A DNA stretch of 64,000 bases from Kofleriaceae bacterium (GCA_046597055.1 JBKJLC010000016.1:1-64000), one strand, 5' to 3'; numbered from the stretch's first letter, positions 1-64,000 are shown. Notes: generated from the sequence alone by a model not told the origin. Numbers and translations: made by a program.

Positions 1-148
1 GTCGATCGATGATCGCGGCCGAGGCGCCCGGATGGCGAGGCGCGAGGAGGGCGCATACTCTCCGTATGTAACCGACGAGCAACGAAGCCAGCCGGGATGG
101 ATCGGCCGCGAGGGCGAGCGAGCTATTCATTCGCGGGCCCATAGTAGG

Positions 149-1258
149 ATGCGCGGCATGGCATCCCTCGACGAGCTGCGGGCCGAGCTGGGCGCGATCG
201 ACCAGGAGCTGATGGCGCTGGCCGCGCGCCGGCAGCAGGTCGCGCAGGCGATCGGCCGGCACAAGCACGACGCCGGGATTCCGGTGCGCGACTTCCGGCA
301 GGAGCGCGACGTGGTCGAGCGGGCCCGCGCCAGCGCCGCCGCGCTCGGGCTGGCGCCGTCGTTCGGCGAGGAGCTGGTGCTCGCGCTCATCCGCGAGTCG
401 CTCACCGTGCAGGAGCGCGACCGGGTCGCCGCCCGGGGCGCCGGCGGCGGTCGCCGCGTGCTCGTGATCGGCGGCGCCGGCCGCATGGGCCGCTGGTTCG
501 TGCGCTTCCTCGCCGCCCAGGGCTTCGCGGTCGAGGTCGCCGATCCGAGCGGCGCCGTCGACGGGGTGCCCTCGGTGTCCGACTGGCGGACGGTCACGCT
601 CGATCACGAGCTGATCGTCGTGGCCGCGCCGATGCCGGTCACCGCCACCATCCTGCACGAGCTGGCGGCGGCGCCGCCGCGCGGGATCGTGTTCGACGTC
701 GGCTCGCTCAAGAGCCCGCTGCGCGACGGTCTGCACGCGCTGCGCGCCGCCGGCGGGCGGGTCACGTCGATCCACCCGATGTTCGGCCCCGACACCGAGC
801 TGCTCAGCGGTCGCCACGTGATCTTCATCGACCTCGGCGACGCCGACGCGACCCGGGCCGCCCGCGACCTGTTCACCTCGACGATGGCGACCTTGGTCGA
901 GATGGATCTCGAGAGCCACGACCGGCTGATCGCCTACGTGCTCGGACTGTCGCATGCGCTCAACATCGCGTTCTTCACCGCGCTGGCCGAGAGCGGCGAG
1001 GCCGCGCCGCGCCTGGCGACGCTGTCGTCGACCACCTTCGACGCCCAGCTCAAGGTCGCGGCCAAGGTCGCCGGCGAGAACCCCGATCTCTACTTCGAGA
1101 TCCAGCGGCTCAATGACTACGGCACCGAGTCGCTGTCGGCGCTGCTGCTCGCGGTCGAGCGACTGCGGTCGGTGGTCCGCGCCGGCGACGCCGCCGGCTT
1201 CCGCGCGCTGATGGAGCGCGGCCGCGCGTACCTCGAGCGGCGCGACCCCGCCGGCTGA
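149..1258 (+). CDS. tyrA: Bifunctional chorismate mutase / prephenate dehydrogenase
   Basis: N-terminal CM ([15 protein letters not shown]...IGRHK...RDFRQE), Rossmann [35 protein letters not shown]. Start at ATG 149 or 158. Confidence 0.9.
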
Positions 1259-1388
1259 ACGGTCGTGCGGTGGGGACGGTGCGCCTCGTCAGCTCGCTCG
1301 GTCGCCGGCTACTCGAGCCGCCAGCGCCGTGCAACTCCGCGTCGCGACAGATGCCTCGGTCGGTACGGCGGTTGCTCCAGGCAGCGGC

Positions 1389-3011
1389 ATGCGAATCACC
1401 TCCTTGCTCGCCGTCACGTGCGGGCTCGCCTTTGCCAGCGGTTGTGACGACGTGCCGGACCTCGCCAGCGAGGACCCCGAGGACAGCTTCTTCGTCGACG
1501 ACAGCAAGGCGGACGACTTCCTGAGCGTGACCGCCCAGGAGTACCTGCTCGACGGCAAGTCGACCGTGGTGCTCGGGGCCGAGATGGCGGGCCGCCCGGC
1601 GGCCGAGCGCCTGGCCGCGGCCAAGCAGCTGATTGGCTACAAGCAGATCGCGATCGCGTGGTTCGTCACCCAGTACCTGGTCGACAAGGAAGCCGACGCA
1701 GGCAACGCCGGCTTCGGTGGCCTCGGCGGCATGGCCAAGGCCGGCGCCTACGAGGATCTCGAGATCCGCGAGCGCGCCGACGGGATCACGTTCGACTTCA
1801 CCTTCCGCCAGCTCGCCGCCGGCGGCCGCTCGCTGATCAGCAAGCTGCCGACCCGCGTGGTCGGCGGCAAGACCGTGTTCGACCTCGCGATCGGTCGGCC
1901 GTCGAACGACGAGCTGCGCCGGCTCGAGACCAACGGCGAGTGGTATCGCAACGCGCCGTGGTCGGAGTGGAACCCGGCCACCGTCCCGGCCGACCGGCAG
2001 GAGACGATCACCTTCTCGATCGCGCGCGAAACGGCGTCGACCGACGGCTTCTTCGATCTGGCCCGGCTCACCGCCGACGGCACGCTCGATATGGACGTCT
2101 ACTTCGGCTGGGACTACCACTCCGAGTATCACCTCAAGCACTCCAAGCAGTTCTTCACCTGGCTCAAGGGCCAGGGCTTCCAGACCCCGGTCGCGAGCTG
2201 GGACGCGCTGACCGCGACCTCCGGCGCGTTCACCCGCACGGTCCAGGCCGACGGCAAGCCGATCAAGGTCGAGGTCCGCATGTACTTCGGCAAGCCGGGC
2301 ACCAGCACCGATCCCGACACCGACGCCGGCGGCGTGGTGCTCGAGGAGCTAGCGACCGCGTCGCTGGCCACCCGCGACGTCATCGTCTACTCGGGGCACT
2401 CGGGCCCGTTCTACGGCTTCGCGCTGGCCAACTGGAAGAAGACCAGCGAGGGCGATCTCGACGACGCCGAGATGCGCGTCGCCCAGATGCCGGCCGACCG
2501 CTACCAGGTGGTGCTGGCCGAGGGCTGCGACACCTACCAGATCGGCACCGCGTTCAAGGAGAACCCGAACAAGGCCGGCAAGAACGTCGACGTGATCACC
2601 ACGACCTCGTTCTCCGATGCGTCGTCGCCGGCCGCGGTCCAGAGCTTCGTCGCCGCCCTGCTCGCCCGTGACAACCTGCAGCGGCTCCGGCCGCAGCCGG
2701 TGTCGGGCCTCTTGACCCGGCTCGACGCGGGCTCGTCGGCCTTCACCTCGATGTACGGCATGCACGGGATCGACGACAACCCCAAGCTGGTCCCGTTCGC
2801 GAGCACCGCGAGCTTCGGCAAGACCTGCTCGGCCAACGCCGACTGCGGCGGCCCCGGCAACCTGTGCGTGACGTCGGGCACCCGTGGCAAGCGCTGCACC
2901 GCCGCCTGCGCCGGCACCGGCGTGAGTGGCTGCGGCACCGGCTACACCTGCAAGGCGGTCGCGAGCTCGTCGAGCAACACGATCTACGGCAAGGCCTGCG
3001 CGAAGAACTGA
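1389..3011 (+). CDS. Predicted lipoprotein with possible His/Cys peptidase-like domain and Cys-rich C-terminus
   Basis: Lipobox-like FASGC, SKAD motif, YSGHSG and LAEGCDTY, C-terminal 8-Cys module; strong GC3 bias. Confidence 0.7.
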   Translation: MRITSLLAVTCGLAFASGCDDVPDLASEDPEDSFFVDDSKADDFLSVTAQEYLLDGKSTVVLGAEMAGRPAAERLAAAKQLIGYKQIAIAWFVTQYLVDKEADAGNAGFGGLGGMAKAGAYEDLEIRERADGITFDFTFRQLAAGGRSLISKLPTRVVGGKTVFDLAIGRPSNDELRRLETNGEWYRNAPWSEWNPATVPADRQETITFSIARETASTDGFFDLARLTADGTLDMDVYFGWDYHSEYHLKHSKQFFTWLKGQGFQTPVASWDALTATSGAFTRTVQADGKPIKVEVRMYFGKPGTSTDPDTDAGGVVLEELATASLATRDVIVYSGHSGPFYGFALANWKKTSEGDLDDAEMRVAQMPADRYQVVLAEGCDTYQIGTAFKENPNKAGKNVDVITTTSFSDASSPAAVQSFVAALLARDNLQRLRPQPVSGLLTRLDAGSSAFTSMYGMHGIDDNPKLVPFASTASFGKTCSANADCGGPGNLCVTSGTRGKRCTAACAGTGVSGCGTGYTCKAVASSSSNTIYGKACAKN

Positions 3012-3037
3012 GGGCTGCGGCGGTAGACTCGGCCTCG

Positions 3038-4831
<1,794 letters not shown>

Positions 4832-4876
4832 TCGGGAGGCCGGCCGGCTCGAGCCGGCCCGCGCCGCGACACAAAC

Positions 4877-4916
4877 TTGACGGCCGCGGAGCGCTCGCGT
4901 ACTGAACATATGTTCA
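4877..4916 (+). promoter_or_regulatory. Sigma70-like promoter overlapped by a perfect 14-bp palindrome (LexA-box-like)
   Basis: TTGACG (4877-4882), 17 nt spacer, TACTGA (4900-4905); TGAACATATGTTCA (4903-4916) contains GAAC-N4-GTTC. Confidence 0.6.
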
Positions 4917-5371
4917 TGGCCACCCTCCCCCTTCGTGATCCCGAGAACGATCCTCTCCCCGCCGAGCTGCGCGCCATCGTCGAGCTGTTCAACGGCGAGC
5001 TCGCCAAGGTGTCCTTCCCCGACGTCGACGCGGCGGTGCTGCAGCGCGAGGTCGACGAGGTGACCGCGCGCGCCCGCGAGGTGGCCCGCGCCCGCCAGGC
5101 CCTGGTCGGCGCCGAGTCCGCGCTGTCCGAGCGCACCGCGCTGCTGGCCCAGCTCGCCGCCCGCGGGCTCGCCTACGCGCGCATCTACGCCGAGGCCCAC
5201 CCGGCGCGCACCGACCTGGCGCGCAAGCTGGAGGTCGCGGTGGCTCGACCGCCGGAGACGAACCCCGAGCCCGGCCCGCGTCGACGCGGCCGCCCGCCCA
5301 AGACGCCGCGGGTCGAGCTGCCGTTCGACCGCGCCGGCACCGGCGAGCAGCCAGCCGAGACGGCGCCGTAG
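4910..5371 (+). CDS. Hypothetical coiled-coil protein with C-terminal AT-hook-like motif
   Basis: Helical core, PRRRGRPPK motif; start ATG 4910 or 4916. Confidence 0.7.
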   Translation: MFMATLPLRDPENDPLPAELRAIVELFNGELAKVSFPDVDAAVLQREVDEVTARAREVARARQALVGAESALSERTALLAQLAARGLAYARIYAEAHPARTDLARKLEVAVARPPETNPEPGPRRRGRPPKTPRVELPFDRAGTGEQPAETAP

Positions 5372-5399
5372 CGCGCGCCGCGGGTTGACCTCGCAACGG

Positions 5400-6440
5400 T
5401 CAGGGCTTGCGCGCGACGACGACCTTGGCGACCAGGTGCGGTTCGACCGACTCGACGACGAAGCCGCGCTCGCGCAGGATCACGGCGAGATCGTCGCCGA
5501 GGTAGTGGCGGTAGTAGGGCTCGTGGAACTCGGCCGGAAAGCTGCCCAGCACGTCGGCGAGTTCGGGGCTGTCGGCGACCTGGCACGAGTCCTCGAGCAC
5601 CACCAGGCCGCCGGGCCGGAGCACGCGCCACATCTCGGCGACCACGTTGCGACGCGCGCTGCGCGGCAGCTCGTGGAACAGATAGACACTGGTCACGACG
5701 TCGAAGGTGCCGTCGGCGTAGGGCAGCGCCTCGCCGTTCTCGACCGCGAGCGAGATCTCGGGAACGTCGGCGAGCAGCTTGCGCGCCGCCTTCAGGTAGA
5801 ACGGCGACAGATCGACGCCGTGGAAGCCCACCTCGGGGTGGGCGACCGCGAGCTGGCGCAGCGTGCGCCCGGTGCCGCACCCGACATCGAGCAGGCGGAC
5901 CCGGCCCGGCGCCACCCCCGGCTCGGCGAGGAACCGGGTGACCGGCGGGATCACCTGGCGACGCATCACGTCGGCCGTGCCACGGAACAGGAGCTCCACG
6001 CCGAGGTCGTAGATCTCGGCCGAGTGCTCGCTGAGGTAGCCGTCGGTCTGCCAGTGGAAGTTGCGCCGGTAGTAGGCCGGGTAGCGGGCCTTATCGACGG
6101 TCGGGATGTCCTGGTACGCGCCGCGCTTCTTGCGGCGCACGATCGACGGGGCGTCGAACATCAGCCGCGGCAGCACCCGCGCATACTCGCGATGCGGGAT
6201 CTGGAACAGCAGCGCCTTGGGATAGAGCCCCTCGCGCACGTTCTCGAGATCGCGCTCGAACAGCGCGGTCACCCGCTGCCGCAGGAAGCCCAGCACGTTG
6301 GCCGGGATCTTCGGACGCGGCGTGCGCGACAGGATCCGCGCGGTCTCCTGCAGCACGGTGGCGTTGATCAGGAAGGAGAGCTGCTGGGCGCGGTAGGCGA
6401 CGCGGCCGAACGCTCCGAGCGGGGAAAGTTGGGACTGCAT
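5400..6440 (-). CDS. Class I SAM-dependent methyltransferase
   Basis: LLDVGCGTG, GVDLSPFY, FDVVTSVYLFHE, RVLRPGG. Confidence 0.9.
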   Translation of the reverse strand: MQSQLSPLGAFGRVAYRAQQLSFLINATVLQETARILSRTPRPKIPANVLGFLRQRVTALFERDLENVREGLYPKALLFQIPHREYARVLPRLMFDAPSIVRRKKRGAYQDIPTVDKARYPAYYRRNFHWQTDGYLSEHSAEIYDLGVELLFRGTADVMRRQVIPPVTRFLAEPGVAPGRVRLLDVGCGTGRTLRQLAVAHPEVGFHGVDLSPFYLKAARKLLADVPEISLAVENGEALPYADGTFDVVTSVYLFHELPRSARRNVVAEMWRVLRPGGLVVLEDSCQVADSPELADVLGSFPAEFHEPYYRHYLGDDLAVILRERGFVVESVEPHLVAKVVVARKP

Positions 6441-6470
6441 CGGTTCACGCTCTCGGTTGTTGAATCAAGG

Positions 6471-7814
6471 TTAGCTTACAACCCGCGCGCGTCGACGTCG
6501 ACGAAGTAGCAGCAGCCCGACGATCGCGCCCAGCTCGAGGCCGGGGCGGCCCCCCACGCTGCAGCAGCCCTTGTCGGCCGGGGGCGGGCCGACCACGCCG
6601 GCGTCGACCGGCACCGAGCAGTCGATCTCCTCGGTGGTCGCCCCGAGCTGCTGCTTCTGGCCACACCACAGGTTCAGCTGACAGTCGTCGTACTGGAGCG
6701 TGCCGGGGGCGCACGCCACCGGCCCCAGGATGTCGACGAAGCGCAGGACCGACGTCCAGCTGCCGGCCGCGCCGGTGGTCGAGGTTGCGAGATTGGTGAG
6801 CGGCCCGCTGCCGGTCAGCTGGTTGTTCATGCACAGGAACAGCAGCTGGTCATCGGGACGCTCCGCGATGCACGGACTCTGGTAGTCCGCGCCCTCGACC
6901 ACCTGGAACGTGTCGCCCCGATCGACCGAGCGATGCAGCTTCTGCAGCATCGTCTGGACCACGTACACGTCGCCGTTGGCGCGGATCGCGAGCCCGCTCA
7001 GGGTGTCGTCGGCCTCGAGCACCTGGGTCCAGGTCGGCCCGGTCGGCAGCGGCGCGGCGCCGTTGCGGGTGCGGTAGATCCGCTCCTGCGGCGTGGCGGC
7101 GGTCAGGGTCATGCGGATGTAGACCGTGTCGGGATCGGTCGGGTGGATCCCGGCGATCACGAGGTCGGAATAGTTGGTGCCGACGAACGGGGCGGTCGAG
7201 AGCTCCTCCCAGGAGTCGCCGCCGTTCAGGCTGCGCGCGAGCACCCGCGAGCGCGGGTTATCACCCTCGAAGCGAAAGCCGGTCAGGTACACGCGGCGGG
7301 GATCGCTGGGCGCGACCTCGATCGAGGTCCACCAGTCGCTCCGGGGCACGCCCTTCGATTCCACGAAGCTCGCCCCGTCGTCGACGCTCTTGAACACCTT
7401 GTAGCCGCCGACCGGATCCGACAGCGTCGCCCAGATGTCGCCGTTCGACCCGACCGCGATCGACGAGGTGGTGCCGTCCGAGAGCGGGCCGGCCGGCTTG
7501 GTCCAGGTGCAGCCGTCGCGGCTCATGTAGATGCCGGTGTACGAGGTCGCGAGCATGAGGCCAGTCGAGGTCAGCTCGTAGTCGGGATCGTAGGTGCCCA
7601 TGATGCCGACCACCGAATCGCAGCCCCAGCGCCAGGTCGCGCCGTTGTCCTTGCTGACCAAAAAGCCGAAGGTGGTGCCGAGCACCATCTCCGTGGTGCT
7701 GCCGGGCCGGAACACGAGCTTGAAGGTCGTGGGGGCGCGTCCGTTGGCCGCCGCCGGGGTGACCAGCGCCGCGAGTAGAGCGAGGCCCACGAGAGCCCGC
7801 AGGTGAAACCGCAT
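6471..7814 (-). CDS. Secreted BNR/Asp-box beta-propeller protein with MYXO-CTERM-like tail
   Basis: Signal peptide; Asp-boxes SKDNGATW, SRDGCTW, SVDDGASF, SLNGGDSW; tail KGCCSVGG + hydrophobic helix + RRRRR. Confidence 0.8.
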   Translation of the reverse strand: MRFHLRALVGLALLAALVTPAAANGRAPTTFKLVFRPGSTTEMVLGTTFGFLVSKDNGATWRWGCDSVVGIMGTYDPDYELTSTGLMLATSYTGIYMSRDGCTWTKPAGPLSDGTTSSIAVGSNGDIWATLSDPVGGYKVFKSVDDGASFVESKGVPRSDWWTSIEVAPSDPRRVYLTGFRFEGDNPRSRVLARSLNGGDSWEELSTAPFVGTNYSDLVIAGIHPTDPDTVYIRMTLTAATPQERIYRTRNGAAPLPTGPTWTQVLEADDTLSGLAIRANGDVYVVQTMLQKLHRSVDRGDTFQVVEGADYQSPCIAERPDDQLLFLCMNNQLTGSGPLTNLATSTTGAAGSWTSVLRFVDILGPVACAPGTLQYDDCQLNLWCGQKQQLGATTEEIDCSVPVDAGVVGPPPADKGCCSVGGRPGLELGAIVGLLLLRRRRRARVVS

Positions 7815-8028
7815 CCGAGGACCCTACCGCACGCGCGCGGGTCGGGCGCGCGCCCCGCCTCACAGCCGGCGACGCACCGCGACGCACGGACCGCAGCCGC
7901 GGCCGGGCCGCGCCGACCTGGGTTGTAGGGTCCTCGTAGCGGGGGCCCTGGTCTCGCGACCCCCAGGCCAAGACCGCAAGATTCCACCGACGTGAGCTGG
8001 CGTACACGTTGCAAAACCGGAACAGGTC

Positions 8029-8997
8029 GTGAGTCGCATCGAACGCATCGGCACCTATCGCCTGGTCGAGCTGCTCGCGCAGCGCACGACCACCGACGTC
8101 CACGCCGCCGTCTGCGAAGGCCCGGCCGGGTACACGCAGCCGGTCGCGGTGAAGAGCCTGCGCGCCGCGCTCGCGAACTCGAGTGCGCACGTGCCGGCCT
8201 TCCTGCACGAGGCGCGCGCCGCCGCCGCCGTCTATCACCCGAACGTCGTGCAAGCCCACGGCCTGCTCGAGGAGCGCGACCGCTACTTCCTGGTGATGGA
8301 GCTGGTGCGTGGCTGGACCGTGCGCGCGCTCGCCGCCACGCTCGCGCTGCGGCGGCGCGCGATCGCGATCGACATCGCGGTGACGATCGTGCGCGACGCC
8401 GCGGCCGGCGCGCACGCGCTCCACGCCGCGGGCCTGCTCCACCGCAACCTGTCGCCGGAGAATCTGATGATCGGGGCCGGTGGCCACGTGAAGATCATCG
8501 ACTTCGGCTGTGCGAGCTGGGAGCTGACCGAGCGGGTGCGACCGGCACCCCTGCCGCAGCTCGACGCCGGCTGCGCGGCACCCGAGGCCGCGCTCGGGCT
8601 GCGCGGCGATCGCCGGGGTGACGTCTACAGCCTGGGGGTCGTGCTGCACGAGCTGGTGCTCGGCGGTCCGCCCCCCGCGGCCGCGGGCTGGCCGCGCTGG
8701 CGCGGCGCCGGCGCGCCCCGGCAGGCGCCTCGGTCCGACGTGCCCCCGGCGCTCGCCGCGGTGATGGACCGCGCCCTCCGCTACGATCGCGACGAGCGGT
8801 ACGATACCGCCGGCGAGCTGGCCACCGCCCTCGACGAGGTCGCGCTGCGCCAGGGCTGGCGCACCTCGCCAGCCGCGCTCGGGGCCTACCTGGCCCAGAC
8901 GTTCACCGGCGTGGTCGTGCACCACGGGCTGCCGCGGCCGGCGTCGACCGCGAACATGGGCACCACCCGGGTCCGCCTGCGGCGCGACGCGCGGTAG
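8029..8997 (+). CDS. Hanks-type Ser/Thr kinase-fold protein (probable pseudokinase)
   Basis: VAVK, HPNVV, LVMELV, HRNLSPEN, IIDFG, APE, DVYSLG. Confidence 0.85.
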   Translation: MSRIERIGTYRLVELLAQRTTTDVHAAVCEGPAGYTQPVAVKSLRAALANSSAHVPAFLHEARAAAAVYHPNVVQAHGLLEERDRYFLVMELVRGWTVRALAATLALRRRAIAIDIAVTIVRDAAAGAHALHAAGLLHRNLSPENLMIGAGGHVKIIDFGCASWELTERVRPAPLPQLDAGCAAPEAALGLRGDRRGDVYSLGVVLHELVLGGPPPAAAGWPRWRGAGAPRQAPRSDVPPALAAVMDRALRYDRDERYDTAGELATALDEVALRQGWRTSPAALGAYLAQTFTGVVVHHGLPRPASTANMGTTRVRLRRDAR

Positions 8998-9021
8998 CCC
9001 CTTGGCAAGCGGCGCGCGCGG

Positions 9022-9969
9022 TCAGCCCAGGCCGATCTCGGCAAGGCGCTGGGCGAGATACCCGCCGGCGGTGAGGCCGGGATACTTCGCGACGCCGCCG
9101 GTGCGCGCGACCGCGCTGGCCATCGGCGTGAGGTCGACCTCCTTGCGCGGATGGATGAAGCACGGCATCGAGTAGCGATCGCTCGACGCGTCGCGCGGGT
9201 TCACCACCCGGTGGGTCGTGCTCTTGTAGAGGCCGTTGGTCAGGTTCTGCAGCATGTCGCCGGCGTCGACCACGATGTGATCGAACGAGGCGTGGATGGG
9301 CATCCAGGTGCCGTCGCGGCGCAGCAGCTCCAGGCCCTCCGAGGTCGCGCCCGACAGCAGCGTGATGAGGTTGATGTCCTCGTGCGCAGCGGAGCGCACC
9401 GCGCCCGGCGGCGCGTCGACCGTGGGCGGGTAGTAGATCACGCGGACGATGGTGTCGCTGTCGCTCACCATGTCGCGGAACGTCTCGGCGGGCTCGCCGA
9501 GGTGGCGCGCGCACGCGTCGAGGCAGATGGCGCCGAGGCCGTCGAGCGCCTGGTACAGCCCGGCCATCACGGGCTGAAACTCGGGCACCGCGTCGTCGGG
9601 CCACACGTTGGGACCGTAGGGCCCGTGGACGCTGTGATCGTCGGGGACGCCGACCCGGCCGACCTGCCAGAACTCCTTGAGGTCGGGCGCGCCCGAGTCG
9701 CGGGCGTGCTCGGTGCCAAAGCCGGTGTAGCCGCGCTGGCCCTTGGACCGGGCCCGGTGATAACGCTGCTTGACCTCGGGCGGCTGGCCGAAGAAGTCAC
9801 GAGCGACGTCGTAGGCGGCGCGGGTCAGCCGCTCGGGCACGCCGTGGTTCGCCAGCGCGAAGAAGCCGATGTCGGCGAGCGACTCGCCGACGCCACGGAC
9901 GAAGCGATCGCGGGCGGCGCCGCCGGCATGCCAGTCGTGCAGGTCGACCACGGGGATACTGCTGGACAT
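9022..9969 (-). CDS. 2-oxoglutarate/Fe(II) dioxygenase, isopenicillin N synthase family
   Basis: IPVVDL, GFFALANHGV, HED, HRV, RYS motifs. Confidence 0.9.
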   Translation of the reverse strand: MSSSIPVVDLHDWHAGGAARDRFVRGVGESLADIGFFALANHGVPERLTRAAYDVARDFFGQPPEVKQRYHRARSKGQRGYTGFGTEHARDSGAPDLKEFWQVGRVGVPDDHSVHGPYGPNVWPDDAVPEFQPVMAGLYQALDGLGAICLDACARHLGEPAETFRDMVSDSDTIVRVIYYPPTVDAPPGAVRSAAHEDINLITLLSGATSEGLELLRRDGTWMPIHASFDHIVVDAGDMLQNLTNGLYKSTTHRVVNPRDASSDRYSMPCFIHPRKEVDLTPMASAVARTGGVAKYPGLTAGGYLAQRLAEIGLG

Positions 9970-10093
9970 ACGACCTTCACTATCACCCCGGTGACCATCC
10001 GCGGGGCGGTGCCGGCGCCCGAAAACACGCCCGCGCGGGGCGGCCGGCTCGAGCGGTGGGAACCATGCCCAGGGCGCATCTTTCGCCACCCCT

Positions 10094-10570
10094 TCAGGCG
10101 TGCAGGTGGGCCTCGACCATCCACAGCTGCTTGTCGACGCCGGCGGTGATCTCGTTGAACAGGTCCGAGGTCACCTGGTCACCGGCGGCGCCGGCGGCCT
10201 CGATGCCGCCCCGGGTCTGCGCGCCGAACGCGGCCAGGCGCTCGGCGATCGCGATCACGTGATCGCGCCCCGCCGAGATCACCGTCGGGTAGCCCGACAG
10301 CCGGGTGCTGGCGGTGACCGTGGCCAGGGTGCCATCGGCGACGCCGCCGAGCTGGACGGCGCGCTCGGCGAGGTCGTCGCTCCACGAGCTGGCCGCCGCG
10401 TAGACCTGATCGAACAGCGCGTGCAGCGAGAAGAACTGCGGTCCCTTGACGTTCCAGTGCGCCTGCTTGGACGCGAGCGACAGGTCGATCGCCGTGGCGA
10501 GCGTGACGTTCAGCATATCCACCACCTTCGCGCGGGTGGACTCGGGAAGTTCATGCTTGGTGGGGTTCAT
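10094..10570 (-). CDS. dps: DNA starvation/stationary-phase protection protein Dps
   Basis: KQAHWNVKGPQFFSLHALFD, DDLAERAVQLGG, DKQLWMVEAH. Confidence 0.95.
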   Translation of the reverse strand: MNPTKHELPESTRAKVVDMLNVTLATAIDLSLASKQAHWNVKGPQFFSLHALFDQVYAAASSWSDDLAERAVQLGGVADGTLATVTASTRLSGYPTVISAGRDHVIAIAERLAAFGAQTRGGIEAAGAAGDQVTSDLFNEITAGVDKQLWMVEAHLHA

Positions 10571-10690
10571 TCACAGAGGGTGGCGCGGATCGCGGGCGAG
10601 CGGCAATGCCGTCTGCTACTCGACGTGATTGGCCAGGCTTATCCGTCGCGGCCGCGGACGGGCCCGGCGACGACGCGCTAGGGTCCGCCC

Positions 10691-11638
10691 GTGCGCATCG
10701 TCTCGCTTCTGCCGTCGGCCACCGAGCTGGTCTGCCTGGTCGGCGCTCGCGCGCAGCTGGTCGGCCGCTCGCACGAGTGCGACTTCCCGGCCGGGCTCGA
10801 GGCGATCCCGATCCTGACCCGGCCGCGCTTCGGCAACCCGGCGAGCAGCCGCGGGATCGACCTCGCGGTGCGCGAGCTCCTGGCCGCCGCGCTGGGCGTG
10901 TACGAGATCGATCTGACCGCGCTGGCAGCGGCGCGCCCCGACGTCGTCGTCACCCAGGATCTCTGCAACGTGTGCGCGATCGGCGAGGACGACGTGCGGG
11001 CCGCGCTGCGCGAGGTGGCCGGCCCGGCGGTCACCCTGCTGTCGCTGCACCCGACCCGGCTCGCGCACGTCTGGGACGACGTGGCGCGGGTCGGCGCCGT
11101 GCTCGACCGGCCCGCCGCCGCCGCGCAGGCCGCCGCACGGTTACGCGCTCGGGTCGATCAGGTCGCCGAGCGCGCGCAGGCTGCGGCCGCCGCTGCCGGG
11201 CGCCCGCGCGTGCTCACCATCGAGTGGATCGACCCGGTCCTCGCCGGCGGGCTGTGGATGCCCGAGCTGGTCGCCCTCGCCGGCGGCGAGCCGCTGGCCG
11301 CCCGCGCCGGCGAGCATGCGCCGGTGCTCGACCCGGCGGCGCTCGACGCGCTGGCACCCGAGGTCGTGCTGATCACGCCCTGCGGCTTCCCGCTCGCGCA
11401 GACCCTGGCCGAGCACGCCGCGATCGTCGCCAACTTGCCGTGGACGCGCTGGCGCGAGCGCGCGACCGTGCGGCCGCTCACGGCGTGGGCCGCCGATGGC
11501 AACGCCTACTTCAATCGCTCGGGGCCGCGCCTGGTCGAGTCGCTCGAGGTCGTCGCTGCGTGCACCCATCCCGGCGCGTTCGCCGACCTCGGCGCCCGCC
11601 ATGCGGCGGCGCTGGTCGCGCTCGCGCCCGCGGCGTGA
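10691..11638 (+). CDS. Cobalamin/Fe-siderophore-binding-fold protein (class III SBP), no signal peptide
   Basis: RIVSLLPSATE, VGRSHECDFP, TQDLCNVC, EWIDP, PCGF, FNRSGPRL. Confidence 0.85.
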   Translation: MRIVSLLPSATELVCLVGARAQLVGRSHECDFPAGLEAIPILTRPRFGNPASSRGIDLAVRELLAAALGVYEIDLTALAAARPDVVVTQDLCNVCAIGEDDVRAALREVAGPAVTLLSLHPTRLAHVWDDVARVGAVLDRPAAAAQAAARLRARVDQVAERAQAAAAAAGRPRVLTIEWIDPVLAGGLWMPELVALAGGEPLAARAGEHAPVLDPAALDALAPEVVLITPCGFPLAQTLAEHAAIVANLPWTRWRERATVRPLTAWAADGNAYFNRSGPRLVESLEVVAACTHPGAFADLGARHAAALVALAPAA

Positions 11639-13327
<1,689 letters not shown>

Positions 13328-13414
13328 GGGGCGCCTCGACGATCAGCTTGCCGCGCCAGTCGCCGCGTACGCAACCCCACACCACCCCCGCTGCGTGCAG
13401 TATGCTCGGAGGCA

Positions 13415-14971
13415 GTGATCAACCGGCACTCGCCATCACCGCGCCTGGGGCGCGCGGCGGTCCTCGCTGTGTCCACCGCGGCGCTCGTCACGGCTGGCGT
13501 GGGGGTCGCCGTCGCCGGGCCCGGCCGCCGGATCGAGCTGGGCGGCTTCGTCGGGCTCGACTACTTCGGCGATGAGATCGAGCTCGGCAACTCGTGGGCG
13601 CCGGAGCAGGTGCCGGGCACGTCGTTCCTCCTCGGCGGGCGCGGCGGCCTGGTGCTGGCGCCGGATCTGATGCCCGACTCCGGGCTCGATCCGCAGCTCG
13701 GGCTGGAGGCCGAGGCCCGGCTCGCGCTGGGCTCGACCGGCCATGCCAGCGAGGGCGGCCGCGACAGCTACTTCGCGCCGGTGCTGGGCTGGCGGCTCCA
13801 CGCGCTGCTCCGGCTGCGTCACGGTGGCCTCTTGATCCCGCACCTGGTCGCCGGCGCTGGCGGCGAGACCGTGCTGTCGAGCTCGCCGTTCATGGAGCGC
13901 GACACCGATCCGGCCTACTACTGGGGCCCGGGCCTGACCTGGCGGGTGTCGTCGCGCATCGAGGCCCGCGTCGATCTCCGCCACGCGCTGGCCCCGGGTC
14001 GGGCCGGCGACCTGGTCTCGACGTTCGAGCTGCAGTTCGGGCTGGTCACCGGCTGGGACCTCGCCGGCGGCGCGGCGCAACCGGCGCGACCGCGGGACAC
14101 CGACGGCGACGGGATCGTCGATCGCGAGGACCGCTGCGTGACCGAGCCGGAGACGGTCAACCGGTTCGACGACGACGACGGCTGCCCCGACCTGCTCGAT
14201 CGCGACGGTGACGGCGTGCGCGACGCGGTCGACGCGTGCGTGGACGCGGCCGAGACGCCGAACGCGATCGACGACGACGATGGCTGCCCCGAGCACGACC
14301 CCGACGGCGACGGCCTGGTCGGCAGCCGCGACGGCTGCCCGGTCGACGCCGAGGACTTCGACAAGTTCGAGGACGAGGACGGCTGCCCCGATCGCGACAA
14401 CGACGCCGACACCCGGCCCGACGTGTCGGACGCGTGCCGGGACCAGCCCGAGACCTACAACGGCTTCGACGACGACGACGGCTGCCCAGACGAGCTGCCC
14501 AGGGTCGTGAAGGAATTCACTGGCGTGATCGAGGGCATCACCTTCGAGCTGGCCAGGGCGCGCATCCAGCCGCGCTCGAAGCAGACGCTGGGCAAGGCGG
14601 CCGCGCTGCTGCGCGAGTACGCGTCGGTCCGGATCCGCATCGAGGGCCACACCGACGACCGCGGACCGCGGGCCAAGAACGTGGCGCTGTCGCAGAAGCG
14701 CGCCGACGCGGTGAAGTGGTACCTGGTCGATCAGGGCATCGCCGCCGACCGGATCGAGACGGTCGGGCGCGGGCCCGAGGTGCCGCGGGTGCCGAACAAG
14801 AACGCCAAGGCGCGGGCCAAGAACCGGCGGATCGAGTTCCACGTCGTGTTCCAGGACCCGACCCAGAACGTGCCGCCGCTGACCGAGCCGACGCCGGCCC
14901 CGGCCCCGGCCGCACCGGCAGGGCCGCCCGCCCCGCCGGCCCCGCCGGCGGCCCCGCTCAGCCAGCCCTGA
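13415..14971 (+). CDS. OmpA-family outer membrane protein with thrombospondin type-3 repeats
   Basis: Barrel-like N-terminus, DxDGDG..D.C / DDDDGCP repeats, IEGHTD...LSQKRA...NRRIEF. Start approximate. Confidence 0.88.
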   Translation: MINRHSPSPRLGRAAVLAVSTAALVTAGVGVAVAGPGRRIELGGFVGLDYFGDEIELGNSWAPEQVPGTSFLLGGRGGLVLAPDLMPDSGLDPQLGLEAEARLALGSTGHASEGGRDSYFAPVLGWRLHALLRLRHGGLLIPHLVAGAGGETVLSSSPFMERDTDPAYYWGPGLTWRVSSRIEARVDLRHALAPGRAGDLVSTFELQFGLVTGWDLAGGAAQPARPRDTDGDGIVDREDRCVTEPETVNRFDDDDGCPDLLDRDGDGVRDAVDACVDAAETPNAIDDDDGCPEHDPDGDGLVGSRDGCPVDAEDFDKFEDEDGCPDRDNDADTRPDVSDACRDQPETYNGFDDDDGCPDELPRVVKEFTGVIEGITFELARARIQPRSKQTLGKAAALLREYASVRIRIEGHTDDRGPRAKNVALSQKRADAVKWYLVDQGIAADRIETVGRGPEVPRVPNKNAKARAKNRRIEFHVVFQDPTQNVPPLTEPTPAPAPAAPAGPPAPPAPPAAPLSQP

Positions 14972-15014
14972 GGGTCGCCGCTCTCGGCCTTGCTGCGCTG
15001 CCGTCGCCGCCGCG

Positions 15015-16205
15015 TCAGCGCTGGGTCGCCGACACGGCTGCGGCGAAGCCGGACAGCTCGAACGACCCGCAGACGCTGTCGAAGCTGCCGGCGGCACCGA
15101 AGCGCTCGGCGAACGCCGTGAGCCGGATCGCCGGCTCCGCCGAGGTCGGCACGGTCCCGCAGCTGGGCTGCAGCGCGGGTGTGCGCCCGTCGTTGCCACT
15201 GCCCACGACCATCACCGGCGTGGCCGGGCCGGCGATCACGGTCACCACGACGTGACCGGCCGGCTTGGTCGCGCGGATCTCGTCGGCCAGCTCGATCACG
15301 TCCCACATGTAGGGCGACCTCGCGCGCGGCGCGCATGCGGTCTTGGGACCGGACGTCCTCAGATCGAGCTCGGCGCAGCGCACCCCGAAGTCGAAGCAGC
15401 GAAACCCGGTGAACGGGCCGAGGAGCGAGCCCGGCATCGCGGTCCGCTCGCCGAACATCGTCGGGTCCACGGTGGAGCAGTCGTCTTCATCGGACACGAT
15501 CACGATCGCCAGCGCTGCGTCCGGTCGAAGGAAGCCTGGGTTCCAGCCGGGCTCGAGGGCGCGCCGCACCGCTGCGAGGGGCTGCTCGAAGCCACAACCA
15601 CCGGTGCCCAGGCTCACCAGGCACTCGAAGAGCGGGGCCATCTGGCCGTCGGTGTAGTTGCGCTGGCGGCCACCGTCGGCCGCGGCGAGATCGGAGATGA
15701 ACGCATGCTGCAGCCCGAACCGGGCGACGCAGGTGTTCTGGGGAAGCCCGGTCGACAGCTGACCGTCGTCGCCCGCCGCGGAGCAGTTCGACACGTTGAA
15801 CGCGCCCGACGCGCCCATGTCCGTCGAGATCACGCCGATGTGGAGATCGGGAAGGGCGCCGGTGGGGGCGGACAGCACGTTGATGAAGAGCGGCAGCGCA
15901 GCCGCGAGCTGGGCCTGCTCGGGCTCCGTGTACGAGGTGTTGTCGACGACGAACAGCAGATCGACGCCGCGGGCGGGCGGCGGCGGCGGCGGCGTGCAGG
16001 CCTGATCGACGCAGGCCGCGCCACCGCAGTCGGCGGCGTCGCCGCACTCGACGCAGCTGCCGTCGGGGGCACACACCGGCCGCTCGGCCGGACACGCGGC
16101 CTCGTCGCACGCGGCCGGGCAGGCCTCGCCCTCGCACGCCGGCTCGCCACCGTCGCCGCAGGCGGCGATCACGAACAGACAGGACACCAGCGTCAGCGGT
16201 CTCAT
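15015..16205 (-). CDS. Cys-rich lipoprotein with vWA-like domain
   Basis: Lipobox VIAAC, Cys-rich repeats, DLLFVVDN, GVISTD, GCGFEQPL, FLRPDA..VSDEDDCS. Confidence 0.75.
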   Translation of the reverse strand: MRPLTLVSCLFVIAACGDGGEPACEGEACPAACDEAACPAERPVCAPDGSCVECGDAADCGGAACVDQACTPPPPPPARGVDLLFVVDNTSYTEPEQAQLAAALPLFINVLSAPTGALPDLHIGVISTDMGASGAFNVSNCSAAGDDGQLSTGLPQNTCVARFGLQHAFISDLAAADGGRQRNYTDGQMAPLFECLVSLGTGGCGFEQPLAAVRRALEPGWNPGFLRPDAALAIVIVSDEDDCSTVDPTMFGERTAMPGSLLGPFTGFRCFDFGVRCAELDLRTSGPKTACAPRARSPYMWDVIELADEIRATKPAGHVVVTVIAGPATPVMVVGSGNDGRTPALQPSCGTVPTSAEPAIRLTAFAERFGAAGSFDSVCGSFELSGFAAAVSATQR

Positions 16206-16261
16206 GGAGCCACTGTGCCCGAGCCCGCGGGGAACCGGGCCGGCAGACCACGGCAGGGGGG

Positions 16262-16810
16262 TCACGGCCGTCGGATCAGCGCCTGCGCCCACGCCGCATA
16301 CTCGCGGGTCAACCAGCGCACCGCGCGCGCGCGGTCGCGATACTGGACGCTGTCGGTGAGGTGCCACACCCGCGGCGCCAGCCCGGCGCGGCGGAAGCAC
16401 CAGCGCGCGCGCCGGCCATGGAACGGCTGGGTCACCACCCACACGCTCGCGCCGGGCGCGAGCAGCCGCGCGACCTCGCGCGCGTTCTCGGCGGTGGTGC
16501 GCGACCGGGTCTCGACGACGAGCGCCGCCGCCGGCACCCCGGCCACCCGCGCCGCGTCGGCCATCACCTCGGCCTCGGCCCGGTGCGCGCCGCCGGTGCA
16601 GCCGCCGCTGAACACCAGCGTGGGCGCCAGACCACGCCGCCACAGCGCGACCCCGCCGAGCACCCGCTCGGCTGCGACCTCCGACAGCCCGCCGCCGGGT
16701 CCGACCGGTGCGCCCAGCACGACGATCGCGGCCGCGGCCGGCCCCCGCTCGATCGCGTCGGCGATCACGAGCGGCCGCTCGAGCGCGCGCGCGACCAGCT
16801 CGAGGATCAC
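16262..16810 (-). CDS. YdcF/ElyC (DUF218) family protein
   Basis: IVVLG, FSGG, EAEVM, ETRSRTTAENA, VVTQPFH, RE. Confidence 0.85.
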   Translation of the reverse strand: MILELVARALERPLVIADAIERGPAAAAIVVLGAPVGPGGGLSEVAAERVLGGVALWRRGLAPTLVFSGGCTGGAHRAEAEVMADAARVAGVPAAALVVETRSRTTAENAREVARLLAPGASVWVVTQPFHGRRARWCFRRAGLAPRVWHLTDSVQYRDRARAVRWLTREYAAWAQALIRRP

Positions 16811-16832
16811 GGCGCCGGGCAGCCCGGCCGGA

Positions 16833-18551
16833 TCACGACGCCTCGTCGAGCGAGGCCGACGCCGACGGCGTGGTGGCGAGCGCCTCGGGCTCGTCGTGCA
16901 CGGGCAACCCGCGCGCGGCGATCTCGGCGCACAGCTCGATCACCGTCACCAGCCGCTCGGCCGACGCCGGGCTGGCCCGGTGGTCGAGCGCGAGCGCGGG
17001 CAGCGGGATCAGCTCGTCGAGCGGGGCGCCCTGACCGGGGAACACCACGTGGCGCAGCGAGCGCCCCTCCCAGTACGCCATCCAGCCGTCGAGCGCGGCC
17101 GCGGCCCGCGCCCGCAGCCCGTCGTCGAGCAAGCGCAGGATCGCCGCGCGATCGCCGCGGCAGCGGAAGCGGTCGTCGAACACGGCGTCGTCGACCTTGA
17201 CCAGGGTTCCCGCCGGCGGTGGATCGGGGTGGCCGCCGTTGCCGAGCACGCCGGGTGACCGCGTCACCACGCTCCAGGTCGCGCCGCGACCGGCGGCGAT
17301 CTCGCGCCCGCACACGATGTCGACCACCACCACCGACCGGGCGATCCGCTCGATGCGCACCTTCACCGGCAAGTGACGGCGCTCGGTCACGATCACGGTC
17401 GAGGTGTGATCGCCCTCGCCCCGCACCGACACCGCGCTCACCATCGCGTCGCTGCCGGTCAGCCGGCGCAGCGCCGCGACCACGTGGCCGACGTAGCCCT
17501 GCCAGGTGTCGTCGTCGATCGCCGGGGTCACCGGCGTGAACACCGCGCGCTCCTCGCGTCCGACCGTGGTCGCGCCATCGCCCAGCAGCACGATGCCGGC
17601 GCCGGCCGCGACGAACGCGAGCGGCCACGCGAAGCCCCAGCCGGCGAGGACCAGCAGCGCGAGGCCCACCCCGATGCGGCGGCGCGCCGGCGACGGCGCG
17701 GTCAGGCAGGCCGCGACCGTCCACGTGATCGTCGCGAACGCGAGCAGGTACAGCGCGATCTGGTCCTGGGCTGCGTCGGTGCGCAGGTCGAGCCCGAACA
17801 CGCGGTTGGCCCCCTTCACGGTCGCGACGTACTGCAGCCGGAGAAACACCGCGCCCAGGCCGGCGACCCCGAGCGCGACCGCGAACGGCGCGATCCGGGT
17901 CATCGACCGCGCGAACGGGCGCGGTGACAGGCAGTACGGCGAGGCGATCGCGGCCAGCGCCAGCGCGATGCGCCCCCACCGGCCCAGCCCCGCCCTGGCC
18001 TCACCGCCGGCCAGCTGATCCTCGTTCCACAGCTGATCGGAGAACAGCGAGGCGGCGCAGTAGAGGAGCAGCGGCGCGGCCGAGAAGGTGATGCCGATGG
18101 TCGCGCCGAGATCATCGCGCCGGATCCACGCGCGGACGACCTGATGCACCGCGACCAGGCCGAGGCTGGCGTGGAGCGGCGCCTGGGCCGGCGCCGGATC
18201 GACCACCGCGGCGAACACCGCGGCCAGCGCGAGCGCGCCGGTGGTCGCGGCCCCGACCGCGCGATCGATGCGATCGCCGCGCGAGCCGACCGCCCAGCCG
18301 CGGACCAGCTCGCCCGCGCGCACCGCCAGCACGATCACGCCGAGCAGCGCCGCGAAGTAGAGGAGGAACAGCGCGACATAGTCGAGCGCGACGAACCAGG
18401 TCGGCGGCACCACGCGCTGCGACTCGCCGTGGACGAAGACCGGCAGCTTCTCCAGGCCGCGGGTGAGCACGCGGCCGACCACCACCTCGGCCGTGACGCC
18501 CGCGAGCAAGATCAGCTCGAGCTTGCTCAGGGGAGAACGGCGTTCCTCCAT
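16833..18551 (-). CDS. Multi-pass membrane protein with C-terminal soluble domain
   Basis: About 10 hydrophobic helices then ~200 aa soluble region; coding-like GC3. Confidence 0.7.
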
Positions 18552-18642
18552 GCGGGCCGAAAAACGTAGCCGGTATGAGCAGTTGGGTCAAGCCAGGGCC
18601 GAAATCTGGGTCCCGGCCCGGGTCGAGCCTAACCTACATGTC

Positions 18643-19377
18643 GTGAAGCACCTTCTCGCGGCCGGCGCCCTCTTGATGATGATGGGCACCGCGGCGGCCG
18701 GGCCGGCCCGGGTCGTGATCGACCCCGGCCACGGTGGCTCGAACAGCGGCGCCACCGGGGCGGTGGCCGGCCTGCGCGAGAAGGACCTGACCCTGGTGAT
18801 CGCGCGCGCGCTGCAGACCCGGCTGGTCGCGGCCGGCGTGGAGGTCGTGCTCACCCGCGACCGCGACGCCACGCTGACCCTGCGCCAGCGGGTCGCGCAG
18901 GCCAACCGTCGTGGCGCCGACCTGTTCATCAGCATCCACGCCAACGCGTCCCTGCAGCGGGTGCAGCGGGGCTTCGAGACGTTCGTGCTGACCGCCGCCG
19001 GCGTCGACATCGACGGCCGCGCGCTGCGCAGCGAGACCGGCGCGACCCGGCCCGGCATCGATCCGATCCTCGCGCTGGTGCTTGACGACGTCGAGCGCGG
19101 CGCGACCCAGTGGGAGGCGGCCGACCTCGCCGCGGCGATCCAGCGCGAGCTGCGGCTGGTGCGGGGCGCGGCCGGCGACCGCGGCGTGCGCCAGGACGCG
19201 CACCACGTGCTGATCGGCGCGATCATGCCGGCGGTGCTGGTCGAGGTCGGCTTCATCGATCACCCGGTCGAGGGCAAGGAGCTGGCGACCGCGGTGGTGC
19301 AGGCGCGGATCGCCGATGCGCTGGCGACCGCGGTGCTCGAGCAGCTGGCACCGGCCGCGCCGCCGCTCGGCCGGTAG
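18643..19377 (+). CDS. N-acetylmuramoyl-L-alanine amidase (Amidase_3)
   Basis: [37 protein letters not shown]; signal peptide. Confidence 0.92.
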
Positions 19378-19409
19378 CCGGCTCCGGGCGCGTCGGGTAT
19401 GGTCCGCGC

Positions 19410-20114
19410 GTGCGACCCGACGGACGACGCCCCGACGAGCTCCGCCCTCTCGAGATCATCTCGGGTTTCCAGAAGCACGCCGAGGGCTCGGCCCTGGTGA
19501 AGCTGGGCGACACCCACGTCCTGTGCTCGGCCTCGGTCGAGGCCGGCGTGCCGTCGTTCCTCGCCGGCAAGGGCAAGGGCTGGGTCACCGCCGAGTACGC
19601 GATGCTGCCGCGCTCGACCCACACCCGGTCCCGGCGCGACCCCGGCGGTCGCGGCAAGGAGATCCAGCGCCTGATCGGCCGCGCGCTCCGGGCCGCGGTC
19701 GATCTGCGTCGGCTCGGCGAGCGCACGCTCACGGTCGACTGCGACGTGCTCAACGCCGACGGCGGCACCCGGGTCACCGCGATCACCGGGGCGTGGATCG
19801 CGATCGGGCTGGCGCTGCGCACGCTGGTCGCCCGCGGCGACCTGGCCGATAGCAGCGCGCTCCTGCCGCCGGTGGCGGCGGTGTCGGTCGGGATCGTCGA
19901 CGGCGCGGTCGTGCTCGACCTGCCCTACCTCGAAGACTCCAAGGCCGACGTCGACATGAACGTCGTGATGAACGAGGCCGGCGCGCTGATCGAGGTCCAG
20001 GGCACCGCCGAGGGCGCGGCCTTCACCCGCGCCCAGCTCGACGCCATGCTCGATCTCGCCGCCGGCGGCATCCGCACCCTCATCGCCGCGCAGCGGCGCG
20101 CGGTCGAGGGCTGA
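19410..20114 (+). CDS. rph: Ribonuclease PH
   Basis: [45 protein letters not shown]. Confidence 0.96.
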
Positions 20115-20118
20115 TTCG

Positions 20119-20766
20119 ATGACGCGCACTGCCATCACGCGCCCGCTGGTGTTCGCCACCCGCAACCGCGGCAAGCTGATCGAGCTGCGCCAGCTGCTGG
20201 CCGGCGCGCCGGTGGAGGTGCTCGCGATCGACGAGGCGGCGGCCCGGCTCGGCCGCGCGATCGCCGAGGTCGACGAGGACGCCGCCACCTTTGCCGGCAA
20301 CGCGGCCAAGAAGGCCCGCGAGGTCGCGGCCGCAACTGGCTGGCCAGCGCTCGCTGACGACAGCGGGCTCGAGGTCGACGCGCTGGGCGGCGCGCCCGGC
20401 GTGCACAGCGCCCGCTGGGCCGGGGTCCACGGCGATGACCCCGCCAACAACGCGCGGCTGCTGTCGGACCTCGACGACGTGCCCGACGAGCGCCGCACCG
20501 CCCGCTTCCGCTGCGCGCTGGCGTTCGCCGATCCATCCGGCCCGCTCGGCGACCAGCTGCTCACGTCGGACGGCGTGGTCGAGGGCCGGATCCTGGCCAG
20601 CCCGCGCGGCGCCGGCGGCTTCGGCTACGACCCGCTGTTCTTCTGTCCGGAGCTCGGACAGACGTTCGGCGAAGCCGGGATCGGACCCAAGGGCCAGGTC
20701 TCGCACCGCGCCCGCGCGATGGCCATCCTCGGGCCGCAGCTGCGCGCGTACCTGGCCCAAGGCTAG
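20119..20766 (+). CDS. rdgB: Non-canonical purine NTP pyrophosphatase (RdgB/HAM1)
   Basis: [39 protein letters not shown]; follows rph. Confidence 0.95.
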
Positions 20767-21074
20767 CGCGGGCTCTCATGATCCTACCCATCGCTCGAGG
20801 GCAGTCCCGTCGAGGCGGCGGAGCGAGATCTTGCGCAGGCTGAGCTTCTTGTGCGGCGATCCGGTCATCAATGGGCTCGAGGGCGGCGTCGGCGTCGGCG
20901 TACGCCGGGGGCGCCTCGTGGTCGGCGGTCAGGTCGGGATGAGCTCCGGCGACCACCGCGACGACCGCCCGGTGTGCCGCCCGTTCGGTAGCGGCGAGGT
21001 CGTGGTGGACGTGGTCGACAACCGGAGCGTCGAGGTGGATCTGGCGGTGTTCTTCGGCGTGGCGCTCTGACCGA

Positions 21075-21377
21075 CTACGAGGTGCGTCGGCCCGGCTCGG
21101 TCGGCGCCGACGCACCCGGGTCGGGGCCCGCGCCGCCCGGCGCGGTGGCACGGTCGTCGACGCTGACCCGCGACCGCCAGCCCGGCAGCCAGGTCGTGCG
21201 GTCGCGCAGCTCGCGCCACGCCATGCCGCGGACACAGGTACGGTCGAGGGTCGCCCGGAGCGTCACCACCGCCCGATCGAGGCTGACGATCTCCCAGTGG
21301 CAGTAGGTCCAGGCGTCGTCGAGGCGGGTCCAGGCGCTGCCGACGAGGTGGCGAGGATGCACCGGCGCGGGGGGCAT
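21075..21377 (-). CDS. Small Trp-rich protein (TIGR02450-like)
   Basis: HPRHLVGSAWT ... WRELRDRTTWLPGW pattern recalled for this family. Confidence 0.6.
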   Translation of the reverse strand: MPPAPVHPRHLVGSAWTRLDDAWTYCHWEIVSLDRAVVTLRATLDRTCVRGMAWRELRDRTTWLPGWRSRVSVDDRATAPGGAGPDPGASAPTEPGRRTS

Positions 21378-21438
21378 TGTCCGAGCGTAGCGCGCCGGCG
21401 TAACCCTGCCCGCCCGGCCACCGTCTCACCCGGCAACC

Positions 21439-22029
21439 ATGGAGAAGATGATGCGCAAGAGCCTCTCGTTGATGCTGTTCCTGTCCCTGGCGACCGCGGC
21501 GACCGCCTGCAAGAAGAAGGATGACGCGATGGAGTCGCCCAAGGTCGCCGAGCCGACCAAGGTCGCGCCGGTCGAGCCGACCACCCCGCCGGCCATGCCG
21601 CCCGCGACCCCGCCCGCGGCGAGCGCCAAGAACATCGTCGAGGTCGCCCGCGAGGCGGGCTCGTTCAAGACGCTGTTGACCGCGGTCGAGGCGGCCGGCC
21701 TGGTCGAGACCCTGTCGGGCCCGGGCCCGTTCACCGTGTTCGCGCCGACCGACGAGGCGTTCGCCAAGATCCCGGCCAAGGACCTCCAGGCGTTGCTCGC
21801 GGACAAGGCCGCGCTCACCGCAGTGCTGACCTATCACGTCGTGCCGGGCGCGGTGATGGCGAAGGACGTCGCCGGGCTGACCAGCGCGAAGACCGTCCAG
21901 GGCGCGGACGTCGCGATCGACACCTCGAACGGCGTGAAGGTCGGCGGCGCGACCGTCGTGAAGGCCGACATCGCCGCTTCGAACGGCGTGATCCACGTGA
22001 TCGACACCGTGATCATGCCCCCGAAGTGA
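21439..22029 (+). CDS. Fasciclin (FAS1) domain lipoprotein
   Basis: Lipobox ATAC, Pro-rich linker, [27 protein letters not shown]. Confidence 0.92.
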
Positions 22030-22141
22030 GCCGCGCTGGCTGACGCTGGCGATTCTTGCGCGCGCGTCGGGCCCCCACCGCGCCCGGCGCGCAGTACGTT
22101 CGCGGCGCCGCTCGTCCCCGAGCGTCGCCGAGGACCCACTC

Positions 22142-22942
22142 ATGAGCGCGTTCGAGCCCGAGGTCGAGGCCCCCCGTCACGGGTGGGCGCCGCTGCGTGC
22201 CGTGCGGGCCGCGTTCACGTTTCTGACCCGGATCCCGGTCGGCGGCTTCCCGTACCACGCCGATGACTGGCGGTGGTCGAGCGCGCACTTCCCGCTGGTC
22301 GGTGCGGTGCTCGGGTGCGGGCTCGGCGCCGCGTGCGCGACGCTGCTCGCGCTGGGGCCGCTGCCGGCCGCGGCGCTGGTGCTCGCGATGTCGCTCCTGG
22401 TCACCGGCGCCTTCCACGAGGATGGCCTGGCCGACACCGCCGATGCGCTCGGCGGCGCCTACGATCGCGCGCGGGTGCTCGAGATCCTGAAGGACAGCCG
22501 CATCGGCGCGTTCGGGGGCGCCGCGCTGGTGATCGCGCTGCTCGCGCGCTGTGCGCTGCTGGCCGCGCTGGGCCCGCTGGCCCCGGCCGCGCTGGTCGCC
22601 AGCGAGTGCGCATCGCGGCTGCCGCCGGTGGTGCTGATGGCGCTGCTGCCCTACGCGACCACCGACGCCCGCTCGCGCAGCCGACAGATCACGCGCGCGG
22701 GGCCGGCCCAGGCGCTGGTGGCCGGCGGCTGGACCGCGCTGGTGCTGATCGGGCTGGTCTGGCTCGACCGGCTCCCCGCGATCGCCGGGGTCGCGGTCGT
22801 GATCGCCGCGGTCGCCGCGGGGCTCGAGTGCGGCCGGCGCTTCATGCGCCGCCTCGGCGGCGTGACCGGTGACTTCCTGGGTGCCACGCAGCAGGTCGCC
22901 GCGATTGCGATGCTGATCGCGATTCGCGCCGTCACGCTGTGA
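22142..22942 (+). CDS. cobS: Adenosylcobinamide-GDP ribazoletransferase (cobalamin synthase)
   Basis: FLTRIP, TGAFHEDGLADTAD, LKDSRIGAFG, GGVTGDFLGA. Confidence 0.95.
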   Translation: MSAFEPEVEAPRHGWAPLRAVRAAFTFLTRIPVGGFPYHADDWRWSSAHFPLVGAVLGCGLGAACATLLALGPLPAAALVLAMSLLVTGAFHEDGLADTADALGGAYDRARVLEILKDSRIGAFGGAALVIALLARCALLAALGPLAPAALVASECASRLPPVVLMALLPYATTDARSRSRQITRAGPAQALVAGGWTALVLIGLVWLDRLPAIAGVAVVIAAVAAGLECGRRFMRRLGGVTGDFLGATQQVAAIAMLIAIRAVTL

Positions 22943-23005
22943 TGCCTGTGATGGGTAAATCCAACCGCATGCGCCGCGGCCCGGCCACTGCCCGGCACAG
23001 GTTGC

Positions 23006-23035
23006 TTGACACCAAGCCCCCTGCTGCAGTACCAG
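23006..23035 (+). promoter_or_regulatory. Putative sigma70 promoter of the cob operon
   Basis: Perfect TTGACA (23006-23011), 18 nt, weak -10 TACCAG, just upstream of the riboswitch. Confidence 0.5.
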
Positions 23036-23056
23036 TCGAGCGCTGACAATTGAATA

Positions 23057-23263
23057 GTCTCTCGGGTGCCCGCGAGGGCATAACAGGGAAGCCGGTGCAA
23101 GACCGGCGCGGTCCCGCCACTGTATGTGAGCCGTCACGTCGGTCCCGTCATCGCCACTCGGTATTCACCGGGGAAGGCCGGGGACACTTTCAGTCACTGC
23201 CGGACGTCCAGCTACCGCCGGACGTTCAGCCGCTCACGAGCCAGGAGACCTACCCGAGAAGAC
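23057..23263 (+). ncRNA. Cobalamin (AdoCbl) riboswitch
   Basis: GGTG...AACAGGGAAGCCGGTGCAAGACCGGCGCGGTCCCGCCACTGT...GCCACT...GGGAAGGC...B12 box AGCCAGGAGACCT; closing stem TCTCGGGT/ACCCGAGA. Confidence 0.95.
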
Positions 23264-23329
23264 GCATGTTCTCTCCGCGCGGAACGGGGGGCACGCCTGC
23301 TCGACCATGACTGTCATGGGGGGCACGTG

Positions 23330-23364
23330 ACCTCTCATTCCCATCGTGGAGCGAGAGGTTTTTT
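23330..23364 (+). terminator. Riboswitch expression platform: terminator/RBS-sequestering hairpin
   Basis: ACCTCTC (23330-36) pairs with GAGAGGT (23353-59, the SD), followed by a T6 run immediately before ATG 23366. Confidence 0.6.
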
Positions 23365-23365
23365 C

Positions 23366-23566
23366 ATGTCTGCGACCGCGGATCAGCGAGTGACTGATCG
23401 GACCCGGGCCGCCAGCGTTGTCGGCCCACCTCCGCTCGAACGTCTCCACCGGTATCTCGACAAGCTCGTCAGTAGTGCCTTCTACGGGAAGGTCACCATC
23501 TCGTTCCAGAACGGGAAGGTGAGTGACGTGCGCATCGAGCAGACCAAGAAGCTCGAAGAGCTGTAG
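23366..23566 (+). CDS. Small DUF2292/YezD-like protein (66 aa)
   Basis: SD GAGAGG; FYGKVTISFQNGKV resembles the YGxVxIxxxDGKV pattern. Confidence 0.65.
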   Translation: MSATADQRVTDRTRAASVVGPPPLERLHRYLDKLVSSAFYGKVTISFQNGKVSDVRIEQTKKLEEL

Positions 23567-23701
23567 TCAACAATAACAGCCACATCTCCCGATGTGGACA
23601 GTGGGTCGTCGAAGAACTCGAGCCCCGGTATGGCGTCCTGACGGGGCGCCAGCCGGGGCTCGTTGCATTCCGGACCGGTTCCGATTCCGCCAGGAGGCCT
23701 C

Positions 23702-24907
23702 ATGAGCAAGATCACTCGCACGTCATCCCGTGTTTCCGCCTGCAGCGCGCTGGGCCTGTGTCTCGTCAGCGCCTGCACCGCCGACACGTCGTCACCCGGA
23801 ACCACGGGGGCGCTCGCCAACCGCGCCTACGTCGTCAGCCTCGAGTCCGCCGAGCTCACGGTGATCGACCTCGAGCGCCTCGAGATCATCGCGCGGGTCC
23901 CGACCGGCGGCGTCGCCAACCACATGGCCGAGCTGAACGGCGACTTCACCAAGATCTACGTGAACTCGGCAGGGACCAACGAGACGGTGGTGATCGACAC
24001 CCGGACCTTCGAGGTCCTGACCCGCATCCCGCTGGGCCGGCACCCGTCCCACGTGTCGCTGAGCCGCGACGGCCGCCTGCTGGCGGTGATGAACGAGGAC
24101 GAGGGCACCGGCGCGGTCTCGTTCATCGACACCACGCGTGACGTCGAGATCAAGCGCCTGCCCGGGCTGTACGCGCCCCACTTCATGCGGTTCGCGCCCG
24201 ACGGCGCATACGGCTACGTCGCCAACATGGGCGCGCACCACCTGACCCGGGTCGATCTCGCGACGCTGGAGATCGACGGCCACATCGCGCTCGACGGCTT
24301 CGCCGGCCCGCCGACGCCGACCCTGGCCCCCGCCGAGGGCGGCTTCGGCGACGCCCAGATCGACGCGACCGGCATGCTGTACGCGGCGCACAACACCACC
24401 GGGCGCGTGCTCGTGTACGACACCGTCGCCCGCGAGAAGCGACCCGAGCTGACCGTCGGCGGGCAGCCGTGGATCGTGTTCGCCGAGCACCCGTTCGCCG
24501 AGGTCCCGCGCCGCCACCTGGTCCCGAGCTTCGGCAGCCAGCAGGTCTCGATCATCGACGGCCCGAGCGCCGCGGTGGTCGCCGCGCTGCCCGGCGACGA
24601 GCAGGCCTACGGGGTGAACTACTCGTCGGTGACGCCCGACAAGGCGTTCGTCATGAACCGCGTGCGCGAGGACATCGCGGTGGTCGACACCGCGCGCGGC
24701 ACGATCACCTCGCGCATCCCGGTCGGCGGCAACACCGAGACCGCGTCGACCAGCGCCGACGGCAAGTACGTGGTCGCCGCGGTGTCCGGCGCCGACCGGG
24801 TCGTCGTCATCGACACGGCGACCGACCAGATCGTCAAGACCTTCGATGGCGTCGGCGCTTACCCGTGGAGCGTCACGATCCCGCTCGGCCAGAACTACTG
24901 CCACTGA
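23702..24907 (+). CDS. YncE/YVTN-type beta-propeller lipoprotein
   Basis: AGGAGG SD, lipobox LVSAC, repeated Y-V-x-N..VxVID blades, ends NYCH. Confidence 0.85.
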   Translation: MSKITRTSSRVSACSALGLCLVSACTADTSSPGTTGALANRAYVVSLESAELTVIDLERLEIIARVPTGGVANHMAELNGDFTKIYVNSAGTNETVVIDTRTFEVLTRIPLGRHPSHVSLSRDGRLLAVMNEDEGTGAVSFIDTTRDVEIKRLPGLYAPHFMRFAPDGAYGYVANMGAHHLTRVDLATLEIDGHIALDGFAGPPTPTLAPAEGGFGDAQIDATGMLYAAHNTTGRVLVYDTVAREKRPELTVGGQPWIVFAEHPFAEVPRRHLVPSFGSQQVSIIDGPSAAVVAALPGDEQAYGVNYSSVTPDKAFVMNRVREDIAVVDTARGTITSRIPVGGNTETASTSADGKYVVAAVSGADRVVVIDTATDQIVKTFDGVGAYPWSVTIPLGQNYCH

Positions 24908-24914
24908 GCTGCCG

Positions 24915-25742
24915 GTGCCGGTCGTCCTCCTCATCTTGCTCGTGGTCACCGGGTGCGCCGAGCGCGCCGCGGTGCCCGCGTCCGGCGCGGCGCGCCGGGT
25001 GGTGAGCTTGCACGACGTCACCACCGAGATGATGGTCGCGCTCGGTGAGGTCGACCGCCTGGTCGGCGTGGCCGAGCCGGTCGACCTCGACGAGGCGACC
25101 CACGCGGCGCTGGCCGGCGTGCCTCGGGTCGCGGGCCTCGAGTCGATCATGATGACCCGCCCCGACCTGGTGCTCGGCCTCGACGTGGTGGCCGAGCAGG
25201 ATCCCGCGCTGGTCGCCCGGCTGCGCGAGGCCGGGATCGCGGTCGAGCTGGGCAACCCGACCCGGCTCGACGACGTGTTCGCGCTGGTGCGGACGGTCGC
25301 CGCGCGGGTCGATGCCACCGAGGCCGGCGCGCAGCTGGTCGCCCGGCTCGAGCGCGGGGTCGGCCCCACCGTTGCGACCGCCGCGCCAGTGCGGGTGTTC
25401 GTCTTCGATTGCTGCGACCCGCCGTTCACCGCGGGTGGCCGGGCGGTGCTGACCGACCTGATCGCGCGCGCCGGCGGCACCAACGTGTTCGCCGAGCTCG
25501 ACAGCGACTGGACCAAGGTGTCGTGGGAGGCGGTGGTCGCGCGGCGTCCCGAGCTGATCGTGATCGACGCCTATCGCCACGAGGGCCAGGGCGACGTCGC
25601 CGACAAGCAGCGCGCGCTGCGCGCCATCCCGTCGCTGGCGCAGGTGCCAGTGGTGGTGATGCCGCTCGCGTGTGCGCTGGGCGGCCTGCGCAGCGTCGAG
25701 GGCCTCGCCCGCCTGCGGGTGGCGATGCGAGGACCGTCGTGA
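24915..25742 (+). CDS. ABC transporter substrate-binding lipoprotein, BtuF-like
   Basis: Lipobox VTGC, RVVSL, PDLV, AGGTNVF, VSWE..PELIVI. Confidence 0.85.
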   Translation: MPVVLLILLVVTGCAERAAVPASGAARRVVSLHDVTTEMMVALGEVDRLVGVAEPVDLDEATHAALAGVPRVAGLESIMMTRPDLVLGLDVVAEQDPALVARLREAGIAVELGNPTRLDDVFALVRTVAARVDATEAGAQLVARLERGVGPTVATAAPVRVFVFDCCDPPFTAGGRAVLTDLIARAGGTNVFAELDSDWTKVSWEAVVARRPELIVIDAYRHEGQGDVADKQRALRAIPSLAQVPVVVMPLACALGGLRSVEGLARLRVAMRGPS

Positions 25743-26670
25743 GTTCGCGCGTGGGCATCGGCGCGGTGGCGCTGGGCGGCCCGGCCCTGGCCGCGGTCGC
25801 GCTGTGCGCCGGTCCGTCGGGCTGGCGGCTGCCGTGGGAGCTCACCGACGTGCTGGTCGAGCTGCGCGGGCCGCGCGTGCTGCTGGCCGGGCTGGTCGGC
25901 GGCTCGCTGGCGGTCGCCGGCGCGGCGATGCAGTCGCTGCTGCAGAACGACCTCGCCGATCCGTACGTGCTCGGCCTGTCGGGCGGCGCGTCGGCCGGTG
26001 CGGTCGCCTCGCTGGCGCTGCGGCCGGGCCTGACGCCGGGACCGGCCGCCGCGGTCGGCGCGGCGCTGGCCGCGGCGCTGGTGCGCGGCCTCGCCCGCGG
26101 TCCCTACGATCCGACCCGCCTGCTGCTCGCCGGGATCGCGGTCAGCTCGATCCTGGCCAGCGCCACCGGGTTGATCCTGGTGCTGGCGCCGGCCAGCCAG
26201 CTCCTGCGCTCGACCACGTACTGGCTGTTCGGCGGCCTCGGCACACCGCGGTGGTCGGCGCTGGTCGTGCCGGCGATCGCGCTGGCCATCGCGGTCGCGT
26301 GGCTGTACGCCTCGGCGCAGCGCCTCGATCGGCTGACCCTCGGCGACGACGTCGCGACCTCGCTCGGCGTCGAGGTGGCGACGCTGCGCCGCGGCGTGAC
26401 GATCGTCTCGATCGTGCTCACCGCGCTGGCGGTGGCGGCCAGCGGCCTGGTCGGCTTCGTCGGGCTGATCGCGCCGCACGCCGCGCGTCGGCTCGGCGGC
26501 GCCCGTCATCGCAGCCTGATCGGGCTGTCGGCGCTGCTCGGCGCGCTCCTGGTGATCGCGGCCGACACGCTGGCGCGGACCGCCTTCGCCCCGCGCGAGG
26601 TGCCGGTCGGGCTGGTCACCGCGGCGCTGGGCGGTCCGTTCTTCCTGTGGCAGCTGCAGCGAGGCGCGCG

Positions 26671-26674
<4 letters not shown>
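25739..26674 (+). CDS. FecCD/BtuC-family ABC permease
   Basis: LRGPR, QNDLADPYVLGLSGGA, GFVGLIAPH, EVPVG, GGPFF. Confidence 0.92.
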
Positions 26675-27449
<775 letters not shown>

Positions 27450-27453
<4 letters not shown>

Positions 27454-28631
27454 CCACCGGGCTCCTCATCATCGGGCACGGTAGCCGCGACCCCGGCGCC
27501 AACGCCGAATTCGAGGCCCTGGTCGCCGCGCACCGCGCGAGCCATCCCGAGCTCGAGGTCGGCCACGGCTTCGTCGAGCTCGCCGAGCCCGGGCTCGACC
27601 CCGCGCTGCGCCAGCTCGCGAGCCGGGTCGACCACGTCGTGGCGGTCCCGCTGTTCCTGTTCGCCGCTGGCCACGTCAAGAATGACATCCCGCTCGCGCT
27701 GGCGCGGGTACGCGCCGACCACCCGGGGGTGCGCTTCACCGCGGCGCGGGCGCTCGGCGTGCATCCCGAGCTGGTCGAGCTCGCGTTCGAGCGCGCGGTG
27801 CCGGCGCTCGAAGCCGCCCGCGAGCGCGCGAAGACCGCGATCATCGTGGTCGGGCGCGGCGCCAGCGACCCCGACGCCAACGGCGACTTCTGCAAGGTCG
27901 TGCGCCTGCTCGGCGAGGGCCGCGGCCTGGGCTGGGTGGTGCCCAGCTTCATCGGGATCGCCCGGCCCAGCTTCGAGGAGACCGCCGAGCTGATCGCGCG
28001 GGCGCGCCCCGAGCGCATCGTGGTGGTGCCGTACTTCCTGTTCGGCGGCCGGCTGATCGACAAGCTGCGCGCGCAGGTCGCGGCCTTCCAGACCCGCACG
28101 CCGTGGATCCCGATCGAGCTGGCGCCGCACCTCGGCGGCGGCGCGCGGGTGTCGCGACTGCTCGACGAGCGCCTGCGCGAGGCGACCGAGGGCGAGCGCC
28201 CGCTGCCGTGCGACACCTGCCAGTACCGCGCGCCGATCGCGGGCGTGACCGGCGCGGTCGGCGGGGTCAAGGCGCTCCTGTGGAGCCTGCGCCACGGCTT
28301 CACCCACGCCCAGGCGATGCCGCACGTGCACGCGCATCGTCCGCTGGTGAAGCACGTGCTGGTCTGCGCCAACGGCGACTGCGCCGCGCGCGGCAGCGTG
28401 CCGCTGCTGGCGACCCTGCGCCGGCTGGTCAAGGACGCCGGCCGCGAGCGCGACATCCGGGTGACCCGGACCTCGTGCATGGGCCGCTGTGGCGAGGGGC
28501 CGACCGTCGCGGTCTACCCCGACGGCATCTGGTACCGCGGCGTCACCGAGGCCGACGCGGCCGAGCTGGTCGACGACCACCTGCTGGGCGACCGCCTCGT
28601 CGGCCGCCTGGTCGACAACATCATGCAGTAG
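27450..28631 (+). CDS. cbiX: Sirohydrochlorin cobaltochelatase CbiX fused to thioredoxin-like [2Fe-2S] ferredoxin
   Basis: GHGSR, PLFLFAAGHVKNDIP, GRGASD, PYFLF; CDTC; His-rich linker; C-x4-C...CMGRCGEGP..YPDGIWY. Confidence 0.9.
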
Positions 28632-28642
28632 GAGCTTCGACC

Positions 28643-29023
28643 ATGGCATGTCACGAGATCGCCGCCCTTCGCCTGAGCCTCATGCAGGTCCTGGGCAGCA
28701 CCGACGAGGCCGAGCGCCAGCACGAGCTGGCCGAGCTCGGCGATGGCGCCGAGGCGCCGGGCCCGCTGCGCTCGCTGTGCAACGCGCGCGACCTGGCGAC
28801 CGTCAAGCACAGCTACCAGGCCGCGATCGCGGCGCTCGAGGAGCGGGTGTCGGGGACCTCGGCGGCGGATGCCGACCTGCCCTACCTGCGCACGCTGGTG
28901 GTGCTGACCAAGAAGGTCGAGCTCGAGCTGGGCCGCCAGATCGACGGGCTCGCCCACCTGTCGCGTGACCTCGAGGAGATGCACGACTTCGTCCACGAAA
29001 TATACCCAGGGGAGTCGACCTGA
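28643..29023 (+). CDS. DUF3209-like protein
   Basis: MACHEIAALRL..MQVLG, HELAEL, YLRTLVV, C-terminal His residues; family recalled from cob clusters. Confidence 0.7.
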   Translation: MACHEIAALRLSLMQVLGSTDEAERQHELAELGDGAEAPGPLRSLCNARDLATVKHSYQAAIAALEERVSGTSAADADLPYLRTLVVLTKKVELELGRQIDGLAHLSRDLEEMHDFVHEIYPGEST

Positions 29024-29757
29024 TGGCGACCGCCAAGACCGCCCACCTGTCCGAGACCCGGACGCTCGGCCCCGACACCCGCCTCTTGGCGCTGGTCACC
29101 GACGAGCCGCTCGGCTTCGTCGGCGGCCAGTACGTCATCATCGACAGCGGCCAGGTCCTGCCCAGCGGCAAGGCGATCAAGCGCGCGTACTCGATCGTCA
29201 CCCGCGACGACGATCAGCGGCGGTTCGAGCTGGCGGTCATGCGCATCCCCGATGGCCCGTGCTCGGGCTACGTGCACGGGCTGCCCGACGGCCACCCGAT
29301 CACGTTCAGCGGCCCCTGGGGCAAGTTCTACCCGGCGGAGGGCGCCACCGGCCCGACCCTGGTGCTGGCGACCGACACCGGCATCACCGCCGCGCTCGGG
29401 CTGATCGGGTCGACCCGCTTCCGTCCGCTGCTCGGCCAGACCGTGCTGATCTGGCTGCGGGTCGCGCCCGACTACTTCGTGCCCGACCAGTTCGTGCGCG
29501 ACCGCATCCCGGACGGCTGCGGCGAGGTCCGCATCGAGACCCTGCCCGCGATCGGCCATCCCGACCGGCTCCCGCACGCCCGCGCCGTGCTGCAGGCGGT
29601 GACCGCGCGGCCCGGCGCCGGCCTGGCCCAGGCCTTCATCGCCGGCGACGGCGCGGTCAACTACGCGCTGCTCGACGATCTGGTAGCCGCCGGCGTGCCG
29701 GTCAGCCGCGACAACGTGGACTCGTTCTTCAACATGCCGAAGAAGACCTCGGCATGA
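29023..29757 (+). CDS. Ferredoxin-NAD(P) reductase-like flavoprotein
   Basis: GQY, RAYSI (RxYS), GPCS, GPWGKF, ATDTGIT, C-terminal DSFF. Confidence 0.85.
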   Translation: MATAKTAHLSETRTLGPDTRLLALVTDEPLGFVGGQYVIIDSGQVLPSGKAIKRAYSIVTRDDDQRRFELAVMRIPDGPCSGYVHGLPDGHPITFSGPWGKFYPAEGATGPTLVLATDTGITAALGLIGSTRFRPLLGQTVLIWLRVAPDYFVPDQFVRDRIPDGCGEVRIETLPAIGHPDRLPHARAVLQAVTARPGAGLAQAFIAGDGAVNYALLDDLVAAGVPVSRDNVDSFFNMPKKTSA

Positions 29758-29775
29758 CCGCCCGAGGTCTCGATC

Positions 29776-30882
29776 ATGGAAGCGCGGGTTCCCCCCAGAG
29801 ACAAGAAGGGCCTGCGCACCGGCTTCACCACCGGTGCGTGCGCGGCCGCGGCGGCCAAGGCCGCCACGCGGTGCCTGGTGCAGGACCTCGTGCTGACCGA
29901 GATTGAGACCACCCTGCCCAACCGGGCCCGGGTCAGGTTTCCGCTGGCCCGCTGCGAGCGGGTCGGCGCCCGGGTCACCTGCAGCATCATCAAGGACGCC
30001 GGCGACGACCCCGACTGCACCCACGGCGCCGAGCTGATCGCCGAGGTCGAGCTGTGCAGCACGCCCGCGATCGAGATCCGCGGCGGCACCGGCATCGCGA
30101 CCGTGACCCGCGCCGGGCTCGGCCTCGAGGTCGGCAGCCCCGCGATCAACCCGGTGCCACGCCGCAACATCACCGAGATGGTGACCGAGGAGCTCGCGCA
30201 CGGCGCGGCCCGCGGCGCCATCGTCACGATCAGCATCCCCGACGGCGTCGAGCGGGCGCTGCAGACCACCAACGCGCGCCTCGGCCTGATCGGTGGGCTC
30301 TCGATCCTCGGCACCTCCGGCATCGTCACGCCGTACTCGACCGCGGCCTGGAAGGCGAGCGTGGTCCAGGAGATCGACGTCGCCGCCCACGGCGGCCAGC
30401 GCGTGATGGTGCTGACCACCGGCGGCAAGTCGGAGCAGTACGCGATGGCGCTGTTCCCCGAGCTGCCCGCGCACGCGTTCATCCAGGTCGGCGACTTCAT
30501 CGGCGTCGGCCTCCGGCAGTGCGCGCGGCGCGGGGTCGAGCGGGTCACCGTGGTCGGCATGATCGGCAAGCTGTCGAAGATGGCCAACGGCCGCATGCAG
30601 ACCCACGTCGCCGGCGCCGAGGTCGACCTGGAGTCGCTGGCGGTCCTGGCCGCCGAGCTCGGCGGGACCGACCAGCTGCTCGCCGCGATCCGCGGCGCCA
30701 ACACCGCCCGCCACGTGCTCGAGCTGTGTCGCGCCGCCGGCCTGGTCGGCATCACCTCGCTGGTGTGCCGCAAGGTCGTCGAACAGTGCCGCCGCCACAC
30801 CGGCGGCAGCCTCGCCGTGCACGCCCGCCTGGTCGACTTCGGCGGCGGCTTGCTCGGCCAGCACCCGGAGACCGACTCATGA
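29776..30882 (+). CDS. cbiD: Cobalt-precorrin-5B C1-methyltransferase
   Basis: LRTGFTTGACAAAA, KDAGDDPDCTHG, AINPVPR, GGLSILGTSGIV. Confidence 0.96.
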   Translation: MEARVPPRDKKGLRTGFTTGACAAAAAKAATRCLVQDLVLTEIETTLPNRARVRFPLARCERVGARVTCSIIKDAGDDPDCTHGAELIAEVELCSTPAIEIRGGTGIATVTRAGLGLEVGSPAINPVPRRNITEMVTEELAHGAARGAIVTISIPDGVERALQTTNARLGLIGGLSILGTSGIVTPYSTAAWKASVVQEIDVAAHGGQRVMVLTTGGKSEQYAMALFPELPAHAFIQVGDFIGVGLRQCARRGVERVTVVGMIGKLSKMANGRMQTHVAGAEVDLESLAVLAAELGGTDQLLAAIRGANTARHVLELCRAAGLVGITSLVCRKVVEQCRRHTGGSLAVHARLVDFGGGLLGQHPETDS

Positions 30883-31532
30883 ACGACATGCGCCAGATGA
30901 CCGCGTTCGGCCGCAGCATCGAGGATGGCAGCTTCGCCATCGTCGACCGCGAGGCCGGCGCCCACGACTTCGGGCCCGACGAGTGGCAGGTGGTCCGGCG
31001 GGTGATCCACGCCACCGCCGACTTCGAGTTCAAGACGCTGATGCGGCTGCACCCCGACGCGGTGCGCGCCGGCGTCGCGGCGCTGCGGAGCGGCTGCCCG
31101 ATCCTGGTCGACGTGCGGATGATCGCGGCCGGCCTCAACCAGGCCCGGCTCGACGCCCACGGCTGCGCGGTCCACGCCTACATCTCCGACGACGACGTGA
31201 TCGCGGCCGCGCAGGCCCAGAACACCACCCGCGCGATCGAGTCGATCCGCAAGGCGCACCGGCTCGGCGTGCTCGAGGGCGCGATCGTGGCGATCGGCAA
31301 CGCGCCGACCGCGCTGCTCGAGGTGGTGCGCCTGATCCTCGAGGACGGCGCCCGCCCGGCGCTGGTGATCGGGGTGCCGGTCGGCTTCGTGTCGGCGGCC
31401 GAGTCCAAGGAGGCGACCCTGACCCTGCCGACGCCGTTCATCGTCGCGCGCGGTCGCAAGGGCGGCAGCCCGATCGCGGTCGCGATCATCCACGCCCTGC
31501 TGCTGCTGTCGGCCACCCCGGAGCCGGCGTGA
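30879..31532 (+). CDS. cbiC: Cobalt-precorrin-8 methylmutase
   Basis: RVIHATAD, AIGNAPTAL, GVPVGFVSAAESK, GRKGGS. Confidence 0.95.
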   Translation: MNDMRQMTAFGRSIEDGSFAIVDREAGAHDFGPDEWQVVRRVIHATADFEFKTLMRLHPDAVRAGVAALRSGCPILVDVRMIAAGLNQARLDAHGCAVHAYISDDDVIAAAQAQNTTRAIESIRKAHRLGVLEGAIVAIGNAPTALLEVVRLILEDGARPALVIGVPVGFVSAAESKEATLTLPTPFIVARGRKGGSPIAVAIIHALLLLSATPEPA

Positions 31533-32779
31533 CCGCCGGACGCGCGGTCGCGCTGGTCGGCATCGGCGACGATGGCTGCGTCGGGCTCACCAGCCGGGCG
31601 CTGAGCGCGGTCAGCCGGGCCGGCGTGCTGGTCGGGGGCGAGCGCCAGCTGGCGTTCTTCCCGCAGTTCGCCGGCGAGCGGATCGTGCTGCGCGGCGGGC
31701 TGGCGGCGACGCTCGATCGGATCGCCGAGCTGGCCGAGGACCGCAACGTCTGCATCCTGGCCTCGGGCGACCCGCTGTTCTTCGGGATCGGCCGGCTGGT
31801 GATCGCGCGGCTGGGCGCGGCCCATGTCGAGGTCATCCCGCAGCCGAGCTCGGTGCAGCTCGCGTTCGCCCGCGCCGGCCTCGACTGGGGCGACGCCGCG
31901 TTCCGGTCGGTGCACGGGCGACCGCTCGACGGCTTCGTCACCCGGCTGGCCCGGGTGGCCAAGGTCGCGGTGCTCACCGACGACGAGCACTCGCCGGCGC
32001 GGATCGCGACGCGCATGCTCGAGTACGGCGAGGCCGGCTGGACCGCGTGGGTCGGCGAGCGCCTGGGCGGCCCCGACGAGCGCGTGCGCGCGTTGTCGCT
32101 GGCCGAGCTGGCGGGGCTCACCGACGTGCATCCGCTCAACGTCCTGGTCCTGGTCCGGACCGACCCGGCCTGGCGCGCCCCGCCGACGATCCCGTACCTG
32201 CACGAGGACGCGTTCGCCCGCCGCATGCCGAAGAACGGCCTCATCACCAAGCGCGAGGTCCGGCTGCTGACCCTGGCCGCGCTCGGCCTCCGGCCCGACA
32301 GCGTGGTCTGGGACATCGGCGCCGGTTCGGGCTCGGTGTCGATCGAGGCCGCGATGCTCGCGCCCGAGGGCCAGGTCTACGCGATCGAGGTCGACCCCGA
32401 GGGGGTCGCGCTGTGCCGCGAGAACGTGCGCGCCCATCACGTCGACAACGTGCACGTCATCGCCGGCCGCGCCCCCGAGGCGCTCGACGGGCTGGCGGAT
32501 CCCGACGCCGTGTTCGTCGGCGGCAGCAAGGGCAGCATGGCCGAGATCGTGGAGGTCGCCCTGACCCGCCTGCGCCCGGACGGCCGGCTGGTGGTGAACG
32601 CGATCACGCTCGAGAACGCGAGCGAGGTCTACCAGGCGCTGCGCGGGCGTGGGCTGGTGCCCGAGGTCACCCTGCTCCAGGTCTCGCGCGCCGAGCCGCT
32701 CGCCCGCTACCTGCGCTACCAGGCGCTCAACCCGATCCAGATCTTCGCGGTGACCAAGCCGGCCGTGGAGGCGCCGTGA
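31529..32779 (+). CDS. cbiET: Bifunctional C5-methyltransferase / C15-methyltransferase-decarboxylase (CbiE-CbiT)
   Basis: ASGDPLFFGIG, SVHGR, ITKREVR, WDIGAGSGSVSIE. Confidence 0.95.
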   Translation: MTAGRAVALVGIGDDGCVGLTSRALSAVSRAGVLVGGERQLAFFPQFAGERIVLRGGLAATLDRIAELAEDRNVCILASGDPLFFGIGRLVIARLGAAHVEVIPQPSSVQLAFARAGLDWGDAAFRSVHGRPLDGFVTRLARVAKVAVLTDDEHSPARIATRMLEYGEAGWTAWVGERLGGPDERVRALSLAELAGLTDVHPLNVLVLVRTDPAWRAPPTIPYLHEDAFARRMPKNGLITKREVRLLTLAALGLRPDSVVWDIGAGSGSVSIEAAMLAPEGQVYAIEVDPEGVALCRENVRAHHVDNVHVIAGRAPEALDGLADPDAVFVGGSKGSMAEIVEVALTRLRPDGRLVVNAITLENASEVYQALRGRGLVPEVTLLQVSRAEPLARYLRYQALNPIQIFAVTKPAVEAP

Positions 32780-33552
32780 CGACCTACGGCACCCTGTACG
32801 GCGTCGGGGTCGGGCCCGGCGCGCCCGACCTGCTCACGCTGCGCGCGCTCGAGCTGTTGCGGCGGACGCCGGTGCTGGCGCTGCCGCGCAGCTCCGACCA
32901 CGGCGCGTCGATGGCATGGCAGATCGTGCGGCCGACCCTGGGGCTGATCGCCGGCCAGGAGCGGCTGTTCCTGACCTTCCCGATGAGCAAGGACCCCGAC
33001 CGGCTGCGACCGGCCTGGGACCGGGCGTTCACCGCGATCGGCGCCCACCTCGAGGCCGGGCGCGACGTGGTGTTCGCCACCGAGGGCGATCCGTCGCTGT
33101 TCAGCAGCTTCATCTACCTGGCCCAGGAGGCGCCGCGGCGCTGGCCCGGCATCCGGGTCGAGATCGTCCCCGGGGTCACGTCGATCACGGCGGTGCCGGC
33201 GGTCACCGGGATCCCGCTCGCCGACGGTCAGGAGCGGATCGCGATCGTGCCGTCGACCTATGGCCTGGCCGACCTGGCCGACCTGCTCGTGCGGTTCGAC
33301 ACCGTGGTCCTGATGAAGCTCGGCGGCGAGCTGCCGCACATCATCGCGACGCTGGAGCGCGCCGGGCTGCTCGACCGCGCGGTGTACGTGTCGCGCGCGA
33401 CCATGCCCGACCAGCGCATCGAGCGCGACCTGCGCGCGGTCACCGCCGCGCGCGGCGACTGCTTCGCGATGGTCGTGGTCTCGCGCAAGGAGCACAGCGG
33501 CCTGCTGGCCGGCACCGTGCCGCTGCGGGCGGTGCCGGCGGTGCACGCGTGA
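32776..33552 (+). CDS. cbiL: Cobalt-factor II C20-methyltransferase
   Basis: LYGVGVGPG..LLTLRA, FPMSKD, TEGDP, VLMK. Confidence 0.93.
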   Translation: MTTYGTLYGVGVGPGAPDLLTLRALELLRRTPVLALPRSSDHGASMAWQIVRPTLGLIAGQERLFLTFPMSKDPDRLRPAWDRAFTAIGAHLEAGRDVVFATEGDPSLFSSFIYLAQEAPRRWPGIRVEIVPGVTSITAVPAVTGIPLADGQERIAIVPSTYGLADLADLLVRFDTVVLMKLGGELPHIIATLERAGLLDRAVYVSRATMPDQRIERDLRAVTAARGDCFAMVVVSRKEHSGLLAGTVPLRAVPAVHA

Positions 33553-34709
33553 CCGCCGGGCGGCGCCCGATGGCGATCCACGCCATCACCAAGCACGGCA
33601 TCGGCATCGCGGCCCGGATGCTCGAGGCGTTCCCGGCCGCGGACCTGTACGTGTCCGAGAAGCTGCGCGCGAGCGCGCCGGCGGTGGCCCACCCGATGCC
33701 GCTGCCGATGGGGCCATGGCTGGCCGACACCTTCGGCGGCTACGACTGCCACGTCTTCATCATCAGCGTGGGCGCGGTGGTCCGCATGGTGGCGCCGCTC
33801 CTGCGCGACAAGAAGGTGGATCCAGCGGTGGTGTGCGTCGACGACGACGCGCGGTTCGCGATCTGCGTGCTGTCGGGCCACGTCGGGCGCGGCAACGAGC
33901 TGACCGGCCGGGTCGCGACCGCGCTGGGCGCGCAGCCGGTGATCACGACCGCCTCCGACGTCCGCGGCACGCTGACCGTCGACATCCTGGGCCGCGAGCT
34001 GGGCTGGACGCTCGACGACGACGACCGCAACGTCACCCGCGGCTGCGCGGCGGTGGTCAACGCCGCCCCGGTCATCTTCGTGCAGGAGGCCGGCGAGCCC
34101 GGCTGGTGGCCGGAAGACCGGGCGCTGCCGCCGGGCGTGGCCTACACGACCGCGCTCGACGAGGTCGATCCGGCCCGGGTCGAGATCGTGCTGATCGCGA
34201 CCGACCGCGAGCTGCGCGAGTCGCACCCGGCGCACTGGGCCAACGCGGTGATCTACCGACCGAAGAGCCTGGTGGTCGGCCTGGGCTGCGATCGCGGCGC
34301 CGATCCGGCGATGGTCGAGCGCGGCTTGCAGGCGATCCTCGGCCGCCATGGGTTGTCGCCGGCGTCGATCAAGTCGATCGCCACGATCGACCTGAAGCAC
34401 GACGAGCCGGCGCTGATCGAGCTGGCCGCGCGCTTCGGCGGGCTGCTGACCACGTACACCGCCGCCCAGCTCGACGAGGTCCCCGGCATCGAGAACCCGT
34501 CGGAGATCGTGAAGCGCCACGTCGGCACCCGCGCGGTCGCCGAGCCGGCGGCGCTGCTGGCGGCCGGCGCGACCCGGCTGCTGGTCGCCAAGCAGAGCTA
34601 CACCGAGCCCGGCGCCGGCCGATCGATGACCGTCGCGGTCGCGCGGATCCCGTTTCCGTCCCGGCGGGTGCCGCCGGCCGCCACCCCTACCGTCGGAGGC
34701 GCGTCATGA
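33549..34709 (+). CDS. cbiG: Cobalt-precorrin-5A hydrolase
   Basis: GAVVRMVAP..DKKVDPAVV, LSGHVG, VITTASD, GLGC, VAEPAA. Confidence 0.94.
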   Translation: MTAGRRPMAIHAITKHGIGIAARMLEAFPAADLYVSEKLRASAPAVAHPMPLPMGPWLADTFGGYDCHVFIISVGAVVRMVAPLLRDKKVDPAVVCVDDDARFAICVLSGHVGRGNELTGRVATALGAQPVITTASDVRGTLTVDILGRELGWTLDDDDRNVTRGCAAVVNAAPVIFVQEAGEPGWWPEDRALPPGVAYTTALDEVDPARVEIVLIATDRELRESHPAHWANAVIYRPKSLVVGLGCDRGADPAMVERGLQAILGRHGLSPASIKSIATIDLKHDEPALIELAARFGGLLTTYTAAQLDEVPGIENPSEIVKRHVGTRAVAEPAALLAAGATRLLVAKQSYTEPGAGRSMTVAVARIPFPSRRVPPAATPTVGGAS

Positions 34710-35590
34710 CCGAGGGCCAAGGCATCCTGTACGTGGTCGGCATCGGGCCGGGTGCGCACGCGCACGCCACGCCGGCCGCGCTGGCCGCGATCGCCGACGC
34801 CGACGTCATCGTCGGCTACACGACGTACATCAAGCTCGTCCGCGAGCTGATCGTGGGCAAGGAGGTCATCCGCACCGGCATGACCGAGGAGATCGGGCGC
34901 GCGCGGGCCGCGGTCGAGCGCGCCCGCGACGGCGCGAAGGTCGCGCTCATCTCGTCGGGGGATCCCGGCGTGTACGGCATGGCCGGGCTGGTCTTCCAGG
35001 TGCTGCGCGAGCTCGGCTGGAAGCGCGGCGAGTCGCCCGAGCTCCGGATCATCCCGGGCGTGACCGCGCTCAGCTCGTGCGCGTCGCTGGTGGGCGCGCC
35101 GCTGGTCCACGACTTCTGCGCGATCTCGCTGTCGGATCTGCTCACGCCGTGGCCGGTGATCGAGCGCCGGCTCGAGGCCGCGGCGTCGGCCGACTTCGTG
35201 ATCGGCCTGTACAACCCGGCCAGCGGCCGGCGCACCCGCCAGATCGTCGCGGCCCAGGAGATCATCCGGCGCCATCGCGAGGGCGCGACCCCGGTCGCGC
35301 TGGTGAAGAGCGCGTACCGCAAGCTGCAGGACGCGGTCGTCACCGATCTCGATCACTTCCTCGAGTACGAGATCGGGATGCTGACCACCGTGCTGGTCGG
35401 CTCGACCAACACCTACCTGTACGAGGGCTACATGGTCACGCCGCGCGGATACACCAACAAGTACACCGCCGACGGCGTGGTCCGGCCCGGCCAGCGCCCC
35501 GGCTACTCGCTGGTGCTCGGCGATGCGATGGCTGCGGCCACGGCCGCGGCGTCGGCGGGCGCGGTCCCGGCGTCGGGCGAGGCCGACTGA
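34706..35590 (+). CDS. cbiH: Cobalt-factor III C17-methyltransferase
   Basis: VGIGPG, SSGDPGVYGMAG, HDFCAISLSDLLTPW, LYNPAS, TPRGY. Confidence 0.95.
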   Translation: MTEGQGILYVVGIGPGAHAHATPAALAAIADADVIVGYTTYIKLVRELIVGKEVIRTGMTEEIGRARAAVERARDGAKVALISSGDPGVYGMAGLVFQVLRELGWKRGESPELRIIPGVTALSSCASLVGAPLVHDFCAISLSDLLTPWPVIERRLEAAASADFVIGLYNPASGRRTRQIVAAQEIIRRHREGATPVALVKSAYRKLQDAVVTDLDHFLEYEIGMLTTVLVGSTNTYLYEGYMVTPRGYTNKYTADGVVRPGQRPGYSLVLGDAMAAATAAASAGAVPASGEAD

Positions 35591-36003
35591 TGGCGTACGT
35601 CGGACGCATCGCGGGCGCGCTGCTCGCCGAGACCGGCGGCGCCTACTACCTGGTCGGCAACACCAAGACGCCGTGCGACTGGGCGGCGGCCGGCTTCATC
35701 GCGCCGGTGACCATCGACGCGCTGACGCGGCCCTGGCTCCGGCTCGACGTGACCGGTGCACCGACGCTCGGTGCGCCGCGCCTCCTCGTCGACGTCGAGG
35801 GCGAGGCGCTCGGCCGCCTGCTCGCCGACCTGTTCTTGATCCCGCGCACCGGCTCGGTCAGCGAGCGCCTGTGGCGCCTGGTGACCGGCCAGCGCGACGA
35901 GGACGACGAACCGGTCCCCGACCCCATCGCGGCCCGCTGGCTCGGCGAGATGCCGGGTCCGGTCTGGCAGGTCGTCCGCGACACCATCCTGCGCTGCAGC
36001 TGA
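35590..36003 (+). CDS. Hypothetical protein embedded in the cob operon
   Basis: TGATG coupling to cbiH; 137 aa MAYVGRI..LVGNTKTPCDW..GSVSERLW; coding-like GC3. Confidence 0.75.
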   Translation: MAYVGRIAGALLAETGGAYYLVGNTKTPCDWAAAGFIAPVTIDALTRPWLRLDVTGAPTLGAPRLLVDVEGEALGRLLADLFLIPRTGSVSERLWRLVTGQRDEDDEPVPDPIAARWLGEMPGPVWQVVRDTILRCS

Positions 36004-36011
36004 GGAGAACC

Positions 36012-36803
36012 ATGCGCGTCTACATCATCGGTGCCGGTCCCGGCGATCCCGAGCTGCTCACCCTGCGTGGTGCCCGGCTGATCGGCACGTGCCCGGTCGT
36101 GCTCTACACCGGCTCGCTGGTGCCGCGCGAGGTGCTGGCGCACGCCCGCCCCGACGCGCAGGTGCTCGACTCGGCGTCGATGACCCTCGATCAGATCCTC
36201 GCGGTCATCGTCGCCGCGCGCGACGCCGATCACGACGTGGCCCGGGTCCACACCGGCGACCCCAGCGTGTTCGGCTCGACCGGCGAGCAGATGCGCCGCA
36301 TGGACGAGCTCGGCATCGCCTACGAGATCGTGCCGGGCGTGTCGTCGTTCACCGCGGCCGCCGCGGTGCTCGGACGCGAGCTGACCCTGCCCGAGCTGAG
36401 CCAGACCATCATCATCACCCGCGCCGAAGGCCGCACGCCGATGCCCGATCGCGAGAAGCTCGCGGACCTCGCACGGCACGGCGCTACTCTGGCGCTGTTC
36501 CTCAGCATCACGCTGCTCGACGACGTCATCGCCGCGCTGGTCCCGTCGTACGGCGAGGACTGCCCGGTCGCGGTGGTGCACAAGGCGACCTGCCCCGATC
36601 AGCAGATCGTCCTCGGCACGCTCGCCGACATCCGCGGCAAGGTCGCGGCCGCCCGCATCCGCACCCAGTCGATGATCCTGGTCGGCCGGGTGCTCACCGC
36701 GACCGACTTCGCCAGCTCGCGCCTCTACGACCCGGCGTTCACCCACCGCTTCCGCCGCGGCACCTCGCACCCGCGCAAGGACAAGGCCCCCCGTGCCGAG
36801 TGA
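36012..36803 (+). CDS. cbiF: Cobalt-precorrin-4 C11-methyltransferase
   Basis: GAGPGDPELLT, YTGSLV, RVHTGDPS, ELTLPELSQT, SRLYDPAFTH; SD GAGGAG. Confidence 0.95.
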   Translation: MRVYIIGAGPGDPELLTLRGARLIGTCPVVLYTGSLVPREVLAHARPDAQVLDSASMTLDQILAVIVAARDADHDVARVHTGDPSVFGSTGEQMRRMDELGIAYEIVPGVSSFTAAAAVLGRELTLPELSQTIIITRAEGRTPMPDREKLADLARHGATLALFLSITLLDDVIAALVPSYGEDCPVAVVHKATCPDQQIVLGTLADIRGKVAAARIRTQSMILVGRVLTATDFASSRLYDPAFTHRFRRGTSHPRKDKAPRAE

Positions 36804-36847
36804 CCGCTGCGCGCGCGTGTACCGGCCGACCGCCGTCCCTCGCTCTC

Positions 36848-37198
36848 CCGTTCGTCCTGACACGGTTGCTCGACATCGCCTCGGCGAAGCGCGACTGCCG
36901 AGATCCGTTCGTCCTGAGCCCGAGCGAGCGCCAGCGAGCTCGGGGTCGAAGGACGCCCTGCCGACCGTCAGCGGGGCGCCCTCGGACTCCCGGCCATGGT
37001 CTCCCGGTGTCCTCGAGCGAAGCCTCGCGCAGCGAGCCGACGTCGACGACAAGCCCGTCGAGGGCCACTGGCTAACACCCTGGACGTCGGCCCTTCGACA
37101 TGGCGCCTTCGGCGCCGGCTCAGGGCCACCGGGCACGGGGCGCGCGCTCGATCACGTGGCGAGTCGTGATCGGAGGGCGAAGCGCGGCGTCGAAGGGC
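36848..37198. repeat. Cluster of REP/MITE-like palindromic repeats
   Basis: CCGTTCGTCCTGA twice (36848, 36905), GTCGAAGGACG (36945), inverted GCCCTTCGAC...GCTCAGGGC (37090-37126), GTCGAAGGGC (37189). Confidence 0.7.
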
Positions 37199-37220
37199 GC
37201 CATGCGGCCGGTGAACCGAC

Positions 37221-39311
37221 ATGAGCGGCCCGGCTTCCAGCGGAGAGCGCGCCCGTGCTGACCGACCGACCGTGGGCATCCGCATCGGCATCTCCGGCGC
37301 GGCCGGGGTCGGCAAGACCACGCTCGCCACCGCGCTGGCGGCCGAGCTCGGCGTGCCGTGCCTGCCCGAGGAGATGCGCGCGCATCTGGAGCAGACCGGC
37401 CGGCCGCTGTCCGAGCTACCGGTCGTCGAGGCGCGGCAGATCGTCACCGCGCTGTGGCGCGGTCGCGCCGAGCTCGAGCGGACCACGCCGTCGTTCGTCG
37501 CCGACAACGCGTGCCTCGACTTCGCGGCCTACGCGCTCTATCACGGCTGTCTCGAGGACGCGTCGTGGGCGGAGCCGCCCGAGCTGCTGCGCGCGCCGAT
37601 CGAACACCTCGCCGGTTACGACGCGATCGTCCTGCTGCCCGCCGGGGTGCTGCCGTATGTCCGCGACGGCGTCCGCTCGTCCAACGCGTCGCTGCAGCTG
37701 CGCTACCAGCTGATCATCGAGGGGCTGCTGCGCCGCCACGCCGACCCGCGCAAGGTGCATCACCTGCCCGAGGGCTGCACCGCGCCCGCCGACCGCCGCG
37801 CATGGGCGCGCGCGATCGTCGACAAGCTCCCCGCGCACCGGGCCCGCCGCCGGCCGGTGCGTGGGCTCGATCCGACCGGCGTGGTGTACCTGGTCGGCGC
37901 CGGCCCCGGCGATCCCGGGCTCTTGACCGTGCGCGCGTGCGAGCTGCTGCGGACCGCCGACGTGGTGGCGCACGACCTCCTGGTCCCGCCCGCGGTCCTC
38001 GCGCTCGCCGGGGCCACCGCCGAGCTCCTGCCGGTCGGTCGGCGCAAGGGCGGCGGTCCCACCCCGTACCAGCTGCATCCCGCCGTGTTCGAGCGGGCGC
38101 GCGCCGGCCAGTCCGTGGTCCGGCTCAAGGCCGGCGACCCGATGGTGTTCGGGCGCGGCGGCGAGGAGGCCGAGGCGCTGGCCGAGGCCGGGATCCGCTT
38201 CGAGATCGTCCCCGGGGTGTCGTCCGCGCTCGGCGCCGCCGCGTACGCGGGCATCCCGCTCACCCACCGCCTGTGCGCGTCCGACGTGACGTTCGTCAGC
38301 GGCCACGACGCCGAGGGGCCGCCGGTGTCGCTGACCGACTGGGCCCGCCTGGCCGGCGGCACCGGCACGATCGTCATGTTCATGGCGGCCCGGAGCCTGG
38401 CGGCCAACCTGGCGCGGTTGATCGCAGGCGGGCGCTCGCCGGAGACGCCGGCCGCGTACGTCGCCGCCGCGACCACACCGGCCCAGCACGTCATCGTCGG
38501 CACGCTCGCCACCCTGCCCGGCCTGATCGCGAACGTCGATCCGACGCCGCCGGCGCTGATCATCATCGGCGAGGTGGTCCGGCTGCGCGAGCGGATCGCG
38601 TGGTTCGAGCACCGGACGCTCGCGGGTCGCCGCCTGGTGGTCGCGCGGGCGCGGCCGGGCCGGTCCGCGATCGCACGCGAGCTGCGCGGGCTGGGCGCCG
38701 AGGTGCTCGAGGTCCCCGAGGTCGAGTCGGTGGCGCTCGATCACGCCCCCGCCGCGGCGCGCACCACGACCCACGATGGCATCGTCTTCGGCTGTGCCGC
38801 CGGCGTCGACGCGGTGGTGGCGCGCGCGGTGCCGACCCTCCCGATCATCGCGGTCGGCACCGAGGCCCAGCGCGCGCTGGCCCGGCACGGCCTGGCCCCG
38901 GCGGTCTGCGTCCGCGGCGCCTGTCGCGACGCGCTGGTCGAGCACGCGGCCCGGTTCGTCGGTCGACGATTCCTGCTGATCACCTCCGACGACGGCCGAC
39001 CCGCGCTCGCCCAGGTGCTGACCGCGCTCGGCGCCACGGTCGACCTCGAGGTCGGCTACCGCTACGTTCGTCGGAGCGCCCCCGCGCCGCTGCCGCCGAT
39101 CGATCTGGTGGTGCTGCCCAGCTCGTCGGCCGCGCGCAACCTGCTGTCTGGCGTGCTCGGCACCGAGCTGTGCCAGGTCCCGATGGTCGCGATGGGCCCC
39201 GCCACCGAGGCCGCGGCGCGCGACCTGGGCGCGCGGCACGTGGTCCGCGCGGCCGACGACACCCCGACCGCGCTGGTCGCCTGCGCCCTGTCGATGGTAG
39301 GAGCCCCATGA
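37221..39311 (+). CDS. cobA: P-loop (NadR/AAA_28-like) + uroporphyrinogen-III C-methyltransferase + HemD-like fusion
   Basis: ISGAAGVGKTT and DGVR; VYLVGAGPGDPGLLT, RLKAGDPMVFGRGGEE, AGIPLTHR; SSSAA..MGPAT. Confidence 0.88.
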   Translation: MSGPASSGERARADRPTVGIRIGISGAAGVGKTTLATALAAELGVPCLPEEMRAHLEQTGRPLSELPVVEARQIVTALWRGRAELERTTPSFVADNACLDFAAYALYHGCLEDASWAEPPELLRAPIEHLAGYDAIVLLPAGVLPYVRDGVRSSNASLQLRYQLIIEGLLRRHADPRKVHHLPEGCTAPADRRAWARAIVDKLPAHRARRRPVRGLDPTGVVYLVGAGPGDPGLLTVRACELLRTADVVAHDLLVPPAVLALAGATAELLPVGRRKGGGPTPYQLHPAVFERARAGQSVVRLKAGDPMVFGRGGEEAEALAEAGIRFEIVPGVSSALGAAAYAGIPLTHRLCASDVTFVSGHDAEGPPVSLTDWARLAGGTGTIVMFMAARSLAANLARLIAGGRSPETPAAYVAAATTPAQHVIVGTLATLPGLIANVDPTPPALIIIGEVVRLRERIAWFEHRTLAGRRLVVARARPGRSAIARELRGLGAEVLEVPEVESVALDHAPAAARTTTHDGIVFGCAAGVDAVVARAVPTLPIIAVGTEAQRALARHGLAPAVCVRGACRDALVEHAARFVGRRFLLITSDDGRPALAQVLTALGATVDLEVGYRYVRRSAPAPLPPIDLVVLPSSSAARNLLSGVLGTELCQVPMVAMGPATEAAARDLGARHVVRAADDTPTALVACALSMVGAP

Positions 39312-40414
39312 CCGATCCGATGTTTCCCGCCGCCTGGCGCCGCGGCGTCTACGAGGCGATCGCCCAGCGGCACGAGCGCCGCGACCTGCGGCCCGAGCCG
39401 GTCGCGCCCGAGGTGCTCGCGCGCATCCTGTCGGCGGCGCACCAGGCCGGACGCGCCGACCTCACGCCGCCCTGGCGGTTCCTGGTGATCACCGATCCCA
39501 CGGTCCGTCACGCGGTCCGCACCCAGCTCGACGGGATCGGCGACGCGCCCGTCCACGTCTGCATCACTTGCGACCCGGCCCCCGCGGCGATCGCGAGTGC
39601 CGAGGGCGCGCTCCAGAACCTGTGGCTGGCGGCGCGCGCCGAGGGCATCGGGGTCAGCGCCGTCACCGTCCGCGAGCCCGCCGCCCTGCGCACGGTCCTC
39701 GGCATCCCCGCGTCGGTGGTGCCGGTCGCCTACCTGGGGCTCGGCCACGTCGATCACTTTCCGGCAGCACCCGGGCCCGATCCTGAGCGGACGCCGCCGG
39801 TCTTCCAGGACGCCTGGGGCCAGGCGCCCGGGCCCGACCTGGCGCGCGCGCTCGAGCGCGGGACGCTGGTGGGGCCGCGGGTCGGCACCGAGACGCCGGG
39901 GCGCGGCCTGCTGCTGGTCTACACCGGCCAGGGCAAGGGCAAGACCACCGCCGCGCTCGGCGTGGTGTTCCGCGCGCTCGGCCGCGGCCTACGGGTCGCG
40001 GTCGTGCAGTTCATCAAGGGCAAGTGGAAGACCGGCGAGCGGCTGTTCGCCGAGACCCTGCCGGAGCTCACGTTCCTGGTCATGGGCCAGGGCTTCACCT
40101 GGGAGAGCGACGATCTGTCGCGCGATCGCAACGCCGCGATCGCCGCGTGGAACCGGACCAAGGAGCTCATCGCTGCCGGCGCGCACTCGGTGATCGTCCT
40201 CGACGAGATCACCTATGCGATCAACTACGGCTTCATCGACGGCGACGATGTGGTGGCCACCTTCGCCAGCCGCCCCGCCCACGTCCACGTGCTGGTGACC
40301 GGCCGCAACGCGCCCGACGCGCTGTGCGCGGCCGCCGATCTGGTCACCGAGATGAAGCCGGTGAAGCACCCGTTCGCGCAGGGCCACAAGGCCCAGCCCG
40401 GGATCGACTTCTGA
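39308..40414 (+). CDS. cobO: BluB-like nitroreductase domain fused to corrinoid adenosyltransferase
   Basis: VYEAI, AAHQA, PWRF, QNLWLAARAEGIG, AYLGLG; then YTGQGKGKTTAA, QFIKG, LDEI, TGR, DLVTEM, KHPF, GIDF. Confidence 0.88.
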   Translation: MTDPMFPAAWRRGVYEAIAQRHERRDLRPEPVAPEVLARILSAAHQAGRADLTPPWRFLVITDPTVRHAVRTQLDGIGDAPVHVCITCDPAPAAIASAEGALQNLWLAARAEGIGVSAVTVREPAALRTVLGIPASVVPVAYLGLGHVDHFPAAPGPDPERTPPVFQDAWGQAPGPDLARALERGTLVGPRVGTETPGRGLLLVYTGQGKGKTTAALGVVFRALGRGLRVAVVQFIKGKWKTGERLFAETLPELTFLVMGQGFTWESDDLSRDRNAAIAAWNRTKELIAAGAHSVIVLDEITYAINYGFIDGDDVVATFASRPAHVHVLVTGRNAPDALCAAADLVTEMKPVKHPFAQGHKAQPGIDF

Positions 40415-41796
40415 TGATCCCGCGCCTCGTGATCGCCGGCACCGCGAGCGGCGTCGGCAAGACCACCGTCACGGTCGGGCTGGCCCGGGCGCTGCGCGCG
40501 CGCGGCCTGCGCGTCGCCATCTTCAAGTGCGGCCCCGACTACCTCGATCCCACCTATCACGCGCGCGCGGTCGATGGACCGTGCCACAACCTCGACGGCT
40601 GGATGATGGGCCGCGAGGCGGTGATCGCCACCTTCGCGCACGCCGCGCGCGACGCCGACCTCGCGCTGCTCGAGGGCGTGATGGGGCTGTTCGACGGCGC
40701 CTCGCCCACCGGCGAGGAGGGCTCGACCGCCGAGATCGCCAAGTGGCTGGCGGCGCCGGTCGTGCTGGTCTGCGACGCCGGCGGCATGGCGCGCAGCATT
40801 GCCGCGCTCGGCCGCGGGTTCGCCAGCTTCGATCCCGCGCTCGCGCTGGCTGGCCTGGTATGCAACCGGGTCGGCAGTCGCAGCCACCTCGACCTGCTCG
40901 GTGCCGCCACCGGCGGCGCGCCGAAGGTGCTGGGCGGGCTGCCCAAGGAGGAGGCCCTGGCGTTTCCCGGCCGGCATCTCGGGCTGCGCACCGCCGACCG
41001 CGACGCGGTACCCGAGCGCGTGTTCGACGGCTGGGGCGAGCGGGTCGCCGCGTGGATCGACGTCGACGCCTTGCTCGCGATCGCGCGGGCAGCGCCGGCC
41101 CTGGCCAGCGCCGTCGCCGCGGCCCCCGCGGTCACCGGCGACGCCCGGTGCCGGATCGGGCTCGCCTTCGACGAGGCCTTCCACTTCTACTACGACGACA
41201 ACCTGCGTCGCCTCGAGCGCCTGGGCGCCGAGCTGGTGCGGTTCTCGCCGCTGCACGACGCCCGCCTGCCCGACGTCGACGGCCTCTACCTCGGCGGCGG
41301 CTATCCCGAGGTCCACGCCGCGGCGCTGTCGGCCAACGCGACCATGCTCGCCGACGTCGCGGCGTTCGCGGGGGCCGGCCGCCCGATCTACGCCGAGTGC
41401 GGCGGCCTGATGTACCTGTCGTCCGGGATCCGGACACGCGACGACCGCCTGCATCCGATGGCGGGGGTGATCGCCGGCGAGGCGGTCATGTGCGAGCGCC
41501 TGCAGGCCCTGGGCTACGTCGAGGTCGAGACCCAGACCCGCACCCTGCTCGGCCCGGCCGGGCTGCGCTTCCGCGGCCACCAGTTCCGCTACTCCGAGCT
41601 GCGCGGCATGCCCGATCAGCTCGAGCGCGCGTACAGCGTCCGCAAGCGCCGCAGCGGTCAGGTCGAGCGCGAGGGCTACCACGCCGGCAACGTGGTCGCC
41701 TCGTACGTCCACGCGCACTGGGCCTCCAACCCGCTGGTAGCCAGCGGGTTCGTCGAGGCCTGCACCCGCGCGCGCACCACGCCGGGGCGGCCATGA
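40414..41796 (+). CDS. cbiA: Cobyrinate a,c-diamide synthase
   Basis: SGVGKTT, FKCGPDYLDP, EGVMGLFDG, RHLGL, GGGYPE, AECGG. Confidence 0.95.
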   Translation: MIPRLVIAGTASGVGKTTVTVGLARALRARGLRVAIFKCGPDYLDPTYHARAVDGPCHNLDGWMMGREAVIATFAHAARDADLALLEGVMGLFDGASPTGEEGSTAEIAKWLAAPVVLVCDAGGMARSIAALGRGFASFDPALALAGLVCNRVGSRSHLDLLGAATGGAPKVLGGLPKEEALAFPGRHLGLRTADRDAVPERVFDGWGERVAAWIDVDALLAIARAAPALASAVAAAPAVTGDARCRIGLAFDEAFHFYYDDNLRRLERLGAELVRFSPLHDARLPDVDGLYLGGGYPEVHAAALSANATMLADVAAFAGAGRPIYAECGGLMYLSSGIRTRDDRLHPMAGVIAGEAVMCERLQALGYVEVETQTRTLLGPAGLRFRGHQFRYSELRGMPDQLERAYSVRKRRSGQVEREGYHAGNVVASYVHAHWASNPLVASGFVEACTRARTTPGRP

Positions 41797-42512
41797 GCGC
41801 GCTGCCCCGGACCCACGCGCCGGTCGGTGAACCCGCGCCGCCAGCCGGCGTCGCTCGCGACGGCTCGTGGCTGGTGGTCCGGTTCGCCGCGATGCACCGG
41901 CTGGTGAGCTGGGCGATCGTCGGCGGCGGCCTCCGACGCGGCCGCACGGTGGCGTGGCTGCAGGTGTCCGAGACCGACCTGCGCCCGCCGGTGCAGGCCG
42001 AACAGTTCCTCCAGGCCCACCTCGACACCGCCGGCCTCTCCGACGCGGTCGGGCTGCTCACCAGCCGCGACCTCGACGCGTACGTCGAGCACCAGGTGGC
42101 GTACCGCGACCTCGACGCCCACTGCGTCACCACCGTGGGCCTCGGCAACGCCCTGCGCGCCGGCGACCCGCCCGGCGCGAGCGCGCGCATCGGCACCATC
42201 AACACGCTGTGCCGGGTCTCGGCCCCGCTCACCGACGCGGCGCTGCTCGAGGCGCTGGCGCTGGCGGCCGAGGCCCGGACGCTCGCCGTGCGCGAGGCGA
42301 CGGTCGCCAGCCGGATCTCCGGCCGGCCGGCGTCGGGCACCGGCACCGACTGCATCGTGATCGCCGCGCCCGAAGCCGCCCGCGGCGCGGCCTACGCCGG
42401 CAAGCACACCGCGGTGGGCCACGTCGTCGGCGCCGCCGTGTACGAGGCCACCCGGCGCGGCGTCGAGCAGTGGCACCACGAGCGGGCCGCCGCCCTGCAA
42501 GGTCACCGATGA
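41793..42512 (+). CDS. cbiZ: Adenosylcobinamide amidohydrolase
   Basis: GGG, VGLLTS, TVGLGNA, GTIN, ASGTGTDC, YAGKHT. Confidence 0.88.
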   Translation: MSALPRTHAPVGEPAPPAGVARDGSWLVVRFAAMHRLVSWAIVGGGLRRGRTVAWLQVSETDLRPPVQAEQFLQAHLDTAGLSDAVGLLTSRDLDAYVEHQVAYRDLDAHCVTTVGLGNALRAGDPPGASARIGTINTLCRVSAPLTDAALLEALALAAEARTLAVREATVASRISGRPASGTGTDCIVIAAPEAARGAAYAGKHTAVGHVVGAAVYEATRRGVEQWHHERAAALQGHR

Positions 42513-43081
42513 CGCCCCACCGGCTGGTGCTGGTCGGCGGCGGGGTGCGCTCGGGCAAGAGCGCGTTCGCGCTGGCGCGGGCCCGGACCCTCGGCGCCCG
42601 CCGCACGTTCATCGCCACCGCCCAGCCGTTCGATGACGAGATGCGCGCCCGGATCGCCCAGCACCGCGACGAGCGCGGCCGTGACTTCGCGACCGTCGAG
42701 GCGCCACGGGCCCTGGCCGCGGCGGTGCGCGCGCTGCACGACACCGACGTGGTGGTGATCGACTGCCTCACGCTGTGGCTGTCGAACCTGCTGCTGGCGG
42801 AGCTGACGCCGCCGCGCATCCTCGAGCAGGTCGACGACCTGGTCACCACGCTGGGCCGGCGGGCCTTCCATATCGTCATCGTCACCAACGAGGTCGGGAT
42901 GGGCGTCGTGCCACCCTCCCCGCTCGGCCGCGCGTTCCGGGACGTCTGTGGGCTCGCCCATCAGCGGCTCGCGCGGGTCGCCGACGAGATCGATGTCGCC
43001 ATCCTCGGCACGATCCTGCGCATCCACCCGGCCCCGATCGAGCTGCAACCCGTGGAGTCCCCTCATGTCGAGTCTTGCTGA
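42509..43081 (+). CDS. cobU: Adenosylcobinamide kinase / phosphate guanylyltransferase
   Basis: GGVRSGKS, IATA..DDEM..RI..H, DCLTLWLSN, NEVGMG, FRD. Confidence 0.95.
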   Translation: MTPHRLVLVGGGVRSGKSAFALARARTLGARRTFIATAQPFDDEMRARIAQHRDERGRDFATVEAPRALAAAVRALHDTDVVVIDCLTLWLSNLLLAELTPPRILEQVDDLVTTLGRRAFHIVIVTNEVGMGVVPPSPLGRAFRDVCGLAHQRLARVADEIDVAILGTILRIHPAPIELQPVESPHVESC

Positions 43082-44123
43082 CGTATCCGCCCGCATCGTC
43101 CCGGTCGACCCGCGCCTGGCCACCGAGACCCAGCGGCTGCTCGACGGCAAGACCAAGCCGCGGCGCAGCCTGGGTCGCCTCGAGGAGCTCGCCGGCCAGA
43201 TCGCGGCGATCCGCGGGGTCGCCGCGCCCGCCCTGCCGGTGAAGGCGATCGTGGTCATGGGCGCCGATCACGGCATCGTCGCCGAGGGCGTCAGCGCCTA
43301 CCCGCAGGCGGTCACCGGCCAGATGCTGCTGAACTTCGCGCGCGGCGGCGCCGCGATCAACGTCCTGGCCCGCCACGCCGGCGCCCGCCTGGTGGTGGTC
43401 GACCTGGGCGTCGTCGAGCCGCTGCCGCCCTGTCCCGAGATCCGCGCCCACCGCATCGGCCCCGGCACCCGCAACTTTGCCCTCGGCCCGGCGATGACCC
43501 GGGCCGAGGCGATCGCAGCCATCGAGGTCGGCATCGGCATCGCCAGCGAGCTCGCCGCCGACGGCGTCACGCTGATCGGCATCGGCGACATGGGCATCGG
43601 CAACACCACCGCCTCGAGCGCGCTCACCGCACTGTTCACCGGCGCACCGCCCGAGGCGGTCACCGGCCGTGGCACCGGCATCGACGACGCCGGGCTGCGC
43701 CGCAAGATCGACGCGATCGAGCGTGGCCTCGCGATCAACGCGCCCGACCCCGGCGACGCGCTCGGTGCGCTCGCCAAGGTCGGCGGCTTCGAGCTCGCCG
43801 GGCTGTGCGGCGTGGTCCTGGGCGCGGCGGCGGCGCGGGTGCCGGTGGTCATCGACGGCTTCATCGCCAGCGCCGCCGCCCTGTGCGCGGCGCGGATGGT
43901 GCCCGCCGCCGCCGGCTACCTGATCGCCGCGCATCGCTCGGTCGAGATCGGCCATCGCGTGGTGCTGCAGGCGCTCGGCGCGCAGCCGCTGCTCGAGCTC
44001 GACCTCCGGCTCGGCGAGGGCACCGGGGCCGCGCTCGCGATGGGCCTGATCGATGCCGCGCTGCACATCCTGCACGAGATGGCGACCTTCGACAGCGCCG
44101 GCGTGAGCGACGCGGGCGCATGA
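43065..44123 (+). CDS. cobT: Nicotinate-nucleotide:DMB phosphoribosyltransferase
   Basis: [42 protein letters not shown]. Confidence 0.96.
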
Positions 44124-45058
44124 GCGGGCTGCTCGAGAGCGCCGCCGCGGTGCTGGTGGTCGCGGTCGCCATCGACGTCCTGTGGGGCGAGCTGCCGACC
44201 CCGGTCCACCCGGTGGTGTGGATGGGGCGGCTGGCCGCGCGGCTCGAGCGGTGGGCGCCGACCCGCGGCGCGTTTCGTCAGCTGGTCGCCGGCGCGCTCA
44301 TCGCGCTCGTGGTGCCGGGCGCGTTCGCGACCGCGGGCGTCGCGGTCGGCTGGCTCCGGCCGTGGCCGGTCGCCTGGTTCGCCGTCAGCGCCGCGCTGCT
44401 CACGTCGACGTTCGCGATCCAGGCGCTCGGCCACGCCGCCCGCGGGGTCCGCGATGCGCTGGTCCGCGGCAACCTCACCGACGCGCGCGCGGGCCTGCGC
44501 AGCCTGTGCAGCCGCGATCCCCGGCGGCTGACCGAGCCCCAGCTGGTCGCCGCGACCGTCGAGTCGGTGGCCGAGAACACCTCCGACAGCGTGGTCGCGC
44601 CGCTCTGCTACTACGCGCTGTTCGGGCTGCCGGGGGCCTTGTTCTATCGCGCGGTCAACACGCTCGACGCGCGCATCGGCTACCACGGCCGCTACGAGTA
44701 CCTGGGCAAGGCCTCGGCCCGGCTCGACGACCTGCTCAACTTCGTGCCGGCGCGGCTGACCGCGGCGCTGCTGCTGATCGCGGGCCGGCTCGCCGGCGCC
44801 GACGCCCGCGCCGGCTGGACGATGTGGCGGCGTGACGGCGCCACCACGGAGAGTCCGAACGCCGGACGTCCGATGGCGACCATGGCCGGCCTGCTCCGGG
44901 TCCGCCTCGAGAAGCCGGGCCATCACCGCCTGGGCGACCCCGGCGACCCGCTCGCGACCGCCAAGATCGACCAGGCCTGGCGCATCGTGTGGATCGCGGC
45001 GGCGATCGCGGCCGGGCTGACCGTGCTCGCCGTGGGAGGCCGCGATGCCTGGACCTGA
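44120..45058 (+). CDS. cbiB: Adenosylcobinamide-phosphate synthase
   Basis: [46 protein letters not shown]. Confidence 0.95.
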
Positions 45059-46120
45059 CGCCAGCTCGACCACCGGCCGCGTCCACGGCGGCCCTCGGGA
45101 CGAAGAGCTGCAGCGGCTCGGCCTCGACCCCCGGCGGCTGCTCGACTTCAGCGTCAGCACCAACCCGTACGGACCGTGCCCGTCGGTGGTCGCCGCGGTC
45201 CGGGGCGCCGCCCTCGATCGCTATCCGGATCCCACCGGCCGCGCGGTCCGCGCCGCGATGGCCGGGGTGCTCGACACCTCGGCCGAGCACCTCGTGCTCG
45301 GCAACGGCGCCGCCGAGCTGCTGTGGGCGCTCGCCCGCGCGCTGCTGCGCCCCACCGATCCCACGCTGGTGGTCGAGCCCACCTTCGGCGAATGGCGGGC
45401 CGCGGCGTCGGCGCTGGGCGCGACGGTCAGCGAGTGGCGGGCGACCGCCGCCGATCAGTACCGGATCGACCTGCCCGCGATCGCCCGCGCCGCGCGCAGC
45501 CACGGCGCCCGCGTGATCTACCTGTGCGTGCCGAACACGCCGACCGGCGCCGCGGTCCCCGCCGTGGAGATCGCGGCCTGGGCCGCCGCCCACGCCGAGG
45601 TCACGATCGTGCTCGACCAGTCGTTCCTGTCGCTGAGCGAGCGCGCCGACGACGCCGCCGTGGCCATGCCGCCGAGCGTGGTGCGGGTCCGGTCGCTGAC
45701 CAAGGATCACGCGCTCGCCGGCGTGCGCGTGGGCTACCTGCTGGCCGAGCCCGTGATCGTCGCCCGGGTCGAGGCCCAGCGGCCGGCGTGGTCGACCAGC
45801 GCGATGGCGCAGGCGGCCGCGCTCGCCGCCTGTGGCGAGCCCGGCTTCGTCGCCGACAGCCGCCGCCGCGTCATCGCCGACCGCGAGCGCACCCACGGTC
45901 AGCTCCGCGCGCTCGGCCTGGCGCCGCTGCCGTCAGTGGCGCCGTTCTCGCTGGTGCCGGTCGCCGACGCGACCGCCGTGCGCGGCCGGCTGCTGGCCGG
46001 CCACGGCATCCTGGTCCGCGACTGCGCGTCGTTCGGCCTGCCCGATCATCTCCGGCTCGCCGCGCGACCGGCCGCCGATGGCGCGCGCCTGATCGCCGCC
46101 CTGCACGAGGAGCTCGTCCG

Positions 46121-46127
<7 letters not shown>
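45045..46127 (+). CDS. cobD: L-threonine-O-3-phosphate decarboxylase (PLP, HisC-like)
   Basis: [39 protein letters not shown]; cob context. Confidence 0.88.
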
Positions 46128-47659
<1,532 letters not shown>

Positions 47660-47845
47660 CCCGGGCCAGGTCTAGATCCCCGGCGGAACCGGGGTCAGCG
47701 AGCGCACCAGCACGGCGTACGGGCCGGTCCCCGAGTGACGCCGGTCAACCTGTCGGAATCCGGGTGGTTACCCCCGCATGCCCGCGAGAACGCTTGCGCG
47801 ATGCGGGGCTTCTCGCTATTCCTTCGGGGCTCGCACGAGAGCTGA

Positions 47846-47919
47846 CGGGGTGTAGCGCAGCCTGGTAGCGCACCTGCTTTGGGAGCAGGGAGTCGGAGGT
47901 TCGAATCCTCTCACCCCGA
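47846..47919 (+). tRNA. tRNA-Pro(TGG)
   Basis: Acceptor CGGGGTG/CACCCCG, anticodon arm CCTGC-TTTGGGA-GCAGG, GGTTCGAATCC; CCA not encoded. Confidence 0.95.
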
Positions 47920-47959
47920 CGACAGTGGTCGCAGGCTGCCGAGCCGGGTCGACCGATAC

Positions 47960-48034
47960 GCGCCCATAGCTCAGCTGGATCAGAGCACCGACCTTCTAAG
48001 TCGGGGGTCGGAGGTTCGAGCCCTCCTGGGCGCG
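47960..48034 (+). tRNA. tRNA-Arg(TCT)
   Basis: Acceptor GCGCCCA/TGGGCGC, anticodon arm CCGAC-CTTCTAA-GTCGG, GGTTCGAG. Confidence 0.95.
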
Positions 48035-48064
48035 CGTGAGCCTTTCGCGGGCGGGCGCGCGCCC

Positions 48065-48229
48065 GGCAAGCTCGTGATCCGTGGCGCCGGCTGGGGCAAC
48101 TCGGCGTGGTGCCTGCGCGCGGCCTATCGGCACTCGAACCCACCGGATCGCGGGCTCGACATGGTCGGCTTCCGCTGCGTGGGCCCGGCCGGCGGCGGCG
48201 CCGCTGCGGGTCAGGGCACGACGCGGTAG
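48065..48229 (+). pseudogene. C-terminal remnant of an FGE-sulfatase (SUMF1) domain gene
   Basis: GKLVIRGAGW...LRAAYR...P...VGFRC matches the FGE C-terminal signature; the upstream frame runs into the tRNA. Confidence 0.65.
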
Positions 48230-49557
48230 AGCGCGCCGTCGCGGGTCGAGCCGGCCCACAGGCCGTCGAGCGCGATCGCCAGCGGCGCCGAGCAGAACGG
48301 ATCGACGCGGCCGAACGGATCGCCGGGCGGAGCGTCCGCGATCCGGACAAACTGGTCGTCGCGACTGGCGCGCCACAGGCCGGTGCTGGTGAGCAGCCAG
48401 CGGACCTCGCCGGCGATCGCGAGATCGTGCGGCTCGCCGGCACCGGCCGGCAGCGCGACCCGCTCGAAGCGCAGGCCGCGACCGCCGCCGGTGGTGGCGC
48501 GCGCCGGCTCGGACCGGAACACCGCGCCGGCCCCGCCGCGCGGCCGACCGGCCAGCCAGTACAGCCGATCGCCCGCGACCGCGAACCGCCGGGTCAGCCA
48601 GCCGCCCTCGTCGGTGACCCGGGCCAGCACCGGCGGTGGCGTCGCCGGATCGCGCGGATCGCCGGTGAGCACGATCAGGTCCCAGCGCACGCGTCGCTCG
48701 TTGTTCTGCAGCCCGCCGTAGAGGCGGCCTCCGAAGCGCACCAGCGAGGTCGCGCGCACGACCCCGACCGGATGGCCGGCGCCCGGGAAACACGCGGGCG
48801 CCAGCTCGCGATCGTCGCGGCCCCCGACGAACAGGCCGGCCGGATAGCGCGTGCCGCCGCGCTGCTCGAGGTCGACCGAGCCGCCGCTGACGACGATCGC
48901 CCCGAGGTAGTCGATCACGTCGAAGGTGTGGAACGCCCACGGCACCACCCGGGTCCCGGCCGGCGGGCGTTGATCGGCCGCCAGCGGTCCGAACCGACCG
49001 CCCGGCTCCGACACGAACACGTAGTCCTCGAACCCGGCCGCCGACAGCCCGAAGCCGCCGAACTCGGGCGCGTCGGCGTCGGTCGCCCACAGCCGACCGT
49101 CGATCACCGCCAGCCGCGCGATGCCCTGGCCACCGACCTCGTGCGTGACCCGCGGCGCGCCGCCGCGATCCCAGTCGAGCACCACGGCCCAGCCGAGGGT
49201 CGCCGGATCCCACAGCGCGATCTGCGCACCGTCGAGCTCGATCGGCGCGGCCGCGGTGGTCGCCGCGATGGTACCGGCGATCTCGACCACGTCGCACACC
49301 AGCGGGTGCGCGCCCGGCGGTGGCGGGATCCGCTCGAAGCGCGCGGTCGGCGCGGTCGCCAGCGCGGCCAGGCCGGCCCCGGACGTGCCATGCCGATCGT
49401 CGCCGTCGGAGACCCCGGCTGGCGCCGACGGCAGCGCGAGCTCGGCCAGCAGCGGCGGCAGCGCCGGGCCGCGCGTCGGTCGCGCCGGTGCCGGCGGTGG
49501 ATCGTGGCGCGCGCAGCTGGCGGCGCTCGCCAGCACGGCGATCAGGGCAGCGCGCAC
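48211..49557 (-). CDS. Hypothetical lipoprotein, probable beta-propeller
   Basis: Lipobox AASC, Pro-rich linker, repeated GRLW/GRLY/DRLY/GLW strands; overlaps the rhomboid stop. Confidence 0.65.
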   Translation of the reverse strand: MRAALIAVLASAASCARHDPPPAPARPTRGPALPPLLAELALPSAPAGVSDGDDRHGTSGAGLAALATAPTARFERIPPPPGAHPLVCDVVEIAGTIAATTAAAPIELDGAQIALWDPATLGWAVVLDWDRGGAPRVTHEVGGQGIARLAVIDGRLWATDADAPEFGGFGLSAAGFEDYVFVSEPGGRFGPLAADQRPPAGTRVVPWAFHTFDVIDYLGAIVVSGGSVDLEQRGGTRYPAGLFVGGRDDRELAPACFPGAGHPVGVVRATSLVRFGGRLYGGLQNNERRVRWDLIVLTGDPRDPATPPPVLARVTDEGGWLTRRFAVAGDRLYWLAGRPRGGAGAVFRSEPARATTGGGRGLRFERVALPAGAGEPHDLAIAGEVRWLLTSTGLWRASRDDQFVRIADAPPGDPFGRVDPFCSAPLAIALDGLWAGSTRDGALYRVVP

Positions 49558-51212
49558 AGCTCGTCGCGTACGCCCTTCGGCAGCACGGTCGGCACCGGCG
49601 AGCCGCACGCCGGCTTGACCGTCTCGCGCGCCTCGTCCGCGCGGCCCTGGTCGGCGTGGATCGCGGCCAACCACTCGTGCATCTCGATGGCCAGCGCGGG
49701 GTTCTCGAGCCGGCGCAGCGCCGCGGGCTCGGCCAGCCCGGCCTCCAGGTGGGCCCGGGCCTCGTCGAGCGCCTGGGCTCGGAGCCCGCCGAGCGCCGCG
49801 AGGTAGCGCACGCGCGGGTCGCGTGGATACCGCCCGACCAGCGTGACCAGCCGCTCGCGGGGGACGTCGTTGGCCAGGTTCGCCTGGATGGTCTCGATCG
49901 GCGCGAGCTGCCGGTCGACCGCGAAGCCGGCGCGGACCTCGCTCCACCCGCTGGCGACGCCGACCGCGCCGATCACCAGCGGGATCGCACCGGCCGCGAC
50001 CAGCCCGCGCGCGAGCCAGCGGCCGCGCGGGTCGACCGAGCGGCCCGGCCAGGTCACCAGCAGGAGGCCGCCGGCCACCGCGCCCACGAGCGCCCCACCG
50101 ATGTGCGCCGCGACGTCGACCCGGCCGCCGCCGGCGGCGGTGGCGACCGGCAGCAGCGACGGCACCAGGATCTGCGCCAGCGACACCAGGATCGCGGTCC
50201 GGCCTTGCCCACGCGGCAGCCGCAGCACGACGATCACCGCGGCCGCCAGCATGCCCATGATCGCGCCCGAGGCACCGACCGTGGTCAGGTTGGCCGGGTT
50301 GACCAGCATCGACGCGGCCGAACCACCGAGCGCGCCGATCACGAACAGCCCGAGCATCCAGGCCCGGCCGACCAGGCGCTCGAGCACCGAGCCGGCCATG
50401 AACAGCGCCACCCCGTTGAACAGCAGGTGCAGCAGATCGCCGTGCAGGAACGCCGCGGTCATCGCGCGCCACACCTCGCCAGCCTCGACGCGGTGATGCT
50501 CGAGCCCTCCCAGGCCGATCAGCACGCTGAGCGGCGGCGACAGCGCGCCGGTGGTCGACGGCGACAGCAGCACCTCGAGCACGAACACCGCGAGCAAGGT
50601 GGCGAGCAGCGCCACGGTCGCGACCGGCCGCCGGCTGGCGATGACGGCACCGCGCTCGGCGCCCGGCGCATCGGGCCCACGCCGCGGGCCGGTGAAGATG
50701 CCGGTGACCCACTTCTGCCGGCGCCTCAGCTCGGCGGCGACGATGGTCCCGAACAGCGCGCCGGTCGCGCTGTCGACGGCAAAGGCCGTGATCGAGACCG
50801 CCGCCTTGCCGCCGCGACGGAAGGTCAGCGCCTCGAGGCGCTCGCGATCGCCGGGGCCGGGCCGGCCCGCGCCGACCTCCCAGATCTCGACCGCGACCGG
50901 GATCCGCGAGCCGTACAGCGAGCCGCTGTGCACCAGGCACGCGGTCGCGACCGCCTCGACCTGGGCCGCCGACCGCGCGAACGTCCGTTCGGGCGCGGCG
51001 TCGCGGTCGACGATGCACGCGATCGTCAGCGACAGCCCGTCGGCGGCGGTGAGGATGACGTCGCAGGCCGCGGCCAGCGGCTGCGCCTCGGGCAACGAGC
51101 CGGCCACGAAGCCGCGGTCGGCGATCAGGCAGCGGGCGAGGTAGCTCGCCGGCGCCTCGGCCGCGGGACCCGGCGGGACCGGAACGTCAGGCGCGCCACC
51201 GTCGAGGTCCAT
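49542..51212 (-). CDS. Rhomboid intramembrane serine protease with soluble N- and C-terminal domains
   Basis: WR..TAAFLHGDLLHLLFN, GASG, AAHIGG. Confidence 0.9.
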   Translation of the reverse strand: MDLDGGAPDVPVPPGPAAEAPASYLARCLIADRGFVAGSLPEAQPLAAACDVILTAADGLSLTIACIVDRDAAPERTFARSAAQVEAVATACLVHSGSLYGSRIPVAVEIWEVGAGRPGPGDRERLEALTFRRGGKAAVSITAFAVDSATGALFGTIVAAELRRRQKWVTGIFTGPRRGPDAPGAERGAVIASRRPVATVALLATLLAVFVLEVLLSPSTTGALSPPLSVLIGLGGLEHHRVEAGEVWRAMTAAFLHGDLLHLLFNGVALFMAGSVLERLVGRAWMLGLFVIGALGGSAASMLVNPANLTTVGASGAIMGMLAAAVIVVLRLPRGQGRTAILVSLAQILVPSLLPVATAAGGGRVDVAAHIGGALVGAVAGGLLLVTWPGRSVDPRGRWLARGLVAAGAIPLVIGAVGVASGWSEVRAGFAVDRQLAPIETIQANLANDVPRERLVTLVGRYPRDPRVRYLAALGGLRAQALDEARAHLEAGLAEPAALRRLENPALAIEMHEWLAAIHADQGRADEARETVKPACGSPVPTVLPKGVRDELCALP

Positions 51213-51308
51213 GGCTCATGGCTAACACGAGCCCCGACCGAGCGCTGCTGTCACCGCGGGCCGGCCCGCCCGCCGGGCCGGCCGCACGGGCGTTCACCGC
51301 GCCTGCGG

Positions 51309-51746
51309 CTACCCGCCGTGGACGACCAAGCTCACGCCACCGACGGCGATCACCAGGCCAGCCGCGCGCGACGCGGTCAGCACCTCGCCGCTCGCGGCGA
51401 TGCCGACCACCGCGAGCAGGACGACCAGCGCGACGCTCGAGATGGCCGAGGCCTGGCTGAGGGCCCAGCCCGAGCGGTACGCGAGGAAGTAGCCGGCCTC
51501 GATGCCGACCGCGGCGACCCCGAGCAGCCCGGCCGCGATCAGCGAGCTGCGATCGAGGCGGCCGAGGGTGGCGACGATCCCGCCGCCGCCGAGCCGCCAC
51601 AGGACCGCGCTGGCGATGAACGCCACGCCGTACGCGAGGGTGAAGAAGGCCCAGGGCCCGGCCGCGCCGCTCTGGGTCTTCATCGCGACGTGATAGAGGA
51701 GGCCGCCAGCGACGGTGAGGACGAGAGGGAAGGCGTGCGCGAACAT
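51309..51746 (-). CDS. Small DMT/EamA-family membrane transporter
   Basis: About 5 TM helices, YH..K, EAGYFLAYRSGW, GE.L...AGL; divergent from LysR. Confidence 0.75.
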   Translation of the reverse strand: MFAHAFPLVLTVAGGLLYHVAMKTQSGAAGPWAFFTLAYGVAFIASAVLWRLGGGGIVATLGRLDRSSLIAAGLLGVAAVGIEAGYFLAYRSGWALSQASAISSVALVVLLAVVGIAASGEVLTASRAAGLVIAVGGVSLVVHGG

Positions 51747-51773
51747 GGAGGCCACTCTAGGGACGTCGCCTCC

Positions 51774-51818
51774 ATGCGTCCATTGCATCGTTTGTATTCC
51801 CCCATGCGTTCAACGCAT
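51774..51818. promoter_or_regulatory. Two LysR-type T-N11-A boxes
   Basis: ATGCGTCCATTGCAT (51774-88) and perfect ATGCGTT-C-AACGCAT (51804-18) in the divergent intergenic region. Confidence 0.7.
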
Positions 51819-51838
51819 GACGGCGGTATCCTGCCCGG

Positions 51839-52714
51839 GTGGAACCGCTCTCCCAGGACCAGCTCGCCGCGCTCGCCGCGGTCGCCCGCACCGGCAGCTT
51901 CACGCGGGCGGCCGCCGAGCTGCACCTGAGCCAGCCGGCGCTGTCGCGGCGGGTCGCCAACCTCGAGGAGCGGCTGGGCGCGACCCTGCTGGTGCGGGGC
52001 CCGCGGGTGACGGTCACCGACGCCGGCCGCCGCGTGCTCGCGTTCGTGCACGCGCAGCGCGCGATCGAGGACGAGCTGCTGGGCGAGCTGCGGCCCGGCC
52101 GGGACGAGCTGCGCGGGCTCATCCGCATCGCCGGCACCTCGTCGATCGTGCCGGCGGTGGTGCTGCCGTCGCTGGCGCCGCTGGTGCGCGCGCACCCGGC
52201 GGTGCAGATCGAGGTGCAGAACCTCGAGGTCGACGAGCTGGCGGCCGCCCTCGCCCAGGGTGCGGCCGACTTCGCGGTCACCGATCAGGCGCCCGAGCGG
52301 GCCGGCCTGGCCAGCGTCGCGTGTGGCCACGAGGAGTTCGTGGTCATCGAGGGCACCATCGCCGGCGGCCGGCGTGACGTGTTCCTCGACTCGAGCCCGT
52401 CCGACCGCACCACCGACTGGTTCTTCGCGGCGCAGCCGGCCCGCAGCCGGCTCCGGCGCTGGCGCCGCTCGTTCTTCCACGACGAGGCCGGCATCCTGCT
52501 CGGCGTCGAGCTCGGCCTCGGACGCGCGGTCAAGCCGCGCCACACCATCCCGCCCGGCTCACCGGTGCGCATCGACCCGAGCTTCACGCCGGTGCGCAAG
52601 CCGATCTACCTGCAGCACCGCGCGCAGCGGGTCTACTCGCGCCTGCACAAGATCGTTGCCGAGCGCCTCGAGCAGTCGGTGCGTGCGGCGCTGACCCCGC
52701 CGCGCCGGCGCTGA
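51839..52714 (+). CDS. LysR-family transcriptional regulator
   Basis: GSFTRAAAELHLSQPALSRRVANLEERLG, TDAG. Confidence 0.93.
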   Translation: MEPLSQDQLAALAAVARTGSFTRAAAELHLSQPALSRRVANLEERLGATLLVRGPRVTVTDAGRRVLAFVHAQRAIEDELLGELRPGRDELRGLIRIAGTSSIVPAVVLPSLAPLVRAHPAVQIEVQNLEVDELAAALAQGAADFAVTDQAPERAGLASVACGHEEFVVIEGTIAGGRRDVFLDSSPSDRTTDWFFAAQPARSRLRRWRRSFFHDEAGILLGVELGLGRAVKPRHTIPPGSPVRIDPSFTPVRKPIYLQHRAQRVYSRLHKIVAERLEQSVRAALTPPRRR

Positions 52715-52739
52715 CCCGCCGCCCCCTGCCGTGCGTCGG

Positions 52740-53540
52740 TCAGGTGAGGTTGGGCAGGACTCGGCAGTCATTGCCCTCCGCGCACAACCGGAGCTGGTAC
52801 GTGGTCCCCGGCTGGTGCCGGCCAAGCTGGTCGAAGCGATCGGTGTCGATCACGCGGTAGGGACGAACGCCCTGCTCGAGGCCTTCCGGGAAGATCAGGT
52901 CGAGCACGTTCGGCGGAGTCGCGCTGGCCGCGCGAGCGGCGGGCGATGCGGCGATGCCCATCCACGCGACACCGCGCAGGCTCGATTTGGACAGCTCGTC
53001 CGGATCGATCCGGCCATCGCCGTCGACGTCCGCCGCCACGACGACATACGCGAGCACCACGCGCGGCCCCGGCGGACACGCACAGGCGGGGTCGGTCAGG
53101 TCGTCGCAAGCGCGTTCGCACAGGTGCATGGCATCGGCGGTGGGCGCCACGATCTGCGCGAGGTCGATGTCCAGGCAGCGGGTCTCGCCGGCGGCGAGCG
53201 CCGCCAGCGGTTGGTCGAGGGCGAACACCGGGGGCGGGTCCGGATTGAGGTCATCCTCGAGCTGGAAGAACACCACGCCCAGGCGCGCGGCCGGGATCGC
53301 GGTGCCCTGCAAGCGCGCCGACACGCCCAGCGTGAAGCCGGTCGCCGACGGTGGACACGTGACCGGCGGCGACAGTTCGGGCGGCGCATCGGTCGGCGGC
53401 TCGGCCGGCGCATCGGTCGGCGGTGGCTCTCGGCCATCGGGGCCCGGCTCGACCGGCCCGTCGAGAGGCGTTGCGACGGGAGCGTCGCCGCAGGCGGCGA
53501 GGACGAGAGCGAGACCCAGGACGAGACGAGGCGAGCGCAT
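52740..53540 (-). CDS. Hypothetical lipoprotein
   Basis: Lipobox LAAC, PPTDAP repeats, Cys cluster, EF-hand-like DVDGDGRIDPDE. Confidence 0.7.
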   Translation of the reverse strand: MRSPRLVLGLALVLAACGDAPVATPLDGPVEPGPDGREPPPTDAPAEPPTDAPPELSPPVTCPPSATGFTLGVSARLQGTAIPAARLGVVFFQLEDDLNPDPPPVFALDQPLAALAAGETRCLDIDLAQIVAPTADAMHLCERACDDLTDPACACPPGPRVVLAYVVVAADVDGDGRIDPDELSKSSLRGVAWMGIAASPAARAASATPPNVLDLIFPEGLEQGVRPYRVIDTDRFDQLGRHQPGTTYQLRLCAEGNDCRVLPNLT

Positions 53541-53611
53541 CCCGACACCATCGACCACCCGTCGCGGCGCGCCCGCGGCAACCCACGGTAAAGCCCGCGC
53601 ATCGCCGGCGG

Positions 53612-53971
53612 TCAGCCGGCGATCGTGACCTTGCGCACGCCGCGCGCGGTCAAGAGCGGCTCGAGCCGGCGACGCAGATCGCCCTGCAGGACGATCGTGT
53701 CGCCCTCGATCACGCCACCGCAGCCGAGCGCGGTCTTGAGGTCCTTGCACCAGGTCTCGAGCTGCGCCGGTGGCAGCTCGAGCTTCTCGACGATGGTGGT
53801 CTCCTTGCCGGCGCGACCCTTGCGCTCGAGCCGCACCACCGCACGCGCAGGGACCACCGGGGGCGGCGGCGCCTTCACCGGCGGCGGCACCGGCGCCGGG
53901 CCCGGCGGCAAGGTCGGCCGCAGCTCGGTGAGCACCGTCCACGGGTTGCCGGGTGGACTCTTCTTGCCCAT
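53612..53971 (-). CDS. yciH: Translation initiation factor SUI1/YciH family
   Basis: ERKGRAGK, LKTALGCGG, LQGD. Confidence 0.88.
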   Translation of the reverse strand: MGKKSPPGNPWTVLTELRPTLPPGPAPVPPPVKAPPPPVVPARAVVRLERKGRAGKETTIVEKLELPPAQLETWCKDLKTALGCGGVIEGDTIVLQGDLRRRLEPLLTARGVRKVTIAG

Positions 53972-54035
53972 GGCCCGCCAGCCTACTGCGGCGCGGCGCG
54001 CCGGTTCAACCGTGCCGAACGGGGCCGAACGGACC

Positions 54036-54073
54036 GAAAAGAGGAACGGCGCCTCTCGGAGAGAGAGGCGCCG
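54036..54073 (-). terminator. Probable intrinsic terminator after tRNA-His
   Basis: 11-bp stem CGGCGCCTCTC/GAGAGGCGCCG followed on the minus strand by TTCCTCTTTTC. Confidence 0.6.
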
Positions 54074-54080
54074 CGCGGAG

Positions 54081-54154
54081 GGTGGATGATGGGAATCGAA
54101 CCCACGACACCCAGGACCACAACCTGGTGCTCTACCAATTGAGCTACATCCACC
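54081..54154 (-). tRNA. tRNA-His(GTG)
   Basis: Reverse complement G-GTGGATGTAGCTCAATTGGTAGAGCACCAGGTTGTGGTCCTGG...GGTTCGATTCCCATCATCCACC; G-1/C73 His identity. Confidence 0.95.
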
Positions 54155-54230
54155 GCGTGGCCCGGAGATCTAGCCGAAATCTCGCAGGCCGTCCAGCCCT
54201 TTGGCCTCACGGCCGTGAGGCCACCCGAGA

Positions 54231-56312
54231 TTATGGCGCTTCGGGCGCCGGCTCGGCATCGCCAGCGAAGTAGCTGCGCAGGACCTGGGTCTCGAAGTTC
54301 AGATCGCCCAGGGTGGTCTTGCCCTCGCCCGCCTTGATGGCGGCGTCGAGCTTGGCCCCGCACTCCTTGCATGACTTGCCCGCGACCTTGGGCAGCGTCA
54401 GCAAGATGCTCTGGCGGATGATGCGGTCGTCGCTCTTGACCGCCTCGAGCAGGATCGGGGTCGTGCTCTCCGCCTTGGGGCCCATCTTGCCGAGCTCGAG
54501 CATGGCGCGCTCGATCTGGGCCGCGAGGACCTCCTTCTTCTCTTCCTCGGTGTACTTCTCGACCGCGATCGACGCGTTGAGCTTCTTCAGCCGCGGGCTG
54601 ACCGCCGCCCACTGGTCTTCCCACTTCTTGCTGGGGTCGACCGTCGCCGCGTAGCACGCCGCGTCAGCCTTGCAGTGGTCCGCGATCTCGATGCGGGCGG
54701 CGTGAGCCTCGAACAGCCGCTGGAAGCCACGGTAGGCCTGCGCCTTGTCGTCGAGCGCCTTCCAGGTCGCCTTGGCCTTGGTGAACGGGTCCTTGACCTT
54801 GTCGAACGCGACCTTGGCCTCGGTGGTCTTGCCGATGTCCTCGACCTTGGCCTTGCGCTCGCCGCCGGCGCGCGACACCACGGCCTTGGCCTGATCGAGC
54901 GCCTCCTTCGCGGCGTCGTAGGTCGCCTTGGCCGCCTCGTACGCCTTCTTGGGCGGACCGTTGGCCTCGGCCTGCGCCTTGTCGCTGGCGTCCTTGTAGT
55001 CCTTGGCCAGCGTGATCAGCAGCTGCACCCGATCCTTGCTCGTGGCCAGGCGGCCGTAGGAGACCGAGGCCTCGAGCCGCAGCGACTGGTCGGCCTTGTT
55101 GTCGGCCGCGATCTTGCCGAGCGCCTCGAGCGCGGTGCCCGCGCCGGCCTTCTCCGAGCCATCGCGCGACACGAACGAGAACACGTTGGCCGCCATCGGC
55201 TTCAGGTCCTCGTTCTTGCCGTTCGCCCAGATGTCGAGCACGGCCTGGGTCGCCAGGGGCGAGCCGATCTTGCGGAGCGAGTCGAGCACCGCATTCTGGC
55301 CGGCCGGACCGGGCGACGAGTCGACGTAGTACGCGGGCAGCGGCTCGCGCGCGAGCGCGGTGAGCAGCGGCGCCACCAGCGACGGGTCGTACAGATCGCC
55401 GGCGATGATCGCGGCGTAGTAGTCCATCGCCGAGACCTTCTGCCACTCGTTCTGCGGCAGCGGATCCTTGCCGAGGTCACCCTTGTAGGTGTCGTACCCG
55501 TTCTCGGTGAACAGCGTGTTCACCCCGTCGTCGGTGTGCATCAGGATCTTGCCGATGCGGTCGCCGACCTCCTTCGAGCCCGACGCGACCAGGGCGCGGC
55601 GGATCTGCTTGAAGAAGAACGGCAGGCGGTACATCGCCTCGATCAGCACCGGGATCGCCTGCGAGCTCTTGATCTTGCCGAGGGCGATGATCGCGGCGCC
55701 CGGCATCTCCGGCTTGGTCGGATCGAAGTCCTCGCGGATGATGTTGGCCAGCACCGGCACCGCGCCGGGCTCGCCGAGCTCCCCGAGCGACAGGATCGCC
55801 TGGCCACGCAGCTGTCGGACCGTCGCGTTGTTGGCCGCGGCGACCAAGGCCTCGAGGGCGCCATCGACCTTGGACGCGCCCAGCGCCTGGGCGGCGAGGC
55901 GCGCGCTCTCGACCGAGCGCGGGTTGGCGCCGTCGACCTCGTCGATCGCCTTCTTCAGGATCGGGAGCGACTTGTCCCACGACGCTTCGCGCGCCTGGTA
56001 CGCCCCGCCCTTGTAGTTCTTGTACTCGTCGGTCGCCTGCTTCTTGGTGAGCGGCTTCGACAGGTCGATGATCACGCGCAGGATGCGCTCGGGCCGCCCC
56101 TGCTTCTCCCAGGTCTTACCGAGCGCCGGGATCGCCGTGGGATCACCCAGGCGCTCGAGCTCGGTGACCGCGCGCTCGACTTCGTTGGCGTCGTCGAGCT
56201 TCTTGGTCCAGGTCTTGGAGTCGAACTGATCTTCGGGGCAACCAGGCAAGGCCAGCGTCGCCACCAGGGCGAAACACGACAGCCCGGCGAACTTTCGCCA
56301 GTTGAGCGTCAT
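54231..56312 (-). CDS. HEAT-repeat lipoprotein with Lys/Ala-rich coiled coil
   Basis: Lipobox LPGC; repeats A..ALG.LG...AIP.L; coiled coil around aa 430-520. Confidence 0.8.
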   Translation of the reverse strand: MTLNWRKFAGLSCFALVATLALPGCPEDQFDSKTWTKKLDDANEVERAVTELERLGDPTAIPALGKTWEKQGRPERILRVIIDLSKPLTKKQATDEYKNYKGGAYQAREASWDKSLPILKKAIDEVDGANPRSVESARLAAQALGASKVDGALEALVAAANNATVRQLRGQAILSLGELGEPGAVPVLANIIREDFDPTKPEMPGAAIIALGKIKSSQAIPVLIEAMYRLPFFFKQIRRALVASGSKEVGDRIGKILMHTDDGVNTLFTENGYDTYKGDLGKDPLPQNEWQKVSAMDYYAAIIAGDLYDPSLVAPLLTALAREPLPAYYVDSSPGPAGQNAVLDSLRKIGSPLATQAVLDIWANGKNEDLKPMAANVFSFVSRDGSEKAGAGTALEALGKIAADNKADQSLRLEASVSYGRLATSKDRVQLLITLAKDYKDASDKAQAEANGPPKKAYEAAKATYDAAKEALDQAKAVVSRAGGERKAKVEDIGKTTEAKVAFDKVKDPFTKAKATWKALDDKAQAYRGFQRLFEAHAARIEIADHCKADAACYAATVDPSKKWEDQWAAVSPRLKKLNASIAVEKYTEEEKKEVLAAQIERAMLELGKMGPKAESTTPILLEAVKSDDRIIRQSILLTLPKVAGKSCKECGAKLDAAIKAGEGKTTLGDLNFETQVLRSYFAGDAEPAPEAP

Positions 56313-56322
56313 GACGGGGTCC

Positions 56323-56925
56323 TCACTTGCCTCTGACGGCGAACAGGAGGTTGTCGAAGTCGGCGTGCTTCGCGGTGGTCACCACCATCGTGATGATCCG
56401 CGCGTCGACGTCCTTGTCAGCCTGCAAGATCGCGAGGCCCTCCGGGCAGAGGTTCTCGGGGTCGATGATGCCGGCCTTGAGATCGTCGCAGGCCTTCTTC
56501 GCGCGCTTGTCGCGCCCGAGGCTGATCTCCTCGCGGCGCTTCTTGCCGATCGCCTGCAGGCGCTCGTAGAGCCCCTCGATCTTCATGCTGGGGTTCTCGT
56601 TGCGCAGCAGGCTGTCGATGGTCGCGACCTGGGAGCCCTGGAACGAGATGTCGGTCTTCGTGATGATGATGATGGGCGCCTGCTGCAGGACGTCCTTCTG
56701 GCTCGCCTCCGGTAGCTCGAGCCCCTTCTGGGCCTGGAGCAGCTCACCCGAGGTGGAGAACACCATCAGGAGGAAGGTGACGAGGATCGTCATCGTGTCG
56801 ACGAACGGCACCAGGTTGAGCGCGACGTCGAGTTGCTGGGGACCGCCGCCGGTCGAGCCGCCCTTGCCGAGATGCTTGAAAGGAACCGATCTATAGAGGC
56901 GTGAGCCTCCCTTGTGGATGGGCAT
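56323..56925 (-). CDS. aglS: ExbD/TolR-family protein, AglS-like
   Basis: LNLVPFVDTMTILVTFLL (conserved Asp), LPEA, ILQADK; second TolR after TolQ. Confidence 0.75.
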   Translation of the reverse strand: MPIHKGGSRLYRSVPFKHLGKGGSTGGGPQQLDVALNLVPFVDTMTILVTFLLMVFSTSGELLQAQKGLELPEASQKDVLQQAPIIIITKTDISFQGSQVATIDSLLRNENPSMKIEGLYERLQAIGKKRREEISLGRDKRAKKACDDLKAGIIDPENLCPEGLAILQADKDVDARIITMVVTTAKHADFDNLLFAVRGK

Positions 56926-56935
56926 GGGCTCTCCT

Positions 56936-57445
56936 TCAGAGCGTCGGCCGCCAGGCGAGGCTGGTCGGCTCGGAAAGCCCGACACCGGTGAAGCCGGCGC
57001 CGACCGCGAGGTCCATCGCATGGACCACGTCGTCGTATTTGACGGGTTTGGTGATCGTGCTCTCTGCCGCGATCTCGATGTCGTTACGCTCGGCGAACGC
57101 CTCTTCCTTCTTCAGGGCAACGAGGGCGTTGGTCAGCGTGGCCCAGTCGTAGGTGCCACCGGCATCCTTCTTGACGAGGACCGGATCCAGCTGGAGCCGC
57201 GACACCCCGACGTAGATCACGTCGGACTCGATCAGCACGGAGATGGTCGGCAGCGGCTCCTCGATCTTGTCGACCGGCTGGTTCCGGTTCTTGCCCTTCG
57301 GCTGGATCGTGATCTGCGCGATGTTGACCCAGACGGCCGTGACGAGCAGGAATGCCGTGAGACAGCTCATCAAGTCGATGTAGGGGACGATGTTGAGCTC
57401 GACGTTGACGCTCCCCTTTTTGCCTAAATCTACAGACCCACCCAT
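56936..57445 (-). CDS. aglQ: ExbD/TolR-family protein, AglQ-like
   Basis: LNIVPYIDLMSCLTAFLLVTAVW, YDDVVHAMD, AGF. Confidence 0.75.
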   Translation of the reverse strand: MGGSVDLGKKGSVNVELNIVPYIDLMSCLTAFLLVTAVWVNIAQITIQPKGKNRNQPVDKIEEPLPTISVLIESDVIYVGVSRLQLDPVLVKKDAGGTYDWATLTNALVALKKEEAFAERNDIEIAAESTITKPVKYDDVVHAMDLAVGAGFTGVGLSEPTSLAWRPTL

Positions 57446-57514
57446 AGGTGCCTCCAGTCGAGGGACGTCACGCGGAGACGCGGCGTCCCGTGGTCAGGAT
57501 GAATGGGGCGACGA

Positions 57515-58156
57515 TCAGCCCGTGGGCTGCATCTGGGCGCGGTGATTGACGACCAGGTTGACGACCTGGACGGTCACCTCGTTGATGTCGTCGGTGATCT
57601 TGGTGGTCTTGCCCATGAGGAGCGAATAACCGAGGAGGCCGATCAGCGAGACGCCGATGCCGAAGCGGGTGCAGTGCAGTGCTTCCGAGATGCCCTTGGC
57701 CAGCTCGGTCGACTTGTTGCCACCCTCGCTCGAGCCGACGGCGGCGAACGAGGTGATCATGCCGGAGATGGTGCCGAGGAGGCCAGCCATGACGGCGAAG
57801 TTGGCGAGCATCGCCAGGTACGGCGTGCGGGTGTTGATCTTGGGCAGCTCGCGGAGCGCGGCCTCGTCCATCGCAGCCTGGACCTCGTCGTCGCTCTTGT
57901 TGAACTTCATCAGGCCAGCCTGGACGATGCGCGTCATCGGAGTCGGATTACCCGAGCACACCTTGATGGCGCCCTGGACGTTCCCGGCCATGACCTGGCT
58001 CTTCAGCAGCGCGAGGAGCTTGTCCTTGTCGACGCTGGCCTTGAACAGGTAGACGGCGCGCTCGACGATGATCGCGATGATCACGATCGAGGTCACGAGG
58101 ATGAGCCACATGCCCCATCCGCCTTCATGGAACGAGTTCGAGATGTTCTGCAGCAT
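57515..58156 (-). CDS. aglR: MotA/TolQ/ExbB proton channel, AglR-like
   Basis: GGWGMW, IVER, GLLGTISGMI..F, LAKGISEAL; SD GGAGG. Confidence 0.8.
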   Translation of the reverse strand: MLQNISNSFHEGGWGMWLILVTSIVIIAIIVERAVYLFKASVDKDKLLALLKSQVMAGNVQGAIKVCSGNPTPMTRIVQAGLMKFNKSDDEVQAAMDEAALRELPKINTRTPYLAMLANFAVMAGLLGTISGMITSFAAVGSSEGGNKSTELAKGISEALHCTRFGIGVSLIGLLGYSLLMGKTTKITDDINEVTVQVVNLVVNHRAQMQPTG

Positions 58157-58466
58157 GATCGGAGTACCTCCAGGGCCCGGGGGGGGTGATGGCCCCGGCC
58201 AGCGTCGCGAAGGGCCGGGGGTGAGTTGAGTTGCCCTCGGAATCTCGTTTTGCAACAGGCGATCCACGGGCCTAATCGGCTGTGATAACTGGGATTCGTG
58301 GAGGTAGGTGCGGGCGGCACAGGCGATTTGATCGGGGCAACACGCGACGGCACGGGGCGAAATGCCCCGGCCGATGCGGGTGGACGCGAGGTCCTGTCAG
58401 CGCCGGTCATGCCTGGGTGATGATGGCGGGGAACCGGGGGGCGACCGCTGGTGTCACGGAGCTCAA

Positions 58467-59039
58467 GTGCAGATCACGCGACTGGTTTCATTGACGGACG
58501 TCGTCGTCCTCATCGTGGTCGCGGTGGCGATCTTCCTGCCGCCGCGCCCGGTCACCGCCGGTCCGGTCGACAAGCTCGACCCCGACGCCCGGCTGGCGCT
58601 GGCGTTCGCCGAGGCGCGGGCGCGGGCCCAGCCCGCCGACGGTGCCGCCGTCGCCGACCTCTCGCGCCGGCTCGGCGAGGCTGGGCAGCTCGACTGGGCG
58701 GTGCAGGTGGCCGCGACCGCGAGCGAGGCCGCGGCCGGCTCGCCGACCCGCTGGCGCACCGACGTCGCGACCTCGATCGCGCACGCCGACCGACTCGAGG
58801 TCGGCGAGGCGCTCGAGTGGGCCAATCGCGCACTCGCCTCGTGCGCGGCCGCCGGCGAGGCCGCCTGTCCCGGCTGGGAGCAGGTGCGGGTCGAGCTGTA
58901 CCAGCGGCACCTCGATGCCGGCATCAAGTCCGGGATTGATCCCCGGAAGAATCCCGCCGCCTTTCGCGAGGCCGGCGAGGCCGCGCTGCGACGGGTGCGG
59001 GCGATGCCGGCGCCCGGTGGCGCCGCGCCGCCGCTGTAG
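58467..59039 (+). CDS. Hypothetical membrane-anchored TPR-like protein
   Basis: N-terminal TM helix, helical Ala-rich body, GIDPRKNP. Confidence 0.65.
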   Translation: MQITRLVSLTDVVVLIVVAVAIFLPPRPVTAGPVDKLDPDARLALAFAEARARAQPADGAAVADLSRRLGEAGQLDWAVQVAATASEAAAGSPTRWRTDVATSIAHADRLEVGEALEWANRALASCAAAGEAACPGWEQVRVELYQRHLDAGIKSGIDPRKNPAAFREAGEAALRRVRAMPAPGGAAPPL

Positions 59040-59045
59040 GCACGG

Positions 59046-60125
59046 TCACGTCGACGTGAGGGCGGCGCGCACCTCGTCGGCGCTCAGCTCGCGAAGCACC
59101 CGCACGTCCTGGCGCAGCGCCGCGAAGGTGCGGCCCGAGCTCCAGGTCCGCTCGGGTGCGGCCGGCCCCAGCAGCACGGTCGGCACGCCGGCGACCCGCG
59201 GCACGTCGCGCGGAGCGCCCTCCCCCCACACCCACAGGTCCTGCGGGACCCGGCCGGCGTCGCGCAGATCGAAGCCGGCGGCACCGATGCCGTACAGGTT
59301 CCAGCTGCCGGCGACGTACGGCCGCGGCGGCGCCTCGCGATCGCCGCGCAGGTAGGCGAACAGGGCGGCCGGATTGTCGGCGGTCGCCACGCCGTGGCCG
59401 GCGAGCGCCGCGGCCAGCAGCGCGTGCAGGTCGTAGTTGCTCACGACACCGTCGACGACGACCTCGAAGCCGCGGCCGACCAGCGGCATCAGCACGCGCC
59501 AGCGGGCGTCGAGCTCGACGCCGAACAGCAGGTGCAGCCAGCTCGCGTCCGACCGGCTCATCGCCGCCGCCGCCGCGCACAGCGAACGGTCGGTGGTGGT
59601 CGCGAGCAGGTGCGGCCGGCACCGGGTCAGCGCGGCGACCGCCGGCAAGGTCCACTGGCGCAGGTAGGCCAGGGCCGCGCCGCCACCGCGGTCGTCGGCG
59701 AGGCGGGCCCGGAACACCGGCAGCGGGATCCGGCGGTCGTCGACCTCGAAGCCGCCGTCAGCGTCGGTGCCTCGGGCTGCGGTCGGATCGAGCTCGGCGA
59801 GGCAGCCGTCGGCGAAGTGGCGGGCCGCGGTCAGCACGTCGGGCAGGCGGTCGCGCAGCACCTCGGCGAGCGGCGCGGGATCGGCGCCGCGCTCGACCAG
59901 GCTGCCGGCCGAGATCCCGGCGAACGCGGCCCCGTCGGCGTGGTCGACCCGGCCGCGCGCGAGCCGGTCGACCAGCACCGCGAGCGCCTGATCGAGCTCG
60001 TCGCGATCGGCCGTGGTCATCGCGCGCAGGACGCGCCGGCAGGCCAGATCGACCTCGGCCGGGTTCCAGTCGATGCCGTCGACCGCCTGGGCGAGCGCCA
60101 CCGCCGCCTGGATGACCCGCGCCAC
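59046..60125 (-). CDS. Hypothetical protein
   Basis: 359-aa ORF with coding-like GC3; WVWGEG motif; no family recognised. Confidence 0.65.
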   Translation of the reverse strand: MARVIQAAVALAQAVDGIDWNPAEVDLACRRVLRAMTTADRDELDQALAVLVDRLARGRVDHADGAAFAGISAGSLVERGADPAPLAEVLRDRLPDVLTAARHFADGCLAELDPTAARGTDADGGFEVDDRRIPLPVFRARLADDRGGGAALAYLRQWTLPAVAALTRCRPHLLATTTDRSLCAAAAAMSRSDASWLHLLFGVELDARWRVLMPLVGRGFEVVVDGVVSNYDLHALLAAALAGHGVATADNPAALFAYLRGDREAPPRPYVAGSWNLYGIGAAGFDLRDAGRVPQDLWVWGEGAPRDVPRVAGVPTVLLGPAAPERTWSSGRTFAALRQDVRVLRELSADEVRAALTST

Positions 60126-60160
60126 CGCAGCACCATAGCCGAAGCGGGTACAGTACGGCC

Positions 60161-61918
60161 ATGGCGACGCCTCCCGTGTCCGTGACGTCCGCGAGCGCGC
60201 CCGTGATGAGCCAGGGCGCGATCAGCCTTCGACCGACTGCGCGCCCGGAGCTCGATCACGCGATCGCCCGGCTGAACGACCGCGCGCGCGTGTTCGCGCG
60301 GATGCCGGCGGCCGAGAAGGCCGGGCTCCTGCGCGCGTGCATGCCGCGGATCGCCGACGTGGCCGAGTCGTGGGTGACCAACGGCTGCAAGGCCAAGGGG
60401 ATCGGCGGCGCCTGGTCGGCGGAGGAGTGGCTGGCCGGGCCACTCCCGACCCTGCGCATGGCCCGCTTGCTCGCCGACAGCCTCGACCAGATCGCGCACC
60501 AGGGCCGACCGCAGCTCGGGACCGGCGCGCGCACGCGCGACGACGGCCGGGTCGAGGTCGACGTGTTCCCGGTCAGCACGCTCGACAAGCTCGCGTTCGC
60601 CGGCTTCCGCGGCAAGGTCCTCCTGCAGGACGGCGTCGATCGCGCCGAGGCCGGCCGGCGCCAGGCCAGCTTCTACCAGCAGCGCGACCCCGAGGGCGGC
60701 GTCTCGCTGATCCTCGGCGCCGGCAACGTGTCGAGCATCCCGCCGATGGACGTCTTCGCGAAGATGTTCAACGAGGGGCTGGTGTGCCTGCTCAAGATGA
60801 ACCCGGTCAACGAGTGGGTCGGCCCGATCCTCGAGCGCGCGCTGGCCCCGCTGTGCGATCGCGGCTTCCTGCGCATCGTCTACGGCGGCGGCGATGTCGG
60901 CCAGTACCTGGTCGAGCACGAGGGCATCCACGACGTCCACATCACCGGCTCCGACAAGACCCACGACCTGATCGTGTGGGGACCGCCCGGGCCCGAGCGC
61001 GAGCGGCGGCGGGCGACCAACCAGCCGCGGCTGACCCGGCCGATCACGTCCGAGCTCGGCAACGTTAGCCCGGTGATGATCGTCCCGTACACCTACCGCG
61101 ACGACGAGCTGGCGTTCATGGCCGCCAACGTCGCGTCGATGGTGACCAACAACGGCTCGTTCAACTGCAACGCGGCCAAGATGCTCGTCACCTCGCGCGG
61201 GTGGCCGCAGCGCGATGCCTTCCTCGGCCTGATCGCGCGCGAGCTGGCCCAGACGCCGGCGCGCAAGGCCTACTACCCGGGCGCGTTCGAGCGCTACGCG
61301 CGGCTCACCGCCGGCCGCGACCTCAACGTGCCGGGTGGGGCCGGCGCCGGCGAGCTGCCGTGGACGATCATCCGCGAGGTCGACACCAGCCGGGCCGACG
61401 ACCCGCTGTTCTCGATCGAGCCGTTCTGTGGGCTGCTGTCGGACGCGCCGATCGGCACCGGCGATCCGGTCGAGTTCCTCGATCGCGCGATGCGGTTCTG
61501 CAACGACACGCTGTGGGGGACGCTCAACGCGGCGATCTTCATCCATGGCCGGCTCGAGCAGGACCGCACCGTCGGCGCCGCGCTCGACCGCTCGATCGAC
61601 GCGCTGCGCTACGGCACCGTCGCCGTCAACCACTGGCCGGCGATCGGCTACGCGGTCGGCTCGCTGCCGTGGGGCGGCCACCCGTCGGCGACCTTGCACG
61701 ACATCCAGAGCGGCCTGGGCTGGGTCCACAACGCCTACATGCTCGAGGGCATCGACAAGGCGGTCCTGCGCGGGCCGCTGGTGGTGCGGCCGCGGCCACT
61801 ATGGTTCTCCGGCAATTCCAAGGGGCCCAAGGTGGCGCGACGTATGATCCAGCAGGAGCTGGCGCCGAGCTGGGCCGGTCTGGCCCGGGTGGTGGGTACC
61901 TCACTGTTCTCGCGGTAG
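60161..61918 (+). CDS. Aldehyde dehydrogenase family protein
   Basis: LGAGN, LKMNP, HITGS, SELG, catalytic FNC, EPF, GTVAVN, PWGG. Confidence 0.9.
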   Translation: MATPPVSVTSASAPVMSQGAISLRPTARPELDHAIARLNDRARVFARMPAAEKAGLLRACMPRIADVAESWVTNGCKAKGIGGAWSAEEWLAGPLPTLRMARLLADSLDQIAHQGRPQLGTGARTRDDGRVEVDVFPVSTLDKLAFAGFRGKVLLQDGVDRAEAGRRQASFYQQRDPEGGVSLILGAGNVSSIPPMDVFAKMFNEGLVCLLKMNPVNEWVGPILERALAPLCDRGFLRIVYGGGDVGQYLVEHEGIHDVHITGSDKTHDLIVWGPPGPERERRRATNQPRLTRPITSELGNVSPVMIVPYTYRDDELAFMAANVASMVTNNGSFNCNAAKMLVTSRGWPQRDAFLGLIARELAQTPARKAYYPGAFERYARLTAGRDLNVPGGAGAGELPWTIIREVDTSRADDPLFSIEPFCGLLSDAPIGTGDPVEFLDRAMRFCNDTLWGTLNAAIFIHGRLEQDRTVGAALDRSIDALRYGTVAVNHWPAIGYAVGSLPWGGHPSATLHDIQSGLGWVHNAYMLEGIDKAVLRGPLVVRPRPLWFSGNSKGPKVARRMIQQELAPSWAGLARVVGTSLFSR

Positions 61919-61966
61919 CGCCGGACGGGCCGTGCCGTGCGCCCGGCGAGCGGCTATCATGCAGAG

Positions 61967-63036
<1,070 letters not shown>

Positions 63037-63040
<4 letters not shown>

Positions 63041-63717
63041 TCGTCTACCTGTTCGACATCGATGGCACGCTGGTGCGGGCCGGCGGCGCGGGCGCCCGCG
63101 CGCTGACCACGGTGATGCAGGCCCACCACGGCGTCGCCGATGCCTGTCGGGGCATCTCGGCAGCGGGTCGGACCGATCCGGCGATCGTCGGCGAGATGTT
63201 CGAGCGCGCGCTGGGCCGGGCCGGCACCCGCGCCGAGATCGACGCGGTCATCGCGGCCTACCTCGCCGAGCTCGCGCGCGAGCTGGCCAGCGGCACGCTG
63301 CGGGTGTTGCCGGACGCACCGACGGTGCTCGGCTGGCTGCGCGCGCGGCCCGAGGTCCGCCTGGCGGTCGCGACCGGCAACGTGCGCTCGGGGGCGCGCC
63401 TCAAGCTCGAGATCGCGGGCCTCGCCGACCACTTCGACCTCGACGGCCTGGGCGGCTATGGCTGCGATTCGGCCGATCGCGCCGAGCTGGTCGCGTGCGC
63501 GGTCGGCCGCGCCGGCGCCGGCCAGGACGACACCGTGGTGGTGGTCGGCGACACCGTCCACGACGTGCGCGCCGCGCGCGCGGTCGGCGCGCTGTGCATC
63601 GCGGTCACCACCGGCGGCGACGATCGGGCCGTGCTCGAGGCCGAGGGCGCCGACGTCGTGTTCGACGGCCTGGCGCCGATCCCGGACTGGCACAGCGGCC
63701 GGTTCGGCGCGGCCTGA
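63037..63717 (+). CDS. HAD-family hydrolase
   Basis: LFDIDGTL, ATGN, VVGDT..D. Confidence 0.9.
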
Positions 63718-63801
63718 ACGACCGTCCGATGACGTCGCCATGGCCGTACCGGGGGCCCCGGCCCGCCATGGTTCCCCGGCGCCAGGCTGTTATGGTGCGC
63801 C

Positions 63802-64000
63802 GTGTCTCCCGCCCCGGACCCATGGATTCGCACCCCTGATCAGCTCGACGACCTCGTCGACGAGCTGGCCGGGTGCCGCGCGCTCGGCATCGACACCGAG
63901 GCCGACAGCCTGCACCACTACACCGAGAAGGTCTGCCTGATCCAGCTCACCGCCTTCCGCGGCGGGTCGTGGCTGGTGGATCCGCTGGCGCTCTCCGATC
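63802..64000 (+). CDS. rnd: Ribonuclease D (5' partial, runs off the window)
   Basis: Manual translation WIRTPDQL...LGIDTEADSLHHYTEKVCLIQL...LVDPL (DEDD Exo I). Confidence 0.88.
   Translation, partial: MSPAPDPWIRTPDQLDDLVDELAGCRALGIDTEADSLHHYTEKVCLIQLTAFRGGSWLVDPLALSD

Follow-up and report, generated by a model that had tools for sequence, protein, structure and literature searches.

A CbiX-fused ferredoxin, DUF3209 and an FNR-like flavoprotein precede cbiD in a cobalamin operon without CbiJ

Synthesis of the cobalamin ring needs a reduction between the 6A and 6B intermediates. That the corresponding CbiJ step is unaccounted for in many cobalt-early B12 makers was recognized by 2004 at the latest (PMC545781), and the same gap is recognized in haloarchaea (PMC8305020); both the gap and some candidates for it are already in print. 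The locus described here poses the question of what serves this step in an operon that encodes the rest of ring synthesis. An original prediction proposed that three genes preceding cbiD form a redox module replacing CbiJ, with electrons passing from NAD(P)H through an FNR-like protein to a ferredoxin, with or without DUF3209, or that they supply electrons for factor-III or cobalt reduction.

Operon layout and the absence of CbiJ

The window analyzed is a 64,000-nucleotide stretch of a Kofleriaceae bacterium genome (GCA_046597055.1 JBKJLC010000016.1:1-64000). It contains a riboswitch-led operon of the cobalt-early type, in which a CbiX-CxxC-ferredoxin fusion, DUF3209 and the FNR-like protein lie on the + strand before cbiD, as had been stated. 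The features are as follows.

23047..23271, + strand: cobalamin riboswitch at the operon head (Rfam RF00174, 98.7 bits)
23702..24907, + strand: YncE/cytochrome-d1-like beta-propeller, the first gene 3′ of the riboswitch
24846-27453: btuF/C/D-like ABC transporter genes, after the beta-propeller
27450..28631, + strand: fusion of a CbiX-L-type cobaltochelatase and a thioredoxin-type [2Fe-2S] domain resembling CbiW (Pfam, 39-row alignment)
28643..29023, + strand: DUF3209, 126 aa, all-helical (PF11483, fold as Thermus TTHB059, PDB 2EHW)
29023..29757, + strand: FNR-fold flavoprotein (FAD_binding_6, E 3e-12)
29776..30882, + strand: cbiD, of a lineage without CbiJ wherever tested (Pfam/NCBIfam, trees, diagnostic columns)
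30879..35590, + strand: cbiC, cbiET, cbiL, cbiG and cbiH
35590..36003, + strand: conserved 137-aa protein unassigned to any known family, with TGATG coupling to cbiH (353 homologs)
36012..47659, + strand: cbiF, an AAA_28-SUMT-HemD fusion, a nitroreductase/BluB-like-CobO fusion, cbiA, cbiZ, cobU, cobT, cbiB, cobD and cbiP

The ATG of the FNR-like gene overlaps the DUF3209 stop codon (TGATG). The ring-synthesis genes that follow cbiD (CbiC, ET, L, G, H, F, A and P) include no CbiJ/CobK, in agreement with the original prediction. A search of the source genome with the CbiJ/CobK profile PF02571 gave nothing over the cut-off (best E 0.6), with no match in the three proteins, and tblastn queries with a pair of authentic CbiJ/CobK sequences returned no match at E ≤ 1. 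No cbiJ was thereby found elsewhere in the genome, an absence to be read against an assembly that is 94.2% complete and 7.55% contaminated, in 303 contigs. Substitution for precorrin-2 dehydrogenase was ruled out; a protein resembling SirC (PF13241, E 2e-21) is encoded on another contig.

Gene arrangement was conserved far beyond chance across 80 loci containing DUF3209. The CbiX linker and ferredoxin were present in 79 of these. In 70, the first matched gene to follow DUF3209 was the FNR-like gene, which nearly always lies 5′ of cbiD.

A fourth cassette gene of no assigned function, at 35590-36003 between cbiH and cbiF, had been overlooked. Its 137-aa product is encoded in 61 of the 67 loci with a visible cbiH, and searches of Pfam, NCBIfam, PDB sequences and the Atlas gave no informative match. 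In Leptospira interrogans, by contrast with the separate gene of the window, the homologous sequence (E 6e-38) is fused to CbiH as its C-terminal domain (residues 363-497). The CbiH60 protein has a C-terminal Fe-S domain; in contrast to B. megaterium, the window CbiH (294 aa) is without that domain, and no nitrite/sulfite-reductase-like domain was found in it. Orthology of the beta-propeller and the 137-aa protein to Haloferax volcanii HVO_B0052 and HVO_B0055 was ruled out, there being no BLAST or HMM match, including between the beta-propeller and HVO_B0052.

Distribution of CbiJ and the CbiD lineage

CbiJ was found in 0 of the 56 DUF3209-positive genomes tested, as against 26 of the 27 other cbiD-positive Planctomycetota, and the expectation that the module does not routinely accompany cbiJ was thus borne out. 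The notion of DUF3209 as a general counterpart of CbiJ failed in the Nitrospirota, where 57 of the 74 cbiD-positive genomes lack both and 57 of the 64 CbiJ-less ones among them lack DUF3209; the zero overlap between DUF3209 and CbiJ in this phylum is not significant, ∼0.95 being expected by chance (7 × 10/74). No redox gene common to 20 CbiJ-less, DUF3209-less Nitrospirota regions was found next to cbiD. The window's own phylum is uninformative, with cbiD in 2 of 301 genomes, and the control genomes of Sulfolobus and Methanosarcina contain CbiD with no CbiJ match. A candidate divergent CbiJ in Leptospira weilii (E 0.003) proved to be the ATP synthase gamma subunit.

Two trees, built by quick methods with midpoint rooting and no AU test, place the window CbiD in a clade that comprises 39 of the 71 rows in one (SH-aLRT 99) and 45 of the 94 in the other (support 97). 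The 45-row clade contains all 31 DUF3209 rows together with 14 rows that lack DUF3209, and none of the 35 CbiD proteins whose genomes or clusters are CbiJ-positive falls within it. No CbiJ was detected among members of the 45-row clade wherever tested, the search covering the plasmid only for four proteobacterial members and the locus only for L148 (loci are denoted by L numbers), and being below genome level for L017 and L171. In a fresh sample of 13 cbiD-positive Gammaproteobacteria, 11 had CbiJ and the two without it were the only two inside the clade; being sisters, these count as one event. The CbiD residues specific to the clade include no new Cys or metal-binding motif and may reflect plain ancestry. 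Another CbiD group without CbiJ, of 13 rows, is placed outside the clade; it gave no ferredoxin match. CbiJ loss tracks CbiD lineage, and the mutual exclusion of DUF3209 and CbiJ is mostly shared descent inside one CbiJ-less CbiD lineage.

This pattern could also stem from one ancient loss of cbiJ, after which an unlinked housekeeping reductase or free reduced flavin took over reduction of 6A. Such an explanation, which we consider very improbable, draws on the many unrelated cobalt-early organisms in which CbiJ is missing (PMC545781, PMC3543383), on the Sulfolobus and Methanosarcina genomes and on the lack of a common redox gene in the Nitrospirota regions. However, the cassette occurs in at least seven phyla (by label) without cbiJ having been regained, which is easier to understand if the cassette is self-sufficient.

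The CbiX-linked ferredoxin and DUF3209

CbiX-L tails bind a 4Fe-4S center. The 27450-28631 product (393 aa) contains the CbiX domain twice (PF01903, E 1e-52), with H10 and H75 invariant in the 39-row alignment, as in a two-domain CbiX-L, for which His14 and His79 provide the comparison (PMC7689651). Its linker carries an invariant C254-x-x-C257 (39 rows) and a His-rich stretch; at the Met of the MXCXXC motif, Leu was present in 39 of 39 rows and Met in Haloferax and L198. The thioredoxin-like [2Fe-2S] domain matched PF01257 narrowly (E 1e-5, 25.8 bits against a cut-off of 24.8), and its four cysteines (C306, C311, C343 and C347) are invariant in the 39 rows, consistent with a CbiW-type ferredoxin.

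The Bacillus (Priestia) megaterium cluster cbiWHXJCDETLFGA shares with the window the cobalt-early pathway, a CbiX whose C-terminal tail carries CxxC and is rich in His, and a thioredoxin-like [2Fe-2S] ferredoxin (PMC8123684, PMC6250708, PMC7689651). Unlike that cluster, the window has the ferredoxin fused to CbiX, L-P-C-x-x-C in place of MXCXXC, no cbiJ, and additional genes for DUF3209, the flavoprotein and the 137-aa protein. Given that cbiW and CbiX-L coexist with cbiJ in B. megaterium (PMC8123684, PMC6250708), the ferredoxin alone is no mark of CbiJ loss.

Within the CbiD clade, the ferredoxin was observed in four arrangements: as a fusion with CbiX (in Thermus and in 79 of 80 DUF3209 loci), free after CbiX (L197 and L198), free after cbiH (L254/L283, L256, L257 and L274), and, in Pirellulales, as an additional copy close to cbiD. 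Of the 14 clade rows lacking DUF3209, seven have it within the cluster or nearby. In the other seven (L148, L183, L186, L188, L190, L195 and L255), no such ferredoxin was found near cbiD, and the genomes of three of these contain distant copies only (28-35% identity). Among CbiJ-positive genomes, 0 of 15 windows of 11-20 kb contained the thioredoxin-like ferredoxin.

DUF3209 matched PF11483 over its full length (E 2e-44, 151.5 bits) and has six invariant residues (C3, E5, R10, Y81, H114 and H118). The structural model superimposed on Thermus TTHB059 (PDB 2EHW) with a TM score of 0.83 and a Z score of 15.2; beyond 2EHW, the fold search returned only generic helical hairpins (Z ≤ 8.2), and ferritin-like matches were not significant. 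The protein is thus predicted to be a small helical hairpin without a cofactor fold. Two apparent DUF3209-FNR fusions, P0250 and P0270, were set aside, as they read like frameshifted copies of neighboring genes.

The CbiX-ferredoxin fusion recurs in Thermus, Haloferax and Leptospira, and DUF3209 lies directly 3′ of it in both Thermus and Haloferax. The Thermus thermophilus pTT27 cluster resembles the window in its CbiD clade, its fusion and DUF3209 and its lack of CbiJ, but has neither an FNR-like gene nor the 137-aa gene. Haloferax HVO_B0052-B0056 likewise combines the fusion and a following DUF3209 with no CbiJ, whereas haloarchaea also lack CbiD and have no ortholog of the FNR-like or 137-aa protein in the cluster. 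Pfeiffer and Dyall-Smith (PMC8305020, supplement S3.b) put forward four candidates to fill the EC 1.3.1.106 and 2.1.1.195 gaps, of which DUF3209 is one and a ferredoxin another; they preferred the 4Fe-4S ferredoxin and the PQQ-repeat protein, and came upon no clue for DUF3209. In the Leptospira cobI/III cluster, LB_165, LB_164, LB_163 and LB_162 are orthologs in the window's order, listed in Table 2 of PMC4758666 as a ferredoxin-related protein, a hypothetical protein, a flavodoxin reductase and Co-precorrin-6A synthase. The rows of that table that were consulted include no CbiJ, and the available text gives no function for LB_165, LB_164 or LB_163 and does not discuss the CbiJ gap.

Apart from DUF3209 paired with the CbiX CxxC/[2Fe-2S] tail, no unassigned element is shared by all of Thermus, Haloferax, Leptospira, Nitrospira, myxobacteria and Pirellulales. 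That this pair is a dedicated CbiJ substitute would accord with the absence of CbiJ from all tested carriers and with the candidacy of DUF3209 for the haloarchaeal gap, but is very doubtful. The predicted hairpin has no cofactor fold, the 14 clade members without DUF3209 are also without CbiJ, most cbiD-positive Nitrospirota lack both, and L148 has lost both DUF3209 and the CbiX tail/ferredoxin while keeping the flavoprotein, with no cbiJ within 18 kb.

The same genes might instead handle cobalt. The CbiX tail, ferredoxin and DUF3209 would then serve in its storage, delivery, sensing or redox state, the flavoprotein would reduce cob(II)yrinate diamide for CobO, and the CbiJ step would be covered otherwise. 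The CbiX-L tail has been proposed to act in metal storage and delivery and is dispensable for chelation (PMC7689651, PMC8390425), DUF3209 has invariant Cys, Glu and His residues and always travels with the CbiX tail, and the flavoprotein gene is coupled to cbiA in one aerobic-pathway locus and in L162. This interpretation is nevertheless unlikely: it does not explain the free ferredoxins after cbiH in CbiJ-less proteobacterial clusters or their absence from CbiJ-positive windows, and it leaves no candidate for the CbiJ step in the compact Thermus cluster.

The flavoprotein and the proposed electron supply

The flavoprotein has a two-domain FNR fold with intact FAD motifs (R54-x-Y-S, G78-x-x-S81 and GPWG). 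By contrast, its NAD(P)H motifs are remodelled: the GxGxxP seen in the alignments is replaced by TDTG[IV][TS]A, and the canonical FNR CG motif by GDG. D118 and G-D-G were conserved in 146 of 146 rows, with no Pro at 123, and PF00175, the NAD(P)H domain of the family, gave no match. These changes count against the single NAD(P)H-to-ferredoxin chain originally envisaged. Conserved basic residues are present at K50, K53 and K241.

Sequence matches were to classical FNR-type reductases over the FAD half only. Foldseek comparison of the model placed siderophore-interacting proteins (SIPs) at ranks 1, 2, 7 and 8, nearly tied with other FNR folds (E 5e-15 versus 2e-13). SIPs such as SfSIP (6GEH) and BauF (7LRN) share the FNR fold and FAD motifs and prefer reduced ferredoxin over NAD(P)H (PMC8296543). 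The flavoprotein differs from them in its low identity (15-16%), its assignment to FAD_binding_6, with no SIP Pfam family matched, and its cobalamin-synthesis neighborhood.

The flavoprotein is optional in relatives. It is missing from 10 of 80 DUF3209 loci, was absent in 5 of 5 such genomes searched whole, and was lost without replacement in L084 and L075; no FNR-like gene was found in the Thermus cluster. Two Leptospira species lack it, for which laboratory passage was suspected (PMC4758666). A scan of genome contigs with the flavoprotein as single query found nothing. Conversely, it adjoins cbiA in L157/L159, one aerobic-pathway locus with cobK and a CobG-like gene, and is coupled to cbiA in L162. 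Among 400 Polyangia genomes, the flavoprotein was present in 12 and CbiJ/CobK in 3, with no overlap.

These data bear on whether Co-precorrin-6A is reduced by the FNR-like protein itself, a form of the original prediction in which the flavoprotein takes the last step. FADH− would donate the two electrons and be regenerated by ferredoxin or NAD(P)H, and another flavoprotein, e.g. the nitroreductase before cbiD in Pirellulales, would serve where the FNR-like protein is missing. For reducing a C=C bond, a flavin is better suited than a ferredoxin, which carries single electrons; the gene follows DUF3209 in most loci, the Polyangia distributions do not overlap, and L148 retained it when DUF3209 and the ferredoxin were lost. 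Its conserved Lys/Arg residues could bind a polycarboxylate substrate, as with the basic triad proposed for SIPs (PMC8296543). The unreplaced losses in L084, L075 and the two Leptospira species, its absence from the Thermus cluster and its retention beside cbiA in the cobK-containing locus argue against such a role, which is quite unlikely.

As for a non-orthologous replacement, DUF3209 accompanies cbiJ in none of the 56 genomes tested, and the flavoprotein has a single exception, beside CobK in L157/L159; the candidates are not, however, present in all CbiJ-less cbiD genomes and are lost singly. That relatives lose each of the three genes separately, without CbiJ appearing, suggests helpers in a wider pathway variant rather than one drop-in enzyme. 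Of the original prediction, an electron-supply role remains likely, but the single chain replacing CbiJ is not supported.

From directly observed gene content, co-occurrence, motifs, folds and tree placement, we tentatively infer a ferredoxin-centered electron supply for the CbiJ-less CbiD-lineage cassette, a reading whose probability falls a little short of even. The three genes would constitute two separable accessories: CbiX-L fused to the CbiW-type [2Fe-2S] ferredoxin, with DUF3209 as a putative contact of the CbiX C-terminal tail, and the optional FAD protein. As core carrier, the ferredoxin would pass low-potential electrons to cobalt-precorrin intermediates in organisms that presumably make B12 de novo. 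Two reductive steps without a dedicated catalyst may be served, ring contraction at factor III/CbiH and conversion of Co-precorrin-6A to 6B, the latter on or beside the lineage-specific CbiD (or co-inherited CbiET). The flavoprotein would speed reduction, possibly fed by ferredoxin as in SIPs, and could be bypassed.

It is also conceivable, though doubtful, that this CbiD subfamily (found in Thermus, Leptospira, Nitrospira, myxobacteria and some Planctomycetota and Proteobacteria) constitutes a CbiJ-independent route. C1 methylation and C18-C19 reduction would then be coupled on CbiD or a partner, driven by the thioredoxin-like ferredoxin, possibly via the cobalt center, with DUF3209, the remodelled flavoprotein and CbiH-linked 137-aa or ChuX-like domains as lineage-specific adaptors. 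If so, the EC 1.3.1.106 gap would be closed by new chemistry rather than by a new reductase.

The absence of CbiJ is predictable from CbiD sequence, and genome-based B12 predictions may score CbiJ-less clusters as incomplete. Among the companions of the CbiJ-less cassette, the ferredoxin domain persists the most, and natural deletions rank the candidate genes for the CbiJ step. Should the flavoprotein prove to reduce a cobalt tetrapyrrole with electrons from ferredoxin, it would represent a functionally new branch within the FNR fold.

The operon and its missing reductase

Gene calls in the window revealed a single long cobalamin operon on the + strand, headed by a cobalamin riboswitch, and confirmed the arrangement on which the original prediction was built, namely module genes before cbiD in an operon devoid of CbiJ.

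Features of the cobalamin operon
23047-23271, +, cobalamin riboswitch, operon head
+, between riboswitch and CbiX fusion: beta-propeller gene, then btuF/C/D-like transport genes
27450-28631, +, CbiX fusion, 393 aa
28643-29023, +, DUF3209
29023-29757, +, FAD-binding protein (flavoprotein), start overlapping the DUF3209 stop
29776-30882, +, cbiD, then cbiC, cbiET, cbiL, cbiG, cbiH
35590-36003, +, 137-aa gene, no known family, after cbiH and before cbiF
+, after cbiF: AAA_28-SUMT-HemD fusion, nitroreductase-CobO fusion, cbiA, cbiZ, cobU, cobT, cbiB, cobD, cbiP

No cbiJ was found elsewhere in the source genome: PF02571 gave nothing above cut-off (best E 0.6; assembly 94.2% complete, 7.55% contaminated), and tblastn with two genuine CbiJ/CobK queries gave zero matches at E<=1. 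The PF02571 search works, since CbiJ was recovered in 2 of 14 control genomes. A SirC-like gene was present on a different contig of the source genome. That an unlinked reductase fills the CbiJ gap is considered very improbable.

Co-factor III ring contraction requires a reductant, which in B. megaterium is reportedly provided by the Fe-S domain of CbiH60; no domain of this type was detected in the window CbiH. The product of CbiD is Co-precorrin-6A, which, according to a passage in PMC7242693, CbiJ reduces using NADH. With neither a CbiH60-type domain in CbiH nor CbiJ in the operon, two reductive steps are therefore left without a dedicated catalyst.

The cassette represents the known cobalt-early pathway in variant form, with a gap that is real and already known. 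Passages in earlier papers describe most delta-proteobacteria (PMC545781) and Geobacter (PMC3543383) as lacking CbiJ, offer four candidates for the haloarchaeal CbiD/CbiJ gaps, DUF3209 and a ferredoxin being two of them (PMC8305020), and list the genes of the Leptospira cluster (PMC4758666). Within the full-text literature searched, with subscription journals and supplements mostly outside it, no function was assigned to DUF3209 or this flavoprotein clade, and nothing tied CbiJ loss to CbiD lineage. DUF3209 was mentioned in the main text of a single paper there, and PMC7617358, PMC2670198 and PMC6461909 contributed nothing further on these points.

A mobile history of the operon is suggested because cobS (22142-22942, +) lies 5' of the riboswitch and beyond its control, two tRNA genes (47846-48034, +) end the operon, and the taxonomy of its relatives is scattered. 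An AAA_28 P-loop domain is fused N-terminal to SUMT-HemD (37221-39311, +), and similar AAA_28 genes are found ahead of cysG at several loci from myxobacteria and acidobacteria. The nitroreductase/BluB-like domain fused to CobO (39308-40414, +), which scores below the BluB cut-off, may represent either a BluB that has degenerated or a flavin reductase serving adenosylation.

Distribution of the module and of CbiJ

Scanning 185,579 species genomes with a DUF3209 pattern yielded 129 loci; the analysis used the best 80, which are skewed to close relatives and by label belong to Myxococcota, Nitrospirota, Binatota, Planctomycetota, Acidobacteriota, Pseudomonadota and Spirochaetota. The genomes are mainly metagenome assemblies, and related ones among them do not count as independent. 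Routine co-occurrence with cbiJ was not observed, PF02571 scoring above cut-off in none of the 56 DUF3209 genomes searched (of 80). The lone weak match was an ATP synthase gamma subunit. Genome G305, flagged unpublished, underlies the L148-L009 pairing described below and the L009 entries among the 80, 56 and 31 counted, and G1301, likewise flagged, is one of the 11 CbiJ-positive Gammaproteobacteria; both require depositor permission ahead of publication, and the conclusions stand without them.

The anti-correlation with cbiJ expected by the original prediction was upheld in part. Among 400 Polyangia, sampled irrespective of cbiD, the flavoprotein occurred in 12 (all DUF3209-positive) and CbiJ/CobK in 3, with no overlap. 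Of 251 sampled Planctomycetota, 28 carried cbiD and 26 of these CbiJ; the single DUF3209 carrier among the 28, which was the sample centre, lacked CbiJ, as did all nine DUF3209-positive genomes labelled Planctomycetota. In Nitrospirota, by contrast, cbiD was present in 74 of 201 genomes, divided into 10 with CbiJ, 7 with DUF3209, none with both and 57 with neither; the exclusion means little here because the overlap expected by chance is ∼1. The module is unnecessary for a CbiJ-less state. CbiJ was fused to CbiG (510-531 aa) in 7 of the 10 CbiJ-positive Nitrospirota (L175-L179, L181, L182).

Replacement of CbiJ by the module accords with its absence among the 56 carriers but not with the variability of the module itself. 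The flavoprotein was missing at 10 of the best 80 loci, and no ortholog was found in five of those genomes searched whole (one weak partial match, E 2e-10). At locus L148, a tail-less CbiX stands in place of the fusion and DUF3209 is gone, with flavoprotein and 137-aa gene retained and no cbiJ in 18 kb of the locus; in CbiD phylogeny its sister is L009, a locus with the complete module. Nor is the flavoprotein exclusive of CbiJ/CobK: at L157 and L159, two metagenome loci probably from a single organism, it is flanked by btuD and cbiA next to an aerobic cluster, which in L157 carries cobK and a CobG-like gene.

Properties of the module proteins

Across a 39-row alignment of the CbiX fusion, H10 and H75 of its two chelatase domains never vary; the linker likewise has a fixed C254-x-x-C257 and several fixed histidines, and the thioredoxin-like domain has four cysteines conserved in every row. 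The fusion fits CbiX-L, the tail of which is described in parts of PMC7689651 and PMC8390425 as carrying a 4Fe-4S centre dispensable for chelation, joined to a CbiW-type ferredoxin (PMC6250708, in part). An excerpt of PMC8123684 places cbiW and cbiX alongside cbiJ in B. megaterium. A role of the module in cobalt handling and Co(II) reduction for CobO is unlikely. In E. coli, cbiW is said to be dispensable.

DUF3209 is predicted to form a helical hairpin (pLDDT 94), its sole fold match being Thermus TTHB059 (2EHW; TM 0.83, Z 15.2), and C3, E5, R10, Y81, H114 and H118 are invariant in 45 rows. CbiX linker and ferredoxin accompanied DUF3209 in 79 of the best 80 loci, and in 63 they lie immediately 5' of it. 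In the Thermus pTT27 and Haloferax pHV3 clusters, a CbiX-CxxC-ferredoxin fusion of the same make-up has DUF3209 immediately 3', but neither flavoprotein nor 137-aa gene is present. Adjacency is not obligatory, since 2-7 kb of other genes separate fusion and DUF3209 in many Sorangium genomes (L038, L041, L042, L044, L047, L048, L054, L056-L058, L060, L064, L082, L083). That DUF3209 and the CbiX tail together substitute for CbiJ matches this pairing but sits poorly with L148 and is judged improbable.

The flavoprotein has an FNR fold with intact FAD motifs and was the next matched gene in 70 of the best 80 DUF3209 loci. It reads ATDTGITA where solved reductases have GGGTGLAP, GTGTGIAP or AGGTGITP; D118 and G208-D209-G210 occur in 146/146 distinct orthologs, and Pro at 123 in none. 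Its top fold matches, by a small margin, are siderophore-interacting proteins, two of which favour reduced ferredoxin over NAD(P)H in a passage of PMC8296543. Given these motif changes and fold matches, it appears unsafe to assume the originally proposed electron direction NAD(P)H to FNR to ferredoxin. A flavoprotein acting as terminal reductase, with back-ups at loci that lack it, is distinctly unlikely; part of PMC4758666 reports two Leptospira species with the flavoprotein deleted and the remaining cluster kept, for which its authors suspect laboratory passage.

A gap of ∼381 nt between flavoprotein and cbiD recurs across many loci; in a Nitrospira cassette it is occupied by a free ChuX/HutX-like tetrapyrrole-binding gene (L007:11101-11478; E 0.001, below cut-off). 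In Pirellulales (L046, L053, L069, L076), a second thioredoxin-like ferredoxin and a nitroreductase/BluB-like gene replace flavoprotein and 137-aa gene and directly precede cbiD.

The 137-aa gene, overlooked previously, was present in 61 of 67 loci with cbiH visible (among the best 80 of 129), and in L. interrogans CbiH carries its product as a C-terminal domain (E 6e-38). The window protein (35590-36003, +) is conserved and coupled to cbiH, with an invariant C-terminal Cys and the motif R-x-x-S-x-S-x-R-L. It is a candidate for a partner in ring contraction. A ChuX/HutX-like domain is fused to CbiH in Methylomonas (L256:10114-10668; E 9e-12).

CbiD lineage and ferredoxin

In a first CbiD tree (IQ-TREE quick, 71 rows; L191, L194, L235 and L236 dropped), all 31 DUF3209 rows and eight rows lacking both DUF3209 and CbiJ grouped together (SH-aLRT 99), to the exclusion of all 20 rows of CbiJ-positive genomes. 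A fresh sample of 131 Gammaproteobacteria contained 14 with cbiD; excluding the centre, 11 of 13 had CbiJ, and the two without, G1235 and G1280, were the only ones within the window CbiD clade, counting as one event because they are sisters. In a second tree (FastTree, 94 rows), this clade comprised 45 rows (support 97), with all 35 CbiJ-linked rows outside. Both trees were quick and midpoint-rooted. No CbiJ was found on the plasmids bearing four proteobacterial clusters of the clade.

Among 14 DUF-less members of the clade, a thioredoxin-like ferredoxin was in or near the cluster in seven and not in seven; in its proteobacterial clusters a ferredoxin lies 3' of cbiH. In CbiJ-positive genomes, no such ferredoxin was detected in 15 windows of 11-20 kb or a further 10 of 3.7 kb.

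A second CbiJ-less CbiD group of 13 rows was separate from the window clade. In its Nitrospirota clusters, without CbiJ or DUF3209, a gene of 400-460 aa recurs whose N-terminus is BPL_N (glutamine-amidotransferase-like), located 3' of cbiGH or divergent from cbiD (L184, L185, L191-L194, L196, L201, L202).

The favoured reading, put at slightly under even, is that the CbiX-bound ferredoxin would be the shared electron carrier, DUF3209 a partner of the CbiX tail (with DUF3209 Cys3 possibly completing a metal site that CxxC starts), the flavoprotein an optional relay, and that 6A reduction would rely on the CbiD or CbiET particular to this lineage. A CbiJ-independent, ferredoxin-driven route is rather doubtful.

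The window CbiD clade has ∼20 diagnostic columns, none containing a new cysteine motif. D240 (58/58) and R312 (56/58; window numbering) are common to both CbiJ-less groups, and CbiJ-linked CbiD mostly has N and E at these positions. D240 and R312 provide a lead for mutagenesis. The original observation is confirmed and its interpretation borne out in part; the three module genes are reasonable yet individually dispensable candidates, and the CbiD lineage and its ferredoxin are the better lead.
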